A DNA stretch of 64,000 nucleotides, taken from positions 3,491 through 67,490 of the forward strand of contig JACQXF010000078.1 in NCBI GenBank assembly GCA_016208855.1. The letters run 5' to 3'. The stretch is from Nitrospirota bacterium. Lineage in GTDB: Bacteria; Nitrospirota; Thermodesulfovibrionia; UBA6902; DSMQ01. The notes beneath the pieces were generated by a model that ran no database searches, was not told the DNA's origin, and saw nothing but the letters and a program-made list of their open reading frames with translations. Shown piece by piece: positions 1 through 64,000 of this stretch. Position 1 is the first letter of the stretch. Each line of letters begins with the position of its first letter. The position numbers and the translations under genes are program-made.

Positions 1-415
1 GCCATCTTGTAGAGAATGTCTTTATATAACCTATAAGAGCCTTCTTCTCATCCATGGATAGTTCTTTATGAGCCGGCATGAAGGACCTTGTTATGCCCAT
101 ATCCAGAATACGCATTAAGTCCTCCTCAGAAGGCAGGCATCCTGTGGATGTTGAACGGAACCTGAAAACTCCTGTTGTAAGATCCCTTGGGATAATCTCC
201 AGTATGCGCCCGCTCTTCTCTGATTTCTTCATAAGTCCTGCGGTAATGCCCTTGCCGTCGCCTTTTAGCCCATGGCATATTGCGCAACGCTCCTCGTAGA
301 CCTTTTTCCCTAAGTCAGCCTTGACATCAGCCGCGCCTGCATTTCCCGCAACAAAAAATGCTGCTATAAGAAGCGTGAGAAAAGATATTAATACAGCAGT
401 TTTAAAATTTTTCAT
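1..415 (-). CDS. Monoheme c-type cytochrome (class I-like), partial because it runs off the window start
   Basis: The reverse strand from ATG (complement of 413-415) encodes MKNFKTAVLISFLTLLIAAFFVAGNAGAAD..., with a signal peptide and a single CAICHG (CxxCH) heme motif. It is absent from the ORF track because no stop lies inside the window. It is co-directional with the downstream cytochrome genes. Confidence 0.55.
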   Translation of the reverse strand, partial: MKNFKTAVLISFLTLLIAAFFVAGNAGAADVKADLGKKVYEERCAICHGLKGDGKGITAGLMKKSEKSGRILEIIPRDLTTGVFRFRSTSTGCLPSEEDLMRILDMGITRSFMPAHKELSMDEKKALIGYIKTFSTRW

Positions 416-461
416 GAGTCCTTCCATTTCAACCCTTCCTTCTTAAAAAAATTCTTAATTC

Positions 462-1886
462 TTAGTTTTTAGCTGCTATCTTACTCTGCGAAAGAATCTT
501 CACATAAGAAACTATATCTGCCATATCCTGCTCTGAAAGCCCCACGCCTGCCTTGCCAAAAGGCACCATCGGCGTGCCTGTTCTTCCGTCACGGACTGTC
601 ACAGCTAAAAATTCCGGATCTGCAGACTGGGTCACGGGATTCCTCAGGTTTATCCCGAGAAAGCCTGCTCCTCCTTTGCCGTCTTTGCCATGACAAAGGG
701 CGCAGCGGATGTTATAAAGTGTTTCGCCGCGCTTTGTATCAGTCTTAAAGCCTGCAAAATTAAACCTGGGCGCCCCGCCTGCCGGCCTCTCTTTGGCTAT
801 ATAGCCGACTATCTTATCTATATCCTGCTCTGAAAGTCCTGCTGCAGACGGCTTCCATGACGTCATCTGCGTGCCCTCACGTCCTTCACTAACAGAGCTC
901 TTCAGAAATTTATTATCAGCAATTCTAAGAAACGCTGGATTCATAATCGCAGGGATTGTGCGGTTAAATATCTCGTCAAAATAACTCTCCTTGCCTGCGG
1001 TATGGCAGGCGACGCAGTACTTCTTATATAAAGCGTCGCCGTCAAGCTCTGCCTCAAGAGACGGCCTTATGCGCCTGTATTCTCTCGGCATCTCTGTTGA
1101 CGTTATAGTCAGCACATATGTTGCAAGTGCGTCTGCTTCTTCCTCATTAAGAATTACCTTCATCTCGCTCTCAGGGACAAGCGCCCTCGGGTCAAGGAAA
1201 TGCTCCTTATGCCATGTATATTGAGTAGCCTCTCCCTTTATATGCCTCATAGGAAAATAAATCCTTGGCTGTGAACCTATTCCGTCAAGTACCTTACCTA
1301 AAACGCCTCCTACACCATCAACCTTGTGGCAGCCCCTGCAGCCCTTCTCATTAAAGAGCTTTCTGCCCTTGACAACCTTATCTGCTCCGTTCTTCTCAAG
1401 CATATTATAGTCATGGCACTGCGCGCATGAGCTCTGAATATACTTAACAGGCACTATCGGATAGTCATAATGCGCGTCATGCTCTACGGCATGGGCGTCT
1501 TTTGTGGTGGTTACCCTGCCCTGCCCGCCGTGGCACGAGGTGCAGCCGAATCTTGCAATAGGGTGTTTATCAAGGTAATTACCGCTATGCGTTTTATACG
1601 GAACCGCTTCCTTTGCCATCATCGGGTTTTCAACCCCAATATGGCAGCTTATGCACCTGTCAGCACTGTTGAGTTTATCAACATATATCTGCTGAAGTTC
1701 AATCTTAAATGCCTTGGCCTTTGCCTTTATAGTCTCGTCTTTGGCATTTTTCATATAGAGCTCTTTATATTTAGCCTGATACTTCTTCCATTCAGGCGTA
1801 AATTCTTTGTAGCCGGCAATAAGGACAAATATTAAAAGAACAATTGAAGACCACATTAGCAGTCCGGAATAAAACCTTCTATTCAT
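462..1886 (-). CDS. Membrane-anchored hexaheme cytochrome c, the cytochrome c subunit of a Rieske/cyt b complex
   Basis: 474 aa with an N-terminal TM helix and six CxxCH motifs (CISCH, CTSCH, CAQCH, CRGCH, CVACH, CALCH). The last two sit in class-I-like domains. It is adjacent to and co-directional with cytochrome b. Confidence 0.8.
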   Translation of the reverse strand: MNRRFYSGLLMWSSIVLLIFVLIAGYKEFTPEWKKYQAKYKELYMKNAKDETIKAKAKAFKIELQQIYVDKLNSADRCISCHIGVENPMMAKEAVPYKTHSGNYLDKHPIARFGCTSCHGGQGRVTTTKDAHAVEHDAHYDYPIVPVKYIQSSCAQCHDYNMLEKNGADKVVKGRKLFNEKGCRGCHKVDGVGGVLGKVLDGIGSQPRIYFPMRHIKGEATQYTWHKEHFLDPRALVPESEMKVILNEEEADALATYVLTITSTEMPREYRRIRPSLEAELDGDALYKKYCVACHTAGKESYFDEIFNRTIPAIMNPAFLRIADNKFLKSSVSEGREGTQMTSWKPSAAGLSEQDIDKIVGYIAKERPAGGAPRFNFAGFKTDTKRGETLYNIRCALCHGKDGKGGAGFLGINLRNPVTQSADPEFLAVTVRDGRTGTPMVPFGKAGVGLSEQDMADIVSYVKILSQSKIAAKN

Positions 1887-1933
1887 TTTCCTCTCCTCAC
1901 CTCAATCCTTAATTTAAAATTTAAAATTTTGAG

Positions 1934-3496
1934 TTAATGAACAGGCCAGTCCTTCTTTGACCAGTAGAAATCCCAGTTCGGGCCTCTCAGCTCTGTGCCG
2001 ACATATGTGAGTATCACAAAACTGACTAAGAACATTACAAACATGGCTATTGCGCCCATCCTCGTTGAGCCTGTCTTATTAATTATCATTAAAGACCATG
2101 CTGCCACAAAGCCGACCCACAGTGTGCCAGGATTTATTGCAATAATGACTAACTGCGGCACATCAGGCCACCATGTCCTTATCCATCCAAAATTTACTAT
2201 GAATACAAGCACGCCAATAAGCGCCGCTGTGCCGACAATAAATGATAGAAAAGCTATAACCTTGCCCTGTGTGTTTGAAAACCAGACTCCCACATAGCCT
2301 TCTTCCCTGTCAAGATAGGGTATTAATGCAAGCGCCACCAATGCCAGCGTCGGAAGCGCAATACCGCCCATAAACGCAGAATAAGAGACAAGCTCCTGAA
2401 GCCCTAAGAAATACCATGGGGCCTTGGCAGGGTTTTCAGGGATAATGGGGTTAGCAAGCTCTCTAAGCGGCGCGTCTATATATAGTGAATATACAAACAT
2501 GCCCGCAAATGTAAGCATAAAGACCGCAAGCTCTGCCCACATAAGATTAGGCCAGCTTAAGACAGCGTTTTCAATGTCATTATTAACTGCAGGCGTTCTG
2601 CCCTTGGCAAGCTCCATAAGTCCGTATGTCTTGTTGGTTGGGAATAGCCCGCCTTTTTTCTGAGGCGGCGCAAGGAACTTCTCGTCAGAGGGCCTTGGCT
2701 CAAACTCTTCAGGCCTTGTAAGGCCGCCGTCTTTACGTATCCTCCAGAAGTGAATGCCGAGAAAGATAATGAGTATAACAGGCAGAAACATTACATGAAA
2801 GAAATGAACCCTCGGAAGCGTTGCCTTCCCCGGAACTGTGCCGCCCAAGAAAAGCTCCTTCTGTAATCCTCCAAAATCAAAGTACTTCGTTACCCCAAGG
2901 ATGTCTGTAATTTCCACCGGCGAGCCTGCGATATTTGCGCCGATAACCATTGCCCAGTATGCAAGCTGATCCCATGGAAGCAGGTATCCTGAGAAGTTCA
3001 GTATAAATACCAGGACCATAAGTATAATTCCAACAATCCAGTTGAACTCCCTGCCCTTTTTATATGAGCTGGTGAAGAATACCCTTGCCATGTGAAGCAT
3101 GACAAAGAGTATCATTCCCTCTCCGGCCCATTTATGAATATTTCTTATGGTGTTGCCGCCAAAGACAACATACTTTATGTCTTTTACGGTATTGAATGCA
3201 TTCTCAATGGAGGGGTTGTAATATATCATAAGAAAAACGCCTGATACGAATGCAAAGAAGAAGAGAAAAAGAGAGATAAGCCCCATGCCAAATGTGTAAG
3301 CAGGCCTCAGGGTATTTATATGTGTCTTGGCGCCCTGAAGGTGGAGAAAAAAGTTATTCACCATCACGGCGGCCTTTGTCTTATCAGAGTCAAGCGTCTT
3401 GCTTCTTAGGACAGTGTTAGGAAGAAAGTTTATTATATCTTTCAGGTTTCCTATAAACTTGCCTATGCCGTTTTTATTTGATTCGCTCATGATCAC
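1934..3496 (-). CDS. Cytochrome b (fused b6/subunit IV-like, 520 aa) of a Rieske/cytochrome b complex
   Basis: Multiple TM helices, conserved cytochrome-b heme-ligand His, and a LLPWDQLAYWA region. An AGGAG RBS precedes the ATG. Confidence 0.85.
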   Translation of the reverse strand: MIMSESNKNGIGKFIGNLKDIINFLPNTVLRSKTLDSDKTKAAVMVNNFFLHLQGAKTHINTLRPAYTFGMGLISLFLFFFAFVSGVFLMIYYNPSIENAFNTVKDIKYVVFGGNTIRNIHKWAGEGMILFVMLHMARVFFTSSYKKGREFNWIVGIILMVLVFILNFSGYLLPWDQLAYWAMVIGANIAGSPVEITDILGVTKYFDFGGLQKELFLGGTVPGKATLPRVHFFHVMFLPVILIIFLGIHFWRIRKDGGLTRPEEFEPRPSDEKFLAPPQKKGGLFPTNKTYGLMELAKGRTPAVNNDIENAVLSWPNLMWAELAVFMLTFAGMFVYSLYIDAPLRELANPIIPENPAKAPWYFLGLQELVSYSAFMGGIALPTLALVALALIPYLDREEGYVGVWFSNTQGKVIAFLSFIVGTAALIGVLVFIVNFGWIRTWWPDVPQLVIIAINPGTLWVGFVAAWSLMIINKTGSTRMGAIAMFVMFLVSFVILTYVGTELRGPNWDFYWSKKDWPVH

Positions 3497-3502
3497 TCCT
3501 TA

Positions 3503-4006
3503 TTAAGCAACTTTAAATTTTGTCCCCTTCTTTACTTCCTTGCCTGCGTCTACAATAACGTTGCCGTCTTCATGCATGCTCACCTCAAGCCATGGCAGCG
3601 GACGCGGCGCAGGGCCTCCTATGACTTTTCCGTCCTCATTATATTTTGAGCCGTGGCAAGGGCACTGAAAACCCCACTCAGTGGGATACACAATGCATCC
3701 AAGGTGCGTGCATATTGCTGATATGGCAAAAAGCCCTTCGTTGTCTGCAAATATAAATACCTTTTTATCATCAAGCTTCTTTATAGTGCCTACAGGGAAC
3801 TCCTCAGGCTTTCCTATCTTAAATTTATGCGACTCCTCGTAATGAACAGTAGCCTTTGTAAACCTGACAAGCCCCAAAACAGCAGCTAATGAGGATACGA
3901 CTGCCGTGGCAATGCCTGCAAGCCCCAAGAAATCCCTTCTTGATACGCCTTCCTCTTTTCCTTTTTTATCAGGGTCTCTATGTGCACAATACATATTGTT
4001 ACTCAC
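3503..4006 (-). CDS. Rieske [2Fe-2S] iron-sulfur protein with a Tat signal
   Basis: CTHLGCIVYP...CPCHGSKY box I/II motifs and a twin-arginine SRRDFLGLAG. GTG start with a GGAGG RBS. Overlaps the upstream gene by 8 nt. Confidence 0.85.
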   Translation of the reverse strand: MSNNMYCAHRDPDKKGKEEGVSRRDFLGLAGIATAVVSSLAAVLGLVRFTKATVHYEESHKFKIGKPEEFPVGTIKKLDDKKVFIFADNEGLFAISAICTHLGCIVYPTEWGFQCPCHGSKYNEDGKVIGGPAPRPLPWLEVSMHEDGNVIVDAGKEVKKGTKFKVA

Positions 4007-5816
4007 CTGCCCATACCTCCTTAAATAAAAATCTCTCCATTGTTATTGCATCAACAGGGCACCTCTTTGCACAGAGCCCGCACCTGATGCATCTGTCTTC
4101 ATCTTTTATGATTGCCGAACCCTCTCCAACAGGGTCCTTGCCATATCTGACTTTATATAACTTAGCCAATGTCTCATCGCCCTTTATGCGGTCAAGGCTT
4201 ACAAGCCTGAAACAGTATTCAGGGCAGATATCAGCGCATCCGCCGCAGAGTATGCATTTGTCGCCGTCAAATATGGTATTGACAGCGCAGTTCAGGCATC
4301 TGCCTCCCTGCTCTTCTGCCATGCCTTTTTCAAAGCCTTTCTCAACAACATTAAATATGCTCTTTACCCTGTCAACTGCAGGCGTAGCCGGCACATGTTC
4401 TCTATGTAATTTCTCATAATCCCTGTACTGCGGGACCTCATTATCAGGAAGCTCTTTATGCAATTCATACTTATTTAGCGTGAGCTTCTGTTTGCTTATA
4501 TGCCCGTGTATTGCTATTGCTGCCTTCTTCCCGCTTGCCACCGCATCTATAACAAGCCTTGGCCCATAGGCAAGGTCCCCTGCAACAAAAAGCCCGGCCA
4601 AAGATGTAGAGACCTTATCCTCAGAGACCTTTATCATCCCTCTCTCTGTCATCTCAACATTGAGTCCGCAATTTTCAAGGAATGAAAAATCATATGCCTG
4701 GCCTATTGCAAAAAATACCGTGTCAGCAGGAATGGTTACTGTATCTGCCTCATCATACCTTGGGTTAAACCTTCCCTCAGAGTCAAATACAGAGATACAT
4801 CTCTTAAATGTCATTGACTTCACATTGCCGGACTCATCAGCGTCTACCCTGTGAGGGCCGTAGCTGTTAACCCTGTCAATTCCCTCTTCCTCGCCTTCCT
4901 CTATCTCAATCTTATCAGCAAGCATCTGCTCACGCGTCTCTATGCAGACAAGGGAAACATCCCTTACGCCCTTCTGCCTCATTGATGTCCTTGCCACATC
5001 ATAGGCAACGTTGCCTCCGCCTATAACAACTATCTTTGAGCCTATATTAACTTCTTTGCCTGTAAAAACATCTCTTAAGAAATCAACGCCTCCAAGGACT
5101 CCCTTATACTGAGCGCCTTCAATAGGAAGCATCCTTGACTTTTTTGCGCCCACTGCCAAAAGCACCGCAGCAGATTCATCGTATAGTTTTTTGAGCGGAA
5201 TATCCTTTCCTACCTGAACGCCGAGCTTTATCTCAACGCCCAATGCCTTTATTGCATCAATCTCTGCCTGAAGTATCTCTCTTGGAAGCCTGTAAGGGGG
5301 GATACCGACAGAGCACATACCGCCTGCTATATTTTCCATCTCATAAATCACAGGCTTATACCCCATCAGGGCTAATTCATGCGCACACGCAAGCCCTGCA
5401 GGGCCTGCGCCGATTATGGATATTGGCTTTGATGTGCCTTTGGCAATGCCTACGATTCCCGTGCCTTCGGTCTTGAATTTATTTGTGAAGTTATCTGCAA
5501 AGCCCTTCTTATCCTTATAAACCTCCGGGCCGTACTTCTCTGTAACAAAGCCTTTCAGCGCCCTTATAGATATAGACTCATCTATTGCGCCGCGTCTGCA
5601 CGCAGCTTCGCAAGGCGCGGCACAGATCCTGCCGCATATGGAAGCAAGGGGATTTGGCAGCCGCGCTATCCAGTAGGCCTTCTCGTAATCGCCCTCTGAT
5701 ATTGCCCTTACATAGCCGCGGGAGTCAGTGTTTACAGGACAACCTGTCTGACACTTTATATTTTGTCTCCAGAAGTTGTAATCAGGAATTACTACATGAA
5801 ATGTCTGCTTAGACAT
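3999..5816 (-). CDS. GltD/NfnB/SudA-like NAD(P)H-dependent FAD/Fe-S oxidoreductase with a C-terminal 2x[4Fe-4S] ferredoxin domain
   Basis: N-terminal Cys cluster typical of the glutamate synthase small subunit (CQTGCP...ICGRICAAPCEAACRR). Two Rossmann motifs (GAGPAGL, GGGNVAYD). C-terminal CILCGGCADICP and CIRCGLCAKRCP. First gene of the cytochrome operon. Confidence 0.8.
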   Translation of the reverse strand: MSKQTFHVVIPDYNFWRQNIKCQTGCPVNTDSRGYVRAISEGDYEKAYWIARLPNPLASICGRICAAPCEAACRRGAIDESISIRALKGFVTEKYGPEVYKDKKGFADNFTNKFKTEGTGIVGIAKGTSKPISIIGAGPAGLACAHELALMGYKPVIYEMENIAGGMCSVGIPPYRLPREILQAEIDAIKALGVEIKLGVQVGKDIPLKKLYDESAAVLLAVGAKKSRMLPIEGAQYKGVLGGVDFLRDVFTGKEVNIGSKIVVIGGGNVAYDVARTSMRQKGVRDVSLVCIETREQMLADKIEIEEGEEEGIDRVNSYGPHRVDADESGNVKSMTFKRCISVFDSEGRFNPRYDEADTVTIPADTVFFAIGQAYDFSFLENCGLNVEMTERGMIKVSEDKVSTSLAGLFVAGDLAYGPRLVIDAVASGKKAAIAIHGHISKQKLTLNKYELHKELPDNEVPQYRDYEKLHREHVPATPAVDRVKSIFNVVEKGFEKGMAEEQGGRCLNCAVNTIFDGDKCILCGGCADICPEYCFRLVSLDRIKGDETLAKLYKVRYGKDPVGEGSAIIKDEDRCIRCGLCAKRCPVDAITMERFLFKEVWAGE

Positions 5817-5918
5817 AACTCCTACTTAATTAAAATGCCCTTATAAGATTTAAGACAGAAAGAAGTTTAGACAACCTGCCCGCCTCTTTTCAGTAACTTA
5901 AGTCACAATTGTAAACCC

Positions 5919-6602
5919 CTATTGCTTTGTTGTCAAGAAACTCTTTAATTTTTCTTTGTCTATTTTAAGCCCCCTGATAGTGCTCTCCATAATAACCTTT
6001 TCCTTTTTCAGCCTTGACATTGTCCTTGAGACGACCTCCCTGACTGTGCCTGCCATAGATGCTATGTCGTGGTGGGTTACTGAAAGATATGCTATACCGT
6101 CTTCCTCAGGCTGTCTCTCCTCTGCAAGCCTCAAAAGAACCAAAGCTACCCTCTGCTCAACGTCCTTAAATGTAATGTCCTCTATAATGCCTGAGAGATA
6201 CTTTATCCTTCTGCAAAGCCCCTTTAGTATCTTAAAGCCTGTTTCGCTCATCCCGTTCTCAATGACTTCTTTAAAGTTCTCCTCCGGTATGGCTACAACG
6301 GTTGTGTTCTCCACACCCGACCTGCCGCCTGTAAGAAGAGGCGCACAGCAAAAATAATCGCCCTCTTTAAGCATCTTTATTATCAACTCTCTGCCGTCTT
6401 TGGATGTCTTAAATAATTTTATTGCGCCTTCCCTGATAATAAAGAAAAACTTAATCTCGTCTGACTCTTTAAACAGTACGTCATTCTTTGCTATCCTTTT
6501 AAGGCTTGCCTTTTGACCTAAGACTATGAGGTCTTCATCTCCAAGCCCTGAAAGACATGGCAGGATACGCAGTTGATAGTTTATCTCAGCAACTGAATTC
6601 AT
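5919..6602 (-). CDS. Crp/Fnr-family transcriptional regulator
   Basis: cNMP-binding beta-barrel followed by a C-terminal HTH (VREVVSRTMSRLKKE). Located immediately upstream of the cytochrome operon. Confidence 0.75.
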   Translation of the reverse strand: MNSVAEINYQLRILPCLSGLGDEDLIVLGQKASLKRIAKNDVLFKESDEIKFFFIIREGAIKLFKTSKDGRELIIKMLKEGDYFCCAPLLTGGRSGVENTTVVAIPEENFKEVIENGMSETGFKILKGLCRRIKYLSGIIEDITFKDVEQRVALVLLRLAEERQPEEDGIAYLSVTHHDIASMAGTVREVVSRTMSRLKKEKVIMESTIRGLKIDKEKLKSFLTTKQ

Positions 6603-6730
6603 AGGTAAATTAAGATAACTATTAATCCTAATTATGTCAACGCCAGCCTGATAGCCTGCCAGCCTGCTATATAAAACATCTGTCTATCAAGAATCGCTTA
6701 ATTTAGGTTAACAGTAATTATCAAGCCAAT

Positions 6731-8134
6731 TTAAATCATCCAGTACGGCAGCAAATAAATCAGAGTCTTATCTTCTTCAATTATGTCTGCGTCCTCAAAT
6801 CTTCCGACAAGCACGCCGACTTTTTCTTTCTCCTTTACAAGAAAACTCTTGATTCCTTTCAAATGTTTTGTCTGAATCTTTTTATCGCTTTTAATTTCTA
6901 TTGGCAGGAGCCTCTCGGGCGTATAAACAACAATATCAACCTCTTCTTTTGTCTTGGTCCGCCAGTAGTGAAGCCTCGACTCGCGCTTCATGGAAGACAT
7001 AATCGTATTGAACTTCTCTACAATTGCATTTTCCAAAATAATGCCATACTGCCCAAGTTTTTCTATCTGAGAAATACTGCCTAAATCAAGCAGGCTGTTT
7101 CTAATGCCGAGGTCTGTAAAATACACCTTCGGCGTCTTTAGTATTTCGCTTCTGATATTCCTTGAATATGTTGTAAGGTTTTTGATAATAAATGTCTTTT
7201 CAAGAAGCACGGAGTATCTCTTTACAGTGTCTACTGTTATTTCCAGTTGAGATGCGATATTTGAATAATTGAGAAGGTCTCCTATTCTTGATGCCAGCAG
7301 TTCCATAACCTTTTGGTAAACCCAGAGCTTATCTTCTTTTACAAGATTTCTGATGTCCTGCTCAAGATACGTATTTCTGTAATTTCTAAGGAGTATCTGT
7401 TTCTTTTCCGTATCTTTAGCAAGAACGACTGCCGGCAACCCTCCAGAAACCATGTATTCTTCAAAGAGTTTCTGTATTCTTTGTTTATAGGGCATTATTT
7501 CAGCCTGATATTTCTTTAAAGCCTTTTTATCCGGAGTTGTTTCTCCAAAAATAAACTGCCATATATTTTTCTTATCAGGGGGTGTAAATCCATGCCCTCT
7601 GAATATCTCAGCCTCAGAAAAAGGAGGAACAGGCACGGACAATACCCTGCCCGCAAGGCTTTCTTTTATCTGCGCTTTCAGTTCAAGGGAAGATGAGCCT
7701 GTCAGTATCCATTTGACAGGAAGCTTTAAATCATACAGGGACTTTATGTATTCAATAAAACCGGGAAGCTTTTGGACTTCATCAATAAAGACATAAATAA
7801 GTTTTTTCTGACGCTGAACTTCTTCTCCGAGGAATCTTTCAATTATTGTCAGGAACTTGTCAAAGGATGCAGAAAGCTCCTGTCTGAGCGAAAGGTCATC
7901 AAATGTAAAATAGAAAATCCTCTCCGGCTGAATATCTCTCTTAAGGAGATCTGAAATGAGCTGAAATACAAGGGTGCTTTTACCTGTCTGTCTTAATCCA
8001 AGAAGTGAAAGTATCTCCTTTTCTTTGATGAGTCTTAAAGCCATATCGTGTATATCACGAGCGATAATGTCTGGGGGTAAAGCAAAGGCGCCGCCTCTCC
8101 ACGCATTATAACTATAAAAAAGCCTCTCGTCCAA
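6731..8134 (-). CDS. AAA+ ATPase, COG1373 family (AAA_14 + DUF4143)
   Basis: Walker A GLRQTGKST, Walker B FIDEVQ. C-terminal DUF4143-like region. One of five paralogs in 7 kb. Confidence 0.75.
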   Translation of the reverse strand: MDERLFYSYNAWRGGAFALPPDIIARDIHDMALRLIKEKEILSLLGLRQTGKSTLVFQLISDLLKRDIQPERIFYFTFDDLSLRQELSASFDKFLTIIERFLGEEVQRQKKLIYVFIDEVQKLPGFIEYIKSLYDLKLPVKWILTGSSSLELKAQIKESLAGRVLSVPVPPFSEAEIFRGHGFTPPDKKNIWQFIFGETTPDKKALKKYQAEIMPYKQRIQKLFEEYMVSGGLPAVVLAKDTEKKQILLRNYRNTYLEQDIRNLVKEDKLWVYQKVMELLASRIGDLLNYSNIASQLEITVDTVKRYSVLLEKTFIIKNLTTYSRNIRSEILKTPKVYFTDLGIRNSLLDLGSISQIEKLGQYGIILENAIVEKFNTIMSSMKRESRLHYWRTKTKEEVDIVVYTPERLLPIEIKSDKKIQTKHLKGIKSFLVKEKEKVGVLVGRFEDADIIEEDKTLIYLLPYWMI

Positions 8135-8331
8135 AACTATATACCTCTCTAAACTTTCTTAAGATAATTTAGAGTATACTATAATAATTTATCAAAAGCA
8201 ACTTACTGTCAGGGGGAAATTAGCAGATAAACTTCTTATGCTGGACATATATATGCCTTGTATTTTAGCCAAAATTTAGCTATAATCACCCTGTATTTTA
8301 GCCATATCAATACTGAAAGGCGGGGATTTAA

Positions 8332-9660
8332 ATGCGCAGGGATATTGAGAAGGACTTAATTTTATGGAAATCACAAAAAGAGCGCTATCCTTTGATAATC
8401 AGAGGCGCTCGGCAAGTAGGTAAAAGTTATCTTATTGAGACATTCGGCAGGGCGCATTTTCAAAATCTTGTTGTTGTCAACTTTGAGTTTCAGCCCCAAT
8501 TAAAGGACTGTTTTAAATCTCTTGACCCATTTGAAATAGTCAATAAACTCCAGATGCTTCTGGGCACACAGATAAGAGCGGATAATACCCTGCTTTTTTT
8601 TGATGAGATACAAGAATGTCCACAGGCAATAATGTCTCTTAGGTATTTTAAGGAGAAGATGCCAGCGCTGGCTGTTATAGCAGCGGGCTCACTCCTTGAA
8701 TTTGCCATGAGAAGCCCAGACTTTCGGATGCCTGTCGGAAGAATTCATTTCCTTTATTTAGAGCCTTTGTCCTTTTCTGAATATCTTGACGCTACAGGCA
8801 ACGAGAAATTAAGGCAATTCCTCTCAGAAGTAAGTTTGACAGACGCAATTGATGATGTTATCCATAAGAAACTCCTTGAACTGCTTCGCATATATCTTAT
8901 TGTCGGCGGAATGCCCGCGGCGCTCAAGGAATATTTGGCAACAAAGGATTTGATGAACTGTCAAAGGATTCAGACAGCGCTTTTACAGATTTACAGAAGC
9001 GATTTTGGAAAGTATGCAAAGACTTCTCAGCATAAATACTTAGAAAAGGTGTTTAATGCCGCTCCTCGTTTAGCAGGGCAAAGGATAAAGTATTCAAGCA
9101 TTGACCCTGACACGCACTCAAGAGACTTGAAGAATGCGCTGAACTTGCTTGCCCTTGCAGGCATAGTTAAGCCGATATATTTAACAAAGGCTTCGGGGCT
9201 TCCACTTGGGGCGCAGATAAACGAGCAGAAATTAAAATTGAATTTTCTTGACGTCGGGCTAATGCAAAACGCCTGCGGCTTGCAAGGGCTGTTAATTACA
9301 GAAAATGATTTTATGCAGATAAATGCAGGCGCTGTCGCTGAACAATTTACAGGACAAGAGATAGCGGCATATTCTGACAAGCATCAAGAGAGGAGCCTTT
9401 ATTTTTGGGCGAGGGAGAAAAAGGGCAGCATGGCAGAGGTTGATTATGTCATAAATATCGGCGCAGATATTATTCCTGTAGAAGTGAAGTCTGGCAAGGA
9501 AGGCTGGCTTAAATCATTAAGGATGTTCATTGAGGAGAAAAACTCAAGGTTAGGGATACGGCTGTCTCAAGACAAGTTGTCCTATTATGATAAAATACTT
9601 TCCATCCCGCTTTATATGGCAGAGCAGATGACGAGATTAACAGAAGGTTTTCTAAAGTAA
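8332..9660 (+). CDS. AAA+ ATPase, COG1373 family (AAA_14 + DUF4143)
   Basis: Walker A GARQVGKSY, FFDEIQ. Divergent paralog of the neighbouring ATPases. Confidence 0.75.
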   Translation: MRRDIEKDLILWKSQKERYPLIIRGARQVGKSYLIETFGRAHFQNLVVVNFEFQPQLKDCFKSLDPFEIVNKLQMLLGTQIRADNTLLFFDEIQECPQAIMSLRYFKEKMPALAVIAAGSLLEFAMRSPDFRMPVGRIHFLYLEPLSFSEYLDATGNEKLRQFLSEVSLTDAIDDVIHKKLLELLRIYLIVGGMPAALKEYLATKDLMNCQRIQTALLQIYRSDFGKYAKTSQHKYLEKVFNAAPRLAGQRIKYSSIDPDTHSRDLKNALNLLALAGIVKPIYLTKASGLPLGAQINEQKLKLNFLDVGLMQNACGLQGLLITENDFMQINAGAVAEQFTGQEIAAYSDKHQERSLYFWAREKKGSMAEVDYVINIGADIIPVEVKSGKEGWLKSLRMFIEEKNSRLGIRLSQDKLSYYDKILSIPLYMAEQMTRLTEGFLK

Positions 9661-9766
9661 AGGAATTTATTTTCGTCACTGCACAATACTGAAGGCGCTT
9701 TCTGCTAACTCTTCTGCCATTTGTCAGTTAGTCCTTATTATTCATAAATTATTATTATTTTTATTA

Positions 9767-9904
9767 AGGAAGCTGGCAGGGTATAGTTTTGAGCGGATTT
9801 TTTTGCTGATAAGTTCAGACAGGATGTCTGAACAAGCAAACGCCTCGCAAACGCACAGGATGTGCGTTGAGAATGAGCCGAAAAATTATACCCTGCCAGC
9901 TTCC
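9767..9904. repeat. 138-bp element bounded by perfect 18-bp terminal inverted repeats, containing two hairpins with identical GGA loops
   Basis: The arm ggaagctggcagggtata at 9767-9784 is the reverse complement of 9887-9904. Internal hairpins are ttcagaca-gga-tgtctgaa and aacgcaca-gga-tgtgcgtt. Confidence 0.6.
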
Positions 9905-10098
9905 TTATAGTTTATGAATAATCTGGGTTAGATATGTGTCTACGTTTCTCGGAAAATAAAAACGCACCTGCCTCCAACTCACTTGACTACGAAATACCTG
10001 AAAGAGAGAGATAATATCAGCGAAGAAGTCGAAAAAATATGCAGTTTGTTAAGGAAGGAGCAATTAATGTTAATAAGTAAGCCCGACCCCATGCTCCC

Positions 10099-10809
10099 AT
10101 GCAGGTCGTGTTTGAAGAGTATTTAGAGAGGGGAGGTTTTCCCAATCTGTTTGGCATCAAAGAGCCTCTGCTTTGGAAGCGGCTTGCGAGAGAAGATATT
10201 GTTGAGAAGGTCATCTACAGGGATATGGTTGAGTTATATGATATAAAGAAACCCGAGGTGCTTGAAAGGCTTTTTTTGTATTTGACCGGCATAACATCCC
10301 AAATCCTGAGCGTCTCCAATATTGCAAACTCACTCGGCCTCAGCCGTGAATACACTGAAAAATATCTTTATTATCTGGAACAGGCGATTCTCATAAAGAG
10401 GCTAAATAAATACGCTAAATCGATTGGAAAGAGCATCAGAAGTTCTGAAAAGGTTCATGTTTTGGACAGCGGATTGATAAATGCATTTTCAAGAATTGAA
10501 ACAGGGCATGCAGTGGAGACAGTTGTTGCAAGCCACCTTTTAAGAGCAAAGGAGGCTGAAATATATTATTGCAGGGAGAGATATGAGGTTGATGTGGTGA
10601 TGGCAATTGGCAGGAAGCTATATCCAATAGAGATTAAATATAAAGACAATATTACAAAGCAAGATTTGAGAGGAGTTGAGGCTTTTTGCAAGTCGTTCAG
10701 TCCGAAAAAAACGATAATAGTAAGCCGTGATGTTTTTAAAGAGGAGACATTAAACGGCTGCAAAGCATTGTTTATTCCTGCATGGTTGTTTGTTTTGCTC
10801 ATAGGATAA
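10099..10809 (+). pseudogene. Truncated COG1373/DUF4143 ATPase lacking the N-terminal P-loop domain
   Basis: The 236 aa match only the C-terminal portion of the neighbouring ATPases (YRDMVELYDIKKPE..., DUF4143 part). There is no Walker A. The upstream 9.66-10.1 kb holds the IR element and no intact N-terminus. Confidence 0.55.
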
Positions 10810-11011
10810 AACAATGAGCATGAAAAAACGACGAATGGAACAATTTGATAATTAACGACTTATCCCCGTAAGATGGCACTTAATCCACCCAAACTTAAGC
10901 CGTCCAGTGGCTTTAGAAGTTTGCCTATTTACAGGCATAATCTGTGATCTATTACGGCACAAATTGTAAATGGCATTGACAATTTGTGCTTAAAAGGGTA
11001 GCATATTTTCC

Positions 11012-12163
11012 ATGATTAATAGAAATGCCCATAACGCCCTAAAACGCTTGGCGCGCGGTTTCCCTGTAGTGACGCTTACCGGCCCTCGTCAGTCAGGCAA
11101 AACAACACTTGCAAAGATGGCATTCCCTACCAAACCCTATATTTCTCTTGAGGACCCTGATATACGAAGCATGGCAGAGGAAGACCCCCGCGGACTTCTG
11201 TCCAAATTTCCTGATGGGGCCGTATTGGATGAGGTGCAGCGTGCCCCGCATCTCTTCTCTTACCTACAGACACATATAGATGCTGATATGCGTCCAGGCA
11301 TGTTTGTGCTGACAGGCTCACAACAGTTCGGCCTGCTGTCAGGCATAAGTCAGTCCCTTGCCGGAAGAGTTGGGATGGTGCAGCTTCTTCCATTTTCCAT
11401 CAGCGAACTGAAGGCTGCCAAACGCCTTCCAGCAACCCTTGATGAACTATTATTCAGAGGTCTCTATCCTCCAATTTATGACCGTGACATTATGCCAGGC
11501 GACTGGTTTGCGGGCTACATGACCACTTATATAGAGAGAGATGTTAGGCAGCTTATCAATGTGCGTGACATTTCCACCTTTCAGAGGTTTTTAAAGATGT
11601 GCGCTGCGCGGATAGGACAACTGCTTAACCTTTCTTCTCTTGCTGCTGACTGCGGCATTACCCACAACACGGCATCTGCATGGATATCTGTGTTGGAGGC
11701 GAGTTATATTGTATGCCTGCTCAGGCCGCATCACCGCAACTTCAATAAACGCCTTGTCAAGTCGCCCAAGCTGTACTTTGTGGACGCTGGATTTGCGGCA
11801 TGGTTGCTTGGAATCAGAGAGGCAGAATATATCTCTTTTCATGCCCAACGAGGCGCACTATTTGAAAATCTTGTAATAACTGAGTTTATAAAGGAATGTT
11901 TCAATCAGGGACGTCAGTCCAATCTCTTTTTCTGGCGCGACAGCAAAGGCCTGGGAATTGATCTGATATTGGAAGAAGGCGACAACCTAAAGCCTGTTGA
12001 GATCAAATCAGGACAGACTATTGTCCCGGAATTTCTTACCGGCTTGCAGAAATGGTCTGTCTTATCCGGAAATCCAAAACGTCCTGCTATGCTTATATAT
12101 GGCGGAGAGAGGGAACTTACTAAAGGGAACATTGCCATAATGCCATGGAAGAAATTGCCGTGA
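11012..12163 (+). CDS. AAA+ ATPase, COG1373 family (AAA_14 + DUF4143)
   Basis: Walker A GPRQSGKTT, LDEVQ. Confidence 0.75.
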   Translation: MINRNAHNALKRLARGFPVVTLTGPRQSGKTTLAKMAFPTKPYISLEDPDIRSMAEEDPRGLLSKFPDGAVLDEVQRAPHLFSYLQTHIDADMRPGMFVLTGSQQFGLLSGISQSLAGRVGMVQLLPFSISELKAAKRLPATLDELLFRGLYPPIYDRDIMPGDWFAGYMTTYIERDVRQLINVRDISTFQRFLKMCAARIGQLLNLSSLAADCGITHNTASAWISVLEASYIVCLLRPHHRNFNKRLVKSPKLYFVDAGFAAWLLGIREAEYISFHAQRGALFENLVITEFIKECFNQGRQSNLFFWRDSKGLGIDLILEEGDNLKPVEIKSGQTIVPEFLTGLQKWSVLSGNPKRPAMLIYGGERELTKGNIAIMPWKKLP

Positions 12164-12171
12164 CTCCTCTC

Positions 12172-12543
12172 TTATTTAGACATCAACAAACTGCCCAGAT
12201 TCTTCGTCTTATATACTGAGACGAAGATGAAAAGAAAAATGGCCGATAATCCTTTTTCAAAGCCTCCGCCAAGACTTCCGAGCATCTTTTTTGAGAGCGC
12301 AAGGGCAAGGCTTTCTTCAAGCGAAAGATTTGGCTTTGAAAGGCTGTATCCTTCGCTAAATACATAGCTGTCCTTCTGCCTGTCATAGACAAGAGGAAAG
12401 CCTGCCACCTGCAGTGTCTGTATATAGCGGTATGCCGTCCTCTCACTTACCTCAAGGTCGTTCATGAGGGTCTTGGATGTAACCTTCTCTTTTCCGTCAA
12501 TTTTATTGAGTATTGTTATCAGGGAATCAAACTTATAAGACAT
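12172..12543 (-). pseudogene. Truncated HTH/WYL-type transcriptional regulator (N-terminal DeoR-like HTH only)
   Basis: LMNDLEVSERTAYRYIQTLQVAGFPLVYDRQKDSYVF resembles the HTH_11 + WYL N-terminus. The ORF is only 123 aa with a non-homologous tail. Confidence 0.4.
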
Positions 12544-12622
12544 GGTGTATCCTCCGTATCTAATAATCTTAGAAGGATATTACCATATCTTACTGACAAC
12601 AGCCTGTCAGGAGGGATGGATG

Positions 12623-13909
12623 CTATCTATGAAGCTTATCAAAAAAGCTTTCGTATATCTTCCAGAATGGCAATATGTATATATTGTCTAACTGCCTTTC
12701 TGTGTCATAGGTTACGATGTATCCTTTATTAATATTGAATCTCTTCATTGTCATACGAAGCCCCTCTATTTCTCTATTGATATTTGGCTCTCCAATCTCA
12801 TATGAAACCTGAACTGCATACAGTCTCTTGCCTTTCTTTAAGATAAAATCGCATTCTTTGTGTTCCTGGTAAAAGTAGAGCTCCTCAAAACCATTTTTGA
12901 GAAACTCCGTATAAACGGCATTCTCCAAGAGCCTTCCTTTGTTGTCAGAAAACTTAAATGAAACTGTATTTAAGAAACTGTTGTCAACACAGTATGCTTT
13001 CTTTTTAGACCTTGATTGAACCTTAAGAGAATAGGAAAAATTTCTTATTTCATGCATAAGAAAGCTGTCCTCAAGAATACTAACAAAGTCTTTAATGGTG
13101 TTCTCGTTGCTTCCTATTGCCCGTGCAAGGCTGTTATAAGAATAGGACGCTGAAATATTTGAGACCAGATATAACGCAAGTTCCTTGAATGTCTTTATAT
13201 CTCTTATATTGCGGCTTGTAACGCAGTCTTTAAGAATTATTGTCTCATAATACGATAGGAGTATTTCTCTCTTTAAATCCGTATCTTTAGTTTTATATAC
13301 CTCAGGGAAAGAGCCATAAAATAAGATGTCATCCAGAATGTTTAATACTGTAGGTTTATTGCTAACAAGGTCTTTATATGTTTCTATGCCCTGAGCCTTC
13401 AGAGCCTCACGGAATGATAATGGATAAACATAATCTATTATATATCTGCCTGATAATAGTCTCGCATAACCTCCTTTCAGAAGAGACGAATTTGAACCTG
13501 TGATAAATATCTTTTTAAACATTTCAGCATCGTATGCGCTCTTGACAAATCTCTCCCAGCCAGATACATTCTGAACTTCATCAAGAAAGAGAAATCTTGT
13601 CTTTTTCCTTGTAATCTTCTCCGAGGTTTCAATGACCCTGTATAGCTCTTTTGCGTCTCTCCATACCTCAGAAAAGAAAGGGTCGTCAAGATTTACATAG
13701 AGAATGCTTTGGGACTCAATGCTCTCTAATAGGTGATTTATCAAAAGCTTAAAAAGGGTTGATTTTCCGCTTCTTCTTACCCCAAGCAGAACCTGAATTT
13801 CCTTTGCCTTTGTTTTTTTTATAATAGAGGCGAGCAAGTCACGATCAAATAGGGGAGCGTATTTCTTCCCAAACCAATGCTTATTTTGTGTTATTATGGC
13901 TTGTTCCAT
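12623..13909 (-). CDS. AAA+ ATPase, COG1373 family (AAA_14 + DUF4143)
   Basis: Walker A GVRRSGKST, FLDEVQ. Confidence 0.75.
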   Translation of the reverse strand: MEQAIITQNKHWFGKKYAPLFDRDLLASIIKKTKAKEIQVLLGVRRSGKSTLFKLLINHLLESIESQSILYVNLDDPFFSEVWRDAKELYRVIETSEKITRKKTRFLFLDEVQNVSGWERFVKSAYDAEMFKKIFITGSNSSLLKGGYARLLSGRYIIDYVYPLSFREALKAQGIETYKDLVSNKPTVLNILDDILFYGSFPEVYKTKDTDLKREILLSYYETIILKDCVTSRNIRDIKTFKELALYLVSNISASYSYNSLARAIGSNENTIKDFVSILEDSFLMHEIRNFSYSLKVQSRSKKKAYCVDNSFLNTVSFKFSDNKGRLLENAVYTEFLKNGFEELYFYQEHKECDFILKKGKRLYAVQVSYEIGEPNINREIEGLRMTMKRFNINKGYIVTYDTERQLDNIYILPFWKIYESFFDKLHR

Positions 13910-14103
13910 TTTACTATTTTATGATTAGTAATTTCATATCATTATACTAATTATAATTAGTAATTTCCATATTTTCGTTCAATATCTATATTGAGAAGTC
14001 CATCTGTAAGGTTTAGTTGATACAATGAGAAAGCCGTTAAGGGGAGGATTATTTCTTAGGGGCTATTTATTAACCTTTGTAAAGGGTAAAAATCGCTTCC
14101 AGT

Positions 14104-14505
14104 TTATACTCGCCTTAAAAGCTTGTTCAGTTCTTCATCAAATGAAAATAGATGGTCGCCGCTATTTAGAGTCTTTGCAGCCAAAATACAATCCACAATG
14201 TCAACATTGCTATCAGAAAAAAGTGTCAATGCATGGATAAGCTCTCTCTGGTCGTCGTTAGCGATTCCTTTATAGTGCAGGATGTCTATTAAACTCCCCG
14301 CTGACTGTTCCTTGGGAACCTTGTATATCTTTGTCAGGACATAGACACACTCAGCAATAACGCTTTCAAGGATTATTGCCTTTTCGCTTCCGTTTTTGAC
14401 TTTATCAAAAAAGGCTTTAGATCTTGCATGCAGGGAGGCATTGTCGCCTATAAGATAGCGGACTATTGTGTTAGTGTCAGGAAGACTTTTTGCCGGTTTT
14501 TTCAC
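14104..14505 (-). CDS. vapC: PIN-domain toxin (VapC-like)
   Basis: Acidic PIN residues (PDTN, DIVD, SFDEE). Overlaps the upstream antitoxin gene. Probable GTG start. Confidence 0.7.
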   Translation of the reverse strand: MKKPAKSLPDTNTIVRYLIGDNASLHARSKAFFDKVKNGSEKAIILESVIAECVYVLTKIYKVPKEQSAGSLIDILHYKGIANDDQRELIHALTLFSDSNVDIVDCILAAKTLNSGDHLFSFDEELNKLLRRV

Positions 14506-14731
14506 GCACCGCTTCCCCCCACGCCTTGTCTTTCATCTGTTTCATTGTCATGTCAGGCCTAAGATTTTTTGCGTATTCTCTTAGGGAACCAGCCGCATCC
14601 CGAACCGGCTTTACTGTAACAGTATCATCTTCAACTTCAAAATAAACCGTGTTTGTCTTAAGTTTATCCCTTATTTCCTTAGGAATCGTAACCTGACCTT
14701 TGCTTGTTATCTTTACTGCCGCTGTTGTCAT
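14477..14731 (-). CDS. vapB: AbrB/MazE/SpoVT-family antitoxin (VapB-like)
   Basis: N-terminal swapped-hairpin motif KGQVTIPKEIRDKL. 84 aa. Overlaps vapC by 29 nt. Confidence 0.65.
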   Translation of the reverse strand: MTTAAVKITSKGQVTIPKEIRDKLKTNTVYFEVEDDTVTVKPVRDAAGSLREYAKNLRPDMTMKQMKDKAWGEAVREKTGKKSS

Positions 14732-14908
14732 TTATTCTTACCTTACCTTTATATTATGTATTACTTAATAAAATAGTAATGCTTATTGATACTTTTGTCA
14801 ATAGAACAAATTGCCATCAAAAATCTATATGAAACCGAGTGGTTCTTTTGACTTCTCTGTCTTAACAAATGTATTATTATTTAAAATTAAAAACCGAGGA
14901 ATTTATAA

Positions 14909-15785
14909 TATGGCAAAGGCTTTAAAATTAGGACTTCCAAAGGGCAGCCTTCAAGAGGCGACACTAAAGCTCTTTAAAAAAGCAGGCTATCATATAAATG
15001 TATCAAGCCGTTCCTATTATCCTGTTTTTGATGACCCTGAGATAGGCTCAATGCTAATCAGGGCGCAGGAGATGGCAAGATATGTAGAGGATGGCCATCT
15101 GGACTGCGGGCTTACAGGACTTGACTGGGTGCTTGAGCAGGATGCGGATATTGTTGAGGTTTCAGAGTTGATTTATGGTAAGGAAGGATTCCGCCCTGTT
15201 AAATGGGTTATTGCTGTCCCTGTTGACTCAAAGGTAAAGTCCGTTAAAGACCTTCAGGGCAAGCGCATTGCCACTGAGCTTGTAGAGTTTACTAAAAGAT
15301 ACCTTAAATCAAAAGGGGTAAAATCGGATGTAGACTTCTCATGGGGCGCAACCGAGGTAAAGCCCCCTAATCTTGCCGATGCAATAGTTGAGCTCACAGA
15401 GACAGGCACATCTCTAAGGGCTAATAATCTGAGGATAGTTGAGACAATACTTGAATCCACTACCCGCTTTATTGCAAACAAAAAGGCGTGGCAGGACAAA
15501 TGGAAACGGCAGAAGATGGAGAATATCGTGCTACTGCTGCAAGGCGCCTTGGCAGCAGAAGATAAGGTTGGTCTTAAAATGAACGTACAGGAGGCATCAT
15601 TTAAAAGAGTAATGAGCCTGCTTTCTTCCCTGCACTCTCCTACAATCTCCCAGCTCTCTGATAAAGGATGGTATGCCCTTGAGGTTATAATCAAGGAAGG
15701 GCTAGTGCGCGACCTTATCCCTAAGCTCAAGTCAGCAGGCGCAGAGGGTATTGTGGAGTATCCGCTGAATAAAGTAATTCCATAG
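14909..15785 (+). CDS. hisG: ATP phosphoribosyltransferase (long form)
   Basis: [16 protein letters not shown]...[19 protein letters not shown] precedes the ATG at 14909. The ORF-track start at 14811 is an upstream in-frame extension. Confidence 0.85.
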
Positions 15786-15788
15786 CAC

Positions 15789-16838
15789 ATGGATATTAAA
15801 TCGCTTGTAAAACCAAACGTCCGCTCCCTCAACGCCTATGAAGCTAAAGAAATTCCGTGCAAAGTAAAGCTTGACGCTAATGAGTCGCCTTATGGATTCA
15901 GAAATGCTATAAAAGCAGCAGATAAAATCCTTACCAACCGCTACCCTGACCCTGAGGCAAAAGCATTAAGAGGGCTCATCGCAAAAAAGTTTAAGGTAAA
16001 GCCGGAAAACCTCCTTTTTGGCAATGGCTCTGATGAGCTTATTTATTATCTGATTACTACATTTGGAGGGCCTGTGCTTTATCCAACCCCTACATTTTCA
16101 ATGTATGGAATTATTTCCCAGGCTCTTGGAGAGAGAAAGGTTGAGATTCCGCTTGATAGAGAGTTTGACCTTGATATTGAGAAGATGCTTGGCGCAATAA
16201 AAAAATTCAAGCCAAGATTAATCTTTATAAGCTCTCCTAATAACCCTACAGGCAATTGCTTCTCTTCAGAGAAGATTTTAAAAATCTTGTCACTCGTTAC
16301 TCGTCACTCGTCACTTGTTGTAGTTGACGAGGCATATCAGCCTTTTGCAAGCGAGGAAGGTTTTCTGCCCATGCTAAAGGATTATAAGAATCTCATTATC
16401 TTAAGAACTCTGAGCAAAATCGGGCTTGCAGGCTTAAGGGTAGGGTTTATGATAGCTGATGAAGAAATAATTAATGAGGCAAATAAAGTAAGGCTTCCCT
16501 TTAATATCAACTCACTCTCTCAGGCAGTAGCAGCAGAGGCATTGAAGCATAGAAAGGCTATGGACTCTTATATAAAGGCTGTCGCCTCTGAAAGAGAAAG
16601 GCTCTTTGATGAGCTCTCAAAGATAAACGGCACAACCCCCTATCCAACAGAGGCTAATTTTATATTGTTCAAGACAGAAAATCCTGATAGAATCTATAGC
16701 AGGCTTCTTAAGAAAGGTGTGCTTGTGAGAAACCTTAATAGTCTTGTTAAAGGATGCCTTAGGGTAACAGTGGGAACGCCGGAGGAAAACAGAGAGTTTC
16801 TTAATGCCATAAGAAAATGCCTCAAAAAGGAGAACTAA
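15789..16838 (+). CDS. hisC: Histidinol-phosphate aminotransferase
   Basis: Class-II aminotransferase fold (NPTG, the PLP Lys in SKIGLAGLRVG). Follows hisG. Contains an in-frame heptamer repeat at 16290-16317. Confidence 0.85.
   Translation: MDIKSLVKPNVRSLNAYEAKEIPCKVKLDANESPYGFRNAIKAADKILTNRYPDPEAKALRGLIAKKFKVKPENLLFGNGSDELIYYLITTFGGPVLYPTPTFSMYGIISQALGERKVEIPLDREFDLDIEKMLGAIKKFKPRLIFISSPNNPTGNCFSSEKILKILSLVTRHSSLVVVDEAYQPFASEEGFLPMLKDYKNLIILRTLSKIGLAGLRVGFMIADEEIINEANKVRLPFNINSLSQAVAAEALKHRKAMDSYIKAVASERERLFDELSKINGTTPYPTEANFILFKTENPDRIYSRLLKKGVLVRNLNSLVKGCLRVTVGTPEENREFLNAIRKCLKKEN
16290..16317 (+). repeat. In-frame heptamer tandem repeat inside hisC, identical 19-mer to the one in fabF
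   Basis: tcactcgttactcgtcactcgtcacttg shares actcgtcactcgtcacttg with fabF 58851-58869. Both translate to ...TRHSSL... Confidence 0.85.
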
Positions 16839-17426
16839 ATGCGTAAAGCAAAGATAGAGAGAAAGACAAAAGAGACAGATATAAAAATAAGCCTTAATCT
16901 TAACGGAAAGGGAGTTTACAAGATAAACACCTCAATCCCTTTCCTTGACCATATGCTCAGCCTTATGGCAAAGCATGGGCATCTGGACATTAATATTGAC
17001 GCCACAGGAGATATTGAGGTTGATTATCACCATCTGATAGAGGATGTAGGGATTGTCCTTGGAGATGCCATAAAAAAGGCGCTTGGAGAAAAAGAGAGGA
17101 TTAGGAGATACGGCGAGGCCCTTACGCCAATGGACGAAAGCCTTGCTCAGGTAGCCTTAGACCTTAGCGGAAGGCCGTATCTAATATATAAAGTTAAACT
17201 GCCAAAAGATAGCTCCATGGGAGGCTATGGGATGTCCATCTTTGAGGACTTCTTCAGGGCGCTCTCAAACCACGCAGGCATGAACCTCCATATAATCCTT
17301 CATTACGGCCGCGACCCGCACCATATACTTGAGGCTATATTTAAGGGCTTTGGCAGGGCTCTCAACACCGCGGTCGAGATTCTTCCAAAGACAACAGGTG
17401 TTCCTTCAACAAAAGGTGCGTTGTAG
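16839..17426 (+). CDS. hisB: Imidazoleglycerol-phosphate dehydratase
   Basis: IPFLDHMLSLMAKHG...DYHHLIEDVGIVLG is the IGPD signature. Confidence 0.9.
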   Translation: MRKAKIERKTKETDIKISLNLNGKGVYKINTSIPFLDHMLSLMAKHGHLDINIDATGDIEVDYHHLIEDVGIVLGDAIKKALGEKERIRRYGEALTPMDESLAQVALDLSGRPYLIYKVKLPKDSSMGGYGMSIFEDFFRALSNHAGMNLHIILHYGRDPHHILEAIFKGFGRALNTAVEILPKTTGVPSTKGAL

Positions 17427-17433
17427 GAATTTC

Positions 17434-17467
17434 CGTAAGACGTGAAACGTAAGACGTAAGACGAAAC
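17434..17467. repeat. Intergenic heptamer tandem repeat (cgtaaga/acgtaag, 3 copies) downstream of hisB
   Basis: cgtaagacgtgaaacgtaagacgtaagacgaaac, followed by the hairpin gacgtaag...cttacgtc. Confidence 0.6.
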
Positions 17468-17544
17468 AGCGCCTTACGTCTGCGGTCCGTATAAATATCA
17501 TAACTCGCTCCATTTACTAAGAACTAACATAACAAAGCCTCATA

Positions 17545-17645
17545 GTCGTCATTCCGGGCTTGAACCGGAATCCAGTATTTTCCTGATGTTTCTGGATTCC
17601 CGCTGGAGCCTGCCCTCGAATGTCGTAATCGGGGGCGGGAATGAC
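17545..17645. repeat. Hairpin-rich element related to both repeat families
   Basis: gtcattccgggcttgaaccggaatcc hairpin. The distal cgtaatcgggggcgggaatgac is the reverse complement of the core of element B. Confidence 0.5.
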
Positions 17646-17700
17646 AAAAAAGGTGTAGGTTAAATTTTCCCCTATATCTGCCGATAAATATATAGCAGCC

Positions 17701-18528
17701 ATGGACAATAACTTAAGACTATTTGTACAGAGGATTACCAAACTTCCGACCATCCCTGTTATTGCACAGGAGATATTAAATCTCGTGGATGATGAATTAT
17801 CCACTGTGGGAAGGCTGGAGGAGATTATTGCAAACGACCCTCCTATATCAGCAAAGGTCCTGAGCTTTGCAAATTCAGCCTTTTTTGGGTACAAAAACAA
17901 AATAGGCATAAGAGACGCAATTATGCGGATTGGCTATAACAACGTAAAAAACATAGCCGTTGGGATATCCATGTTAAGCCTCTTTGAAAACGGTAAAAAC
18001 CCAAACCCGGGCTACCAAAAGATATTTGAACACTCGGTATCTGTGGGAAAAATCTCCAGACTCTTAATCAAGAACTTTGGCATAAGCGTCCAGAATGAGA
18101 TATTCCTTGGCGGACTGATGCACGATTTAGGTTTTTTTGTATTAAATAAATATTTCTCGGATGACTATGAAAATATAGTCAGAGAATTAACAAAAGAAAC
18201 GCCTGCGCTGGAGGCAGAAAAGGCAGTATTAAACTTTACCCACGCTGATATAGGGGTATGGCTGGCAGATAACTGGAACCTTCCTAACGGCATCCATGAG
18301 ATAATACATCTTCACCATGCACCATCCCTTGCTAAAGAGAGCGCAAAGCAGGTTGCCTTGATACACCTCGCAGATTATGCAGCAAATGAAAATCTCTCCG
18401 GGATAATCAAAACAAAACTGAACTATCCCCTGGACAATGCAGCGCTTGAGATACTAAACATATCCCCTATAGACTTTAATGATTTTATGCTGGAGGCAAG
18501 CTTAATAGATGAACCATCTGGTGTTTGA
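17701..18528 (+). CDS. HDOD-domain signalling protein
   Basis: HDOD-like pattern (LPTIPVIAQEILNLVDD...GLMHDLGFFVL). Confidence 0.7.
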   Translation: MDNNLRLFVQRITKLPTIPVIAQEILNLVDDELSTVGRLEEIIANDPPISAKVLSFANSAFFGYKNKIGIRDAIMRIGYNNVKNIAVGISMLSLFENGKNPNPGYQKIFEHSVSVGKISRLLIKNFGISVQNEIFLGGLMHDLGFFVLNKYFSDDYENIVRELTKETPALEAEKAVLNFTHADIGVWLADNWNLPNGIHEIIHLHHAPSLAKESAKQVALIHLADYAANENLSGIIKTKLNYPLDNAALEILNISPIDFNDFMLEASLIDEPSGV

Positions 18529-19660
18529 AAAAAAATACTTAGATTCATTTCATGAAATAGAGAAATACTACGAACTCTCAATAAGGGGGTTCTCTGCCCT
18601 TGTCAAGCTCTGCAGGCTGGATGAGAAGACAAAAGATACGGGGCAGCTCTGCGGGGAGATACTGCAGATATTCACTCAGGAGCTTGAGTTTGAAAACACC
18701 TCCATAATGCTCCGTGACGAAAATAACTGCCTTACATTAGCAGCAGGAAAAGGGAAGGGCGACAAGTATTTTGCTTTAGAAAAAAACGACAGTAAGAGAA
18801 AGATACGGATAGGGGAAGGTGTTGCAGGGAAAGTAGCGAAAACCGGAGAATATATTTATATCCCTGATGCCGCAAAAGACAAACGGTTTAAAACAATTGG
18901 CGATATGAAGGTTAAGGTCGCCTCCCTGCTGACCGTTCCTTTAAAAAGCGACAATAAGGTAATAGGCGTAATAAACTTCAGCCATCCTCTGCCTCACGCC
19001 TATAATGAAAATACTATAAATATGCTCTCAATTATGGGAAACTTTGTCGGACAGATAATTACCATGACAGAGCTCTATAACAAGACAACCGGCCTTAACA
19101 AGGCGCTTGAAAGAAAGGTGCAGGAAACGACAATAGAGTTAGAAAAAAGAAACAAGAAACTGCAAAAAAGCGCTATTACAGACCCCCTGACAGGACTGTA
19201 TAACAGGCGGTTCTTTTTTAAACGCCTCGAAGAGGAATTCGCAAGGGCAAAAAGATATAAGGAACACTTCTCCCTGCTTTTATTTGATATTGACAACCTT
19301 AAACCCGTAAACGATACCTATGGGCATGCAGCAGGGGATAAGGTTATAAAGGCAACAGCAAAACTCCTCAAGGAAACAGGCAGAGAGAGCGACATTGCCG
19401 GCAGATTAGGAGGCGATGAATTCGGCTATATAATGCTTGTTGCCTGCGTAGAAGACGCATTTGTTCTGGCGTCACGAATACAAAAGAAATTCTCAGAAGA
19501 GCCGTTTGACAATATGGATATAAAGCCAACCCTAAGCGTAGGCATTGCCTCTACAACATTAGGTCTTAATAATTTCAAAAATTACCACCAGTTCTTTGAA
19601 TCCACAGACGGCACATTATACGATGCAAAAAAAGAAAAAGACTCAATCTGCCTTTACTGA
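18509..19660 (+). CDS. GAF-domain diguanylate cyclase (GGDEF)
   Basis: C-terminal GGDEF domain with the RLGGDEFGYIM active-site motif. N-terminal GAF-like domain. Overlaps the HDOD gene by 20 nt. Confidence 0.8.
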   Translation: MNHLVFEKKYLDSFHEIEKYYELSIRGFSALVKLCRLDEKTKDTGQLCGEILQIFTQELEFENTSIMLRDENNCLTLAAGKGKGDKYFALEKNDSKRKIRIGEGVAGKVAKTGEYIYIPDAAKDKRFKTIGDMKVKVASLLTVPLKSDNKVIGVINFSHPLPHAYNENTINMLSIMGNFVGQIITMTELYNKTTGLNKALERKVQETTIELEKRNKKLQKSAITDPLTGLYNRRFFFKRLEEEFARAKRYKEHFSLLLFDIDNLKPVNDTYGHAAGDKVIKATAKLLKETGRESDIAGRLGGDEFGYIMLVACVEDAFVLASRIQKKFSEEPFDNMDIKPTLSVGIASTTLGLNNFKNYHQFFESTDGTLYDAKKEKDSICLY

Positions 19661-19667
19661 CGCCTGC

Positions 19668-21119
19668 TTACCTTGCCCTCTCAAGCATCTGCCTCAAAAC
19701 AGGGGCGCGTGCAGCCGCATGCCTGCCCATCTCATTATCAGGGGCAACCCGAAGCTGAATAACATACTCATTATAGGCTGAGCGGACGTCATTTATGCTC
19801 TCATAGCATATGCCAAGAATACCGTGTATATCCTGATGCTTAGGCTGGGCCTCTGCAAAGAGGCTTAGATGCGGAATAGCCATCTTATATGATGTTAACC
19901 TGTAATAGCTCATGCCAAGAAAGTAATGGGCAGCAATGTCCCTGGGATATACTGAAATGGCAGACTTAAGATACCTTACGCCCTCTGCATAACCTCCCCT
20001 TGCATAGTGAAGGGCGCCAAGCCCGCGTAAAGCAGGCTCATAGAGTCTGTCAATATTCAGGGCTTCATGAAATAGCCTTTCAGCGCCATGATAGTCTTTT
20101 CTTTTAAGCATAATAAATCCTCTGAGGGTATAGAAGGACGGCTGATCACTGTTTGCCTTTATTGCCCTTGATACAAGCTCCTCTGCCTCCTCCGGATTAT
20201 TCTTTCCAAAAGCCCTGCCCGCCTTGTCATAGTATTCAAGATAAACCCTGTTGGCCTCTTTTAATGAAGATGTCATTGCATGAAACCGTTCCCTCTTTGC
20301 TCCGTCACCTGAAATTAAGAATGGCCTCATCTCGTTTATTATGCGGTTTATCTCTTCAATCCTTACAGATGTCCTTGGATGGGTAGAAAGCAGCTCTTCA
20401 AAAAATCCCCCTTCTCCTGTGTTTTTGCCTGCTGCCCTCATGTACTCTGCAGATATTCTTTCAAGGTTTCTGTGTGCGCTTACGGCGTTTTCAGGGTTAT
20501 ATCCAAGCCGAAGCATGTACTGTATTCCAAGCCTGTCAGCCTCAAGCTCGTCAGCCCTGCCATATTTCAAAAGTAAAAGGCTGCTGCCTACAGAGCCAAG
20601 CCCTAAGGCAATGTCTGCGTATCCCCCGCTGCCAATGGCAATGCCTGCTGCGCCAAGCCCTGCCTGCTGAAGCATTCCGTAAGTAACCTGCCTTGCCGAG
20701 TGCCGCGCTGAGACATGTCCCATTTCATGGCCCATGACAAAGGCAAATTCAGCCTCATTATCAAGTGCCGCAAGCAATCCCCTTGTGATGACAACATATC
20801 CCGGGATTGCCCATGCATTTGGCACAGAGCTGTTCTGAATGGCAAACTCAACGGGAAGGTTAGGTCTATGAGAAACACTATGCACTCTAAGAATAATGTC
20901 TTTCAGGTATGCCTTTAATTTTTCATCCCTGAACTCTCCTCCGCCTCCCAGGTCGCCCCAGAGGGCATTGGGATAAAGCTCCCTGCCCATCTCTACCTCC
21001 TGCGGCTCAGATACAAACATCAACTCACTCTGGCCTGTAACAGGGTTAATAGCGCAGGATGAGACTGCAAGCAAGAGGCAGGAGGCAGCAAAGAGTGAAA
21101 GAATGTTTTTCCATTTCAT
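19668..21119 (-). CDS. M48-family zinc metallopeptidase with C-terminal TPR repeats (BepA/YfgC-like lipoprotein)
   Basis: Lipoprotein signal (LLLAVSSC), HEMGH zinc motif, and TPR-like C-terminal half. Confidence 0.8.
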   Translation of the reverse strand: MKWKNILSLFAASCLLLAVSSCAINPVTGQSELMFVSEPQEVEMGRELYPNALWGDLGGGGEFRDEKLKAYLKDIILRVHSVSHRPNLPVEFAIQNSSVPNAWAIPGYVVITRGLLAALDNEAEFAFVMGHEMGHVSARHSARQVTYGMLQQAGLGAAGIAIGSGGYADIALGLGSVGSSLLLLKYGRADELEADRLGIQYMLRLGYNPENAVSAHRNLERISAEYMRAAGKNTGEGGFFEELLSTHPRTSVRIEEINRIINEMRPFLISGDGAKRERFHAMTSSLKEANRVYLEYYDKAGRAFGKNNPEEAEELVSRAIKANSDQPSFYTLRGFIMLKRKDYHGAERLFHEALNIDRLYEPALRGLGALHYARGGYAEGVRYLKSAISVYPRDIAAHYFLGMSYYRLTSYKMAIPHLSLFAEAQPKHQDIHGILGICYESINDVRSAYNEYVIQLRVAPDNEMGRHAAARAPVLRQMLERAR

Positions 21120-21432
21120 GATATATACTCGCTATGTTTCATTTATGATGAGATAATGAAAAGATTATGATAAAATTATAGGCAAAATTTATTAAAAAGT
21201 CCAAAAGCAGGAGATAATATATCTGTCCAAAATAGAACTTTATGGGGGCTAAATACCTCATAAACTCAATAACAGCGACATGATATTAATATAGCCTGAG
21301 CTTCAAGCAAAGAGAATTACATTTACTATTAAGAAGATATTGCATAAATTAGGGGTATGAGGAGTCGCTAATTGACTTTATTCGGCATTCAACCCCCATG
21401 TTCTAAACATTTTGGACAGAGGAGATAAGGAA

Positions 21433-21867
21433 ATGAAATATCAGATTGGCGAAACAGGAAGGGTCGTTGTGGCAAGGTTTGAGGATGGAGATAACATACT
21501 TCAGGGTTTAAGTGAAATAGCAAAAAAAGAGGATATAAAGGCAGCAGTATTTCATCTCATAGGGGGCATAAAGGGAGGGAGGTTTGTGGTAGGCCCTGAA
21601 AAAGAGACTATGCCTCCTGTGCCGATGTGGCGCGAGCTTACAGAAAGCCATGAGGTTATAGGCTCAGGCACAATCTTCTGGCAGGAAACAGAGCCAAAGG
21701 TACATTTCCACGGCACCTACGTAAAGCGTGATAATGTAAAGGCAGGATGCCTTAGAGAGAAGAGCGAGACATTCCTCGTCCTTGAGGCGGTAATTATAGA
21801 AATAAAAGGGGTAAATGCAGTAAGGGAGCTTGACCCTAAATCCAACATGGTGCTGCTTAAGTTATGA
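21433..21867 (+). CDS. PPC/DUF296-domain protein
   Basis: MKYQIGETGRVVVARFEDGDNILQGL... is a DUF296 fold. GAGGAG RBS. The ORF-track TTG at 21412 is an upstream extension. Confidence 0.6.
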   Translation: MKYQIGETGRVVVARFEDGDNILQGLSEIAKKEDIKAAVFHLIGGIKGGRFVVGPEKETMPPVPMWRELTESHEVIGSGTIFWQETEPKVHFHGTYVKRDNVKAGCLREKSETFLVLEAVIIEIKGVNAVRELDPKSNMVLLKL

Positions 21868-22826
21868 AGATTTCATTAACAAGCCTAACGCTGTTACTCC
21901 TGTTTGCTTTTTCCCCTCTGTCTTATTCGGGCGCAGAGACGCCTATGCTTAAAGTCAGGGCAAATAAATATCATGGGTATACGAGAATTGTTCTTGAAGG
22001 GCCTGTGCCGCTGATACTAAAAGGCATTGTAAATCAGAAGGGCGAGGATATCATCGTTAATTTTGAAGATACAGGCTTCCTGCTGGAAAATACAGACCTG
22101 TTCGTGCCTTACAAAAAAATAAAAAACACTCTCGTACTTTCTCCGGAAAGGTTCAGGGAAATTAAAGTAACACGCCTAAAGTCTCCTGCCCGTCTGGTCA
22201 TAGATATATATATGGATTCAGGGGCTGAGGATATTAAAAAAACTGCAGATAAGACGAGATTCGTAAAAATCAACACAATCATTATAGACCCGGGGCACGG
22301 CGGTTACGAATACGGCATTATAAAAAATACCATGAAAGAGAAGGATACAGCGCTTGACATCTCAAAAAAACTAAGGGCTATGCTTCTTAACAGTTATGCC
22401 CGCTGTCTTCTCACAAGGGTTGGAGACCAGTCCGTGTCTTTGGAGAAAAGGGCTGATTTCTCAAATACAAAGCACGGCGATGTTTTCCTTAGCATTCATG
22501 TCGGCAGGCACAAGGGCATAGTGATATATACGCCTGCTGTTAAAAATCTGCCTGATACTGCAGAGGAAGATGACGCTAAAGAGACTAAAGATAAAGCACA
22601 GGCCTTAGCAGACGCCATGCAAAGCGCGATAAAAGACAGCCTCGGCAAGGATATGGTATCAATAAAAAAAGCGCCCTATACCGTCCTCTCAAAGATAGAG
22701 GCGCCTGCAATGATAATTGAACTGCCGTCTTTTGAAGATGCTGAGTATACAGATGAATTTAACATTAAAATAGCAAACACCATCTATAAGGGGCTTTATT
22801 TATATGAAAAAGATTCAGAGGATTAG
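21864..22826 (+). CDS. N-acetylmuramoyl-L-alanine amidase (Amidase_3)
   Basis: Signal peptide, IIDPGHGG zinc-binding motif, LSIHV. 4-nt overlap with the upstream gene. Confidence 0.75.
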   Translation: MKISLTSLTLLLLFAFSPLSYSGAETPMLKVRANKYHGYTRIVLEGPVPLILKGIVNQKGEDIIVNFEDTGFLLENTDLFVPYKKIKNTLVLSPERFREIKVTRLKSPARLVIDIYMDSGAEDIKKTADKTRFVKINTIIIDPGHGGYEYGIIKNTMKEKDTALDISKKLRAMLLNSYARCLLTRVGDQSVSLEKRADFSNTKHGDVFLSIHVGRHKGIVIYTPAVKNLPDTAEEDDAKETKDKAQALADAMQSAIKDSLGKDMVSIKKAPYTVLSKIEAPAMIIELPSFEDAEYTDEFNIKIANTIYKGLYLYEKDSED

Positions 22827-23343
22827 AGGCAAAAGCAGCCTCATGCTGTATCTGCTAATTACAATAGTGGTGTTTCTTGGAGGGGCAGCAGGAAGTTATT
22901 TTTATTTTAAGCCAAAGCTCTTACTTGAAATACCCCTCATTAAAGACCTTGCAACCCAGAAGCTAAAAGGGCTCTCCTCAAAAGAGGAAAGCTCTTCCCT
23001 GATACCGAAGGAAAGCCTTATCGTACATACAAGCGCAAAAGAGGCAATAAAAAAATACCTTGACCCTTACAATGCAAAGGTCTTAGAAATTTATGCAGAC
23101 AATGAAGGGGTCATTCATGTTAATCTGAGCAGCGATTTGAAGAAAAATTTTAATGGAGATATATCCGAGGAATATAGTATTATCAGTAGCCTCTACAACA
23201 CAATCAAAGGAACAGTCCCGGGGTTTACCAAAATGAAGATATTGATTGACGGCAGGGAAGTGGACACATTCGGAGGGCATATAGATATTTCCCGGCCAAT
23301 TGAAGAGGACATAGTAAAAAGCAGCGGAGGAGATGATGCGTAA
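22804..23343 (+). CDS. GerMN-domain membrane-anchored protein
   Basis: N-terminal TM helix and a GerM-like domain. Often co-operonic with amidases. Confidence 0.5.
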
Positions 23344-24058
23344 TGACGGAAGAACGACTGATAAATTAAGAGGCATAAAGATTACGCGGAATTTTCTTAA
23401 TACGGCAGAAGGCTCGGTATTAATAGCGGTAGGAAATACAAAGGTAATCTGCACCGCCACTATAGAGGAGAAGGTTCCCCAGTTCCTTAAGGACACCGAT
23501 AGGGGATGGATTACCGCAGAATACTCAATGCTTCCGCGCTCAACGCCTGCAAGGATAACAAGGGAGTCAACAACAGGCAAGGTCGGCGGAAGGACTCATG
23601 AGATACAGAGGCTTATCGGCAGGACAATGCGCTCTGTTGTTGACATGAATGCGCTCGGGAAGCGCACCATATGGCTTGACTGCGATGTTATACAAGCAGA
23701 CGGAGGCACAAGGACAGCCTCAATAACAGGCGCATTCGTAGCCCTTTCAGATGCAGTAAGATACGCTGTTGAGAAGAAGATAATTGAGAAAAACCCCATC
23801 AGAGACTCTGTCGCAGCAGTAAGCGTTGGGGTTGTAAACGGCGAAGCGCTGCTTGATCTCTCCTATGCAGAGGATTCATCAGCCGAGGTTGATATGAATG
23901 TGGTGATGACAGGCTCAGGGAAGTTTATTGAGATTCAGGGCACTGCTGAGACTGCCCCTTTTGGCAAGGAGCATCTGCAGAAGATGCTTGAGCTTGCAGA
24001 GACAGGGATAAAGCAGATTATTGAGATACAGAAGAAGGCGTTAGAAAACAAAACCTGA
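23333..24058 (+). CDS. rph: Ribonuclease PH
   Basis: MRNDGR...[31 protein letters not shown] is the canonical RNase PH N-terminus. Full-length, 241 aa. Confidence 0.9.
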
Positions 24059-24068
24059 TTTCTATTAT

Positions 24069-24866
24069 CTATACTTTTCCTACATATTCAGACATAATCT
24101 GCATATTCTTTTTTAATGCCTTGTCAACTACCTGCGGCAAGAGTTTGTTTATCAGGACAAAGAATCTTTCAGGCGCCCCGATATATACCTCGTCTTTTTC
24201 CTTTTCAACAGCGCCTACAATAACAGACGCTACACTCTCAGGTTTGTCAAGGTGCATTTTTGTCCTCCCTGCCATCTCAAAAAATAGAGGCTTCTGAGAC
24301 GTCCTTGTCGCACGCGGAGCAACATAAGTAACGCCAACCCCGGTGCCCATAAGCTCCCTCCTCAGCGCCTCTGAAAATCCCCTCACCGCAAACTTGCTTG
24401 CAGAGTAGATACCAAACAGAGGGAAAGAAATACTTCCAAATATAGAGCCTATATTAACTATCCTGCCTCTTCTCTGCGTTATCATGTCAGGCAGTACTTT
24501 CTGTGTCAGCCTGATCGTACCATAAATATTGACAAGCAGCGTCTTCATCACCTCGTCTCCGCTATGGTCCACAATCAGCTTAAAGGGCATTATGCCGGCA
24601 CAGTTTACAAGCACGTCTATATTGCCAAGTTTTGTCTTTGAGTCGTTTAATACAACATTAATGCCATTGTCTGTAGTAATGTCTGCAGCTATAGCTGCGG
24701 ATTTAACGCTATGTCTTGCAATCTCAAGGCTTAGCTTTTCAAGTCTGTCTGCATTTTTGTCTATAAGGCACACATTAGAGCCGCTCTTGGCAAATGCCAT
24801 AGCTGTATAACTGCCAATGCCGCCTGATGCGCCTGTAATAATCACATTCTTGCCTTTAAGAGTCAT
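24069..24866 (-). CDS. Short-chain dehydrogenase/reductase (classical SDR)
   Basis: TGASGGIGS cofactor motif and YSASK catalytic motif. Confidence 0.8.
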   Translation of the reverse strand: MTLKGKNVIITGASGGIGSYTAMAFAKSGSNVCLIDKNADRLEKLSLEIARHSVKSAAIAADITTDNGINVVLNDSKTKLGNIDVLVNCAGIMPFKLIVDHSGDEVMKTLLVNIYGTIRLTQKVLPDMITQRRGRIVNIGSIFGSISFPLFGIYSASKFAVRGFSEALRRELMGTGVGVTYVAPRATRTSQKPLFFEMAGRTKMHLDKPESVASVIVGAVEKEKDEVYIGAPERFFVLINKLLPQVVDKALKKNMQIMSEYVGKV

Positions 24867-25657
24867 TTCAAGCCTCCTGCCTTATCGTCTTGCATCAGCC
24901 TTATTGCCTCTGCCTGCTCTTTTAAGTCCTCGACTACTTTTTCTTTGAGAACAGGGGCTGCAACAACAGAATTCAGATACCTGAGCGCCTCTTCATTGTT
25001 GCCGGACTTAATGAGCGCTTCTGCATAAAAAACTAAATTTGTCTTATTCTGAGGCGCAACTTCAACTGCCCTCTTTAGGCTCTCCAGCGCCTTTTTCTCT
25101 GACGGCCACCAGAGAACAAGAGGGATCTTTGGAGACTTATGGTGAACCCTTCCAAGCACCCTGTAGCCTGCGGCGTCCTCATAACGCTCATCAACTGATA
25201 TAATAATTTCGGATAAAGACTTTATCTTGTCTGCCACCCCCTTCTTAGCAGCCTCCATTATTCCCGAGACCTCTGCCCATCTGCCCCATGCGCCCGAAAG
25301 CCAGTAGCTTATCCCTGCGCTTTTTGGGTATCTTCTCAGGCCTTCTTCGCCGATAAATATTGCCTTGTTAAATAACTCCTGCTGTCTGTTCTTATCCAGC
25401 TTCACATACGTGCCGTAAAAATAAATACTTTTAAGCAGCCTCACATAAATGCCTTCTGACTTGTCTCCGCTGTCATAGGCGTCAGTAAATAGTTTTATTG
25501 CCTTCTCAATAGGCCTGCTGTCAGCCCATTCTCCGTTGTGCCCTTCTGCCCTTGCATCAAAGAAGGCGTCGCCCTTGGCAGTCAACTCTGATGTGCTGCT
25601 AAATGCCTTAGACGGCAAAAGACTTAAAAACATTATCACTATCAAAAATACTCTCAT
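24863..25657 (-). CDS. Secreted TPR-like hypothetical protein
   Basis: Signal peptide MRVFLIVIMFLSLLPSKAFS with a GGAGGA RBS. Helical repeat-like body. The ORF-track 5' extension to 25792 covers a palindromic repeat element and is unlikely to be coding. Confidence 0.5.
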   Translation of the reverse strand: MRVFLIVIMFLSLLPSKAFSSTSELTAKGDAFFDARAEGHNGEWADSRPIEKAIKLFTDAYDSGDKSEGIYVRLLKSIYFYGTYVKLDKNRQQELFNKAIFIGEEGLRRYPKSAGISYWLSGAWGRWAEVSGIMEAAKKGVADKIKSLSEIIISVDERYEDAAGYRVLGRVHHKSPKIPLVLWWPSEKKALESLKRAVEVAPQNKTNLVFYAEALIKSGNNEEALRYLNSVVAAPVLKEKVVEDLKEQAEAIRLMQDDKAGGLK

Positions 25658-25716
25658 ATATTCCTCCTTGCCTGATATTTCAACTACTGACTCACGCAAA
25701 ATTAATGCCCTATCTT

Positions 25717-25795
25717 GTGTCATTCCGGCTTGTCCGGAATCTTTCTTAAAGAAGGACTCCCGACAAGCGAGAGTGACAAACGTGGAGGACATTAC
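25717..25795. repeat. Palindromic element sharing the gtcattccgg-cttgtc-cggaatc hairpin
   Basis: gtcattccggcttgtccggaatc ... ggactcccgacaagcgagagtgac (imperfect inverted copy). Confidence 0.45.
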
Positions 25796-25806
25796 TTACA
25801 CGTTTA

Positions 25807-26862
25807 TCAATAAAGCTTTGCCTTCATCTGCCCAAGCATCTTCTGCCGCTCCTTTGCCGTATACATGGTTGACCAGTAACAGCCCGAACACTCGGCAACA
25901 TTGTCTTTCCATGCCTTCATATACTCTTTGTATGCCGCTTTATTGCTGAAGTCAAATATATTGAACTGCTTTGATGTCTTGCCGCGCACATTTATGCAGT
26001 CCATAACGGCTCCGTCAGCATCCACAATCAGCCTTGGCGGTATGCCGCCATTGAAACACTTCCAGTTAAGCCTGACTCCCAGCGAAGGCATATTCCTCAG
26101 GTATTCTTCTGTAGGCAAAATAAGCGCCCCTGCTTTTTTCATCTGGATAAGTCTTTCTGATATTAAAGACATCTTTTCTTCATGCGCCTCTGTGAGCCTA
26201 TAGCTGTTATCCATAATCTCTGTCTTCTCCCATTTGTCTCCCTTTCCCCATATTATTGGACATATATTTGTCCAGAAGCCGTTGTCATTCAGATACTCAA
26301 CTACATCCATGACATTGTCAATGTTGCAGGCTGTTATAACTATATTTCCGCATAAGTTTGGGACGCCCTTTTCTTTAAGCCTGTGAAGCATCTTAATGCC
26401 TGATGATGACTTTTTAAGATGCCCAAGCCCGTTGTCCTCTCCGCCAAGCACGTCAATACTTGCCACATATGTCTTAAGACCTGCATTGACAAGCTCATCA
26501 AGCCGGCTGTCCTTGAATGTAGAGTTTGACACGATAGAATACTCCATGCTTGTCTCTTCGTTTATGAATCTGATTAACTCCCCTATCCACGGCAGCACAG
26601 TAGGCTCGCCGCCTGCTATGTTTACAAACCTGATGCCAAGGGATTCCATTATCATTAGGGCTTCCTTCCACTCTTCAAGCCCAAGCTCTAAGTCAAATTG
26701 TGTCTTGATTATCTTGCAGTACTGGCATGACAAGTTGCACTTCCTCGTAAGATAAACCGAGCCTTCAATTACCTTTAATTTTGACAAATCATCAGGCGTA
26801 ATTTTAAACATCTCCCACAGTTTGTCAGCAGCAATGCTGATATTACCTGAGTCTGTAAGCAT
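25807..26862 (-). CDS. Radical SAM protein with a Cys-rich C-terminus
   Basis: CNLSCQYC (CxxxCxxC) near the N-terminus and CSGCYW near the C-terminus. GGAGGAGGA RBS before the second ATG, complement of 26860-26862, so the start is called at 26862. The first ATG at 26880 lacks an RBS. Confidence 0.7.
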   Translation of the reverse strand: MLTDSGNISIAADKLWEMFKITPDDLSKLKVIEGSVYLTRKCNLSCQYCKIIKTQFDLELGLEEWKEALMIMESLGIRFVNIAGGEPTVLPWIGELIRFINEETSMEYSIVSNSTFKDSRLDELVNAGLKTYVASIDVLGGEDNGLGHLKKSSSGIKMLHRLKEKGVPNLCGNIVITACNIDNVMDVVEYLNDNGFWTNICPIIWGKGDKWEKTEIMDNSYRLTEAHEEKMSLISERLIQMKKAGALILPTEEYLRNMPSLGVRLNWKCFNGGIPPRLIVDADGAVMDCINVRGKTSKQFNIFDFSNKAAYKEYMKAWKDNVAECSGCYWSTMYTAKERQKMLGQMKAKLY

Positions 26863-26900
26863 TATTCCTCCTCCATTCATTTAATAACTGCTATTGTGTC

Positions 26901-27056
26901 GAGGTTTTTGCAAAAGTCCTAAAAACCGCCCTCCCCCTTGAGGGGGGAGGGTTAGGGTGGGGGGTAAAAGATAGAAGTTATCAATGAGTTTTATTTTCAC
27001 CCTCCCCTTCATCCCCTCCCCTCAAGGGAGGGGAAACATACTTTTGCAAGAGCCTC
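26901..27056. repeat. MITE-like element A with imperfect ~17-bp terminal inverted repeats (gagg..ttgcaaaagt) and two G-rich palindromes
   Basis: Left end gaggtttttgcaaaagt, right end acttttgcaagagcctc. Internal ccctcccccttgaggggggaggg and cccctcccctcaagggagggg. Confidence 0.6.
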
Positions 27057-27061
27057 TATCT

Positions 27062-28543
27062 TTAATGACACTCAACATGTTTGCTTCCCATAAATTCAAT
27101 CTCTTTCTTGTAAAGTTTCATAATCTTCTGCCTGTTAAGCCTTCCTGACATGGTGATGGTGCCGTCAGCAGGATTAAAGGGTTTTTCAATCAAATAAATC
27201 CTCTTTGGCCTGGCATATCCAGGGAGACCTTTTTCAATTTTTGATAGGGAATTTTTAAGGGATGTTATGTCCCTGCGATCTTTATCCACATAAATAAGCG
27301 CCGACACATGGGGCATTGCCTCGCCAAAGACAAACGACTGTCTTACGCCCCAAGCCCTCTTTAGTTCTGCCTCAATCCATTCAGGCGATATATTTCTACC
27401 GGTGCTCGTAATTATTACATCCTTTTTTCTGCCTGTAACATAAAGAAATCCATCCTCATCAATATAGCCCACATCGCCTGTATGCCATACCCCGCTGCCT
27501 CCGCACCCTCCGCCTGTATAACCGGCCATTATAGAGCTGCCTGATACCATTATCTCGCCGTCATCAGCAATCGTTACGTTTAAATGGGGAAGCGGCCTTC
27601 CTACGCTTCCGATCTTCATCTCTTTTGCCGTATTTACAGATACCACAGACGTGCATTCGCTCAATCCATAGCCCTCATACACAGGAAGCCCTAACCTATG
27701 CGCTGTCTTGATTGTCTCTGCTGAAACCACTGCCCCGCCGCACGCTATAAAATTAAGAGGCTCTGCAATCCTCCGCTCCAGCCTCCATGAGCGTATGAGA
27801 TTTTCCAATATCTCGGGCACAAGAAGAAGCGCCGTAGGTTTTACCTCATTAAGTATCCTATAGAGATTTTTCCCTGACATATTCAAGCTGCACTCAGCAT
27901 GGTAGATAACCTCTGCCCCGCACATAATGGGCAGATAAAGGCCTGCGATATTCTCAAGAAGTACGCTCAGGGGGAGAATGGACAAGTACTTCTCTCCCTG
28001 TCTGACGTTTACAGCGTCTTTTAAAGAGCTAAGTACAGCATCAACCCCCTGCATTGTTATCATCACTCCTTTGGGAGCGCCTGTTGTCCCTGATGTATAA
28101 GTAATCTTAATAACATCACCTTCTCTAACTGTAGGCATTGCGGTTCTATGAGTGAGTTGTTTCTTTATCTCATGCAGAGAGGCAGTTTTATGTATAATGA
28201 GTTCATCTTTAATAAGCGGCGCTATGCTGCCTTCAACAACCGCCTTTTTAATTCCGCTGTCTCTGACAATGTGCATCATCTGTGAATATGAAAAAAACTC
28301 AGGTATCGGCACCACAATACATCCCTTCAATGTTAATGCTATGTCATAGACGCACCAAAGAGGATTGCTGCCAATCAGCAGACCGACCCTTTCTCCTTGA
28401 CTAAAGGGGGCAAGTCTTGATGCTGTAGTAATAATCGCACCCCTTAGCTCCCTGTAAGTGAGGCCTTCTCCGTCAGCCTGTCTTAGGGCAACACTGTGAG
28501 GCGCATCTTCTGCAAAATTATTTATAGCATTCCATACCAGCAT
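27062..28543 (-). CDS. AMP-dependent acyl-CoA/acyl-carrier ligase
   Basis: AMP-binding motif TYTSGTTGAPKGV, YGLSE, and the C-terminal GDVGYIDEDGFLYVTGRKKDVI hinge. Start ambiguous (GTG 28570 or ATG 28543). Confidence 0.75.
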   Translation of the reverse strand: MLVWNAINNFAEDAPHSVALRQADGEGLTYRELRGAIITTASRLAPFSQGERVGLLIGSNPLWCVYDIALTLKGCIVVPIPEFFSYSQMMHIVRDSGIKKAVVEGSIAPLIKDELIIHKTASLHEIKKQLTHRTAMPTVREGDVIKITYTSGTTGAPKGVMITMQGVDAVLSSLKDAVNVRQGEKYLSILPLSVLLENIAGLYLPIMCGAEVIYHAECSLNMSGKNLYRILNEVKPTALLLVPEILENLIRSWRLERRIAEPLNFIACGGAVVSAETIKTAHRLGLPVYEGYGLSECTSVVSVNTAKEMKIGSVGRPLPHLNVTIADDGEIMVSGSSIMAGYTGGGCGGSGVWHTGDVGYIDEDGFLYVTGRKKDVIITSTGRNISPEWIEAELKRAWGVRQSFVFGEAMPHVSALIYVDKDRRDITSLKNSLSKIEKGLPGYARPKRIYLIEKPFNPADGTITMSGRLNRQKIMKLYKKEIEFMGSKHVECH

Positions 28544-29272
28544 GGGATTGCCTTTTTTGCATATTTGCACTACCTAATCTAACGCCTGCATTAAATGCCG
28601 CCAGCATACCTGTATATAAGGGATTAGAGGGGTCTATAGAGAGCAGCTCCTCTAAATACTTATGCTCCTTTTCTATATCTATCCATGCAACGGCAGGGTC
28701 GCTCTCATAATATGTGCCCCAGGTATCCGGGGCGCCTGTCAGTTTTTCCTTTCTTGCACTAACAATGATGTTAAGCCTAATCCCAAGAGAGGCAAATAAA
28801 TTTCTTAATCCATTTGTTGCCGTGAATGTTATATACTGTGTATCCATGCAGTTAAGCAGCCCTGTAACTGCCGGGATTAGATAGTATCCGAACCCTGCTA
28901 TGTGTGACGCCATATTGCCGATCTCAGTGACACAGCCTCGTTTCACATGAGTCGGGGCATTAAATTTTTCCATGGAGATGTACCGCTCCACAGGCATATC
29001 AAGATATTGTTCACAAAAAAAGGCAGGAGAAGACGCTTTATTCATCCCAACACAACCAAGCATCTCTCCGCGCCATCCATTGATAGCGAGATAGCTCTGA
29101 CAATAAGGATGGATTTTCGCATTATATTTACGATAGTAGACGTCCATCACAAAGCCCTCAAGGATATGCCATTGCGGATTATCCCTCTCTATAAGTTCTA
29201 ATCCTGCCAACTCTCCTATTTGTTCTGTAAGCAATGTTTTTATTCTCCTAAAAGACGGTGTTGCTTTACACA
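28518..29272 (-). CDS. Putative GNAT-like N-acyltransferase (FeeM/N-acyl amino acid synthase-like), translationally coupled to the AMP-ligase
   Basis: A ~251 aa ORF from MCKATPSF... overlaps the ligase gene start. The assignment rests on context and size, not a recognised motif. The ORF-track extension to 29474 covers MITE-like repeats. Confidence 0.3.
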
Positions 29273-29382
29273 TGCTTTTATCATTTCCTAATTTTTGGGC
29301 TGTCCCGCAATTATCCGCCCACTCATCCCATAACACTTTTTTCATCATCTTGCCATTTCCTGATTTATTAATTATCTCAGTT

Positions 29383-29481
29383 GAGCCTCTTGCAAAAGTA
29401 TCGGGGAAATCGGTTTTGCCGTCATACCCGCCCCCGATTAAGACTTCGGGAATAACAAATAAAGACTTTTGCAAGAGCCTC
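29383..29481. repeat. MITE-like element B (same family)
   Basis: gagcctcttgcaaaagt ... acttttgcaagagcctc, flanking gtcatacccgcccccgattaag. Confidence 0.6.
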
Positions 29482-29618
29482 AGTCTATTTAGTATCGATA
29501 TAAGGCAGATATTGCAAAGGGCATGCCAGCAGAAATTACATTTAAAATTAGATGGTTAGCTTCTCAAGGGAAAATAAAGATGGGGGATCTGCCCTGATAG
29601 GCAGGTGAAATGCCCCGT

Positions 29619-38791: not shown

Positions 38792-40429
38792 TTACTTCCC
38801 AAACTCCTTTGCCTTTAACTCCTTCCTCTTTATCTTGCCGCTTATAGTCTTTGGAAGCTCCTCCACAAACTCTATCTTTCTTGGATATTTATACGGCGCT
38901 GTATGTTTCTTCACAAACTCCTGAAGCTCTTTGATTAAGGCATCCGACGGCATATAGCCCTTAGTTAAGACAACAAATGCCTTTACTACCTCACCCCTTA
39001 TCTCATCAGGACTTGCAACTATTGCTGACTCTTTCACAGCAGGATGCTCTATTAAAACGCTCTCTATCTCAAACGGCCCTATCCTGTATCCTGATGTAAG
39101 AATTATATCATCAGCCCTGCCTACAAAATAAAAATATCCGTCTTCATCCTTGTAAGCCCTGTCGCCTGTTATATACCAGCCGCCTCTGATGGTCTTTTCC
39201 GTAGCCTTAGGGTTTCCAAGATATTCTTTGAATAACCCTGCAGGCCGCCCGAACTTAACATTAATTGCTATATCGCCTTCTCTGTTTGGCGGAAGCGGCT
39301 CGCCGTCTTCATTAATAATATCTACAATAAATCCCGGGACAGGCACTCCCATAGAGCCTGCCTTTACAGGAAGGCACCTGAAATTAGCCAAGACATTAAC
39401 CGTCTCTGTCTGCCCATATCCGTCATAAACATACTCGCCTGTGCGCTCTTTCCAGACCTCTATTACTTCTTTGTTTAACGGCTCTCCTGCTGCCACGAAA
39501 TGACGAAGTGTTTTAAACTTAAACTCTTCCGCAGGGATCTCCTTTACCATCATCCTGTATGCAGTAGGCGGTGCGCAAAATGTAGTGATTGGATATTTAT
39601 GCAAGATCTCTACTGTTAAAGAAGGTTCAAACCTGCCCTTCCTATAATAAGAAAATATAGCTGCGCCCATATGCCAAGGCCCAAACAGGCTTGACCATGC
39701 TGCCTTTGCCCAGCCGGTGTCTGAAAGGTTCCAGTGCATATCGCCTTCTCCTAAGTCAAGCCAGTACTTTCCTGTTGTCAGATGTGCAAGAGGATAAGAG
39801 GCATGGGTGTGGAGCACCATCTTAGGAGGGCCTGTAGTTCCGGAAGTAAAATATATCATGGCAGGGTCAGCTGAAAACGCCCTCTCGCCATAAAACGGCT
39901 CTGCCTTATCTCTTCTCTGTATGCAGTCATGCCAGCCCTCTCTTTTGCCAACAGATATAAGAATTGGCTTTAAGACCATACATTTGTCAATTAACATGCT
40001 GCAGCTTAACGCATCTTCAACCTTCTTAGCGTCTTCTACCGTTGCAATAACAGCCTTTATCTCTACAGCCTTAAGCCTGTAGAGGATGTCCTTTGTCGTC
40101 AATTGAACTGTTGCAGGAATTGCGACTGCATTTATCCTCATCAGCGCAAGCATCACTTCCCACCACTCAGGGATATTAGGAAGCATGACCAGGACCTTAT
40201 CGCCCTCGTTTATGCCGATTCTTTTTAAGGCCCCGGCACATTTTGAGGAGATGATTTTAAGTTCATTAAAAGAGAGTCTCTTCTCTTCAATGCCGTCTGT
40301 CCAAAACAGCGCAAGTCCATCACCCCATTTATCAAATACATCAAGCGGAAAGGAGAACCTTTCCGGGATGGGAAGAGAAAAGCCGGCATATTCTTTTTTA
40401 TAGTCTTTCATATTGGAAGAATATCCCAT
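38792..40429 (-). CDS. AMP-forming acyl-CoA synthetase (acetyl/medium-chain type)
   Basis: YTSGTTGPPKMV, YGQTE, GDRAYKDEDGYFYFVGRADD, C-terminal Lys motif. Confidence 0.8.
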   Translation of the reverse strand: MGYSSNMKDYKKEYAGFSLPIPERFSFPLDVFDKWGDGLALFWTDGIEEKRLSFNELKIISSKCAGALKRIGINEGDKVLVMLPNIPEWWEVMLALMRINAVAIPATVQLTTKDILYRLKAVEIKAVIATVEDAKKVEDALSCSMLIDKCMVLKPILISVGKREGWHDCIQRRDKAEPFYGERAFSADPAMIYFTSGTTGPPKMVLHTHASYPLAHLTTGKYWLDLGEGDMHWNLSDTGWAKAAWSSLFGPWHMGAAIFSYYRKGRFEPSLTVEILHKYPITTFCAPPTAYRMMVKEIPAEEFKFKTLRHFVAAGEPLNKEVIEVWKERTGEYVYDGYGQTETVNVLANFRCLPVKAGSMGVPVPGFIVDIINEDGEPLPPNREGDIAINVKFGRPAGLFKEYLGNPKATEKTIRGGWYITGDRAYKDEDGYFYFVGRADDIILTSGYRIGPFEIESVLIEHPAVKESAIVASPDEIRGEVVKAFVVLTKGYMPSDALIKELQEFVKKHTAPYKYPRKIEFVEELPKTISGKIKRKELKAKEFGK

Positions 40430-40488
40430 AAAGAAATAGTATTACAAATTGACTTACAAATCAAACAGGTGTATTTTTATTTTATAGT

Positions 40489-41379
40489 ATGCTTAAAGTA
40501 AGATTTCATGGCAGAGGCGGGCAGGGCGCAAAAATTGCAAGCAGGGTGCTTGGGACTGCCGCCTTCCTTGAAGGATATTATGCGCAGGATTTCCCTCTGT
40601 ACGGGGCTGAGAGGCGCGGCGCACCGATAGCTGCATTTACACGCATATCTAAAGAACCTATTCTTGAGCGCGGCGTAATATCAGAGCCTGATGTTATAGT
40701 TGTAATGGATGAGACGCTTCTTGACGACCCATTGGCAAATCCCCTTTCAGGGCTTGGCAAAGAAGGGCTGGTTTTTATAAATACCACCCATAAAGCAGAA
40801 GACATAAAAAAGAGATATAGGATTGATGCAAATGTCTTAACGCTGGACATCACAAAGATAAGCCTTGATATACTTGGCAAACCAATACTCAGCGCCCTTG
40901 CAGGAGGTGCTGCCTCAAAGATTGTGAGGCTTAAAGAAACATCTCTAAAAGAGGCTGTTACAAGGGAACTATCTGATATTACCCATGAGAAAGGGCTTAT
41001 AGAGAAAAACATAGAGGCGTCAATTTATTGTTTTAATGCACTGCCGTCTGTCTTGATAAAATCAAATGCATCCCATAAAAAAAGCGATGTCATCACTATG
41101 CCTTTTGAGGCAGCAGACATATCAAGCCCTTCTGTAACCATCCCTGCCAATACTCCATTAAAAAAAACTGGAAACTGGCGGATATTTAAGCCTGTATGGG
41201 ATTATGAGCTATGTACAAAATGCATGACCTGTGTCATGAGGTGTCCTGACGGATGTATCAGGGTAAATGAAGAGGGCTTCCCGTACTCAGATTATGAAAA
41301 CTGCAAGGGCTGCATGATATGCGCAGAGGAGTGTCCTGCAAAGGCGATACGTAAAGAAAGGGAAGTTCATGCTTGGTAA
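40489..41379 (+). CDS. porG: 2-oxoacid:ferredoxin oxidoreductase gamma subunit fused to the delta (2x[4Fe-4S]) subunit
   Basis: POR_N gamma domain (HGRGGQGAKIASRVLG) plus a C-terminal ferredoxin with CTKCMTCVMRCP and CKGCMICAEECP. Confidence 0.8.
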   Translation: MLKVRFHGRGGQGAKIASRVLGTAAFLEGYYAQDFPLYGAERRGAPIAAFTRISKEPILERGVISEPDVIVVMDETLLDDPLANPLSGLGKEGLVFINTTHKAEDIKKRYRIDANVLTLDITKISLDILGKPILSALAGGAASKIVRLKETSLKEAVTRELSDITHEKGLIEKNIEASIYCFNALPSVLIKSNASHKKSDVITMPFEAADISSPSVTIPANTPLKKTGNWRIFKPVWDYELCTKCMTCVMRCPDGCIRVNEEGFPYSDYENCKGCMICAEECPAKAIRKEREVHAW

Positions 41380-42601
41380 AATGACCAAACAGATGCTTAC
41401 AGGAAATGCCTCAATTGCATGGGGTGTGAGGCTTTCAGATGTTGACTACATCCCTGCGTATCCTGTGACACCGCAGACTGAGATTATAGAGAGCCTCTCA
41501 AAATGGATAAGAGAGGGGCAGATGGATGCAGGGTTTGTCACAATGGACTCGGAGCATTCAATGATTACTGCTGCAGGGGCTGCCTCTGCAACAGGCGTAA
41601 GGGTATTTACTGCGACATCAAGCCAGGGGCTCATGTATGGATTTGAGATGCTTTACACGGTTTCCGGCTGGCGTGTGCCTTTTGTAATGGCAAATGTCTC
41701 AAGGGGGCTTTCCTCTCCTATTACGCTTGAGCCTGATCATAACGACATACTTGCAGCGCGTGACACAGGGTTTCTGCAGATTCACTGTGAGACGTGCCAG
41801 GAAGCGCTTGACTCCATACTTATTGCATACAGGCTTGCTGAGGATAAGAGTGTCCTCCTGCCTGCTATTGTCAATATGGATGGATTTTATCTCTCATTCA
41901 CACGCGAGCCTGTAGAGATTCCTAACAAGGAGATTGTAAGAGAATTTCTTCCTCCATATAAGCCAACTCATGCATTCTTCAGGGCATCACAACCGATGGC
42001 TCAAGGCGTAGCAGTGCTTGGCGGGCATATATATTCATATTTTAAATATCAGATGCATATGGCAAACAATAATGCCCTTAGCATCTATAAAGAGGTATCA
42101 GAGGAATTTAAAGAGACCTTTGGCAGGGGTTACGGGACAGTAGAAGGCTATATGCTTGATGACGCGGAATATGTGCTTATAATGAGCAACTCATTTTCAG
42201 CAATGGGCAAGGCAGCAGTAAAAAGGGCAAGAGAAAAAGGCTTGCGTATAGGCCTTCTAAGACTAAGGCTTCTCAGGCCTTTCCCTGAAGAAGATATAAG
42301 AGAGGCGCTTAAGGGACGGAAAGCCTCGGCTGTCATAGACCAAAACATAAGCGTTGGCAAAGGCGGGATATTGTACTCAGAAATAGCAGGTGTGCTTTAT
42401 AATGAAAAACAAAGACCTCTCCTGCTTTCATTCATCGGCGGGCTTGGAGGGAAAAATATAAGCGATGCAGAGTTTGATTTTATTTTTGACGCCATGATGA
42501 ATGCATACAGCACAGGCAATGTGCCACAGCCCGCTCTCCTATACACAGAGGCAGAGTTAGAGGAGATGGAAAGGCTGAAGAGGGTAGCAGGGAAAGGATA
42601 G
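41369..42601 (+). CDS. porA: 2-oxoacid:ferredoxin oxidoreductase alpha subunit
   Basis: GNASIAWG...YPVTPQTEI. Confidence 0.85.
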   Translation: MLGKMTKQMLTGNASIAWGVRLSDVDYIPAYPVTPQTEIIESLSKWIREGQMDAGFVTMDSEHSMITAAGAASATGVRVFTATSSQGLMYGFEMLYTVSGWRVPFVMANVSRGLSSPITLEPDHNDILAARDTGFLQIHCETCQEALDSILIAYRLAEDKSVLLPAIVNMDGFYLSFTREPVEIPNKEIVREFLPPYKPTHAFFRASQPMAQGVAVLGGHIYSYFKYQMHMANNNALSIYKEVSEEFKETFGRGYGTVEGYMLDDAEYVLIMSNSFSAMGKAAVKRAREKGLRIGLLRLRLLRPFPEEDIREALKGRKASAVIDQNISVGKGGILYSEIAGVLYNEKQRPLLLSFIGGLGGKNISDAEFDFIFDAMMNAYSTGNVPQPALLYTEAELEEMERLKRVAGKG

Positions 42602-42676
42602 TATCAACGTATCAGAGTACCAAAGTTTTTATTATGGCTCTCTGACACTTTGATACTCAAAGCTGAGGAACAGGGC

Positions 42677-43582
42677 ATGATTAAATCCATCAAAGACCTG
42701 ACATTTGAAGAACAGATGCTTCCGGGCACTCCTGCATGCGCCGGATGCGGCGGGCTTTTAGCTCTAAGGCACTGCCTGAAGGCGCTTGGTGAAAAAACAG
42801 TTATTGTAAATGCAGCAGGATGCTTCACCCTTTTATGCGTTTATCCATTTACTCCTTTTAAAAGCTCATGGCTTTACACTGCAATGGCATGCGCTCCTGC
42901 AGGCGCACAAGGTGTAAGGGATGCGCTAAATATATTGATTAAAAAAGGAAGGCTTGATGAAAAAGAAGACCTAAAAGTAGTGGTGCTTACAGGCGACGGC
43001 GCTGCCTATGATATGGGGCTTTCCTCTACCTCAGGGGCAATCTACCGCAACCTTGATTTTTACTACATATGCTATGACAACGAGGCATATGGAAACACAG
43101 GGTTTCAGAGCTCAGGCGCCACGCCTTTTGGCTCAAAGACAGGGACAACCTTACCTGCTGAACTAAACCCTCTGGGCTCAGAGCTTTCTAAAAAAGACCT
43201 CTTTGAGATATGGCGAAGCCACAAGCCCCCTTACCTTGCAACTATCTCTCCGTCACACCCTGTTGATATAGCAAATAAGTTTAAAAAATGTGAAGGCATT
43301 AAAGGACCAAAACTATTTATAGCGCACTCTCCATGCCCTCCGGGGTGGGCAACAGAGCCCCGGCTCTCAGCAAAATTCGCAAAACTTGCAGTTGAAACAG
43401 GCATATGGCCTCTTAAAGAGGCTCTTTACGGCGAGGTAAAACACACATTGATTCCTAAAAAATTTAAGCCTGTTGAAGAATACCTTAGCGAGCAGGGAAG
43501 ATTTGCGCATTTATTTAAGCCAATAAGGCAGGAAGAGGCAATAAAAAATATTCAGGAGAGAGTGAATAGATATTGGAAATAG
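42677..43582 (+). CDS. porB: 2-oxoacid:ferredoxin oxidoreductase beta subunit (TPP-binding)
   Basis: CAGCGG cluster ligands and GDGAAYDMG TPP motif. GAGGA RBS before ATG 42677. Confidence 0.85.
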   Translation: MIKSIKDLTFEEQMLPGTPACAGCGGLLALRHCLKALGEKTVIVNAAGCFTLLCVYPFTPFKSSWLYTAMACAPAGAQGVRDALNILIKKGRLDEKEDLKVVVLTGDGAAYDMGLSSTSGAIYRNLDFYYICYDNEAYGNTGFQSSGATPFGSKTGTTLPAELNPLGSELSKKDLFEIWRSHKPPYLATISPSHPVDIANKFKKCEGIKGPKLFIAHSPCPPGWATEPRLSAKFAKLAVETGIWPLKEALYGEVKHTLIPKKFKPVEEYLSEQGRFAHLFKPIRQEEAIKNIQERVNRYWK

Positions 43583-43790
43583 AGGTTGGCATCTATTTAC
43601 TGATAATTATTCTTGCATGAATCGTAAAAATAGCTTACAATTAATTAAACGCTTGCTTTCCATTGATCTTCCCTGCAGCAAAACTGCAGGGAATCTAATG
43701 TAAGGAATTTTTTATTATTACATTCGCTTGCTAACCCCGTGGAAAAGACCACGGGGAGTACGCTCGCTTTCCATTTAAAAACATAAGGAT

Positions 43791-44243
43791 ATGTCAACAG
43801 GCAATACAGAAAAGAGGGGCTCCACAGACAGGCGGAAAGGGCTCAGCCCTTTTAACAAGTATTTATTTTTTGGCGGCAGAAGAAACAGGATAAGAAGAGA
43901 ATTAGATAAAAAGAAACATTTTGTTTTATTAGACTACTACAGTCCCCGCCTCTTTGTCCTGCTTATAGCTATCCTGCTATGTAGTTACGCTGACGCCTTT
44001 TTAACGCTTATTCTAAATGAGAAAAAAGTCATTGCAGAAGCAAACCCCATAATGGCGTTTCACTTAGACCGCGGCATACTACCGTTTGTAGTTAATAAAT
44101 TCTTTTTAACTGCTGTTCCTGTTGTTATCCTCTGTCTGCTCCACAAGAACCCGATTGCGAGAACAGGATTAAAGTTTATAGCAATAGCCTATGCCTTTAT
44201 CATTACCTATCAACTCTATCTGACTTATATTACTCACTACTAA
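43791..44243 (+). CDS. Hypothetical small membrane protein with a basic cytoplasmic N-terminus
   Basis: Arg-rich N-terminus (GGRRNRIRRELDKKK) followed by three predicted TM helices. Confidence 0.4.
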   Translation: MSTGNTEKRGSTDRRKGLSPFNKYLFFGGRRNRIRRELDKKKHFVLLDYYSPRLFVLLIAILLCSYADAFLTLILNEKKVIAEANPIMAFHLDRGILPFVVNKFFLTAVPVVILCLLHKNPIARTGLKFIAIAYAFIITYQLYLTYITHY

Positions 44244-44296
44244 CGCCACTGCGCTACTTACAAGCTAACAGGCTATCAAGCTTGCAGGCTTGTCAG

Positions 44297-45139
44297 CTAT
44301 CGAATAAGGATCTCCAAAAGCCTGTCCAGCTCGTCAAGGGAATAGTACTGTATCTCAATCTTTCCGCCTTTTTTGCCTCTGTGAATAAGCTGAACCTTAG
44401 TTCCCAAACTATGCATTAATTTTTCTTCAAGCGAGGCTATCTGGGCGTCCTTCCTTTTAGATAATCTCTGCGTCTTTCCTGAAGAGACTGCCTTTCTGGA
44501 TAACGCCTCTGTCTCCCTTACGCTTAAACCCCTCTGTATTACCCTTCTTGCGGTATCAAGCTGCAAGGGCACACTCTCTATCTGCAGAAGCGCCTTTGCA
44601 TGGCCAATGCTCAAAGAGCCCTCTGCTATCCATGACTTAACCTCTATAGGGAGCTTCAATATCCTCAAATAGTTTGTTACTGTAGCCCTGTCCTTTCCGA
44701 CCTTTTGCGAAAGTGCGTCATGGGTAAGGCTAAAGTCGTTAATAAGTCTCTGGAATGCCTCTGCTGTCTCAATGGGGTTAAGGTCTTCCCTCTGGATATT
44801 CTCAATAAGGGCAAGCTCCATTGCCTCCTCTGGGGCAGCGTCTTTTACAATGACTGGAATCTTTGGAAGGCCTGCCATCTTTGCAGCCCGCCATCTTCTC
44901 TCGCCTGCTATAAGCCTGAATGAGCCGTCCTCTGAACGCCTTACAATTATCGGCTGTATAACGCCCTTTTCTTTTATTGAAAGGGAAAGCTCTTGAAGCG
45001 CCGAATCTTTAAATATCCTTCTTGGCTGGTATTCATTAGGAACGATTTTACCAACCTCAACCTCAAGGACTCCCCTTACTGCTGCATCTGTCTTCTCAGG
45101 GATTAACGCCCCGAGACCCTTACCCAGCGCTGTTTTCAT
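44297..45139 (-). CDS. parB: Chromosome partitioning protein ParB
   Basis: ParB box [15 protein letters not shown] and an HTH. Confidence 0.85.
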
Positions 45140-45893
45140 TTCCGATTATCTCCCTTGCCAATGATAGATAGCCCTGTGAGCCTTTTGAATGGAAGTCATA
45201 AAGGACTACAGGCTTCCCATGACTTGGCGCCTCAGCAAGAGTTATATTCCTTGGGATTATTGTCCTGTAAACCTTATCTCCAAAGTGCTGCCTTAGCTCA
45301 TCTGCAACCTGATTTGCAAGCGTGTTACGGCCGTCAAACATTGTAAGCAAAATCCCTTCTATCTGAAGAGACGGATTAAAAGCGCTTCTTACAAGGTCAA
45401 GCGTCCTCATCAGGGAGCCTATCCCCTCCAGCGAATAATATTCGCACTGCATTGGTATAAGCAGGCTCTGGGCTGCCACAAAGGCGTTTAAAGAGAGGAG
45501 GCTTAAAGAAGGGGGACAGTCTATAAGGATGAATTCGTATTTATCCTTAACCTGCTCTATTGCTCTTTTCAGTATCGCCTCCCTGTCTGTCTTTTCTATA
45601 AGCTCAAGCTCTGCGCCAAGGAGATTTATGTTTGATGGAACGACCTTAAGAAAATCAAGCGCTGTATCGTATGTCGCCTCTTCAATGGACTTTGCCCCTG
45701 TATATACATCATAAAGGCTTGTATTGAGGCTGTCTTTATTCAGGCCAACACCGCTTGTAGAATTTCCCTGCGGGTCTGTATCTATAAGCAGAACGCGCCT
45801 TTCAGTATGAGCCAAAGAAGCGGCAAGATTGATAGCCGTGGTGGTCTTTCCAACCCCGCCCTTTTGATTTGCTATTGCTATGATTTTACCCAT
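45120..45893 (-). CDS. parA: Chromosome partitioning ATPase ParA/Soj
   Basis: Deviant Walker A KGGVGKTT. Confidence 0.9.
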
Positions 45894-45989
45894 AATAAAG
45901 AAGTGTCAAAGTGTCAGAGCATCAAAGTATCAGAGTCTTTTTTTTACTTTGACACATTGACACTCTGATACCGTGACACTATTTTTTAA

Positions 45990-46289
45990 TTATGCTCCGT
46001 CCTGGACATACTTAAAGCCTTCCTTCATGGAAAGCTCTGCCTTTGTCAGCTCTTTACCAAGATATGCGGCATGGGTCAGGTCTGAGACCCAGTTATTATT
46101 AATAATTGTCAGATATATATCCCTGCTCGTCTCTCCCTCAATAATCCTAAGGAGCTTATTATCATAGGAGTAGTGCTCTACCAGGATAGCGCCGTCTTTC
46201 TTTGAGGGAAGAATGACAAAATACCCTGCCTTATCAAGCGCCACAGACTGGGATTTTGCCTCTGCCTTGACTCTCGGAGTTGAAGGCAC
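45990..46289 (-). CDS. Hypothetical protein whose reading frame stays open upstream to ~46454 with no canonical start
   Basis: ORF-track 99 aa from GTG. The same frame is open for 55 further codons upstream without ATG/GTG/TTG. Confidence 0.3.
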   Translation of the reverse strand: MPSTPRVKAEAKSQSVALDKAGYFVILPSKKDGAILVEHYSYDNKLLRIIEGETSRDIYLTIINNNWVSDLTHAAYLGKELTKAELSMKEGFKYVQDGA

Positions 46290-46460
46290 AGCAGGAGCGC
46301 TTTTAGCCTTAGTCTCTGTCTTTCCTATTGAAAATCTCTTGCGCCCTGTCTGAGCTGATGACGCAGGAACCTGCTCGGAAAGCTCCTTAATCCTGCTAAT
46401 CAGCTCCTGAGCATCTTCGCAACCAAGTATATTCTCTATCCTTACCTGTTTGCGAAAATC

Positions 46461-46991
46461 CTATACCTCCTTGCCGGTAACATTCTTAAGCTCCGGCCTT
46501 CTACCTATATTTTCAGTCTCTGTCTTGCCGATAATACAGAGCCCTTTAGGGGTTAGGGCGGCTAACTCTTGTGGAAGGTTCTCATTTGCAAGCGTAGAAA
46601 CTGCCACAGGTGCATTTTTCTCCACAACAAAATACTCGCCTATTACAGGAGGCCAGGTGTCACCGGCTACCTCAAACCCGCAGCTATCGCCAAGAGATAA
46701 GGCAGCCATGGCGGGATATTTTGCCGTCAAAAGACTCATTGCCTCAGGAGGGATACAGAATTTGCATTTAAAGCATGAATACTCCATGGGTTCAAGCTCA
46801 TTCATCCATCGGCATACATCCTCATGAAGGCTTCTTGCATCATCTTCATTGACTGAGAGCAAAGATGTGCTGAGGTTTACGAGGGTAGTTCGCATGCAGC
46901 CGCACTTCCTGCATTTGCCAAGCCCCATTGATCTCTTTAATTCAGAGTGAACCTTTTCAAAAAGCGGATTCATTTGCTCTATTATGGACAA
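46461..46991 (-). CDS. Cys-rich hypothetical protein (possible metal/Fe-S binding)
   Basis: CRKCGCM, CFKCKFC and further Cys. Confidence 0.4.
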   Translation of the reverse strand: MSIIEQMNPLFEKVHSELKRSMGLGKCRKCGCMRTTLVNLSTSLLSVNEDDARSLHEDVCRWMNELEPMEYSCFKCKFCIPPEAMSLLTAKYPAMAALSLGDSCGFEVAGDTWPPVIGEYFVVEKNAPVAVSTLANENLPQELAALTPKGLCIIGKTETENIGRRPELKNVTGKEV

Positions 46992-47054
46992 TAGTGTCTG
47001 AAAATTTCAATGACGGACAGTGGTTCCCAGAAATAGAGATAGAAAACACTAATC

Positions 47055-47172
47055 ATTTAAAATCCCCCTCCCATTGCGGGAGGGGGCGAGGGGGAGGGGT
47101 AACCTTTTTGGTTATTCTTCACCCTCACCCTAACCCTCTCCCGTCAAGGGAGAGGGAACTTTTGGAGGTTCC
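47055..47172. repeat. Degenerate G-rich palindromic element E (same family)
   Basis: cccctcccattgcgggaggggg and ccctctcccgtcaagggagaggg, ending aacttttggaggttcc. Confidence 0.5.
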
Positions 47173-47295
47173 TATCTCTATTTTTCGGAGTGGTTAGACA
47201 AGAGATAGAGAAAGCAGCAAATAGAGAGTACAGAGAAATAGATAGGTAGAGCGTGCGTGAAAAGAGAGTAGCTGCTATGAGCCATGAGCCATAAG

Positions 47296-49191
47296 CTATG
47301 CTATTGCCTCTTTTTTAATGCTGTCAAGGAGTTCTGCTATCCTGCCTGATATTCCCTCCATATCCTTGTAAATCCTCTCTGCCTTTGCTTTGTCTCCTGA
47401 ATTGTGTACTGAAACCGCCTCTTTTGCCAGTGAGTGTATCTTTGCATGCGGCTCATCTATTGCTTTAAAAGAGTGTAAGTTTCCACACGTCTGCATTCCG
47501 TCTCCGAAATACCACTTTCCAAACCTGCAGTTGTGATGGTCAGGCAGCTGTGAAGGGTCAATGGCCGTGCTGTCCTTTAGGCATGATGCGATCTTCCCCA
47601 TAAACAACCTGTGGTCTGTCTTTGCAATATCAAGTATCTGAAGTCCGCTTTCCTTTGTTTTAAATCCTGATACGGCTGTCCTTAGCGCCTCTGCAGTAAG
47701 CGTTAATGAGTTAACCTCCCGTATCACATCATCAGACATCCTCTCTATCTCCTGTGCCGTGCTTGAGGTCTCCTCTACGCTCCTTGAAACCTCCTCCAGC
47801 GCTGCAGACTGCTCTTCCACGGCTGTGGCTATCTGTGTTATAAGGTCATTTACGCTTGCCACATTTGTCACTACATCTTGTGATGATTTATTGACCTTCT
47901 CTATCAGACTCACCGCATCTGCCGAGCCTGTCTGTATCTCTCCTATAATGCCTGTAATCTCTGATGATGCCTTTGACGTCCTCTCTGCAAGCTTCCTTAC
48001 CTCCTCTGCCACTACGGCAAAGCCCTTGCCGTGCTCCCCTGCGTTTGCTGCCTCAATTGCAGCATTTACAGCCAGAAGGTCAGTCTTATTTGCTATCTCA
48101 TTAATAAACATTATCACCTCTCCTATCTTCCTGCTCTTCTCACCCTGCTGGTTTATGATAGAAGATGTCTCCTTAACAAGCCCTGCCCCCTTTTCAACAG
48201 TCAAGGATGATTCCTTTGACAGTCCGCTTGCATTTGATGTTGACCTTGCTATCTCCGCGATAGTTGATGTAATTTCCTCTACTGCCGTGGCTATCTGAGA
48301 TGCCTGTGAAGACTGGTTTTGTGCGCTCTCTATTGTCTTCTGCGCCCTCACCCTTAATACATCCACTGTAGAGACCACATTATTTGCAGAAGCAACGATT
48401 CCATTTATCATGGCGTTGAAGGATTGAATCATTTTGTTCATGCTTTGAGCAAGTACGCCGATCTCATCCTTTGATTTTGTTTCCAGCGCCTCAACAGCCA
48501 GATTGCCTGTAGCTATCTCCTCGGCAGCCCTTGAAATATGCGTTAACGGCTTTGTAACGGAGTTTTTCAAATTCCTTACAAGAAGCACGCCACCCGTTCC
48601 TGCGAGACCGATGAGAAAGACAAATATCGTTGTTATCCTTAATCCATTCATTATCATCTTAAACATCTCGTCTAAGGCCTTTTCTCCTGCCCTATCCGAC
48701 TCATTAACAACAGCGGCAACCCCCTGGATTACCTTATCGCAGGCCTTATCATATTCGTCCATCACCATGTCTCCCTTTGCACGGTCTATAAGATATGCAT
48801 TGAACATTTTGACGCCTGTTTCCCACATCTTAGGGAGGTCATTTTTTAAAACTCCAAGTTTATTACTGATTCCCTTATCACCCTTCTTCAGTTCCAAAAG
48901 CCTGTCAATATCCTTGTATGCTGCATCAAGAGATGGCTTAGCCTCCTCGGCTATGACCTTTTTATCCTTAGTCAAAGAAGCGTCAGTAAAAAATTGCCAT
49001 ACATTGGCGACTTGAAACTGCAGGTCTTTCCCTGTCTTTATCTCCTCCTGCACGTAGCGGTAATTTGCGATATCGGCTTTGAACTCCCTCAGTTCACCAA
49101 TTACAAAGACAGCAAAAATAAGAAATATTGAAATGATAATAGCGAGGGAAAAGTATAGCTTTTTCTCAATTGTCAATTTTATAAAACCCAC
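47296..49191 (-). CDS. Methyl-accepting chemotaxis protein with a C-terminal CZB (chemoreceptor zinc-binding) domain
   Basis: TM helix, HAMP, MCP signalling domain, then [11 protein letters not shown]...H...H. GTG start with a GGAGG RBS at 49191; the ORF-track extension to 49284 has no RBS. Confidence 0.75.
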
Positions 49192-49482
49192 GTTCAACCT
49201 CCAAGTGCAATAAACTGATTTTCCCCCATTACCAGAAGCCAGCCATCTTCTGTCATCAATCCTGCTATGGCTGCCCCCCCCCAATCTTACTTTCTCTTTT
49301 CTTATCGGAAACTGCCATTAGAACTTTATTAACATTTTGTAAATTTGCTGTGAATTTTATTCTAATGAAGGTATAGCAGAGGCAGCCTGCTTCGGCTCAC
49401 CTCAGAAAATACAGTTAGTTAAAACTAAGGGAAGGCATTAAAGCCTTTTTAAAAGGCCTCTTCTGGATTATAATAAAAGCAA

Positions 49483-50991
49483 ATGAGCCGGGATTTTTAC
49501 AACAGGCTTAAAAACCACATAGAGTTCGTTGACATTGCCTTTGTTGCTATACGAACCGTTTTGCTTTTAGGCGGGGTTGCATGGCTTATACTATCAGAAA
49601 TATCACAAGAAACATTTAAAGATGTCAGCAGCCTTCTCATTTATTTCGCTGCTTATAGCGCTTTTATTTATCTCTTTTTATTTCTCTTTAGCAAGAAAAA
49701 AAGGGCTATTTATCTTTTTCTGCTGCTTCTTGATCTCTCACTTGTATCATTGCTTGTCAGCGTAACCGGTGAATCCGCCAGCCCCTTTTTTAATGGCTTT
49801 TACCTGATAACAACGCTTTATTCATTTTATTATGGTTATGCGGCTGGTCTCATCATAGCGGCTCTCTCAACAGCGTTTTACTTTTTAAGCAGCGGACTTA
49901 ATTTTAACATCCTCCATTGGACTGATTTTTCTGTAAGGGCTGCATTTTTATTTCTATTAGCCCTGCCTCTCGGCATGCTTTCCGGGAAGCTGAAAAAAGA
50001 CAGGGACAAGATTGAAAAGGTTAATAATGAATTACAAGAGTCCCTTAAAAATATATGGTCGCTTCAGGGGAAGCTTGTGCAGGCAGAAAAGCTTTCTGCC
50101 ATTGGCAGGCTTACTGCTGACGTCGCTCATGAAATCAGAAATCCATTAACTTCCATAGGCGGCTTTGCAAGAAGGCTTGATAAAAAACTATCAGAAGGGG
50201 CAAAGGAGAAGGAGTACGCAGGGCTTATCGTATCAGAGGTTGACAGGCTTGAGAGAATCCTGAGAGACGTCCTTACTTTCTCAAGGGAGGCGAGGTCTCA
50301 TATGAAGGCTCAGGATATAAGTGACACTGTAAAGGAATCCATAAAGGCATTTACAGATATATGCCACGAACAATCAATCACTATCAAGGAAAACATTGAT
50401 ACCGCGCTTCCTCCGATCCTGCTTGATCATGATCAGGTCGCGCAGGCAATTAACAATCTTATATCTAATGCCGTTGACGCAATGCCTCATGGCGGAGCAT
50501 TAAAAGTAACTACGTCTATAGAGCACATGTATGATATTGATTATGTTGTGGTTGAAATTTCAGACACCGGCTGCGGGATACCGGAGGATAAATTAAGCGT
50601 GATATTTGAGGCTTTCTATTCTACGAAAAAGATAGGGGTTGGCACAGGACTCGGTCTTTCTATATGTAAAAAGATCATGGATGAACATAATGGATTAATA
50701 AAGGTAGAAAGCACATTGAATAAGGGCACATCCTTTAAGCTTTTTTTTCCTTATCAGAGCCGGGAGGAATCTGCCAAGATAAAATGCTGGGAATTCCATA
50801 AGTGCGGGGTTGAGAAAGAGGAAGGCTCTGCAGGGATGAGATGCGCTGCCTATCCTGATTACGGTAGAATTTGCTGGGCTGTAGCCGGCACATTTTGCGG
50901 CAAAAAAGTAAGCGGCGCCATTGCACAAAAACTTGGCGACTGCAGAAAATGCGAGTTCTATCAGAGAGTCGCGCTTAAAAAAGACCTTTAA
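49483..50991 (+). CDS. Membrane sensor histidine kinase with a C-terminal Cys-rich extension
   Basis: About 5 TM helices, H-box AHEIRNPL, HATPase (DTGCGIP, GTGLGLSICK), then an ~80-aa tail with 8 Cys (CWEFHKCG...CAAYPDYGRICWAVAGTFCGK...CRKCEF). Confidence 0.75.
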   Translation: MSRDFYNRLKNHIEFVDIAFVAIRTVLLLGGVAWLILSEISQETFKDVSSLLIYFAAYSAFIYLFLFLFSKKKRAIYLFLLLLDLSLVSLLVSVTGESASPFFNGFYLITTLYSFYYGYAAGLIIAALSTAFYFLSSGLNFNILHWTDFSVRAAFLFLLALPLGMLSGKLKKDRDKIEKVNNELQESLKNIWSLQGKLVQAEKLSAIGRLTADVAHEIRNPLTSIGGFARRLDKKLSEGAKEKEYAGLIVSEVDRLERILRDVLTFSREARSHMKAQDISDTVKESIKAFTDICHEQSITIKENIDTALPPILLDHDQVAQAINNLISNAVDAMPHGGALKVTTSIEHMYDIDYVVVEISDTGCGIPEDKLSVIFEAFYSTKKIGVGTGLGLSICKKIMDEHNGLIKVESTLNKGTSFKLFFPYQSREESAKIKCWEFHKCGVEKEEGSAGMRCAAYPDYGRICWAVAGTFCGKKVSGAIAQKLGDCRKCEFYQRVALKKDL

Positions 50992-51003
50992 CAACCAATA
51001 ATT

Positions 51004-52350
51004 CTACCCCATATTTGACTTTATAACACCGGCTATGCCGTCAGCAATTGACTGGATGTCCTGCATAACCTCTCCCTCGATCATTACCCTTATCTTGGGC
51101 TCTGTCCCTGATGCCCTTACAAGCACCCTGCCTTTGTTAAGCCTCTTTTCCGCATCTTTTATGGCATCCATAACAATGGGAAACTCTTCAATCTTTCTTG
51201 ATTTTTTTACTGCCACATTCACAAGCACCTGCGGATAAATTATAATAGGCGAGGCAAGCTCTGAGAGCGTCTTTCCGGTTTTACGCATTACGGCAAGCAC
51301 CTGAAGCGCTGTTACAGCGCCGTCTCCTGTAGTGTTATAATCCATAAAAACTATATGGCCTGACTGTTCACCGCCGAGGTTATATCCGCCCTTAAGCATC
51401 TCCTCAACAACATATCTGTCTCCGACAACGGTTCTTATTACATCTATTCCCTGTGCTTTGAGATACCCCTCAAACCCGGCGTTGCTCATCACCGTTGCCA
51501 CAACCGTATCGCCTTTTAATAAACCGTCCATCTTCATATCCACAGCACATATGGCCATTACCTTATCACCGTCTATCAGCTCCCTTTTTTCATCACAAAG
51601 TATTGCCCTGTCAGCATCTCCGTCATGGGCAATTCCTATGTCTGCCCTATACTCAAGCACTGCCTTTTGCATAGCCTCAGGGTATGTAGAGCCGCATCCT
51701 GCATTTATGTTTATGCCGTCAGGCTCGTCATTTATTGCTATAACCTCAGCGCCAAGCTCTTTAAGCGCAGAAGGGGTAATCCTGTAAGCAGAGCCGTTAG
51801 CGCAGTCAACAACAATCCTCATCCCTTCAAGGGTCTTGCCCTTTGGAAAAGATGCCTTTACATACTCAATATACCTGCCCCGCGCATCATCAATCCTGAA
51901 TGCCTTACCTATGCCTGAACCGGTAGGCCTCACATTGTCAAGGTTATCTGAAAATACCGTCTTCTCTATCTCTTTCTCCACGCTGTCAGGGAGTTTAAAG
52001 CCGTCTGATGAGAAGAACTTTATGCCGTTGTCATCATAAGAGTTATGGGATGCGGATATTACAATGCCTGCATCAACCCTGAGGCTTCTTGTTGCAAAGG
52101 CAATCCCGGGTGTGGGCATAGGCCCTACAAGGGCAACATCCATGCCCATTGAGCATATGCCTGATGTAAGGGCGCTCTCTATCATATATCCTGAGACCCT
52201 TGTGTCTTTGCCAATAAGTATGATGTCTCTGGCATAATGTTTTTTCTTAAGTATATAGGCTGCGGCGCGGCCCACTTTAAAGGCCATCTCCCCTGTCATT
52301 GGATATTCATTTGCCCTGCCCCTTATTCCGTCTGTACCAAATAACTTCAC
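51004..52350 (-). CDS. glmM: Phosphoglucosamine mutase
   Basis: MKLFGTDGIRG...GIVISASHNSY...GDGDADR. Confidence 0.9.
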   Translation of the reverse strand: MKLFGTDGIRGRANEYPMTGEMAFKVGRAAAYILKKKHYARDIILIGKDTRVSGYMIESALTSGICSMGMDVALVGPMPTPGIAFATRSLRVDAGIVISASHNSYDDNGIKFFSSDGFKLPDSVEKEIEKTVFSDNLDNVRPTGSGIGKAFRIDDARGRYIEYVKASFPKGKTLEGMRIVVDCANGSAYRITPSALKELGAEVIAINDEPDGININAGCGSTYPEAMQKAVLEYRADIGIAHDGDADRAILCDEKRELIDGDKVMAICAVDMKMDGLLKGDTVVATVMSNAGFEGYLKAQGIDVIRTVVGDRYVVEEMLKGGYNLGGEQSGHIVFMDYNTTGDGAVTALQVLAVMRKTGKTLSELASPIIIYPQVLVNVAVKKSRKIEEFPIVMDAIKDAEKRLNKGRVLVRASGTEPKIRVMIEGEVMQDIQSIADGIAGVIKSNMG

Positions 52351-53000
52351 TTTATCCTCCTTACATATATACTAACCTTAACCTCAGGCGTAAAAGTCCT
52401 TATGCCTCTTTTCGGCATATTAAGGTTAACGCTATAATGAAGGTCTCCATCTATGCCTGTAATGTCCACAGGCTCTGTTTTAACAGAATAGACCTTTGCC
52501 ACAGCGCTTGCAGGGCCTTCTATCTCTATGTTTTTAGGCGTTACTGATATGCTTTTAACGAGAAAGCCTTCTGCTGGAGAGCCTGTAATAATAGGGGTAA
52601 CTACAACCTCTTTTTTAAGCCTCTCTTCAAGCACAAGCATTACTGTCTGAGGCGATATCTTTGTGGCAACAAGGCTTTTTGGCAGCCTGATATTGTCCGG
52701 GGTTATGGCAAATAAGTTCTCGCCTTTTTTAGAGTTCTTAAGGTCTATAACAACGCCTACATGTTCTTCCCTGAGAGCTTTAAGCAGTCTCTCCTGCCCT
52801 TCTACATTGATGCTCACTGTCTTAGCTCCGTCTATGACTTCTATCCCGGAAGGCATATTCTTAAACCCTATGGGAACATCCAGAACAATTCCCGAGCGTC
52901 CCTTTGATACGACAAAAAACCAGAGCGCTATCGCTATCAGCAGGGAGATTACCTTCAGCAGGGGATTCGTCTTTATAAACTCTATTATTTTATCGTTCAT
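52347..53000 (-). CDS. cdaR: YbbR-domain protein (CdaR, CdaA regulator)
   Basis: N-terminal TM helix plus YbbR-like repeats. Lies between cdaA and glmM as in the conserved cdaA-cdaR-glmM operon. Confidence 0.7.
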   Translation of the reverse strand: MNDKIIEFIKTNPLLKVISLLIAIALWFFVVSKGRSGIVLDVPIGFKNMPSGIEVIDGAKTVSINVEGQERLLKALREEHVGVVIDLKNSKKGENLFAITPDNIRLPKSLVATKISPQTVMLVLEERLKKEVVVTPIITGSPAEGFLVKSISVTPKNIEIEGPASAVAKVYSVKTEPVDITGIDGDLHYSVNLNMPKRGIRTFTPEVKVSIYVRRIK

Positions 53001-53024
53001 CGTTTACCATGAGCCATCAGCCAT

Positions 53025-53683
53025 TCATTTCTTCTCTTTTGGCGCTGCAAATAATTCAGTAAGAAAGTCCCTTAATGAGCCCATATCCACATTCTTCTCA
53101 AGCACGCCGCCTACGGCAGTGGCAATGCTCCCTGTCTCCTCAGACACGATTATAACTACGGCGTCAGATTCTTCGGTAAGGCCAATGCCTGCCCTGTGCC
53201 TTGTGCCAAAGTCCTTTGAAGTGCCTGCGCTCAGCGTGAGGGGGAGAAAACAAGTGGAGTGCCTATTTCAACAATCTCATCCAGGGCTGTCTCTCTTTCA
53301 AGAACAACAAGCGCCCCTATCTTTCTGTTTGCAAGGGCAATGGCTGCCTTTACAATCTCCTCAAGTGCGTGCAGTTCCTCTGCCTGTGCATGCAGGGGCA
53401 GAAAGCGCGCCCTGCCTACCTCTGCCAGGGTCTTGCGAATTTCAGGCTGAAACAGGACAACAAGGGCAATGACTACCTGCGCCCAGAAGCTCTGTATAAT
53501 CCAGTCCATTGTATAAAGGCCCAGGTATCCTGAGAATGAAAAGGCGAAGATCAATGCGCCAAGGCCGATAAGCATCTGCACAGCCTTGGTGCCCTTTATG
53601 ATCAGAAGCACCTTATAAACTATGATCGCAACGAGCAGTATATCAAGAACGTCCTGCCAGCGTAGTTGTCCTAATATTTCCAT
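53025..53683 (-). pseudogene. cdaA: Diadenylate cyclase CdaA disrupted by a frameshift and ~35-codon internal deletion
   Basis: Frame 1 (53231-53683) gives 3 TM helices and the DAC N-terminus up to ...ALDEIVEIGTPL. A second frame (53025-53240) gives ...GTRHRAGIGLTEESDAVVIIVSEETGSIA.... The segment carrying the DGA motif is absent. The junction sits at a G5 run near 53240. Confidence 0.6.
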
Positions 53684-53810
53684 ACGGAATTATTATAACC
53701 TAAATCGTGTTATTGTTGGCATACAAAAGCCTGAACACAGCTTACCAACTTGTCAGCTTGATAGCTTGCCAGCCCTCCATAAAGTTCTACTTTGGATGGA
53801 TGTGAAAATA

Positions 53811-54551
53811 TTATTTAAACTCCACAGAAGCCGCAGGGTTAAAGGGGTTTGTCCTGATTGCAAATGAAAAAAGGTAGGGGTAATCCTTTCTCAGATGCTT
53901 TATATAGGCGAGCCATTCAATAATTAAAATAGCATATGCCCTCTTAATGTCAATCGCTACATGCTCATGGTCTCTACGAGAGAGATTCCCTACATCTGTC
54001 CTGTTGGCAAGCTCTTCAGCAAGGTGAAATACTGCCCAGAGGAGGTCTGTGAAAGAGTCATGCTCAAGGAGATTGGGGTTTTCAAGAAGGCGTATCAAAA
54101 AATCCATCTTCTCCCCAAAGAAGGCCTTTAGCGCAATTAATTCATCCCTGCTTACATCTATCTCGCCCTGATACTTTTTAAGGTCTTCTGAAATCATAGC
54201 GAATCTCTCTTCTGTCCAGTTTTCTGTCATGAGAAAAGGCTCCCTGATGGAATCAACATTTTTATCAAAACTTATAAATTTCTTAAGAAGCCCTGTTCCT
54301 ACCTCAGTGAAAAAGACCCCGATAACCATATTCATCTTTTTAAGCATGATTCGTTTCTCTCTTATACTTAGAAGCTTATTTAATATGAGCGTAACAAGAA
54401 GCACCTGAATTGGAATAAATGCAATGTCCTGAAAAAGATAGAAGAATGTATCCCTCGGCGCATGGAAGATCCTCACCTGAATAAAATAGATACCAGCGGA
54501 AAATGCTATTAATGATATTGCTAAAATACCCTGCCATCTAATCCGGTTCAT
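53811..54551 (-). CDS. Hypothetical membrane protein (2 N-terminal TM helices plus a cytoplasmic domain)
   Basis: ORF with a plausible RBS. No recognisable motif. Confidence 0.4.
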   Translation of the reverse strand: MNRIRWQGILAISLIAFSAGIYFIQVRIFHAPRDTFFYLFQDIAFIPIQVLLVTLILNKLLSIREKRIMLKKMNMVIGVFFTEVGTGLLKKFISFDKNVDSIREPFLMTENWTEERFAMISEDLKKYQGEIDVSRDELIALKAFFGEKMDFLIRLLENPNLLEHDSFTDLLWAVFHLAEELANRTDVGNLSRRDHEHVAIDIKRAYAILIIEWLAYIKHLRKDYPYLFSFAIRTNPFNPAASVEFK

Positions 54552-54668
54552 GATAGTCTCTGTTAAGGCTTCTGCTCTTTGGTCTTCAGATTTTTTATAT
54601 CTTCTTTATACTCTCCACTCTTTGAAAAAGAGGTTGTTGAATCTATTATAGCAGGGCCACAAGCATAA

Positions 54669-55575
54669 TACCCTCTATCCCCTGAGGAGTTATTCACAGA
54701 AGTTCTGAAACTGTGTGCAAAGGCCGGGATGGTAAAGATAGGCTTGGTAGCATTGGATGGGACGAAGATAAAGGCCAATGCAGCCCTTGAATCAAACCGT
54801 ACATATGAACATATAGAGAGCGAAGTAAAAAGGATGCTTGCCGAGGCCAAAGATGCAGAAGAGGATAAACTTTACGGCAAAGACAAGCGTGGAGACGAGT
54901 TGCCGGAAGAACTGCAGGAACGAGGGAGTCGTCTGGCGCGGCTGAAAGAGTTCAAGGCGCGATTGGAACAAGAGAAGGCTGAAAAAGCAGCCATGCAGAG
55001 AGAGAAGATAGAAGAGAGGCAGAAGCAGGAAACCGAGATCGGGCAAAAGAAGCGGGGTCGCAAGCCGAAAGAACCGGAGGCGGCAGCCAAAACTGATGCA
55101 AAGGCAAATGCAACTGATCCCGACAGCAGGATAATGAAGACACGCTCAGGCTATGTGCAGGGCTACAATGGATAGGCAATGGTAACAGAAGAGCAGATAA
55201 TCATCTGTGGCAGAACTTACCACAGAAGAAAACGATGTAAAGCAACTGATCGAAAGCAGAAGAAAGCATTGTGGAATTAGAGTTAAGCGGCAGGCGGTAG
55301 GAGAGGATAGGCCTCCTTGTGGACGCATACCCGGGAGCTTGTCTTTACGGGAGCGAATGGCGCGTAAGCTTCAAACAAAACGGGGACGGGCATTATATAA
55401 AAAGAGGGGACAGATTGTTGAGCCGATTTTTGGACAGATAAAAACCTGTCGGGGGATACAGAAGTTCATGCGGCGCGGATTTAAAGCTTGTGCCAAGGAA
55501 TGGAAGCTCATCTGTGCTTCGCACAATTTGTTGAAGTTATGGCGCAGTGGGGAAATGGTGGTCAATGGGACTTAA
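54669..55575 (+). mobile_element. Degraded IS1182-family transposase (N-terminus missing, internal frameshift around 55175-55207)
   Basis: ...LFTEVLKLCAKAGMVKIGLVALDGTKIKANAA...TDPDSRIMK...GYVQGYN, then in another frame ...IVEPIFGQIKTCRGIQKFMRRG...ICASHNLLKL. No terminal inverted repeats seen. Confidence 0.65.
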
Positions 55576-55694
55576 GAATGGCCCAAAGAGGAATCCATTC
55601 CCCCCCACGGTAAGGAAAGCACGCCGACATTATCTATATGATTCTGGCACTAAAGAATATCTCTCTCATTCAGTGGAATTCATCCATTTGAAAA

Positions 55695-56852
55695 ATGTCC
55701 GTGCAACGGGCTCTTAACAGCAGGATAATAAATGCGCAGGCCATTGATATCAAGCCTCAGGACTACTTTGCTGCTGCCACAAAGGCAATTGATACAGGGT
55801 ATGAACTCTACTATAATGCAGTACCTGTGCTTGATAAACTTTTAAAGGAGCGTTTAGACAGCCTCTTGGTAAAGCGCAATACTGCCTTAGTTATATCAAT
55901 CTTTGGGATTCTTGCTGCCGTATATCTCTTCTCAGGTTTTTATTTTTCCGTAATGCATTCCTTGCAGAAGATGCAGGGGGCTGTGACACGCATAGCCGGC
56001 GGAGACCTTACAGAAAGCGTTGAGATTGACACAAGGGACGAACTCCGTCAGCTTGCATCAGCGATAAATGAGACAAGGCAGTCGCTCTCTAAAATGATAA
56101 ATCAGATTATCCAGTCAGCTAATAGCGTAGTCTCTTCTGTTGATATACTCAGGCCGAAATCAGAGAAGGCGTCAGGAGGGGCCGTAAAGCAGGCTGAAAG
56201 CGCAACTCAGATAGCCACGGCAGTAGAGGAGATTACGTCAACTATCGCAGAGATAGCAAGGTCAACCTCAAATGCAAGCGAGCTATCAAAAGAATCATCC
56301 AAGACTGTTGAAGAAGGGGCAGGGCTTATTAAGGAGACTTCCTCTATCATAAATGCACAGGGAGAGAAGAGCCAAAAAATAGGGGAGGTCATAAGGTTTA
56401 TTAATGAGATAGCGAGCAAGACTGACCTATTGGCTGTAAATGCGGCAATCGAGGCAGCAAATGCAGCAGAGCATGGCAAGGGCTTTGCCGTAGTGGCAGA
56501 GGAGGTAAGGAAGCTTGCAGAGAGGACATCAAAGGCCTCATCTGAGATTACAAGTATTATAGATGAGATACAGATGGGTTCAACTAATGCAGTGAGCCTG
56601 ATAGAGAAAGTCAACAAATCATCACAAGATGTAGTGTCAAATGTGGCAAACGTAAATGACCTTATAACACAGATAGCCACAGCCGTGGAAGAGCAGTCTG
56701 CAGCGCTGGAGGAGGTTTCAAGGAGCGTAGAGGAGACCTCAAGCACGGCACATGAGATAGAGAGGATGTCTGATGATGTGATACGGGAGGTTAACTCTTT
56801 AACGTTTACGGCAGAGGCACTAAAAACAGCTGTATCAGGATTTAAAACATAA
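55695..56852 (+). CDS. Methyl-accepting chemotaxis protein, 5'-truncated paralog of the 47296-49191 chemoreceptor
   Basis: Begins inside a periplasmic sensor domain (no TM1), then TM, HAMP, and a signalling domain ~90% identical at protein level to the CZB chemoreceptor. Ends right after the signalling domain with no CZB. Immediately downstream of the IS remnant. Confidence 0.6.
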   Translation: MSVQRALNSRIINAQAIDIKPQDYFAAATKAIDTGYELYYNAVPVLDKLLKERLDSLLVKRNTALVISIFGILAAVYLFSGFYFSVMHSLQKMQGAVTRIAGGDLTESVEIDTRDELRQLASAINETRQSLSKMINQIIQSANSVVSSVDILRPKSEKASGGAVKQAESATQIATAVEEITSTIAEIARSTSNASELSKESSKTVEEGAGLIKETSSIINAQGEKSQKIGEVIRFINEIASKTDLLAVNAAIEAANAAEHGKGFAVVAEEVRKLAERTSKASSEITSIIDEIQMGSTNAVSLIEKVNKSSQDVVSNVANVNDLITQIATAVEEQSAALEEVSRSVEETSSTAHEIERMSDDVIREVNSLTFTAEALKTAVSGFKT

Positions 56853-56928
56853 AGAACCCCTACGTTTTATCTTTGGCAGACACAAGGCTCTCTTGGAAAT
56901 TCCTTAAAAACTATGTTAACCTGAGGGC

Positions 56929-57849
56929 ATGAAATTAAGCGAACATATCCTAAGCCTTATTGGAAACACCCCTCTTGTTAAGCTGAATCATATCCCTCAA
57001 AAAGACTGTGCTGAGATATGGGCAAAGCTTGAAGGATTTAATCCCGGCGGCTCTGTAAAAGACCGAATTGCCCTTTCAATGATAGAGGCAGCAGAAAGAG
57101 AAGGAAAACTCCTGTTAGGCGGAACTATAATTGAGCCTACAAGCGGCAATACAGGAATAGGTCTGGCAATGGTTGCGGCAGTTAAGGGTTACAAGTGCAT
57201 CCTTACAATGCCTGAGACAATGTCTATTGAGAGAAGGCAGATATTTCAGGCCTTTGGAGCAGAGGTGATACTAACAGCCGGAGAAAAGGGAATGATGGGG
57301 GCAGTTGAGGAGGCAGAGCTGCTGCTTAAAAAGAACCCTGAATATTTTATGCCCCTGCAGTTTGAAAACCCGTCAAATCCTGAGACCCACAGAAAAACAA
57401 CGGCAAAGGAAATCCTTGAGGCCCTTGGCGCTGATATAGATGCCTTTGTTGCAGGGGTCGGCACAGGGGGTACAATTACAGGCGTTGGTGAGGTATTAAA
57501 GGATAAAAATCCGCAGATAAAAATTATAGCAGTTGAGCCCTCTAAATCTCCTGTGCTCTCAGGAGGAGAGCCCGGGCCGCATAAAATTGCAGGCATAGGC
57601 GCAGGTTTTTATCCGGGTGTTTTAAACACAAAGGTTTACGATGAGATAATACCTGTAAATGACGAAGACGCCTTTAACATGACAAGACGGCTTGCTAAAG
57701 AAGAAGGTATATTGGCAGGCATCTCATCAGGGGCAGCATTATGGGCAGCTATAAAAATAGCACAGACGCTTGGAGAAGGCAAAAGAGTTGTGGTTGTTTT
57801 TCCAGACCGTGGAGACAGATATTTGAGTACCGGTGTCTTTAGTCTTTAG
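56929..57849 (+). CDS. cysK: Cysteine synthase A (O-acetylserine sulfhydrylase)
   Basis: PLP-binding SVKDR and GNTGIGLA, 306 aa. Confidence 0.9.
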
Positions 57850-57880
57850 CTGGCAAGCTTATTAGCTTACCAGCCTTACA

Positions 57881-58078
57881 TTATCCCTTGCTTGCCTTAA
57901 AACAATCATCCCGCCAGAGACACCGGGTCTGCGAGCATACCCCTGTTGTGGCTGTGCCAAAACAGTCAAAACTTCCCTCTGCCCGCTGGATAGTCTTGAT
58001 AATATCTGCCTTTCTCTTTAAGTTTTTTATTATTACCTTTTTCTTCTTGGCGATTTCCTGTAATTCCTTAATAGTCAT
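57881..58078 (-). CDS. Small protein with a Rho_N/SAP-like N-terminus and a 4-Cys C-terminal knuckle
   Basis: MTIKELQEIAKKKKV...ADIIKTI then CFG...CSQTRCLWRDDC. Overlaps the PilZ gene by 4 nt. Confidence 0.35.
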   Translation of the reverse strand: MTIKELQEIAKKKKVIIKNLKRKADIIKTIQRAEGSFDCFGTATTGVCSQTRCLWRDDCFKASKG

Positions 58079-58401
58079 GTCTCACCTCCCTTAACCAAGC
58101 TTATCCATAAAGGATTTGAATCTTCTGCTTTAGATGTCAATTTTACGCCCATCCCGTTTCTTAATTCCTGAAGCCGTGTCTTTATCGACCTCACCACAAC
58201 CCCTGTCATAACGATATCTTTTCCGTCATCTGCCTGCAGCGTGATTGTTAAGTTAGTCCCGGGCTTTAATGCATGCCTCGTCCTTATAAAAATACCCTCA
58301 AGAGAAAGGTTTGCAGACAATGCCTTGTGCTGCTCATTTCCGTCTGAAAAAATAAGAGGAATGCGCCTTATCTTGCGTTTATGCTCCCGTTTGTCTGCCA
58401 C
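58075..58401 (-). CDS. PilZ-domain c-di-GMP binding protein
   Basis: RKIRR (RxxxR) and NLSLEGIF (D/NxSxxG) motifs. Confidence 0.6.
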   Translation of the reverse strand: MADKREHKRKIRRIPLIFSDGNEQHKALSANLSLEGIFIRTRHALKPGTNLTITLQADDGKDIVMTGVVVRSIKTRLQELRNGMGVKLTSKAEDSNPLWISLVKGGET

Positions 58402-58478
58402 TGCAATAATGATAGAGTATAATCTTTGTTTTGTCCACTACCTTAAAGAACCATTACTGATTATGTTAAAATCACCGT

Positions 58479-64000: not shown

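What the first reader, a model, noticed from the sequence alone, without database searches (positions are those of the whole stretch)
1..6602. Rieske/cytochrome b complex operon with a hexahaem cytochrome c and a GltD/NfnB-like NAD(P)H:FAD/Fe-S subunit, under a Crp/Fnr regulator
One minus-strand operon encodes the following in order:
- a GltD-like flavoprotein with a C-terminal 2x[4Fe-4S] ferredoxin domain;
- a Rieske protein with a Tat signal;
- a fused cytochrome b;
- a membrane-anchored hexahaem cytochrome c;
- a monohaem cytochrome c.
Rieske/cyt b complexes that recruit an NAD(P)H oxidoreductase subunit and multihaem cytochromes are known mainly from anammox Planctomycetes and nitrite oxidisers, where quinol-driven NAD(P)+ reduction or electron bifurcation has been proposed. 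Seeing this architecture in a dsr-carrying anaerobe is unusual. It suggests a quinol:NAD(P)+ or quinol:cytochrome module linked to sulfur metabolism.
Basis: partly seen in the sequence, partly recalled or inferred. Interest (0 to 1): 0.6.

Follow-up and report, generated by a model that had tools for sequence, protein, structure and literature searches.

The report
Flavoprotein-bearing Rieske/cytochrome b complex beside nosZ
This is a respiratory quinol-oxidising membrane complex carrying an extra cytoplasmic NAD-type flavoprotein, of the kind known from anammox bacteria; here it sits next to the nitrous-oxide reductase gene of a sulfur-cycling Nitrospirota bacterium, and it turns out to be common in many anaerobic phyla.

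Summary
The genes are there as described. On the minus strand lie a GltD/NfnB-like flavoprotein, a Tat-signal Rieske protein, a fused cytochrome b, a membrane-anchored hexahaem cytochrome c and a further c-type cytochrome, all tightly packed.

Corrections:
- The last gene is cut by the window edge. It is a 263-aa dihaem cytochrome.
- A near-identical contig shows the cluster runs on into a second dihaem cytochrome and a Tat-type (clade I) nosZ.
- The arrangement is not unusual. The flavoprotein is adjacent in 43 of 49 informative related loci from about nine phyla.
- The core pairs with nosZ or with periplasmic type II DMSO-reductase-family (Nxr/pNar-like) enzymes, not with dsr genes.

The closest characterised relative is the Kuenenia R/b-3 complex. 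This family differs from it:
- cytochrome b is fused;
- the haem cn cysteine is absent;
- the NADPH "YRR" motif is replaced by C(I/L)E;
- the c-type subunits and the partner enzyme are different.

A roughly 40-residue cytoplasmic linker in cytochrome b is present exactly where the flavoprotein gene is present.

Most likely the complex is a menaquinol:cytochrome c oxidoreductase feeding NosZ. Its low-potential branch is wired to NAD(H). NAD+ reduction by quinol bifurcation is plausible but unproven. I class it as a new variant of a known kind.

The parts
5919..6602 (-). Crp/Fnr-family transcription regulator (227 aa). It has no N-terminal FNR-type cysteine cluster.
   Evidence: Pfam cNMP_binding, HTH_Crp_2 and Crp. 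NCBIfam gives only sub-threshold hits to CRP, NtcA and FixK. The sequence has 4 Cys, none in an FNR-like N-terminal cluster. Adjacency to the operon recurs only in L001 and L007.
5908..5936 (-). Promoter-like site (TTGACA, 17 nt spacer, TACAAT) upstream of the flavoprotein gene. It overlaps the 3' end of the crp gene.
   Evidence: Best promoter-like match in 1-8400, 11 of 12 positions. This is a consensus match only. No TTGAT-N4-ATCAA box lies nearby.
3999..5816 (-). Cytoplasmic GltD/NfnB-like FAD flavoprotein (605 aa). It has an N-terminal Fer4_20 Fe-S domain and a C-terminal 2x[4Fe-4S] ferredoxin domain. At the pyridine-nucleotide site, 'LVCIETRE' (4929-4952) replaces the NADPH-type 'YRR'.
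   Evidence: Pfam Fer4_20, Pyr_redox_2 and Fer4. NCBIfam PRK12771, 399 bits. PDB hits to NfnB-type subunits: 9bov 4e-81 and 5jca 7e-63. It is 35% identical to the Kuenenia R/b-3 flavoprotein over 601 aligned positions. All Fe-S cysteines are conserved in 42-43 of 43 homologues, and C(I/L)E is present in 39 of the 42 relatives. No transmembrane segment.
3503..4006 (-). Rieske [2Fe-2S] subunit (167 aa): Tat signal SRRDFL, one transmembrane anchor, boxes CTHLGC and CPCHGSKY ('SY' type).
   Evidence: Pfam Rieske and UCR_Fe-S_N. Best PDB hit is 9rk4, which I equate with Kuste4569 from its shared CPCHGSKY box. The gene overlaps the flavoprotein gene by 8 nt. Measured SY-type potentials are +303 mV for Kuste4569 and +335 mV for the SF-type Kustd1480 (PMC12954380); the correlation SY = 300-350 mV is from PMC3509893.
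1934..3496 (-). Fused cytochrome b (520 aa; the annotated form is 518 aa, starting at 3490). It consists of a b6-like four-helix part plus a subunit-IV-like part with five helices. The Qo motif is APWY (2411-2422). His52 lies at 3341-3343. Gly70 replaces the haem-cn cysteine.
   Evidence: Pfam Cytochrome_B. NCBIfam ExtP and ExtQ match below their cut-offs. Alignment to b6 structure 1vf5. BLASTP to Kuenenia cyt b gives 39% and to subunit IV 44%. Conservation across the 50 family sequences aligned: the four haem His 50/50, His52 49/50, Gly or Ala at the cn position 50/50, APWY 50/50. About nine transmembrane helices.
2576..2716 (-). Cytoplasmic-side linker of cytochrome b (residues 261-307, including KKGGLFPTNKTYGLMELAKGRTPAV). 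It is present only in flavoprotein-linked family members and is a candidate docking element for the flavoprotein.
   Evidence: The RKDGG-to-APWY spacing is 91-116 aa in all 44 flavoprotein-linked genes. It is 58-61 aa in all 5 alignable flavoprotein-less genes, which sit at three separate places in a neighbour-joining tree.
462..1886 (-). Membrane-anchored hexahaem cytochrome c (474 aa): an N-terminal transmembrane helix, a three-haem multihaem module, then three class-I cytochrome c domains.
   Evidence: Six CxxCH motifs. Pfam Cytochrom_C x3, Cytochrome_CBB3 and weak multihaem families. Six haems in 37 of 48 homologues. Only the first ~140 residues resemble the Kuenenia hexahaem protein, at 30% identity.
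1..427 (-). The first 142 codons of a 263-aa periplasmic dihaem cytochrome c, cut by the window edge. Beyond the window come a terminator-like hairpin, a paralogous dihaem cytochrome c, and a Tat-type nosZ.
   Evidence: Translation with a signal peptide and CAICH. The full gene and downstream genes are on L056, 99.8% identical to the window. NosZ passes TIGR04244 at 830 bits against a cut-off of 625. Hairpin fold.

Best explanation
The operon encodes a five-subunit Rieske/cytochrome b complex of the 'APWY' / anammox R/b-3 type. Its subunits are a cytoplasmic flavoprotein, a Rieske protein, a fused cytochrome b, a hexahaem cytochrome c and a dihaem cytochrome c.

What the complex does (about 0.8 likely; inferred from anatomy and gene neighbourhood):
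- It oxidises menaquinol at an APWY-type Qo site.
- It passes one electron through a high-potential SY-type Rieske centre and the hexahaem and dihaem cytochromes.
- That electron goes to the Tat-type nitrous-oxide reductase encoded immediately downstream.
- In sister loci the same core serves periplasmic Nxr/pNar-like molybdoenzymes instead.

What the flavoprotein does (about 0.4 likely; inferred by analogy with the unproven Kuenenia proposal):
- The second electron crosses the membrane through the two b haems, and possibly through an extra haem b held by the conserved His52.
- It then enters the four Fe-S clusters and the FAD of the flavoprotein, which docks on a family-specific cytoplasmic linker of cytochrome b.
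- There it reduces NAD+. The sequence motif suggests NAD rather than NADP.
- In this way the very exergonic reduction of N2O would pay for making NADH from quinol without reversed complex I.

Shown here: gene content, order, overlaps, cofactor motifs, conserved synteny and the linker/flavoprotein covariation. Inferred: the electron path, its direction and the nucleotide specificity.
For: Anatomy:
- Domains and motifs of all subunits.
- Topology: the flavoprotein has no signal or transmembrane segment; the Rieske protein has a Tat signal; the cytochromes c are anchored or secreted.
- The genes are translationally coupled: the flavoprotein and Rieske genes overlap by 8 nt.

Homology:
- Matches to each core subunit of a Kuenenia R/b-3 locus.
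- The flavoprotein's Fe-S cysteines are conserved.
- His52 aligns with Kuste4571 His43, the proposed ligand of an extra haem b (PMC12954380).

Context:
- The flavoprotein is adjacent to the Rieske/cyt b genes in 43 of 49 informative loci from about nine phyla.
- A ~40-aa cytoplasmic linker is present in 44 of 44 flavoprotein-linked cytochromes b and absent in 5 of 5 flavoprotein-less ones, at three separate tree positions.
- nosZ follows the cluster in the window's own strain (L056) and in 8 related loci.
- Type II DMSO-reductase-family enzymes are inserted in, or adjacent to, the core in 24 loci.
- In flavoprotein-less relatives the multihaem subunit is fused to the molybdoenzyme gamma subunit. 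This shows a direct partnership.

Literature:
- The SY Rieske box correlates with potentials of +300 to +350 mV (PMC3509893); Kuste4569 was measured at +303 mV (PMC12954380).
- Electron transfer from bc complexes through cytochrome c to NosZ is the accepted route (PMC11539149).
Against: - No biochemistry exists for any APWY-clade complex (PMC4122944). The Kuenenia NAD(P)H-generation scheme is itself a hypothesis.
- Flavoprotein-less family members keep His52 and about 60-65% identical cytochromes b. The b subunit can therefore presumably run a normal Q cycle with a quinone-reducing site. With such a site, electron flow NADH to quinone is thermodynamically easier than quinol to NAD+.
- The haem cn cysteine used in the Kuenenia model is absent here.
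- A terminator-like hairpin and a 285-nt gap separate the complex's operon from the second cytochrome and nosZ. Co-regulation with nosZ is therefore inferred from neighbourhood only.
- The organism's quinone type is not known from the window.
- The NADH-versus-NADPH call rests on one motif.
Confidence: 0.5

Rival explanations
1. Same complex, opposite direction in the low-potential branch. The flavoprotein is an entry point. NADH reduces FAD, then the Fe-S chain, then the N-side haem b, and finally menaquinone at the quinone-reducing site. The quinol is re-oxidised at the Qo site of the same complex. The result is a compact NADH-to-N2O chain, comparable to FNR bound to cytochrome b6f in cyclic electron flow.
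For: All steps are downhill (NADH -320 mV to menaquinone about -70 mV; established values). Flavoprotein-less relatives with very similar cytochromes b imply a working quinone-reducing site. The C(I/L)E motif suggests NADH, the catabolic carrier. Hauser et al. discuss this option for Kuenenia (PMC12954380).
Against: It would waste the energy that a proton-pumping complex I conserves, the argument made in PMC12954380. The high-potential SY Rieske box paired with a presumably low-potential quinone fits a design that pushes the b haems very low (PMC12954380, PMC3509893). The partners are consistently very high-potential acceptors, which the simple entry-point model does not require.
Confidence: 0.27
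2. The flavoprotein is not a subunit. It is a soluble cytoplasmic NAD(P)H-dependent Fe-S flavoenzyme (a GltD, NfnB or SudA-like enzyme) that merely shares an operon. The rest is an ordinary dedicated quinol:cytochrome c reductase for NosZ.
For: It has no membrane anchor. Its closest solved relatives are soluble enzymes. Some family members work without it.
Against: The 8-nt gene overlap with the Rieske gene is conserved. Adjacency holds in 43 of 49 loci across distant phyla despite swapping of the periplasmic partner. There is perfect covariation with a cytoplasmic linker in cytochrome b. The homologous Kuenenia protein is reported to co-migrate with its complex (de Almeida 2016, as cited in PMC12954380 and PMC5600118). 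No NfnA or GltB partner gene is present in the locus.
Confidence: 0.08
3. One reading: a quinol:NAD(P)+ or quinol:cytochrome module that serves dissimilatory sulfur metabolism in a dsr organism.
For: The window carries dsrC, dsrT, dsrM and dsrK. DsrMK-type complexes exchange electrons with the menaquinone pool (established knowledge). Sulfur oxidation could therefore be the ultimate electron source for the quinol used here.
Against: The dsr genes are about 54 kb away and no sulfur gene is in or next to the operon. In 33 clusters (32 related loci plus the window's own strain, L056) the physically linked partner is nosZ or a type II DMSO-reductase-family enzyme, never a dsr, apr or sox gene. Sulfite and APS couples are too low in potential to pull a Rieske-type bifurcation (established potentials).
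Confidence: 0.07
4. Reverse operation, as proposed for the APWY clade in general. Electrons from a high-potential periplasmic donor enter through the cytochromes c and the Rieske protein and are pushed uphill into the quinone pool, with NADH or the proton-motive force helping.
For: Kao and Hunte suggested that APWY complexes run in reverse (PMC4122944). In sister loci the partner resembles nitrite oxidoreductase, which can act as an electron donor.
Against: NosZ, the partner in this window's strain, is only a terminal reductase. Summing one electron from nitrite (+430 mV) and one from NADH (-320 mV) onto menaquinone is net uphill (established potentials).
Confidence: 0.05

Closest known systems
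Kuenenia stuttgartiensis Rieske/cyt b complexes R/b-3 (Kuste4569-4574) and R/b-2 (Kustd1480-1485)
   Same: - A GltD/NfnB-like Fe-S flavoprotein is encoded inside the operon, 35% identical over its full length with the same domain order.
- Closest Rieske structure is 9rk4, with the same CPCHGSKY box.
- The APWY Qo motif and the flanking ENPAKAPWYFLGLQE stretch are identical.
- A five-helix subunit-IV part is present.
- The histidine equivalent to His43 is conserved.
- A membrane-anchored hexahaem cytochrome c follows.
- The partner is a high-potential N-oxide reductase.
(PMC12954380)
   Different: - Cytochrome b and subunit IV are fused through a ~47-aa linker.
- The CxGG cysteine for haem cn is Gly or Ala.
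- The flavoprotein has C(I/L)E where Kuenenia has YRR.
- The hexahaem protein is homologous only in its first ~140 residues and ends in three class-I domains.
- Additional dihaem cytochromes are present.
- The partner is NosZ or a type II DMSO-reductase-family enzyme. No HAO-like octahaem protein was found in any locus.

Cytochrome b6f / Firmicute b6c complexes, including FNR bound to b6f
   Same: The cytochrome b fold and the four haem histidines are b6-like (E 2e-32 to 1vf5). The Rieske protein is b6f-like. The idea of a pyridine-nucleotide flavoenzyme on the N side of a b6-type complex is shared.
   Different: There is no haem cn cysteine. The protein is not split. The Qo motif is APWY rather than PEWY or PDWY. 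Multihaem cytochromes replace cytochrome f. The flavoprotein is an NfnB/GltD-type Fe-S protein, not a plant-type FNR.
bc complex to cytochrome c to NosZ route of denitrifiers, and the Rieske/cytochrome bc requirement of Wolinella N2O respiration
   Same: A quinol-oxidising Rieske/cyt b complex supplies NosZ through c-type cytochromes. The NosZ here is the Tat-type clade I enzyme, with NosR- and NosD-like genes downstream in relative L002. (PMC11539149 citing Hein et al. 2017)
   Different: Here the Rieske/cyt b complex is encoded beside nosZ, carries a flavoprotein, and has its own hexahaem and dihaem carriers in place of a general bc1 plus soluble c550 or pseudoazurin.
Haloarchaeal Rieske/cyt b-pNar gene cluster
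   Same: A Rieske/cyt b complex is genetically embedded with a periplasmically oriented Nar-type (type II DMSO-reductase-family) enzyme and is proposed to feed it (PMC3509893). Sister loci of this family have the same logic.
   Different: The cytochrome b lineage is different. There is no flavoprotein and no multihaem c subunit. In this window the partner is NosZ.
NfnB / GltD / StnC-type flavoproteins
   Same: An N-terminal two-cluster Fe-S domain (Fer4_20) plus FAD and NAD(P) Rossmann domains. E values are 4e-81 to 3e-43 against solved examples.
   Different: There is an extra C-terminal 2x[4Fe-4S] ferredoxin domain. No NfnA or GltB partner is encoded nearby. The YRR NADPH motif is lost. The protein is encoded with, and apparently docked on, a membrane cytochrome b.
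'APWY clade' / subfamily G (and clade G') of cytochrome b; Geobacter ExtP/ExtQ
   Same: The Qo motif, the taxonomic spread and the co-occurrence with NAD(P)-binding Fe-S oxidoreductases match the published descriptions. The long forms are described as lying 'in large conserved operons of unknown function' (PMC4122944, PMC5600118). ExtP and ExtQ are the best NCBIfam hits.
   Different: The ExtP and ExtQ scores (217 and 39.5 bits) are below the curated cut-offs (290 and 150). I could not check the published trees for this exact clade. The papers read here do not mention the nosZ link or the linker/flavoprotein covariation.

Membership tests
Rieske/cytochrome b (bc1/b6f) superfamily | Rieske protein with both cluster-binding boxes (CxH...CxxH) and export to the P side | tested here: met
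   CTHLGC and CPCHGSKY boxes, SRRDFL Tat motif, one transmembrane helix
Rieske/cytochrome b (bc1/b6f) superfamily | Cytochrome b with four histidine ligands for haems bL and bH, and a PxWY-type Qo motif | tested here: met
   His121, His135, His234 and His249 are invariant in 50/50 sequences. The motif is APWY in 50/50
Anammox-type NAD(P)-oxidoreductase-containing Rieske/cyt b complexes (Kuenenia R/b-2 and R/b-3) | A GltD/NfnB-like Fe-S flavoprotein encoded within the Rieske/cyt b operon | tested here: met
   8-nt overlap with the Rieske gene. 35% identity over 601 aligned positions to the Kuenenia sp. homologue of Kuste4570. Conserved in 43 of 49 loci
Anammox-type NAD(P)-oxidoreductase-containing Rieske/cyt b complexes (Kuenenia R/b-2 and R/b-3) | Split cytochrome b6 plus subunit IV, with the CxGG cysteine for haem cn | tested here: not met
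   A single 520-aa fused protein. The cn position is Gly70 (Gly or Ala in 50/50), against Cys in Kuenenia
Anammox-type NAD(P)-oxidoreductase-containing Rieske/cyt b complexes (Kuenenia R/b-2 and R/b-3) | N-terminal histidine of cytochrome b proposed to bind an extra interfacial haem b (Kuste4571 His43) | tested here: met
   His52 aligns with it and is conserved in 49/50 sequences. It is also conserved in flavoprotein-less members, so it is not specific to flavoprotein coupling
Anammox-type NAD(P)-oxidoreductase-containing Rieske/cyt b complexes (Kuenenia R/b-2 and R/b-3) | The flavoprotein physically assembles with the membrane subunits, and NAD(P)+ is reduced by quinol bifurcation | not testable with these tools
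   Only indirect support: covariation of a cytoplasmic linker with flavoprotein presence. The function is unproven even in Kuenenia (PMC12954380)
Anammox-type NAD(P)-oxidoreductase-containing Rieske/cyt b complexes (Kuenenia R/b-2 and R/b-3) | HAO-like octahaem partner (R/b-3) | tested here: not met
   tblastn with the Kuenenia HAO-like protein found no match in any of the loci. The partners are NosZ or type II DMSO-reductase-family enzymes
Cytochrome b6f | Haem cn, a split b6/subunit IV, and cytochrome f | tested here: not met
   No cn cysteine, a fused protein, and multihaem plus class-I cytochromes c in place of cytochrome f
NfnB / GltD small-subunit flavoproteins | Fer4_20 two-cluster domain plus FAD and NAD(P)H Rossmann domains | tested here: met
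   Pfam PF14691 and PF07992 above cut-offs. PDB hits 5jca, 4ylf and 2vdc
NfnB / GltD small-subunit flavoproteins | NADPH-type YRR motif and a cognate NfnA or GltB partner | tested here: not met
   YRR is replaced by CIE (39 of the 42 relatives have C(I/L)E). No NfnA or GltB gene is in the locus. All NCBIfam equivalogs score below their cut-offs
Clade I (Tat-dependent) NosZ | Passes the TIGR04244 equivalog cut-off and carries a twin-arginine signal | tested here: met
   830 bits against a cut-off of 625. RRGFLKF signal. The gene lies just outside the window, on L056, a 99.8%-identical contig. The clade II and clade III models score lower
FNR-type oxygen sensors within Crp/Fnr | N-terminal cysteine cluster for a [4Fe-4S] centre, and a TTGAT-N4-ATCAA box at target promoters | tested here: not met
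   No N-terminal cysteine cluster. No box within one mismatch near 5817-5960, or within two mismatches in the intergenic regions of L056. Crp/Fnr superfamily membership itself is met
Geobacter ExtP/ExtQ (selenite/tellurite reduction operon cytochrome b) | NCBIfam equivalog cut-offs | tested here: not met
   ExtP 217 bits against 290. ExtQ 39.5 bits against 150

The most novel reading that the evidence does not exclude
This family is a general, proton-motive-force-independent 'reverse electron transport' device outside anammox bacteria. It would be a quinol-bifurcating Rieske/cyt b complex in which reduction of N2O (or nitrate, in sister loci) pulls one electron and drives the other through the b haems and a docked Fe-S flavoprotein onto NAD+. 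That would let sulfur- or hydrogen-oxidising autotrophs in Nitrospirota, Desulfobacterota, Acidobacteriota and other phyla make NADH directly from the quinone pool. N2O respiration would then be coupled to NADH production.
Probability: 0.35. Interest if true: 0.8.

Novelty: new variant of a known kind. Interest (0 to 1): 0.5.

Why it matters
The function of flavoprotein-bearing Rieske/cytochrome b complexes has been open since the Kuenenia genome. No member of the APWY clade has been characterised.

This work shows three things:
- A fused, haem-cn-less, probably NADH-type version is widespread in non-anammox anaerobes.
- It is hard-wired to nitrous-oxide reductase or to periplasmic nitrate/nitrite-type molybdoenzymes.
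- A specific cytochrome b linker tracks the presence of the flavoprotein.

This gives the bifurcation hypothesis a much broader test bed, with simple substrates (N2O, nitrate).

If the hypothesis holds, two consequences follow:
- The way energy and reducing-power budgets of N2O-consuming and sulfur-cycling subsurface bacteria are modelled would change.
- A second quinone-based electron-bifurcation mode would be added to bioenergetics.

If it fails, the locus is still a useful marker: a dedicated electron-supply module for NosZ in Thermodesulfovibrionia.

Tried and rejected
- Sulfur link. The dsr genes in the window are 54 kb away, and no sulfur genes flank any related locus. Rejected.
- Clade II or clade III (lactonase-type) NosZ. 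I considered these because of Nitrospirota reports (PMC13477213). The clade I model passes its cut-off; the other two score 504 and 202 bits against cut-offs of 625 and 700. Rejected.
- ExtP/ExtQ membership. Scores are below the cut-offs. Rejected.
- Crp/Fnr control. A search for TTGAT-N4-ATCAA found nothing near either promoter region, and the counts did not exceed chance. Crp adjacency is not conserved. Left open.
- HAO-like partner as in Kuenenia. None found in any locus.
- Look-up of the annotated cytochrome b (P0001) to extend the contig failed. The hexahaem protein worked instead.
- The scan for terminators missed the hairpin after the dihaem cytochrome gene because its loop is 9 nt. Folding supports a 10-bp stem with a U-rich tail, but the z-score is only -1.8.
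- ten Brink et al. 2013 and Kartal et al. 2013 are not held in the library. Whether they already list this exact fused clade with its flavoprotein could not be checked.
- Four literature searches found no paper linking a flavoprotein-bearing Rieske/cyt b complex to nosZ. Absence from this library is not proof of absence.
- Structure prediction was not run. The tool folds single chains only and returns no coordinates, so it could not test docking.

Full report
**Observation**

The minus strand of window 1-6602 carries, in order:
- a Crp/Fnr-family regulator (5919-6602);
- a 605-aa GltD/NfnB-like flavoprotein (3999-5816) with an N-terminal Fer4_20 domain, FAD and NAD(P) Rossmann domains, and a C-terminal 2x CxxCxxCxxxCP ferredoxin domain;
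- a Rieske protein (3503-4006) with an SRRDFL Tat motif and CTHLGC / CPCHGSKY boxes;
- a 520-aa fused cytochrome b (1934-3496);
- a hexahaem cytochrome c with an N-terminal membrane anchor (462-1886; CxxCH at residues 78, 115, 154, 183, 291, 395);
- a further cytochrome c that starts at 427 and runs off the window.

The junctions are -8, +6, +47 and +34 nt, and no credible terminator lies between the genes. The best promoter-like site in the region (11 of 12 matches) lies between crp and the flavoprotein gene.

**Beyond the window edge**

A contig from a public sequencing run (L056) encodes exactly the same hexahaem protein. It is 99.8% identical to the window over 3089 bp. It shows three things.
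- The 'monohaem' gene is a 263-aa dihaem cytochrome c.
- This gene is followed by a hairpin with a U-rich tail and a 285-nt gap.
- Next come a paralogous 264-aa dihaem cytochrome and a 620-aa NosZ.

The NosZ has an RRGFLKF twin-arginine signal. It passes the curated model for Tat-dependent (clade I) nitrous-oxide reductase at 830 bits against a cut-off of 625. The clade II and lactonase-type clade III models fall short.

In the closest species-level relative (L002; cytochrome b 81% identical) the same order continues into a split NosR and a NosR-C::NosD fusion.

**Related loci**

A scan of one genome per species found 52 loci that encode this fused cytochrome b. They come from Nitrospirota (Thermodesulfovibrionia, Magnetobacteriaceae, one Nitrospiraceae), Desulfobacterota, Acidobacteriota, Planctomycetota, Myxococcota, Latescibacterota, Omnitrophota, Deferribacterota-labelled and Chloroflexota MAGs.

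tblastn mapping shows the order flavoprotein, Rieske, cytochrome b, hexahaem cytochrome in the great majority. The flavoprotein gene is adjacent in 43 of 49 loci where the flank is long enough to judge.

It is equally clear that the arrangement is common rather than unusual in this kind of organism.

**Variable partners**

The conserved core is combined with different periplasmic modules.
- The dihaem cytochromes plus nosZ-nosR-nosD, in 8 loci and in the window's own strain.
- An Nxr/pNar-like type II DMSO-reductase-family enzyme (alpha, beta, haem-b gamma, NarJ-like chaperone). It is inserted between cytochrome b and the hexahaem gene in 14 loci and follows the hexahaem gene in one.
- A second type II DMSO-reductase-family enzyme after the hexahaem gene, in six Acidobacteriota and Myxococcota loci.

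In three flavoprotein-less Thermodesulfovibrio-like loci the multihaem subunit is fused to the gamma subunit of such a molybdoenzyme. That is direct evidence that the c-type subunit of this complex partners these enzymes.

On a neighbour-joining tree of cytochrome b, nos-linked and molybdoenzyme-linked loci interleave, so the partner module has been swapped repeatedly.

No dsr, apr or sox gene flanks any locus. In the window itself dsrC, dsrT, dsrM and dsrK lie about 54 kb away, among housekeeping genes. The sulfur-metabolism reading is not supported.

**Relation to the anammox complexes**

The window's Rieske protein finds the Kuenenia Rieske structure 9rk4 as its best solved relative (E 1e-25). 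Both share the CPCHGSKY box; this shared box is the basis on which I equate 9rk4 with Kuste4569. I retrieved the R/b-3 locus of a Kuenenia species (L054) and compared each subunit.

| Subunit | Identity to Kuenenia counterpart |
|---|---|
| Flavoprotein | 35% over 601 aligned positions, same domain order |
| Rieske | 38% |
| Cytochrome b, N-terminal part | 39% to cytochrome b |
| Cytochrome b, C-terminal part | 44% to the five-helix subunit IV |
| Hexahaem cytochrome | 30%, first ~140 residues only |

Across 50 family sequences the four b-haem histidines and the APWY Qo motif are invariant. His52 is conserved in 49 of 50. It aligns with Kuste4571 His43, which Hauser et al. (PMC12954380) propose binds an extra interfacial haem b.

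There are clear differences.
- Cytochrome b is fused.
- The b6 Cys35 / CxGG position is Gly or Ala in all 50 sequences and Cys in Kuenenia, so covalent haem cn is not expected.
- The flavoprotein carries C(I/L)E in 39 of 42 relatives (CIE in the window). Kuenenia, NfnB and related structures carry the NADPH-type YRR there. By the usual Rossmann-fold rule this suggests NADH rather than NADPH. That is an inference.
- The distal cytochromes differ.
- No HAO-like protein occurs in any locus.

**Evidence that the flavoprotein is a subunit**

The distance from RKDGG (end of the b6-like part) to APWY is 91-116 residues in all 44 flavoprotein-linked cytochromes b. It is 58-61 residues in all five alignable flavoprotein-less ones. 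The difference is one block, window residues 261-307, which lies on the cytoplasmic side between helix D and the subunit-IV part.

The flavoprotein-less genes sit at three separate positions in the tree. This covariation, together with the conserved 8-nt overlap with the Rieske gene, argues that the flavoprotein docks on cytochrome b. It is still indirect evidence.

**Mechanism**

The topology is as follows.
- Cytoplasmic side: the flavoprotein.
- Periplasmic side: the Rieske head, the hexahaem and dihaem cytochromes, and NosZ.

The accepted electron route to NosZ runs from a bc-type complex through cytochrome c (PMC11539149). A dedicated quinol-to-NosZ supply line is therefore the well-supported part of the explanation. 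I put it at about 0.8.

For the flavoprotein I favour the Kartal/Hauser scheme, in which the low-potential electron from quinol oxidation passes through the b haems and four Fe-S clusters to FAD and reduces NAD+. Three points support it.
- The Rieske box is the SY type associated with +300 to +350 mV (PMC3509893; +303 mV measured for Kuste4569, PMC12954380).
- All partners are very high-potential acceptors.
- The flavoprotein fold is one whose Fe-S clusters operate at very low potential in Nfn enzymes (established knowledge).

I give this step only about 0.4, for three reasons.
- It is unproven even in Kuenenia.
- Haem cn is missing here.
- Flavoprotein-less relatives with very similar cytochromes b, and the same His52, imply a functional quinone-reducing site. 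That would make the opposite direction, NADH to quinone, the easier reaction.

That opposite direction is the main rival, at 0.27.

**Prior knowledge and novelty**

Published work already covers several pieces.
- The anammox complexes are well described.
- Kao and Hunte defined an uncharacterised 'APWY clade' spanning these phyla (PMC4122944).
- Baymann et al. placed Kuenenia, Solibacter, Nitrospira, Desulfococcus and Thermodesulfovibrio cytochromes b in the same region of the tree (PMC3509893).
- Dibrova et al. noted that subfamily G cytochromes b co-occur with NAD(P)-binding Fe-S oxidoreductases 'in many other cases'. They also noted that long forms (clade G') lie in large conserved operons of unknown function (PMC5600118).
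- Tat-type NosZ and NxrA are reported as prevalent in Thermodesulfovibrionia (PMC11033732).

I found no paper connecting the flavoprotein-bearing complex to nosZ, or describing the linker covariation or the loss of YRR. Two key reviews were not available.

I therefore class the finding as a new variant of a known kind, of moderate interest. The claims of rarity and of a sulfur link were wrong. Control by Crp/Fnr remains untested: adjacency recurs in only two other loci (one of them a strain variant of the window), and no FNR-type box was found.

Noticed in passing
window 6731-13909: Five paralogous AAA_14/DUF4143 ATPase genes in a row, on both strands: 6731-8134 (-), 8332-9660 (+), 10099-10809 (+, lacks the ATPase domain), 11012-12163 (+) and 12623-13909 (-). 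They lie directly upstream of the crp gene, in a lower-GC stretch (0.36-0.43).
   Followed up: partly
L032:11432-13213 (also L031 and L033): In flavoprotein-less Thermodesulfovibrio-like loci the pentahaem cytochrome c of the Rieske/cyt b complex is fused to the haem-b gamma subunit (EB_dh) of a type II DMSO-reductase-family enzyme. The alpha and beta genes of that enzyme lie upstream of the Rieske gene.
   Followed up: partly
L002:16764-20378: NosR is split. A 398-aa protein covers the N-terminal FMN-binding half. The C-terminal NapH-like half is fused to NosD in an 804-aa protein.
   Followed up: no
L015:9033-9968 and L026:9032-9967: Candidatus Magnetobacterium loci carry two tandem Rieske genes (63% and 47-48% identical to the window's) between the flavoprotein and cytochrome b genes.
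   Followed up: no
L037, L041, L051 (Planctomycetota, Omnitrophota): The c-type subunit is enlarged to 9-10 CxxCH motifs through extra class-I-like repeats. L039 (Latescibacterota) has no detectable homologue of the hexahaem protein and instead carries a 780-aa ORF with no family match.
   Followed up: no
L022:5365-6603 and L022/L027 flavoproteins: Two Desulfobacterota loci keep the NADPH-type YRR motif in the flavoprotein and carry a long insertion before it. L022 has a second, distant GltD-like gene upstream. In L027 the flavoprotein gene lies downstream on the opposite strand.
   Followed up: no
window 59967-63617: dsrC, a dsrT-like gene (RsbRD_N domain), dsrM (NarI-like) and dsrK (Fe-S) form a plus-strand cluster that runs towards the window end. 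A DDE transposase fragment lies at 55207-55575.
   Followed up: partly
window 40489-43582 and 35613-37751: A three-gene 2-oxoacid:ferredoxin oxidoreductase and an ADP-forming acetyl-CoA synthetase-like gene. These fit a ferredoxin-based anaerobic carbon metabolism.
   Followed up: no

Follow-up and report, generated by a model that had tools for sequence, protein, structure and literature searches.

Gene content of the patch between crp/fnr and hisG

Within the 64-kb window, by which we mean the whole stretch of Nitrospirota chromosome analysed, positions 6731-14731 form an 8-kb accessory patch between crp/fnr and hisG. In it lie four intact AAA_14+DUF4143 genes and a fifth copy truncated at its 5' end, together with a WYL-type regulator reduced to its HTH, a hairpin element of 186 bp and a vapBC pair. 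The boundary genes are chromosomal, with a Crp/Fnr-family regulator on the left (5919..6602, minus strand; Pfam cNMP_binding and HTH_Crp_2) and hisG on the right (14910..15785, plus strand; Pfam HisG and HisG_C), followed by hisC and hisB. On the basis of the GC spread of the island genes (0.36 to 0.48), the broken regulator, the broken paralog, the toxin-antitoxin pair and the ordinary chromosomal genes around them, the locus was read as an accessory or variable patch, in agreement with an earlier sequence-only reading of this DNA. The best reading is an accessory-gene hotspot in a Thermodesulfovibrionales-like chromosome. A search for a close relative of the source genome carrying the crp-hisG junction found none. 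No transposase gene was found in the island and no tRNA gene in the window.

Pfam searches agreed with the earlier count of four intact and one N-terminally truncated DUF4143 ATPase in about 7 kb, and all four Walker A strings quoted there were recovered; the strand order, however, is -,+,+,+,- and not strictly alternating as claimed. Cassette A (6731..8134, minus strand) encodes 467 aa from a TTG start, which is supported by homologues that are also 467 aa long at 62-86% identity; it matched PADLOC PDC-S01 at 2e-70 and carries Walker A GLRQTGKST and the nuclease motif E...D...IEIKS. Cassette B (8332..9660, plus strand, 442 aa) matched PDC-S01 model PDLC04788 at 2.5e-150, with Walker A GARQVGKSY and nuclease motif D...VEVKS; its relatives at E<=1e-3 number 10,350 representatives of 50%-identity clusters, the best being 52% identical. 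Cassette D (11012..12163, plus strand, 383 aa, GC 0.478; PDC-S01 1.4e-99) has Walker A GPRQSGKTT and catalytic residues E285, D317 and E330-x-K332. Cassette F (12623..13909, minus strand, 428 aa; PDC-S01 4.9e-108) has Walker A GVRRSGKST and a variant nuclease motif, ECDF...VQVSYE, that lacks E-x-K. No further AAA_14+DUF4143 copies were present in the window, and hisG-anchored loci gave a background density of 3 copies per 1.23 Mb, so that five copies within about 7 kb lie far beyond chance.

The fifth copy, cassette C (10084..10809, plus strand; ORF 10099-10809, 236 aa from the first ATG), matched DUF4143 only in Pfam and PDC-S01 partially (6.7e-37). It is a clean 5' truncation in which homology begins at about 10084-10108, corresponding to residue 185-191 or so of F-type proteins, and only the winged helix and nuclease are kept. 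Neither an AAA_14 remnant in any frame upstream nor a promoter, operator or upstream dyad was found for C, which is probably a pseudogene. The sole SNP relative to Logan contigs falls in this cassette, at 10571.

Three further features lie among the ATPase genes. Gene E (12172..12543, minus strand, 123 aa; HTH_11 3e-9) covers positions 5-90 of 229 in the PADLOC WYL model, and its homology stops near residue 93 (about 12264), leaving the N-terminal HTH_11 only. No WYL-domain remnant was found near it. By its profile matches, E falls outside the definition of a WYL regulator (HTH plus WYL ligand-binding domain) and is a truncated remnant, as the sequence-only reading had it. The vapBC module named in that reading was likewise recovered, with predicted genes for a PIN-domain toxin (vapC, 14104..14505, minus strand, 133 aa; PIN 1e-11) and a MazE/AbrB-type antitoxin (vapB, 14477..14731, minus strand, 84 aa; MazE_antitoxin 1.5e-9); vapB precedes vapC with a 29-nt overlap, matching the gene layout of VapBC type II toxin-antitoxin systems. 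The hairpin element (9737..9922) is a nested inverted repeat with two internal hairpins, inner arms of 26 nt at 96% complementarity (9765-9790 / 9882-9907), outer arms at 9737-9752 / 9907-9922 and a folding energy of -89.7 kcal/mol (z = -11), without an Rfam match. The inverted repeat noticed earlier is thus real. Its description as MITE-like fits insofar as the element is short and non-coding (no ORF) with terminal inverted repeats, but no second copy was found in the 64-kb window, 171 loci or viral contigs, and no clear target-site duplication was seen.

Domain structure and relation to known systems

In A, B, D and F, Pfam placed both domains in N-to-C order, scoring 79-163 bits where the cut-offs are 27-28. 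Walker A (GxxxxGK[ST]) and Walker B (hhhDE[VI]Q) are intact in these four proteins, and residues G24, R26, G29, K30, D73 and E74 are invariant across subfamilies. The catalytic residues E...D...(D/E)-x-K are present in A, B, C and D and conserved within the D and A families; they were not found in F, where D...Q-V-S/C replaces E-x-K across the whole subfamily. The sequence-only reading had proposed structure prediction of the C-terminal domain as a check. In the AlphaFold model (pLDDT 92), a STAND/Orc-like module made up of a P-loop NTPase, a helical and a winged-helix domain is joined to a PD-(D/E)xK nuclease at the C terminus, the latter with the alpha-beta-beta-beta-alpha-beta core of its superfamily. 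Profile matches and the predicted structure together show these domain assignments. The nearest structures to the nuclease domain are Can2, McrC and Cap4, and also Shedu, and those to the remaining module are 2qen/2fna, NLRs and Cdc6/Orc1.

PDC-S01 genes (COG1373; AAA_14 PF13173 plus DUF4143 PF13635) number tens of thousands in bacteria and archaea, and in recent surveys they figure among the most frequent "defence" loci. No function has been established by experiment for this family, in line with the sequence-only reading. All five island proteins matched PADLOC PDC-S01 models, with E values from 1e-37 to 1e-150, and share the ATPase plus PD-(D/E)XK architecture of the family. Like most PDC-S01 genes, the island ATPases are single-gene units of patchy distribution; what sets the locus apart from PDC-S01 at large is the presence of five members, representing four sub-models, within 7 kb. 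By frequency, PDC-S01 ranks fourth among the "defences" of prokaryotes according to PMC12988326, where it is described as a fusion of an ATPase with a PD-(D/E)XK domain, and it has the status of a candidate defence system (10.1101/2024.01.29.577857). When one representative was tested in E. coli B, it was not among the systems protecting against T4, T5 or T7 (PMC12881386). The role in conflict with phages or mobile elements suggested by the sequence-only reading is a reasonable guess already proposed in the literature, since all five proteins match PDC-S01, and unproven; a defence role for these genes is plausible and has published candidate status.

The archaeal PF01637 Walker-type ATPases 2QEN (PABY2304) and 2FNA (SSO1545) show only 17-18% identity, belong to a different Pfam family, and leave the C-terminal nuclease outside the match. 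The NTPase/helical/winged-helix switch module is shared with STAND NTPases (Avs, NLR/Apaf-1/CED-4); however, neither Pfam nor the model revealed a TPR/LRR/WD40 repeat sensor, the proteins measure 380-470 aa (383-467 aa in the island) compared with more than 1000 aa, their nuclease sits at the C terminus, and their winged helix seems to recognise a specific DNA sequence. At most, the DUF4143 ATPases function in the manner of a STAND switch, and we do not class them as Avs/NLR. Their nuclease resembles those of the PD-(D/E)xK effectors Can2/Card1 (type III CRISPR), Cap4 (CBASS) and McrC (type IV restriction), which are activated through CARF/SAVED cyclic-oligonucleotide sensors or the separate McrB GTPase, whereas the island proteins have a fused STAND-like NTPase.

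Cassette boundaries and upstream repeats

Comparison with homologous loci showed that the conserved unit consists of the ORF and some 70 bp of DNA in front of it. Over -1..-70, upstream identity is 59-83%; further out it drops to the background level of 14-42%, and downstream similarity stops at the stop codon. Each intact cassette stands on its own, with a promoter that holds a repeat specific to its subfamily and a single ORF behind it. At A, the dyad CTCTAAA-N14-TTTAGAG (8147..8174, minus strand), a putative operator, has a -10-like TATAGT on one side and the SD/TTG start on the other. The 70 bp upstream of A are conserved with three loci (L172, L173, L178g2), in which the dyad reads CTCGAAA..TTTCGAG, a compensatory change. 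At B, the direct repeat TGTATTTTAGCCA occurs twice (8259-8271 and 8292-8304, together 8259..8304, plus strand) and flanks the -10 TATAAT (8281-8286); plasmid B-like genes (L175, L176, L177) have two to three upstream repeats, each gene with a repeat sequence of its own. At F, the putative operator (13922..13962, minus strand) consists of the palindrome TACTAATTATAATTAGTA (13945-13962), overlapping the -10 TATAAT, and the half-site TACTAATCA (13922-13930). This 18-bp palindrome is kept in L090, L091, L178 and L180 (two full copies in L180) and is conserved to as low as 56% protein identity.

The D-type repeat was examined in 77 loci. Its 35-bp dyad, GGCACAAATTGTAAATG-G-CATTGACAATTTGTGCT (10956..10990, plus strand), is a putative operator that overlaps the -35 TTGACA (10976-10981), and the -10 TAGCAT ends at 11004, 7 nt upstream of the ATG; the D mRNA is probably leaderless. 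The dyad is present in 70/77 D-type loci. When the 100 nt preceding each of the 77 genes were searched for their best inverted repeat, this averaged 10.1 matched nt, compared to 6.8 far upstream, 6.1 in coding sequence and 6.2 after shuffling. The outer arms co-vary at positions 14-16 with several pair types (e.g. A·T 27 / G·C 32), where complementarity was 0.79-0.84 versus 0.32-0.46 in shuffled sequences and 0/500 shuffles reached the observed value, with the register chosen per sequence and complementarity inflated by that choice. Recognition-helix variants track operator class, with shared ancestry as a confounder of this correlation. Part of the dyad conservation could reflect a host factor or the architecture of the promoter by itself.

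A dyad or repeated operator over the module's core promoter is likewise found with restriction-modification controller proteins and their C-boxes, in antitoxin autoregulation and with WYL regulators such as BrxR/CapW, and as in those self-repressed modules operator specificity co-varies with the protein. The difference is that the putative repressor here is a domain of the effector and not a separate small regulator. The cassette/operator structure is absent from the published PDC-S01 description; the locus itself adds no new kind of system.

Origin of the copies, alternative explanations and proposed mechanism

The sequence-only reading regarded the island as a rapidly diversifying paralog cluster. 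Local duplication and diversification of one ancestral ATPase gene into an arms-race array would account for five adjacent family members, and defence genes often diversify; we nevertheless consider it very improbable. Pairwise identity among the five copies is 19-33%, whereas A, D and F have counterparts 75-90% identical at unrelated loci in other genomes and phyla, with dN/dS of 0.07-0.11 against those counterparts (among the five copies synonymous sites are saturated and dN/dS is hence not computable). The copies also differ in PADLOC sub-model, operator and GC. The identities, dN/dS values and GC spread argue for separate acquisition: as judged from these comparisons, old subfamilies under purifying selection have been assembled here, and the copies did not arise by duplication on the spot with later divergence. 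Homologues of cassette F range from 50-90% identity. With 70-87% identity across phyla and dN/dS about 0.1, the proteins are unusually conserved for genes in an arms race, which counts against the reading favored below.

In the homologue contexts examined, no conserved neighbour genes were found, the WYL fragment and vapBC were not conserved partners of the ATPases, and only one context (L173) is defence-rich, which also speaks against the favored reading. Clustering recurs in L178 (F-type plus A-type), L173, L049, L176 and 5/80 D-type loci, about five-fold over background (p≈0.03). The suggestion that the ATPases are IS helpers of the IstB/TnsC/MuB kind and the island transposon debris was rejected and is given almost no probability, as only one of the homologue contexts examined has a linked transposase, the island has no transposase gene and the window no tRNA gene, and a C-terminal nuclease with a winged helix is unlike IstB or TnsC.

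Two other explanations carry more weight. The cassettes may be selfish mobile or addiction-like units without host benefit, their nuclease and DNA binding serving maintenance and spread. This is unlikely in our judgement, even though they are solitary and sharply bounded, have their own promoter and operator, are probably leaderless, tend to pile up in hotspots, and occur as near-identical copies at unrelated loci across phyla and on many plasmids (383 and 59 plasmid records). The cassette ends lack a recombinase, terminal repeat or target duplication, no movement mechanism is evident, there is no conserved partner antitoxin or methylase, and a host-beneficial gene would show purifying selection too. 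A non-immune function is also rather improbable, in which the proteins are nucleotide-switched DNA-binding regulators (STAND transcription factor- or Orc1/Cdc6-like) or DNA-repair/processing factors with the upstream repeats as their normal targets. The structural neighbours of the NTPase-winged-helix module, the specific repeats adjoining the gene as with initiators and autoregulators, the high sequence conservation, the negative phage assay (PMC12881386) and the missing E-x-K of the F subfamily are consistent with it. Against it stand the E/D/E-x-K residues kept in most subfamilies, a nuclease domain nearest to immune effectors, the patchy, transfer-driven distribution without conserved neighbours, and the cognate dyads, which recur nowhere else in the 64-kb window.

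We favor the reading that this hotspot accumulated independent, probably self-repressed ATPase-nuclease cassettes for which defence is plausible, with a probability of roughly 55%. The cassette structure and the apparent independent acquisition rest on evidence from the comparisons above, and self-repression by the protein's own winged helix is what we infer from the repeats. Through its winged helix, each protein would bind its own promoter at the dyad or repeats and repress its own gene, and stacked copies would avoid cross-regulation as operators differ between subfamilies. Oligomerisation would follow from ATP binding combined with a trigger, for which foreign DNA or an infection cue is the most plausible candidate, and would gather the nuclease domains for DNA cutting, like that of other NTPase-nuclease immune effectors. 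With Q-V-S/C instead of E-x-K, the F subfamily may act differently.

A broader and more doubtful proposal, which we advance tentatively, is that DUF4143/PDC-S01 proteins in general are self-repressing nucleotide-switch nucleases whose winged helix doubles as a sequence-specific repressor of its own, often leaderless, gene. Operator and recognition helix would co-diversify, making subfamilies mutually orthogonal and stackable in one genome or hotspot, and the trigger would couple release from the operator, and thus an expression burst, with ATP-driven nuclease assembly.

The locus indicates that the family consists of old, orthogonal subfamilies travelling as minimal promoter-plus-gene units, and cautions that "paralog clusters" in defence-type regions need not mean local diversification. 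Comparison with about 90 related loci provides several handles. These are putative operators of 18-35 bp, a predicted recognition helix, a domain model of high confidence in which catalytic residues can be named, and the F subfamily as a natural variant of the nuclease motif. The promoter and matching putative DNA-binding site of each intact copy give a testable idea of gene control. If true, the broader proposal would provide the first mechanistic way into a candidate immune gene that ranks among the most abundant uncharacterised ones in bacteria and archaea.

The island between crp/fnr and hisG

The island occupies positions 6731-14731, between a Crp/Fnr regulator gene (5919-6602, minus strand) and hisG-hisC-hisB (plus strand, from 14910). 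ORF listing and Pfam analysis identified four intact genes encoding AAA_14 and DUF4143 domains, both scoring far over the gathering scores, namely A (6731-8134, minus, 467 aa), B (8332-9660, plus, 442 aa), D (11012-12163, plus, 383 aa) and F (12623-13909, minus, 428 aa). A fifth copy, C (10099-10809, plus, 236 aa), matched DUF4143 only. Also present are a 186-bp nested inverted repeat between B and C (9737-9922), a WYL-type regulator remnant E (12172-12543, minus, 123 aa), and vapC (14104-14505) and vapB (14477-14731), both on the minus strand. The gene inventory of the sequence-only reading was borne out, and the Walker A strings it cited are correct, with Walker B also intact; the five copies, described there as lying on alternating strands, actually run -,+,+,+,-.

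A profile built from the five copies found no further family member in the 64-kb window, and only three such genes were present in 1.23 Mb of unrelated hisG-anchored loci. Against this background, five copies within 7 kb form a real cluster. Elsewhere the window carries ordinary chromosomal genes (cytochrome bc-type complex, GGDEF, purH, acyl-CoA ligases, chemoreceptor, ketoacyl synthase); it holds no tRNA gene, and the island ORFs examined include no transposase. By its HisG relatives the organism belongs to the Nitrospirota/Thermodesulfovibrionales. Upstream of crp, 462-5816 holds a respiratory-type cluster with every gene on the minus strand, including a multihaem cytochrome c, cytochrome b and a Rieske protein, and a 605-aa ORF taken from its sequence as a GltD-like Fe-S flavoprotein. 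NCBI annotates gene A as a 437-aa protein; the longer form, with a TTG start at 8134, is favored because homologues are 467 aa, the TTG is conserved and GAGAGG lies upstream.

Similarity of C to full-length relatives starts at 10084-10108, corresponding to residue ~185-191, with no AAA_14 remnant upstream in any frame and without the promoter and repeat region present in the intact copies; C is a clean 5' truncation. E carries HTH_11 and matches only positions 5-90 of the 229-position WYL-regulator model, with no WYL-domain remnant downstream of it or beyond D. The ~80-100 bp at 12164-12264, which separate the end of cassette D from the position at which E ceases to resemble WYL regulators, have no recognised origin and encode the unrelated C-terminal 25-30 residues of E.

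The inverted repeat at 9737-9922 folds very strongly (-89.7 kcal/mol, z = -11). Its shape fits the earlier label "MITE-like", but as a MITE it is a candidate only, no second copy having been found in the window, 171 comparison loci or viral contigs. Rfam gave no match to it or to anything else in 5800-15000. Within it, 9830-9880 contains two short hairpins, GTTCAGACAGGATGTCTGAAC and ACGCACAGGATGTGCGT, with a common loop-spanning motif ACAGGATGT. At 6651-6676, in the gap separating crp from the end of A, 26 nt resemble one arm of the element (9759-9784/9882-9907) at 81%, with the common core CCTGCCAGC. This likeness hangs on a single 9-nt exact seed, is estimated at about chance level for the region and is probably fortuitous; if real, related repeats would bracket A and B.

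Independent acquisition of old subfamilies

The copies share only 19-33% identity, in agreement with the strong divergence noted from the sequence alone. Each intact copy has far closer relatives in other genomes. Relatives of D (70-87% identity) are found in MAGs labelled Nitrospiraceae, Brocadiaceae and Deferrimicrobiaceae and in Trichlorobacter; those of F (50-90%) in Bacteroidales, Chlorobi, Legionellales and Elusimicrobia; and those of A (62-86%) in Nitrospirota and Desulfobacterium, with a partial Methanosarcina protein. The best relative of B is 52% identical, among 10,350 50%-identity clusters at E<=1e-3. Since the low identity of the paralogs implies saturation at synonymous sites, dN/dS was calculated against the nearest orthologues with DNA instead of among the five copies, giving 0.107 and 0.069 for D, 0.085 for F and 0.093 for A. 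The GC content of the genes spans 0.359 (F) to 0.478 (D), with 0.436 for the window. The copies belong to old subfamilies under purifying selection and were acquired independently; the earlier description of a rapidly diversifying paralog cluster is wrong. The cluster is an accumulation rather than a DIVERSIFYING array.

A HisG scan of genome contigs gave 80 loci, of which the 20 closest (Nitrospirota/Thermodesulfovibrionales, HisG 74-85% identical) have entirely different hisG neighbors, even lacking hisC/hisB, so that this comparison is uninformative on the island. No close relative with the crp-hisG junction was found, and exact-protein searches returned no match for HisG and Crp. For D and HisC the sole matches came from the same strain, present in two Logan runs (SRR12113402/06). 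Compared with 5.4 kb of Logan contigs, the window showed no structural variation and one SNP, a non-synonymous G/T at 10571 inside the truncated C.

In the contexts examined, close homologues stand solitary amid unrelated genes: efflux pumps and a sensor kinase (locus L085), cell-wall, SecG, TIM and tRNA-synthetase genes (L086-L089), a two-component system (L090), ACT and ABC genes (L091), ftsW (L172), and lysyl-tRNA synthetase with murB (L180). None of these contexts showed a conserved neighbor of WYL, toxin-antitoxin or transposase type, and WYL regulators and vapBC were rejected as conserved partners of the ATPases. One context, on a Desulfobacterium chromosome (L173, 1749-15690), is a defense/mobile-element island, in which an A-type gene has a second DUF4143 gene, hicAB, a group II intron RT, an AbiV-type HEPN protein and GmrSD a few kb away; the same region also encodes an ORF6N protein and a Y1 transposase fragment.

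Divergent family pairs also recur outside the window. A lake-metagenome contig (L178, 6001-8997) carries an F-type gene (73% to F) and, directly after it, an A-type one (75% to A). Two D-like genes are present in L049 and several family members on a Segatella plasmid (L176). The two L178 genes each have their own subfamily operator, and the same two subfamilies coexist in the window. A second copy lies <=5 kb away in 5 of 80 D-type loci, about five-fold over the hisG-locus background (binomial p ~0.03). Viral contigs scanned with the single D and F sequences gave no matches, and a phage collection contained D-like genes in only 11 records, all uncultured "Bacteriophage sp."

Cassette limits and promoter repeats

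The flanks of A, D and F were aligned with those of orthologues from unrelated contexts. Similarity begins ~65-70 bp before the start codon and ends at the stop codon, with 59-83% upstream identity across -1 to -70 and 14-42% beyond. The conserved unit is thus a promoter plus one gene, and its upstream stretch holds a subfamily-specific repeat at the core promoter, a putative operator. In D, the dyad GGCACAAATTGTAAATG-G-CATTGACAATTTGTGCT (10956-10990) overlaps the -35 TTGACA. In F, the -10 is overlapped by a perfect 18-bp palindrome, TACTAATTATAATTAGTA, at 13945-13962, and a further half-site lies at 13922-13930; the palindrome is kept in four comparison loci (L090, L178, L091 and L180). L180 (~5910-6000), whose protein is 56% identical to F, has two full 18-bp palindromes ~35 bp apart replacing the palindrome and half-site. 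In A, the dyad CTCTAAA-N14-TTTAGAG (8147-8174) follows a -10-like hexamer and precedes the SD/TTG start; at three orthologous loci it reads CTCGAAA...TTTCGAG, with both arms changed and the symmetry kept. B differs in having direct rather than inverted repeats, two copies of TGTATTTTAGCCA flanking its -10, and plasmid B-like genes carry two or three upstream repeats whose sequence is particular to the gene. Cognate D and F sites were present only at their own genes in the window.

The -10 of D (TAGCAT) stops 7 nt short of the ATG, and a Shine-Dalgarno sequence is absent. In D-type genes (window 10999-11014; upstream regions of L085-L096) the -10 hexamer stops 6-9 nt short of it, again without a Shine-Dalgarno sequence. 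Given a -10 so near the ATG and no Shine-Dalgarno sequence, D-type mRNAs are probably leaderless, in genes that are widely transferred.

A metagenome scan added 80 D-type loci (51-83% identity). For the 77 upstream regions that were usable, the best inverted repeat within the final 100 nt averaged 10.1 matched bases, compared to 6.8 at -400 to -300, 6.1 inside the gene and 6.2 in shuffled sequence; at least 9 matched bases were present in 68% of upstream regions versus 11%, 0% and 3% of these controls. A 35-bp dyad in one register is common to 70 of the 77 loci, with a near-constant inner half-site CAAATTG. Positions 14-16 from the center are variable yet complementary (A·T 27 / G·C 32; T·A 39 / G·C 15; T·A 25 / G·C 14 / A·T 14). 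Complementarity there was 0.79-0.84 versus 0.32-0.46 with shuffled partners, and none of 500 shuffles reached the observed value, although the register was picked per sequence, which inflates these values. Predicted recognition-helix variants track operator class, HNTA[S/A][A/S]W with CACAAATTG, HNTAKAW with GGCTAATTG and [H/A]VTAREW with TACAAATCGAA, a correlation confounded by the shared ancestry of helix and operator.

Protein architecture and possible roles

An AlphaFold2 model of D from a mixed-subfamily alignment (pLDDT 92.2, pTM 0.91) contains a P-loop domain (residues 1-135), a helical domain (143-182), a winged helix (187-256, recognition helix 218-230) and an alpha-beta-beta-beta-alpha-beta nuclease-type domain (271-383); both folds that had been considered for the C-terminal region, nuclease and winged helix, are present in the model. 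The catalytic-motif residues are E285 in the first helix, D317 in the second strand and E330-x-K332 in the third strand. The acidic and lysine nuclease residues are kept in A, B, C, D and their families. F and all 120 of its listed relatives (P0121-P0240) have E-x-K replaced by Q-V-(S/C/A) within a conserved KECDF...Q-V-(S/C/A)-Y-E, a conserved variant rather than decay; the F subfamily either has a non-canonical active site or is a nuclease-dead branch. No meaningful PDB match came from sequence searches with A or D.

All five proteins matched models of the PADLOC phage-defense candidate PDC-S01 (E-values 1e-37 to 1e-150), the best sub-models being PDLC04790 for A and D, PDLC04788 for B and PDLC04787 for C and F. 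PDCs were proposed from members embedded within BREX, DISARM or type I RM loci, and the 145 PDCs were explicitly left untested by the proposers (10.1101/2024.01.29.577857). [quoted passage not shown] In the only PDC-S01 experiment found, one representative in E. coli B was outside the four of eight candidates protecting against T4, T5 or T7 (PMC12881386); our literature search found no functional study of DUF4143, COG1373 or AAA_14. The suggestion of a possible role in phage/MGE conflict hence matches the current published guess, already proposed rather than new, and unproven.

The ORF alone travels with each repeat, and its product contains a winged helix; most simply, then, each protein would bind its own promoter repeat through this domain and repress its own gene. 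Differing operators would keep stacked subfamilies from interfering. On the model of STAND/AAA+ switches and NTPase-coupled PD-(D/E)xK effectors, ATP binding together with a trigger would assemble the active nuclease, which may act on invading DNA, on the host chromosome (abortive infection) or on something else. A defense role is opposed by the single negative phage assay, the mostly non-defense neighborhoods and the strong sequence conservation. Because of these three points we keep two other readings in view: that the cassettes are selfish, which we consider unlikely, and that they act in regulation or repair, which appears quite unlikely.

As a case of a candidate kind already known, the locus is new and unusually dense, and the operator and cassette analysis together with the structural model supply testable detail on a very abundant, uncharacterised family.

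Follow-up and report, generated by a model that had tools for sequence, protein, structure and literature searches.

The 64-kb window analyzed here, by which we mean the whole stretch of Nitrospirota DNA under study, contains an island of five paralogous AAA_14/DUF4143 ATPase genes at 6731–13909, all assigned with Pfam. These lie at 6731–8134 (− strand), 8332–9660 (+ strand), 10099–10809 (+ strand; NCBI start 10108), 11012–12163 (+ strand) and 12623–13909 (− strand). The island also holds an HTH_11 gene and sits just upstream of hisG. In relatives with approximately 85% identical HisG, hisG is directly preceded by an oxidoreductase gene or by other genes, and the ATPase island is therefore a genome-specific variable region. 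Chemoreceptors are also encoded in the window, and judging from these genes the source organism is probably motile. The third ATPase gene is truncated, as an earlier reading of this DNA based on sequence alone (hereafter the sequence-only reading) had proposed: according to Pfam, it retains only the DUF4143 half of an AAA_14 plus DUF4143 ATPase. Its product matches P0001 at 100%, and its closest homologues that possess the AAA_14 half are P0002, of 339 aa and itself short at the N-terminus, and P0006, of 366 aa, with homology to both beginning at about 10099.

Between the two co-oriented ATPase genes that end at 9660 and begin at 10099, 105 nt past the stop codon of the former, lies an element of 143 bp bounded by an inverted repeat. 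The arms of this repeat, at 9765–9790 (TAAGGAAGCTGGCAGGGTATAGTTTT) and 9882–9907 (AAAATTATACCCTGCCAGCTTCCTTA), are 26 nt long, differ from perfect complementarity by one mismatch and share a perfect core of 21 bp, which makes the element the most perfect among the long inverted repeats of the window. The lone mismatch sets a G opposite a T and so becomes a G–U pair in RNA of the + strand. Although the sequence-only reading recognized a real repeat, it described it as only 18 bp long; the two 18-mers are indeed exact reverse complements, with the left one displaced by one base, to 9768–9785, opposite 9887–9904. In the MFE fold of the + strand the two arms pair to form a long closing helix, P1, which is also marked by covariation.

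The interior of the element, read on the + strand, begins with a conserved 5' junction block, CGGAUUU, followed by the 5' strand of a covarying helix, P2, that encloses the first hairpin (together 9794–9806); the block carries the third GGA of the element (9795–9797). Hairpin 1 (9813–9833; GTTCAGACA-GGA-TGTCTGAAC) and hairpin 2 (9850–9868; AACGCACA-GGA-TGTGCGTT) both appear as inverted repeats with covarying stems, a GGA loop and a CAGGAUG tip. The tip of each displays one of the two occurrences of ACAGGAUGU, and both contain the 9-mer ACAGGATGT, at a distance of 36 nt from start to start. The twin GGA-loop hairpins noted previously are thus both present; the stem of hairpin 2 has 8 bp, and that of hairpin 1 has 9 bp instead of the 8 bp first reported. 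The 3' strand of P2 (GCAAACGCC, 9836–9844) was delimited by RNAalifold and covariation, and in the window copy this helix includes an internal mismatch of 2 nt. A short helix, P3 (UCG/UGA, 9845–9870), surrounds hairpin 2; its 3' side reads CGA in the other members of the family described below, so that their last P3 pair, G–C, is replaced by G–U in the window copy. A conserved 3' junction block, GAGAAUGA (9869–9876), completes the interior. RNA of the + strand folds with −74.9 kcal/mol, compared with −35.1 ± 3.6 kcal/mol for shuffled sequences (z = −11), which is far beyond chance.

A second, outer inverted repeat of 16 nt (94%) surrounds the element, with its left arm at 9737–9752 pairing with its right arm at 9907–9922. 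It is specific to the window copy, and no equivalent was found in the related copies L223, L217 or L231. Other structured DNA in the window comprises a GC-rich 40-nt inverted repeat in an intergenic gap at 26930–27033 (73% complementary, CCTCCCCCTTGAGGGGGGAGGG...), which may be REP-like, as well as two inverted repeats at 47025–47189 and 29382–29482; the first has arms of 28 nt (79%) separated by 109 nt, and the second has arms of 18 nt (94%) separated by 65 nt.

The proximity of the element to a truncated gene had led to the proposal that it occupies the place of the missing N-terminal half of the ATPase and that it caused the truncation. Neither suggestion is borne out at this locus. The element is positioned approximately 190 bp upstream of the truncated gene, where homology to the intact proteins has not yet begun. 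The region 9661–10098 contains no significant remnant of the AAA_14 half, with only chance-level tblastn matches (E 2.5–8) and no HMM signal; a clean insertion of the element into an intact ATPase gene is therefore unsupported. Furthermore, another Thermodesulfovibrionia MAG (L214) carries a DUF4143-only gene 71% identical to 10099–10809, and a BLAST and motif scan detected no copy of the element at that locus. The same absence across the ATPase homologue contexts L214–L216 indicates that the element is not a DUF4143-associated motif.

Relatives of the element were found in metagenomes. A scan for the loop pattern ACAGGATGT-N17–31-GCACAGGATGTGC returned 15 loci, six of which share the architecture of the window copy, represented by L223, by L217/L224/L230 (one locus in three samples) and by L231. 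Identity to the window copy amounts to 86% over 132 nt for L223 and to 80% over 128 nt for L217/L224/L230; the L231 copy is more divergent. Beyond the element, the L223 and L217/L224/L230 contigs show no similarity to the window, and their flanks are unrelated. The carrier of L230 belongs to Nitrospirota. The Usp protein encoded beside the L231 copy falls in a 90% cluster whose named member comes from a Candidatus Latescibacterota MAG, which suggests that the L231-type locus probably derives from Latescibacterota. A synteny search then recovered ten contigs (L245–L254) that encode a close Usp variant and contain the same hemN–usp spacer at approximately 75% identity; at this orthologous position, L245, L246 and L248 provide three more variants of the element, found by synteny and not by the loop pattern. 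The family accordingly comprises seven distinct sequences: the window copy, two further Nitrospirota loci and one Latescibacterota-like locus in four variants.

Other searches were negative. The 14-mer GGAAGCTGGCAGGG gave more than 120 chance matches in genome contigs and no relatives, and a BLAST of the element against plasmids yielded no match. In viral contigs, two family-specific patterns retrieved nothing real and the two-loop pattern retrieved only tandem palindromes; these palindromes, GGGGACAGGATGTCCCC, occur in the phage-like contigs L028, L034, L091 and L093 and have the same ACAGGATGT core in their hairpin tips. A search for further copies had been suggested in the sequence-only reading. 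Relatives turned up in metagenomes, with a single context in each sample; neither the 64-kb window nor about 106 kb of related genomes yielded a second copy.

The four genomic contexts of the family are unrelated. Besides the position of the window copy between ATPase genes, the L223 copy lies 18 nt beyond a cbi gene and antisense to it, the L230 copy, also antisense, exactly fills the spacer between tupB and tupC in a tungstate transporter operon and lies 3 nt past the stop codon of tupB, and the L231 copy and the L245–L254 locus lie between the divergent genes hemN and usp. The GGA strand is sense in two of these contexts and antisense to the adjacent gene in the other two.

All seven sequences have the same architecture, in which the long P1 closing helix is joined by two arms with CAGGA(U/A)G at their tips. 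Covariance models built from one part of the family recover members of the other: R1, built from the three Nitrospirota copies, finds L231 with 56 bits (E about 1e-9), and R2, built from the four Latescibacterota-like copies only, finds the window copy with 58.6 bits (E 2e-10), L223 with 69 bits and L217 with 56.6 bits. The best background score in 684 kb of unrelated genomes was 18.8 bits. The seven sequences were aligned by fitting them to the model, and the four Latescibacterota-like ones are closely related to each other; in this alignment, standard pairs make up 93.7% of cells, and 29 of the 42 base pairs have changed on both sides with pairing kept. These two-sided changes fall in P1 (16/18 pairs), P2 (7/9), hairpin 1 (3/5) and hairpin 2 (3/7). 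None of 500 shuffles reached the observed value, and controls with slid partners gave 3–8 pairs. The four-sequence set led to a matching result, and RNAalifold, unaided, arrived at the same architecture. The pattern is also visible in individual comparisons: the P1 helices of the window copy and L223 are separated by two double substitutions and the insertion of one base pair, each of them compensated, and the P1 of L231 is unrelated in sequence to those of the other copies. Uncompensated defects occur in the variants L245, L246 and L248.

Conservation of sequence, by comparison, is concentrated in the interior. The 5' junction reads GGATTT (CGGAUUU) in six of the seven members, the exception being L248 with CTGATTT; UCG precedes hairpin 2 in all seven, extended to CCUCG in the four copies found by pattern; and the 3' junction GAGAAUGA is kept in six, L248 again differing (GAGATTGA; RNA GAGAUUGA). 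Although the search pattern did not require it, GAGAAUGA is invariant in the four pattern-found members. Both loops contain GGA in all seven members, a feature that the search pattern imposed on four of them and that the other three, found by synteny, display independently of it. In these synteny-found orthologues, hairpin 2 retains ACAGGAUGU on a re-paired stem and hairpin 1 carries CAGGAAG. The element is thus very probably a conserved structured element, and it defines a small, previously uncatalogued family of folded, RNA-like elements of approximately 130–145 nt that spans two bacterial phyla, Nitrospirota and probably Latescibacterota.

These data also bear on whether the element is, or once was, a mobile palindrome of the MITE or REP/ERIC type whose arrival or recombination was tied to the loss of the 5' half of the ATPase gene. 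In favor of this, its homology ends sharply in four unrelated contexts and in both orientations, as befits a discrete module, and the window copy belongs to the genome-specific region with its five ATPase paralogues, beside the truncated one. Against it speak the single copy seen in the 64-kb window and the absence of any from 106 kb of relatives' DNA, the stable inheritance at one syntenic locus in the Latescibacterota-like lineage, and the DUF4143-only gene of L214, at whose locus BLAST and a motif scan found no copy. The ends of the element are also at odds with such an origin. TA is found at both ends of P1 in an AT-rich, palindromic flank, but no direct repeat abutting P1 recurs across the four contexts, which answers in the negative the question of target-site duplications raised in the sequence-only reading. 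The only nominal duplication is an 11-nt near-repeat flanking the L217 copy, with one mismatch and at 17 nt from P1, and it was matched by 10 of 300 shuffles. Terminal inverted repeats that are recognized by a transposase should be conserved, with a freely varying interior, whereas here sequence conservation is lowest in the terminal arms, which vary in a compensatory way and enclose a conserved interior. The MITE interpretation therefore fails on its variable arms, on the absence of a recurring target-site duplication and on the lack of extra copies in the DNA searched, and we consider mobility linked to the gene truncation improbable.

ERIC/IRU and Correia-type repeats, which are bacterial MITEs, resemble the element in some respects. 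They are long imperfect palindromes of similar size (127–155 bp), they are located between genes, including in operon spacers, and in either orientation, as is the element, whose occupancy also varies among relatives, and the TA at the ends of the window copy is likewise reminiscent of them. However, they occur in multiple copies and have conserved terminal repeats as well as TA duplications, and the element is apparently present in one copy, with variable, covarying ends and no recurring duplication. Transcribed hairpins of ERIC/IRU and Correia-type repeats could be RNase targets. With respect to the L230 copy, in relatives whose TupB is 89% identical the spacer that the element fills is occupied by other small palindromes, an observation in favor of a mobile origin. 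Such palindromes were seen in related Nitrospirota at L232 (3194–3274), L233 (3203–3225) and L234 (3203–3300); some of them begin with GTAG, like REP sequences, and from its sequence the tupB–tupC spacer has the appearance of a hot spot at which palindromes insert. The element may be mobile or subject to replacement in some form, because its contexts and orientations vary and because this spacer holds other palindromes in relatives.

A further observation concerns the hemN–usp locus. L231 and L245/L248 are 80% identical in the element and 67–74% identical in the flanks. Between L245 and L248, identity falls from 99.7% in the 310 nt upstream of the element to 91.5% in the element itself and to only 75.7% in the 200 nt downstream; from these values there seems to be a recombination boundary at the 5' edge of the element.

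Folding both strands, a check suggested in the sequence-only reading, revealed a preference for one of them. The + strand, which carries the GGA loops, is more stable than its complement by 3–9 kcal/mol in all seven members, and it has more G–U pairs in the four members in which these were counted. In the window copy, both the P1 "mismatch" and the last P3 pair are G–U pairs on this strand; in L246, one change would favor the opposite strand. The bias is consistent but modest, and a strand bias in G–U pairs is unexpected for an element that acts as double-stranded DNA, including a mobile palindrome. The element probably acts as a + strand RNA and may be transcribed as its own unit. A consensus scan identified a candidate σ70-like promoter at 9721–9750 on the + strand (TTGTCA, a 17–18 nt spacer and ATAAAT/TAAATT) that would start transcription about 8 nt before P1. 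This candidate is partly shared, as ATTCATAAATT also precedes the L223 copy; L217 and L231 lack an evident site of this kind, and no canonical or intrinsic terminator was found for the window element.

Two readings that do not invoke a folded RNA were also considered. A small protein could be translated from the AUG in hairpin 1 (MSEQ...HRMCVENE...), since the frame is open from this AUG through that of hairpin 2 in the window, L223, L217 and L231 copies and the two codons are exactly 36 nt apart in all four; alternatively, the hairpins, both of which are perfect palindromes as DNA, could form an operator pair for a DNA-binding dimer. The reading frame, however, lacks a spaced Shine–Dalgarno sequence, differs in length and C-terminus in every copy (18–37 codons) and has accumulated mostly non-synonymous substitutions, and 18 open codons are unremarkable. 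Moreover, neither a small protein nor an operator explains why the P1 and P2 helices covary over 90 nt. We regard both as highly improbable and judge the corresponding ORF of the window (9822–9907) to be incidental. Further candidates were rejected as well: a σ54 promoter and a hammerhead core on the basis of the sequence, a retron in view of the lack of an RT gene nearby, and a riboswitch in view of the lack of a consistent downstream gene.

Comparison with known RNA families yielded one informative neighbor. No match in the Rfam scan of the window reached any gathering score, and the only non-trivial resemblance, on the + strand and over the full length of the model, was to TwoAYGGAY (RF01731), with 25.0 bits against a gathering score of 43. 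L217 scored 28.3 bits, likewise short of that score, and the other five members were without a match, L223 and L231 being unlisted at E ≤ 1 and L245 and L248 at E ≤ 0.1. TwoAYGGAY is an RNA motif described by Weinberg et al. 2010 (PMC2864571), proposed to bind CsrA (PMC4333381) and placed in the Rfam clan of Csr-Rsm protein-binding RNAs. Both RNAs have a long, nearly perfect closing helix around two side-by-side hairpins with ...CA(N)GGAUG... tips, the match lies on the same strand, and they have a similar 3' junction (GCGUC-AG-AU). P1 of TwoAYGGAY is described as frequently very long, one example having 24 bp with 2 mismatches, and P1 of the element, with 26 bp including one G–U pair around two adjacent hairpins, is of the same kind.

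The loops, by contrast, depart from the motif after which the family is named: they read A-GGA-U/A (ACA-GGA-UGU or -AGU), without a pyrimidine between A and GG, and in the cmscan alignment a one-base deletion has to be placed in the loop. The element further differs in that each of its hairpins stands on a helix of its own (P2 and P3), in its junction blocks CGGAUUU, UCG and GAGAAUGA, and in its hosts, which are Nitrospirota and Latescibacterota, whereas TwoAYGGAY is found in Clostridia, gammaproteobacteria and gut samples. Psychromonas ingrahamii has at least five copies of TwoAYGGAY, a multiplicity that would favor a mobile history, but the element itself appears to be single-copy. TwoAYGGAY is the closest catalogued relative of the element.

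CsrA is a widespread global translational regulator, and to our knowledge its titration by RNA decoys is established in Gammaproteobacteria only. The repeat consensus of the decoy CsrB is reportedly CAGGA(U/C/A)G, which the CAGGAUG tips of the element fit, as does the CAGGAAG of hairpin 1 in the synteny-found orthologues. For CsrA, SELEX yielded the consensus RUACARGGAUGU, in which ACA and GGA are 100% conserved and GGA lies in the loop of a hairpin, and one CsrA dimer can bridge sites that are 10–63 nt apart (PMC7652899). The element agrees with this consensus in its ACA, GGA and GU, presents ACA-GGA-UGU twice and has a spacing of 36 nt, within the range given. These two sites, together with a nearest catalogued relative in the Csr-Rsm clan, lead us to favor a small RNA that would bind a CsrA dimer.

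On this proposal, the + strand RNA would fold into the nearly perfect, long P1 and a junction with two arms, each ending in a stable hairpin with a CAGGA(U/A)G tip (ACA-GGA-UGU), and the junction would present the conserved blocks. One CsrA dimer would then bind both GGA tips through its two RNA-binding faces, and the RNA would titrate CsrA or be controlled by it, with P1 protecting the RNA or serving as a processing site. A Csr/Rsm-type decoy, that is, a small structured RNA presenting two CsrA-type sites, is in our view the best explanation of the element, and we hold it tentatively, with confidence just below even. That CsrA in particular is the partner we treat as possible, at somewhat less than even confidence.

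Known Csr/Rsm sRNAs (CsrB, CsrC and RsmX/Y/Z; clan CL00106) resemble the element in displaying GGA motifs in hairpin loops, and differ from it in several ways. They contain 4–22 sites, compared with two loop sites and one junction GGA here, and the element has very stable stems, triloops and a long closing duplex, and no identified BarA/UvrY-type promoter or intrinsic terminator. Its stems of 8–9 contiguous pairs and loops of 3 nt argue against binding by CsrA, given that SELEX ligands mostly have at most 4 pairs and 6-nt loops and that very stable stems may disfavor CsrA (PMC7652899). The element also lacks a nucleotide between ACA and GGA that is present in both the SELEX and the TwoAYGGAY consensus. 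Tandem hairpin arrays with ...CACAGGATGTG... tips were seen in L221 (1479–1650, in 32-nt units), L228, L229 (5800–5980), L219 and L226, and that of L229 gave a sub-threshold match to CsrB (29 bits against a cut-off of 71); to judge by their sequences, these metagenome arrays may be multi-site CsrA decoys. L226, one of the chance matches among the metagenome contigs, also contains a c-di-GMP-I-GGC riboswitch at 6275–6363 on the − strand (67 bits against a gathering score of 59).

As for the host, a functional CsrA has been described from Nitrospira, a member of Nitrospirota (PMC13443453), and literature searches for CsrA in Thermodesulfovibrio returned nothing. A search for csrA in the 64-kb window and in 227 kb from metagenome, viral and related-genome loci (L214–L254) gave no match, an uninformative negative. 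The source genome may encode CsrA, and a motile, CsrA-bearing host is plausible.

A structured RNA need not be a CsrA decoy. The element could act in cis, as a REP/ERIC-like stabilizer, an RNase III site or a bidirectional terminator, or its GGA loops could serve another partner. The fold conserved by covariation would be expected here too, and the position just past a stop codon in the window, L223 and L230 contexts suits an element at the 3' end of a transcript, although the L231 and L245–L254 copies lie between divergent genes and not at a 3' end. A perfect duplex of 20–26 bp, such as P1 provides, has the size of an RNase III substrate. The lack of a promoter or terminator common to the loci and the occurrence in either orientation relative to neighboring genes are also compatible with a cis role, and the antisense GGA strand in two of the four contexts and the location of the L230 copy inside an operon spacer would be odd for an independent sRNA gene. 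On the other hand, the GGA strand is the better-folding one throughout the family, including where it is antisense to its neighbor, and a stabilizer or terminator requires neither conserved interior blocks nor GGA loops that are kept across two phyla. We rate a structured RNA with a role other than that of a CsrA decoy as rather unlikely.

The more general conclusion, that the locus encodes a structured small RNA, one of the possibilities raised in the sequence-only reading, is supported because the fold is kept through compensatory changes in seven homologues, the GGA strand folds better and the loops fit the CsrA consensus. The element is more likely a small regulatory RNA than the relic of a jumping gene, and in genome annotation the locus should not be labeled a MITE or transposon scar.

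Returning to the CsrA decoy, its presence in these lineages would be of particular interest. The hosts of the element belong to lineages that are expected to antagonize CsrA by FliW, not by sRNAs, and whether sRNAs and FliW ever act together was listed as an open question in a 2020 review (PMC7652899). The family might represent a portable module, present in single copy, that encodes a CsrA-decoy RNA and has spread between Nitrospirota and Latescibacterota; in this specific form we consider the idea unlikely. If true, it would be the first family of sRNA-type CsrA antagonists outside Proteobacteria, and FliW and a decoy RNA would coexist. The combination of a conserved interior, a fast-covarying long closing helix and scattered genomic positions is a pattern that needs explanation, and should CsrA not be the partner, the family would still be a new structured-RNA candidate from poorly studied phyla. 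Taken together, the family, which displays two near-consensus CsrA sites in Nitrospirota and Latescibacterota, provides a concrete, testable candidate and sheds light on the so far unexplained TwoAYGGAY motif.

Follow-up and report, generated by a model that had tools for sequence, protein, structure and literature searches.

Short elements with IS1182-type ends and two kinds of hairpin interior in a Nitrospirota genome: probable type II MITEs of an apparently undescribed family

Type II MITEs, as defined in PMC10969869, have only their ends in common with a parent insertion sequence (IS), and small elements are known to insert into or next to one another (PMC10969869). In Methanosarcina acetivorans, MITEs of about 160 bp derive from ISMac2, a member of the IS1182 family, and a 4-bp direct repeat is present in one set of them (Kamoun et al. 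2013, PMC3852290). A copy of another IS1182-like element, ISUnCu17, is carried by the IncP plasmid pKAM643_2 of Aeromonas caviae; this copy is 1483 bp long, has the ends GAGCCTCTTGCAAAA and TTTTGCAAGAAGCTC, and is flanked on both sides by ATGA. Hairpin repeats of a different kind are described in passages of PMC11893778, according to which the Neisseria Transformation Sequence (NTS), CGTCATTCCCGCGMAVGCGGGAATCYRG, forms a hairpin, includes the dRS3 repeat, and in single-stranded DNA is a substrate for cleavage by the GIY-YIG nuclease SsnA. The same passages state that SsnA limits transformation in Neisseria, with the NTS hairpins as its cleavage sites, and that related "SRM" hairpins have been reported from many bacteria.

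Here we describe a set of small inverted-repeat elements in a 64-kb stretch of Nitrospirota DNA (referred to as the window; G+C content, 40-47%). A sequence-only reading of the window had listed at least five copies, and a sixth related one, of an intergenic, MITE-like family; the sequences were found at the positions that it gave, off by a few bases at most. Four of these elements, A to D, are very probably type II MITEs that depend on an ISUnCu17-like transposase (IS1182 family in the NCBI/ISfinder naming). The MITE family is apparently undescribed and of a well-known kind, an ordinary form of selfish DNA; our search of the literature on the end sequence, on ISUnCu17, and on MITEs in Nitrospirae and Thermodesulfovibrio(nia) found no earlier description. 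The elements, together with one additional hairpin pair, are as follows.

26901..27056: MITE A, 156 bp, G-type, full length
29383..29481: MITE B, 99 bp, H-type, internally deleted
32533..32609: MITE C, 77 bp, H-type, more extensively deleted inside than B and oppositely oriented
34209..34280: MITE D, 72 bp, internally deleted A-type derivative, between purH and purD
47053..47172, reverse orientation: element E, G-type interior of a sublineage other than that of A
17545..17645: element F, an inverted pair of NTS-like hairpins (CGTCATTCC..GGAATCCAG and its inverse)
25719..25777: extra hairpin pair, GTCATTCCGG..CCGGAATC / ACTCCCG..CGAGAGTGAC, NTS-like, inverted, without IS-type ends

The terminal repeat in full is GAG(G/C)(C/T)TCTTGCAAAAGT, 17 bp long. 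Its 13-mer core, CTCTTGCAAAAGT, has 4 exact occurrences in the 64-kb window and 10 with at most two mismatches. In dinucleotide-preserving shuffles the core was found 3.28 ± 1.9 times, and a count of 10 was reached in 0 of 100; the terminal-repeat ends in the window are non-random. Both 17-bp ends, inverted and with zero to two mismatches, are present in A, B, and C, and D has a good end on one side and a decayed one on the other, which brings the end-bearing copies to four, all within 7.4 kb of the window and 72 to 156 bp in size. The sequence-only reading therefore counted too many copies, as the repeat is carried by four rather than by five or six. Its statement that each copy is bounded by inverted ends of about 17 bp holds for A, B, and C and does not extend to E and F, which are not bounded by the repeat. 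The elements have no coding capacity, overlapping ORFs being artefactual extensions only, and the placement of all listed copies between genes was confirmed by the ordinary Pfam assignments of the flanking ORFs.

The left end of A (26901-26917, GAGGTTTTTGCAAAAGT) has two mismatches, and its right end (27040-27056) is perfect; hairpin 1 occupies 26929-26951 and runs into a G-rich tail that reaches 26964, while hairpin 2 occupies 27014-27034. Both ends of B (29383-29399 and 29465-29481) are perfect, as is the left end of C, the right end of which (GAGCCAATTGCAAAAGT) has two mismatches. The tetramers that flank A (TGTC and TATC) and B (AGTT and AGTC) match at three of four positions, and C is flanked by a perfect 4-bp duplication, TTTA and TTTA, the sole perfect one among the four local copies. 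In D, the left end (34209-34225) is good, the right end (34264-34280) is decayed (ACTTTTGAAATTTATTT), and one G-rich hairpin (34231-34253) is left between them. A stretch of 57 nt in D is 93% complementary to the right half of A, and the whole element corresponds to the first 46 nt of the reverse complement of A followed by its last ~25 nt, which makes D an internal deletion derivative.

Element E is homologous to the whole interior of A. Its left end is absent, and its right end is a remnant with a 3-nt deletion (ACTTTTG---GAGGTTC). It carries CCCTCTCCC/GGGAGAGGG, as does an element in another locus (L024), so that, relative to A, both sides of the stem are changed; from its sequence, E can be read as a fossil copy of a different sublineage whose terminal repeats were lost or decayed. 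Element F has no recognisable IS-type ends, and the GTCATTCC...GGAATGAC hairpin module is all that it has in common with B and C. Homologues of its interior are found in H-type MITEs, the closest being an end-bounded element in locus L051. The hairpin pair at 25719-25777, which is of the same kind as element F, was absent from the list of the sequence-only reading.

The 17-mer was then scanned for in the GTDB species-representative genomes (one per species), which returned at least 119 loci. For a 17-mer with two two-fold degenerate positions, ~280 chance matches are expected in 596 Gb when both strands are counted, so that single matches (for example, in Listeria or Bifidobacterium) are meaningless, and pairing is the informative signal. 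Defining an end-pair as a forward end followed within 40 to 2600 nt by a reverse end, we found 52 inverted end-pairs among the matches listed. The great majority of them (46/52) are short, 82 to 338 bp, and four are true IS of 1375 to 1489 bp (L076, L016, L072, and L074). Two other long end-pairs, L115 and L020 (Treponematales MAG), were rejected as IS, as they proved to be neighbouring mini-elements of 39 bp; in these minimal elements, the two ends are only 5 nt apart.

A perfect 4-bp direct repeat was found just outside the ends in 34 of the 52 pairs among the matches listed, against 0 to 5 matches in controls at offsets of 1 to 5 nt and 0 to 4 matches for repeats of lengths other than four. 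Target-site duplications, a check proposed along with the sequence-only reading, are thus 4 bp as a rule; the duplicated tetramers are diverse, with a weak preference for C one base beyond the duplication. When 104 ends were aligned, positions 1 to 17 were conserved at 81-100%, with the exception of the variable positions 4 and 5 (G/C and C/T), and conservation fell sharply from position 18. The sequence-only reading had allowed that the ends might dissolve on wider alignment, or that the copies might turn out to be pieces of a larger IS or prophage; the ends stay conserved in the alignment of 104, and the copies are complete end-to-end units. Paired ends are also present on large contigs from Nitrospirota, Desulfobacterota, Acidobacteriota, and Spirochaetota, and the MITE family, with both hairpin cargos, recurs in MAGs of Nitrospirota, Desulfobacterota, Acidobacteriota, Verrucomicrobiota, and Spirochaetota. 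The distribution is wide among anaerobic sediment and groundwater lineages. Some of the loci are short MAG contigs, whose taxonomic bins are possibly wrong.

Full-length IS that carry exactly the 17-mer of the window are found in Nitrospirota (L074) and Trichlorobacter (L072). The ORFs of these two, the ones that were read, encode proteins of 380 and 392 aa with the Pfam domains DUF772 and DDE_Tnp_1. Thousands of relatives of the transposase, of 368 aa, are present in public data, mostly on contigs of ~1.4 kb, which is the appearance of collapsed multi-copy IS in metagenome assemblies. The nearest annotated relatives are both on plasmids; one, at 48% identity, bears the name "IS1182 family transposase", and the other, at 44.6%, the name "IS1182-like element ISUnCu17 family transposase". 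Since the curated NCBIfam IS1182 model gives the transposase only 53 to 59 bits, far below its cut-off of 270, and the IS5 models score about the same, the family label rests on annotated relatives at 44-48% identity. An IS5-group assignment, suggested by the 4-bp duplication and the GA start, was considered and rejected; the IS5 and IS1182 NCBIfam models being equally poor, the ISUnCu17 annotation was followed.

No transposase gene was detected in the 64-kb window by tblastn (best E value, 0.74). The subterminal regions of the four full-length IS contain neither of the interior modules of the short elements, and because the ends alone are common to the parent IS and the window elements, the latter fall under type II as PMC10969869 defines it. 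The central claim of the sequence-only reading, a MITE-like family with conserved terminal inverted repeats, is thus borne out by ends that match those of transposase-bearing IS, by the 4-bp duplication, and by the non-coding, multi-copy, and intergenic character of the elements.

These observations suggest a model in which a full-length copy would supply the DDE transposase in trans. The enzyme would bind both ends, excise or copy the element, and insert it at a 4-bp staggered cut, the repair of which would leave the 4-bp direct duplication. Copies would survive mainly between genes, and their ends would decay once they had stopped moving; D, E, and possibly F could owe their state to such decay. 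What lies between the ends is not derived from the parent IS: hairpin modules of two kinds, a G-rich double hairpin and a pair of NTS/dRS3-like hairpins, define two subfamilies, and B, C, and D are internally deleted forms of longer masters that are found in other genomes.

Clustering of the interiors of the 46 short elements together with the window copies gave several subfamilies, two of which are represented in the window: the G-type in A, D, and E, and the H-type in B and C. Both interior types distinguished in the sequence-only reading are therefore present, and they are two subfamilies rather than variants of one element. A G-type element consists of an end, the hairpin CCCTCCCCC-loop-GGGGGAGGG, the tail TTAGGGTGGGGG, a variable centre, the inverse tail and hairpin, and the second end. 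Whole G-type elements with ends occur in a Deltaproteobacteria MAG (L064), a 3.7-Mb chromosome-level assembly (L087), and a Nitrospirota genome (L024), and A is 71-85% identical to these TIR-bounded elements. The full H-type form is a 143-bp element in a Thermodesulfovibrionia genome (L098), in which an end is followed by ~20 nt, GTCATACCCGCGAAGGCGGGTATCCAG, a spacer, CTGGATTCCCG...CGGGAATGAC, 8 nt, and the other end. Relative to this form, B and C are copies in opposite orientations with different central deletions, and B aligns with it in two pieces at ~90% identity.

Elements of the A type and the H type with ends recur in other phyla, and the modules are also found on their own. Among the fetched loci, 10 of 15 G sites and 8 of 19 H sites lie more than 120 nt from any end; all of these loci were chosen for having ends, so that the end-less proportions themselves are not meaningful. 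In one locus (L125), the spacer from purH to purD holds a G-type interior that lacks ends. The end-less modules could be either decayed MITEs or independent hairpin repeats that became packaged between IS ends. A search of the whole window with Rfam at gathering thresholds gave no match, and with permissive E values A gave only sub-threshold matches to generic hairpins (miRNA precursors) and element F gave none.

The H module recalls the hairpin of Neisseria. With the NTS 28-mer taken from the available passages of PMC11893778, 11 sites in the fetched loci match at three or fewer mismatches; two of the 11 have a single mismatch (one in L060 and one in L081, inside a MITE), and four lie within end-bounded short elements. 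In the window, the core of C (CGTCATACCCGCGAAGGCGG) agrees with the motif at 19 of its first 20 positions and is then truncated, and element F has 18 of 18 outer positions in common with the NTS of those passages and a different inner stem. The window contains no match to the NTS as published there at up to three mismatches and 0 matches to the SRM pattern. A crude six-frame motif scan of the window and 126 loci, which is a weak test, identified no candidate GIY-YIG-like ORF. The resemblance between H module and NTS is clear, and membership in the NTS/SRM repeats falls short of being established.

All the elements fold better than shuffled controls, with z scores from -2.7 to -5.9 (A, -73.6 kcal/mol and z -5.3; B, z -4.65; E, -65 kcal/mol and z -5.9; F, z -4.5). 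Since the elements are inverted repeats, strong folding is automatic. Pattern matching identified terminator-like hairpins in A (26951-26929, minus strand, followed by the T-run CGGTTTTTAG) and in D (34231-34253, plus strand, followed by the T-run TATTTTAGGG). The site in A is downstream of the minus-strand acyl-CoA ligase gene and upstream of a radical SAM gene, the site in D is between purH and purD, and both are oriented along local transcription; partial transcription termination by a G-rich hairpin and T-run would be the most plausible effect of A and D. A consensus scan also revealed a sigma-70-like -35/-10 match, TTGGCT-18-TATAAT, which lies across the mutated right end of C and upstream of purH. 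G4 motifs, defined as four runs of three or more G with loops of 1 to 7 nt, had been anticipated in the sequence-only reading and occur four times in the window, twice in A (26942-26964, plus strand; 27000-27021, minus strand) and twice in E. One candidate G4 stretch is GGGGGGAGGGTTAGGGTGGGGGG. Each motif overlaps a hairpin arm, and hairpin and G4 are therefore predicted to compete. Roles as terminators, G-quadruplexes, or recombination hotspots would be compatible with the sequence, and we place little confidence in any particular effect on the host.

Among the fetched loci, the closest relative of the window is L123, with a PurH that is 94% identical and nucleotide identities of 85-89%. Apart from three segments that only the window has, the two are collinear.

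24045-32640, opposite strand: 8.6 kb between rph and purH
34219-34297: MITE D
37734-38791: two toxin-antitoxin-like pairs (HicA, DUF4258, MqsA-like)

The 8.6-kb segment contains MITEs A, B, and C, with C ~30 nt from the right edge, and genes for a short-chain dehydrogenase, a TPR protein, a radical SAM protein, an acyl-CoA ligase, a thermostable-hemolysin-family protein, a sigma-54 response regulator, and a histidine kinase. A and B flank the ligase/hemolysin-family gene pair, and the best outside homologue of the acyl-CoA ligase between them is only 44% identical. We also considered whether the genes flanked by A and B form an exosortase-type system with the two-component genes; all NCBIfam matches were below cut-off. 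In L123, purH and purD are 4 nt apart, and since both D and the whole spacer are missing, insertion and deletion are indistinguishable, and the comparison gave no clean empty site. Other G-rich elements occupy this spacer in two relatives that are more distant, and L123 may therefore equally have undergone a deletion. The position of elements at or inside segments missing from L123 fits a recombination hotspot or a MITE-flanked composite, and this evidence is anecdotal. A separate assembly of this organism from short reads (SRR12113402) gave contigs that are 100% identical to the window; they break off within C, at 32560/32580, and within the hairpin loop of D, at 34243, and MITE B is spanned by such contigs. 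The breaks at C and D fit repeated or palindromic sequence and are what multi-copy repeats would produce.

It is conceivable that functional hairpin cargo is shuttled by the IS1182-type ends, NTS-like in one subfamily and a G-rich terminator or G-quadruplex in the other, and we regard this extension of the MITE reading as unlikely. If it were true, a trans-acting DDE transposase would give hairpin repeats a route by which to multiply and cross phyla, and the end-less copies (E, F, 25719-25777, and L125) would be hairpins retained after their ends had decayed. Accessory DNA may also be gained or lost by recombination at the same copies, examples being the 8.6-kb segment that ends at C and the two-gene cassette between A and B. 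The relation could also be the reverse: the hairpin modules would be the real units, REP/BIME-like or Ssn-related, spread by a RAYT-type or GIY-YIG enzyme, and the IS would merely insert beside them. That both modules exist without ends (the 10 of 15 G and 8 of 19 H sites of the fetched loci beyond 120 nt from an end), that E, F, and the pair at 25719-25777 lack full ends, and that L125 has an end-less G-type interior at purH-purD are what this explanation would predict, as are the one to three mismatches that separate H modules of related loci from the 28-nt Neisseria NTS in the passages of PMC11893778. Compensatory changes, from C-G to T-A in the G hairpin and from ATTCCC/GGGAAT to ATACCC/GGGTAT in L098, are also in its favour. 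However, ends and interior are conserved as whole units across genomes, with 4-bp duplications directly outside, which is the signature of DDE transposition; the end-less copies are equally explained by end decay, E retaining a recognisable remnant; and no small GIY-YIG-like ORF emerged from the window or the fetched loci in the (weak) motif scan, nor any instance in the window of the strict SRM pattern given in the published passages. We consider it quite unlikely that hairpin units of this sort account for the elements instead of transposition, and this explanation complements the MITE reading more than it excludes it.

Two further explanations dispense with mobility of the individual copies. 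Host regulatory palindromes (operators, terminators, or attenuators) could have evolved in place and be alike through one host factor, consistent with the terminator-like hairpins and T-runs of A (minus strand) and D (plus strand) along local transcription, with the sigma-70-like match across the right end of C upstream of purH, and with folding far better than that of shuffled controls in all elements. Yet any inverted-repeat element folds strongly as a matter of course, transposase genes are enclosed by the same ends, and 4-bp duplications are present; moreover, the elements adjoin unrelated genes in several phyla, D is absent from L123, and Rfam gave no match, all of which leaves evolution in place very improbable. 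The copies could also be pieces of one larger IS or prophage broken up by rearrangement, given that the 8.6-kb segment missing from L123 has all three of A, B, and C inside it or at its edge. Each of them is nevertheless a complete end-to-end unit with both ends inverted, D and E lie outside this segment, the genes between copies (acyl-CoA ligase, two-component system, and purH) are ordinary cellular ones, and a transposase or phage gene is absent from the window; we consider such a fragmentation exceedingly improbable. The reading of A to D as type II MITEs of an ISUnCu17-like transposase is the one that we retain.

For annotation, the family matters because it breaks short-read assemblies and yields spurious ORFs, and the 17-mer with the 4-bp duplication is a simple diagnostic. 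It offers a clear example of type II MITEs with a non-IS interior made of independently recurring hairpins, one of which resembles the NTS/Ssn target as presented in the passages of PMC11893778. Within the window, the elements mark where the genome differs from L123, its closest relative among the fetched loci, and if the cargo were functional, DDE transposition would be linked to the spread of hairpin repeats that affect their hosts.

Compared with the NTS/dRS3 repeats of Neisseria, as presented in the passages of PMC11893778, the H module agrees in outer sequence (CGTCATTCC ... GGAATCCAG) and in hairpin layout, whereas the window copies are more divergent and the hairpins here form inverted pairs, of which some are packaged by flanking IS ends; those passages make no mention of such packaging. 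Geobacter uraniireducens, from a neighbouring ecological and taxonomic group, has a MITE named Chunjie (Chen et al. 2008, summarised in PMC3184786), which forms stable hairpins and inserts in operons. Identity with Chunjie was rejected on its 21-bp ends and 9-bp duplications; its A+T-rich composition and its length of 178 to 235 bp are further differences. The Correia elements of Neisseria and the SPRITE, BOX, and RUP elements of Streptococcus pneumoniae are likewise small intergenic inverted repeats, whose hairpins can be terminators, promoters, or RNA-processing sites, but their sequences and parent elements are unrelated to those of the window MITEs. Correia elements duplicate TA. The ISMac2 MITEs are the same kind of element and are likewise IS1182-derived, but they have an archaeal host and inverted repeats of 25 to 26 bp; they are likened by kind, and a sequence relationship is not expected. 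ISUnCu17 and its unnamed IS1182 relatives have an essentially identical terminal repeat (GAGCCTCTTGCAAAA.., 15 of 17 left-end positions) and the same 4-bp duplication. They are autonomous elements of 1.38 to 1.49 kb with a transposase gene, whereas the window elements are 72 to 156 bp long and non-coding and have only the ends in common with them.

An 8.6-kb block (24045-32640) separates rph from purH in the window and is missing from L123, the closest relative fetched, in which 41 nt lie between the two genes. The block encodes SDR, TPR, radical SAM, acyl-CoA ligase and thermostable-hemolysin-family proteins, a sigma-54 response regulator and a histidine kinase. It contains two of the short non-coding elements with 17-bp IS1182-type inverted ends, MITEs A and B, and its right edge is within ~30 nt of a third, MITE C. 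In L123, the rph-purH spacer starts with GGCTCTTAAC and ends with ACTTTCAAGTTAG, which are possibly a decayed pair of ends.

Within 26901-29481, MITEs A and B bracket a two-gene cassette:
27062-28570, acyl-CoA ligase gene
28518-29345, T_hemolysin-family gene
The ligase shows just 44% identity to its best homologue outside, and the outer flanks, TGTC and AGTC, are alike at 3/4 positions. The cassette could be a MITE-flanked composite element. Also not present in L123 is a window segment of ~1 kb (37734-38791) carrying four small ORFs that look like two toxin-antitoxin pairs:
minus strand, HicA toxin
minus strand, unassigned 87-aa partner
minus strand, DUF4258 protein
minus strand, weak MqsA-like antitoxin

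In two relatives that are more distant, L124 (9548-9645) and L125 (9555-9715), the spacer between purH and purD contains other G-rich palindromic elements. The L125 element has the G-type interior, a G-rich double hairpin, without ends, and its second hairpin carries an insertion; the purH-purD junction appears to be occupied repeatedly. The smallest form of the MITE family is a 39-bp minimal element in a Treponematales MAG, which consists of two terminal repeats 5 nt apart and nothing else, at loci from the scan of species-representative genomes with the 17-mer end:
L115, 76-114 and about 1992-2030
L020, 1504-1542
L055, 2050-2088

A 143-bp element at 9765-9907, unrelated to the MITEs with 17-bp ends, may represent a second MITE family and occurs as a single copy within the 64-kb window. 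Its terminal inverted repeats (TAAGGAAGCTGGCAGGGTATAGTTTT / AAAATTATACCCTGCCAGCTTCCTTA) are 26 nt long, with 96% complementarity. Both repeats have TA at their outer start, which could be a 2-bp target duplication instead of part of the repeat. Short tandem arrays (16289-16315, 17434-17463, 58765-58867, 58934-58961 and 37024-37054) have 7-nt units (GTCACTC, CGTAAGA, ACAGAAT, AAAACTC) or the 16-nt unit TGTCAGGCTATCAGAA, looser relatives of which lie at 42593, 44264, 45900 and 53739. An inverted duplication of 756 nt (47656-48411 versus 56094-56849; 85% complementary) probably reflects paralogous chemoreceptor genes, since one arm lies within a methyl-accepting chemotaxis protein gene (47296-49284).

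Element E, a G-type copy whose terminal repeats are lost or decayed, is bracketed by a perfect 12-nt inverted repeat (47031-47042, AAATAGAGATAG; 47172-47183, CTATCTCTATTT), with many AGAGATAG-like repeats in the surroundings. A transposon duplication would not account for this repeat, since the flanks are inverted and a duplication would be direct. Upstream of the TPR gene, at 25719-25777, is an inverted hairpin pair (GTCATTCCGGCTTGTCCGGAATC ... ACTCCCGACAAGCGAGAGTGAC) that was not among the copies listed in the sequence-only reading; it is without IS-type ends, and its hairpins resemble the Neisseria NTS/dRS3 repeat.

Follow-up and report, generated by a model that had tools for sequence, protein, structure and literature searches.

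The diadenylate cyclase gene cdaA carried by this contig lacks one internal segment of 106 nucleotides, which is present in contigs assembled independently from DNA of the same strain, and the missing segment encodes the catalytic core of the enzyme. We consider that the deletion stems from a local error in the consensus, or from a library or chimeric path that the assembler or scaffolder followed, and give this reading a probability of about 0.68. The cdaA gene of the organism itself is evidently intact, and the lesion is not a sign that the lineage has ceased to make c-di-AMP. In what follows, "the window" means the whole stretch of DNA that was analysed (64,000 nucleotides).

The cdaA gene as written in the window

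The features of the locus that are needed here are the following:

53683 to 53025, minus strand: cdaA, with the ATG at 53683-53681 and the stop codon at 53027-53025
53231 to 53683, minus strand: cdaA 5' piece, with the three-TM CdaA_N domain, the linker and the first ~34 positions of the DAC domain
53025 to 53252, minus strand: cdaA 3' piece, in the -1 frame, C180-K254 and stop, with GTRHRAG (RHR)
53251 to 53252, minus strand: deletion junction, with the dinucleotide TG at each end of the lost segment (2-nt microhomology)
53240 to 53244, plus strand: G5 run, read as C5 in the coding direction, unchanged in the intact allele and not a lesion
52347 to 53000, minus strand: cdaR, intact, 217 aa, YbbR domains
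51004 to 52350, minus strand: glmM, intact, 448 aa, four PGM/PMM domains, last gene of the cdaA-cdaR-glmM operon

Translation from the ATG of cdaA gives 144 native residues in a first frame (frame A, 53683-53252, codon 144 being 53254-53252), from MEILGQ to LERETALDEIVEIGTPL (...EIVEIGTPL), followed by six out-of-frame residues, VFSPSR, and a stop (53251-53231). The rest of the gene is read in a second frame (frame B) from 53252 to 53025, as CFLPLTLSAGTSKDFGTRHRAG...KEKK and the stop codon, with CFLPLTLSAGTSKDFGTRHRAGIGLTEESDAVVIIVSEETGS at its start (CFLPLT), and this 3' piece cannot be translated from the cdaA start codon.

Using Pfam, we located CdaA_N (PF19293) at residues 6-82 of the 5' piece (32.7 bits for a cut-off of 23.8), and the DAC domain (PF02457) divided between profile positions 2-34 in the 5' piece and 69-118 in the 3' piece (E 4e-15). 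TIGR00159 is divided in the same manner, with matches at positions 12-148 in the 5' piece (99.3 bits) and 182-247 in the 3' piece (76.7 bits), both below the cut-off of 188.8, and an HMM of 33 CdaA relatives matches 1-144 and 179-254 in the two pieces. DAC profile positions 35-68 are absent (33-35 positions, DGA included); no DGA motif was found in any frame of 53025-53683, and the RHR motif (GTRHRAG) is kept solely in the out-of-frame 3' piece. A complete DAC domain in one frame, at the family cut-off, is found in the intact allele described below and not in the window copy. Since the core that contains DGA is missing, no active diadenylate cyclase can be made from cdaA as written in the window.

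The locus resembles that of CdaA (DacA) of Listeria and Bacillus (structures 4RV7, 6HVL and 9G69) in its operon order, its three-helix N-terminus (PF19293), its DAC flanks and its RHR motif, but the window copy, frameshifted and without DAC positions 35-68 and their DGA, is not functional as written. An earlier, sequence-only reading of this DNA had given the coordinates of cdaA exactly, with one frame running to ...EIGTPL and the GTRHRAG part in another, as translation and Pfam confirm. It had also estimated that about 35 residues including DGA are missing, which agrees with the absence of DAC positions 35-68 and with the loss of D145-G179 by the 106-nt deletion, and it had rightly described cdaR and glmM as intact, the first having its YbbR domains and the second all four of its PGM/PMM domains. 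Its conclusion that cdaA appears inactivated is valid for the sequence as written and does not extend to the organism, for which a contig with an intact 254-aa gene is available.

The intact allele in independent assemblies of the same strain

Using an exact look-up of the CdaR protein of the window, we found a Logan contig of 2802 nt from run SRR12113402 (L002), which is 100% identical to window 54839-53251 (1589 nt) and 53252-52144 (1109 nt) and has, at the cdaA junction, 106 nt that are missing from the window (L002 1590-1695). This contig encodes an intact 254-aa CdaA that has HDGA at residues 164-167 and GTRHRA, and whose residues 12-251 align with solved structures of CdaA (9g69, E 1.8e-53). 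Three further contigs were compared: L004, from run SRR12113406, is 100% identical over the same 1589 nt (window 54839-53251) and continues with 97 nt of the segment; L003, from the same run, is 100% identical to window 53221-52144; and L005 matches window 56768-58037. Over the ~5.9 kb of non-overlapping sequence in these four contigs, the 106-nt segment is the sole difference from the window. Both pieces of cdaA are 100% identical to the intact allele, with no further decay in either. The claim that cdaA might be a strain-specific pseudogene is contradicted by L002 and L004, two contigs of the same strain that contain the segment, and with an intact allele in the same strain a compensating cyclase becomes unnecessary.

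Had a deletion allele been abundant in these reads, one would expect the de Bruijn graph to branch on the left side of the deletion; neither L002 nor L004 shows a contig break at this point. The identical CdaR protein occurs on Logan contigs from two runs, and the exact CdaR product and the exact product of the gene upstream of cdaA (246 aa) are on record in SRR12113402 and SRR12113406 only. The truncated 150-aa product is absent from the gene-position index and appears in the protein cluster table only as the NCBI entry of the metagenome-assembled genome (MAG) itself. The closest database protein is an intact 254-aa CdaA on a Logan contig ~95% identical in DNA.

The assembly of SRR12113406 has a gap of 38 nt across the junction region (L002 1687-1724, window 53259-53222), between the end of L004 at L002 1686 and the start of L003 at 1725, 31 nt past the segment. 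This gap shows that the locus was hard to assemble in that run, and it may reflect low coverage, as the length of the Logan contigs (1-3 kb) suggests.

A single deletion of 106 nucleotides

When the 106 nt are re-inserted between window positions 53251 and 53250, L002 is reproduced at 2802 of 2802 nt, and this re-insertion alone restores the 254-aa cdaA ORF. The lost segment corresponds to codons D145-G179 (DAKVSRELLLSIFHPTSPIHDGAIVIKGNRIVAAG, containing the catalytic HDGA) plus one base, and since 106 = 3x35+1, one deletion explains both the 35 missing residues and the change of frame. The junction reads CCACTTG joined directly to TTTTCTCCCCC, which can also be written as GGCACTCCACTTG joined to TTTTCTCCCCCTC; in the intact allele, the left end of the segment reads CCACTTG followed by ACGCTAAGG and the right end GCAGCAGGCTG followed by TTTTCTC.

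Neither a hairpin nor a matching direct repeat was found at the deletion ends. Repeat-mediated slippage was considered and rejected, the sole repeats nearby being short and imperfect, with spacings of 114 nt (ATTGTTG..AGGC) and 144 nt (AGGCACT.CA) and not 106. Hairpin-mediated slippage was rejected also, the DNA fold being weaker than that of shuffled sequences (z = +1.6).

The sequence-only reading had attributed the frameshift to the G5 run, and such a single-base error at a homopolymer, with the DGA segment lost separately, would place the change of frame close to where it is observed, the run lying 7-11 nt downstream of the frame-change point in the coding direction. This explanation has practically no chance of being correct. 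On the coding strand the C5 run forms part of TTT CTC CCC CTC, read as F-L-P-L in the native downstream frame, and it does not differ in length or sequence between the window and L002, where it stands in frame; the deletion by itself already gives the frame change, the 106 nt put back alone yield the exact 254-aa ORF, and the correction of a single base would not restore cdaA. As the run is identical in the intact allele, a homopolymer frameshift is refuted.

Conservation of the operon in relatives

For comparison, we considered 80 related loci from GTDB species representatives, Thermodesulfovibrionia and Nitrospirota at 60-75% identity and then Acidobacteriota and others. Alignment with CdaA from these relatives, an approach that the sequence-only reading had put forward, gave the segment in 79 of the 80, with an uninterrupted match across residues 140-185 and both DGA and RHR present; in the remaining one, the locus is cut by a contig end. 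HDGA is invariant in 33 relatives. As to gene order, at least 76 of the 80 relatives have cdaR after cdaA, and at least 70 have glmM (raw neighbour counts, 80 for cdaR and 72 for glmM, include the same-strain contigs). A search of the 64 kb for Rfam families, and hence for a c-di-AMP riboswitch, and for tRNAs gave no match.

Directly upstream of cdaA, a gene at 53811-54551 (minus strand) encodes a membrane protein of 246 aa that has no match in our Pfam scan and for which, under an identical product, a precomputed table gives PF27246/PF27232 (MJ1433_N/C). A conserved partnership of this gene with cdaA was rejected: it lies upstream of cdaA in the same-strain contigs only and in none of the 80 relatives.

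Origin of the deletion

An error, rather than a real sub-population, is in our judgement the most likely cause of the deletion. The operon is the conserved cdaA-cdaR-glmM of an uncultured groundwater Nitrospirota (Thermodesulfovibrionia-like) bin, and 106 consecutive bases of cdaA are missing from the deposited assembly, which removes codons 145-179 and shifts the frame by one base, with translation predicted to end six codons later. The source could be a mis-join, or a minor or chimeric read path, in MEGAHIT assembly and IDBA-UD scaffolding; at most the deletion would be a low-frequency allele that the assembler followed. The neighbouring run SRR12113421 belongs to PRJNA640378, a study of Californian groundwater (He et al. 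2021), and from accession adjacency and 100% sequence identity we infer that SRR12113402, SRR12113406 and the MAG belong to the same project; several MAGs whose names begin with NC_groundwater_ are among the relatives. In that study, assembly per filter or co-assembly was performed with MEGAHIT defaults and followed by IDBA-UD scaffolding, and no curation of local errors is described for ordinary bins (He et al. 2021). The MAG is uncurated, and both pieces of cdaA were deposited as NCBI proteins under "MAG: Nitrospirae bacterium", on a contig of 69,877 nt that was reached by way of the protein cluster table. Searching for exact copies of the left flank (31 nt) had yielded no hit among GTDB representative genomes and none among JGI metagenomes.

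According to a study from the same laboratory (Chen et al. 2020, Genome Res 30:315; PMC7111523), scaffolds of this kind often contain local assembly errors; it counted 13 in one genome of 1.13 Mb, described the errors as "suspected to be particularly prominent in IDBA-UD" and reported that incorrect protein sequences reach public databases through them. At 13 errors per 1.13 Mb, about one would be expected per 64 kb. The cdaA lesion is like these errors in being an isolated discrepancy that breaks a gene, in MEGAHIT and IDBA-UD output, with disagreement at one spot; it differs in that such errors are usually tied to repeats, whereas the deletion ends in cdaA share 2 nt only, with no repeat or hairpin. 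A generally error-prone assembly was rejected as an explanation: long ORFs cover 91.5% of the window, cdaA is the sole broken housekeeping gene in it and the only other broken gene is a transposase remnant. Against a pure software artefact, a jump of 106 nt over a 2-nt microhomology needs reads that contain the junction, and since a graph assembler cannot join sequences sharing 2 nt without junction reads, the library probably contained some molecules, real or chimeric, that bore the deletion.

The same requirement for junction reads in MEGAHIT, with ends that share just 2 nt, speaks for the main rival, namely a real and very young allele, present in part of the population, that arose by illegitimate recombination at the TG microhomology and reached, in the sample of the MAG, a frequency sufficient for the assembler to take it. 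A short microhomology is moreover typical of genuine deletions. The carriers would be devoid of c-di-AMP derived from CdaA and would survive owing to oligotrophic, low-potassium groundwater or to another cyclase; c-di-AMP-null mutants of Firmicutes are reportedly viable in low-potassium minimal medium. We regard such an allele as unlikely, though still as a serious candidate. Both runs with the locus on record assembled the intact form, with the left junction unbroken, and the absence of any other difference over 5.9 kb would make the allele extremely young. It would also knock out a gene that 79 of 80 relatives have kept and place a premature stop ahead of glmM, an essential gene of this operon, and the expected rate of local errors in MAGs already covers one event per window. 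A cdaA-null sub-population that actually segregates alongside the wild type, its DGA core removed by a 106-bp deletion of very recent origin, is a little more doubtful again. Spontaneous null alleles of cdaA/dacA in Firmicutes are alike in that the sole visible DAC-domain gene is knocked out while cdaR and glmM are preserved, but these are cultured laboratory strains with phenotypes, whereas here the deletion is known from a consensus and an intact copy exists in the same strain. Such nulls survive only where potassium is low or the medium is minimal, or when suppressors are present.

A fixed pseudogene, with cdaA lost in the lineage and DisA or another cyclase encoded elsewhere compensating for it, is very improbable. 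It would account for the presence of the lesion in the deposited consensus and for an annotation that split the gene into two proteins, but the lesion is not shared by independent assemblies of the lineage, the segment being present in same-strain DNA in two independent run assemblies (L002 and L004). Neither piece has undergone added decay, and cdaR, for which no role other than with CdaA is known, is still intact. No second DAC domain was found in the 64 kb beyond the two pieces of cdaA (33-sequence HMM, six frames, filters off), which likewise speaks against this reading.

Public annotation of the broken gene

The two halves of the broken gene are treated by NCBI as two real proteins and not as a pseudogene. 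The first, MBI4687686.1 (150 aa, "hypothetical protein HY756_07875"), is identical to the 5' piece (53231-53683), and the second, MBI4687685.1 (69 aa, "DisA nucleotide-binding domain protein"), corresponds to the last 69 codons of the 3' piece (53025-53234); the apparent start codon of the latter is CTG, rendered as M. Both the operon and the enzyme are well known, the broken form has already entered public databases as two wrongly annotated proteins, and on the evidence the broken cdaA is best classed as no real biological feature. Its biological weight is small and its value lies in the caution that it brings to public protein entries: anyone surveying the pathways of this MAG would be misled into recording c-di-AMP synthesis as missing or unusual. 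Were the deletion allele genuine, it would provide a modest natural case of c-di-AMP dispensability outside laboratory Firmicutes, and a null sub-population would be evidence, in situ and outside the Firmicutes, that cells in oligotrophic groundwater of low ionic strength can dispense with c-di-AMP synthesis by CdaA, or that it is selected against there under some conditions.

Other loci in the window

A degenerate transposase remnant lies at 54729-55575 (plus strand), with ORFs of 148 and 122 aa in different frames, of which only the second matches a DDE transposase (PF13751 positions 59-125 of 125, the C-terminal half); the N-terminal part is absent and there is no second copy in the window. 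L002 and L004 both start at window 54839, inside this remnant, which suggests that the element is repeated in the metagenome. L002 and L003, from different runs, both end at window 52144, inside glmM, where no repeat of the region was found in the window; these ends look like a branch of the assembly graph, as could result from strain variation or from k-mers shared with related Nitrospirota. For the GlmM product with a GTG start, an exact look-up among called genes gave no record.

An apparent split gene at 14104-14731 (minus strand) proved to be two overlapping ORFs that form an ordinary pair of a PIN toxin and a MazE/AbrB-type antitoxin. Genes for methyl-accepting chemotaxis proteins flank the cdaA locus at 47296-49284 (minus strand) and 55695-56852 (plus strand), one of them with a C-terminal CZB zinc-binding domain, and share a stretch of 89 nt with 90% identity (47650-47737 and 56768-56856). 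Finally, the gene at 46461-46991 (minus strand) encodes a protein of 176 aa with a weak match to MtrA (PF04208; 27.3 bits for a cut-off of 25), the subunit A of tetrahydromethanopterin S-methyltransferase, which is unexpected in a Nitrospirota genome.
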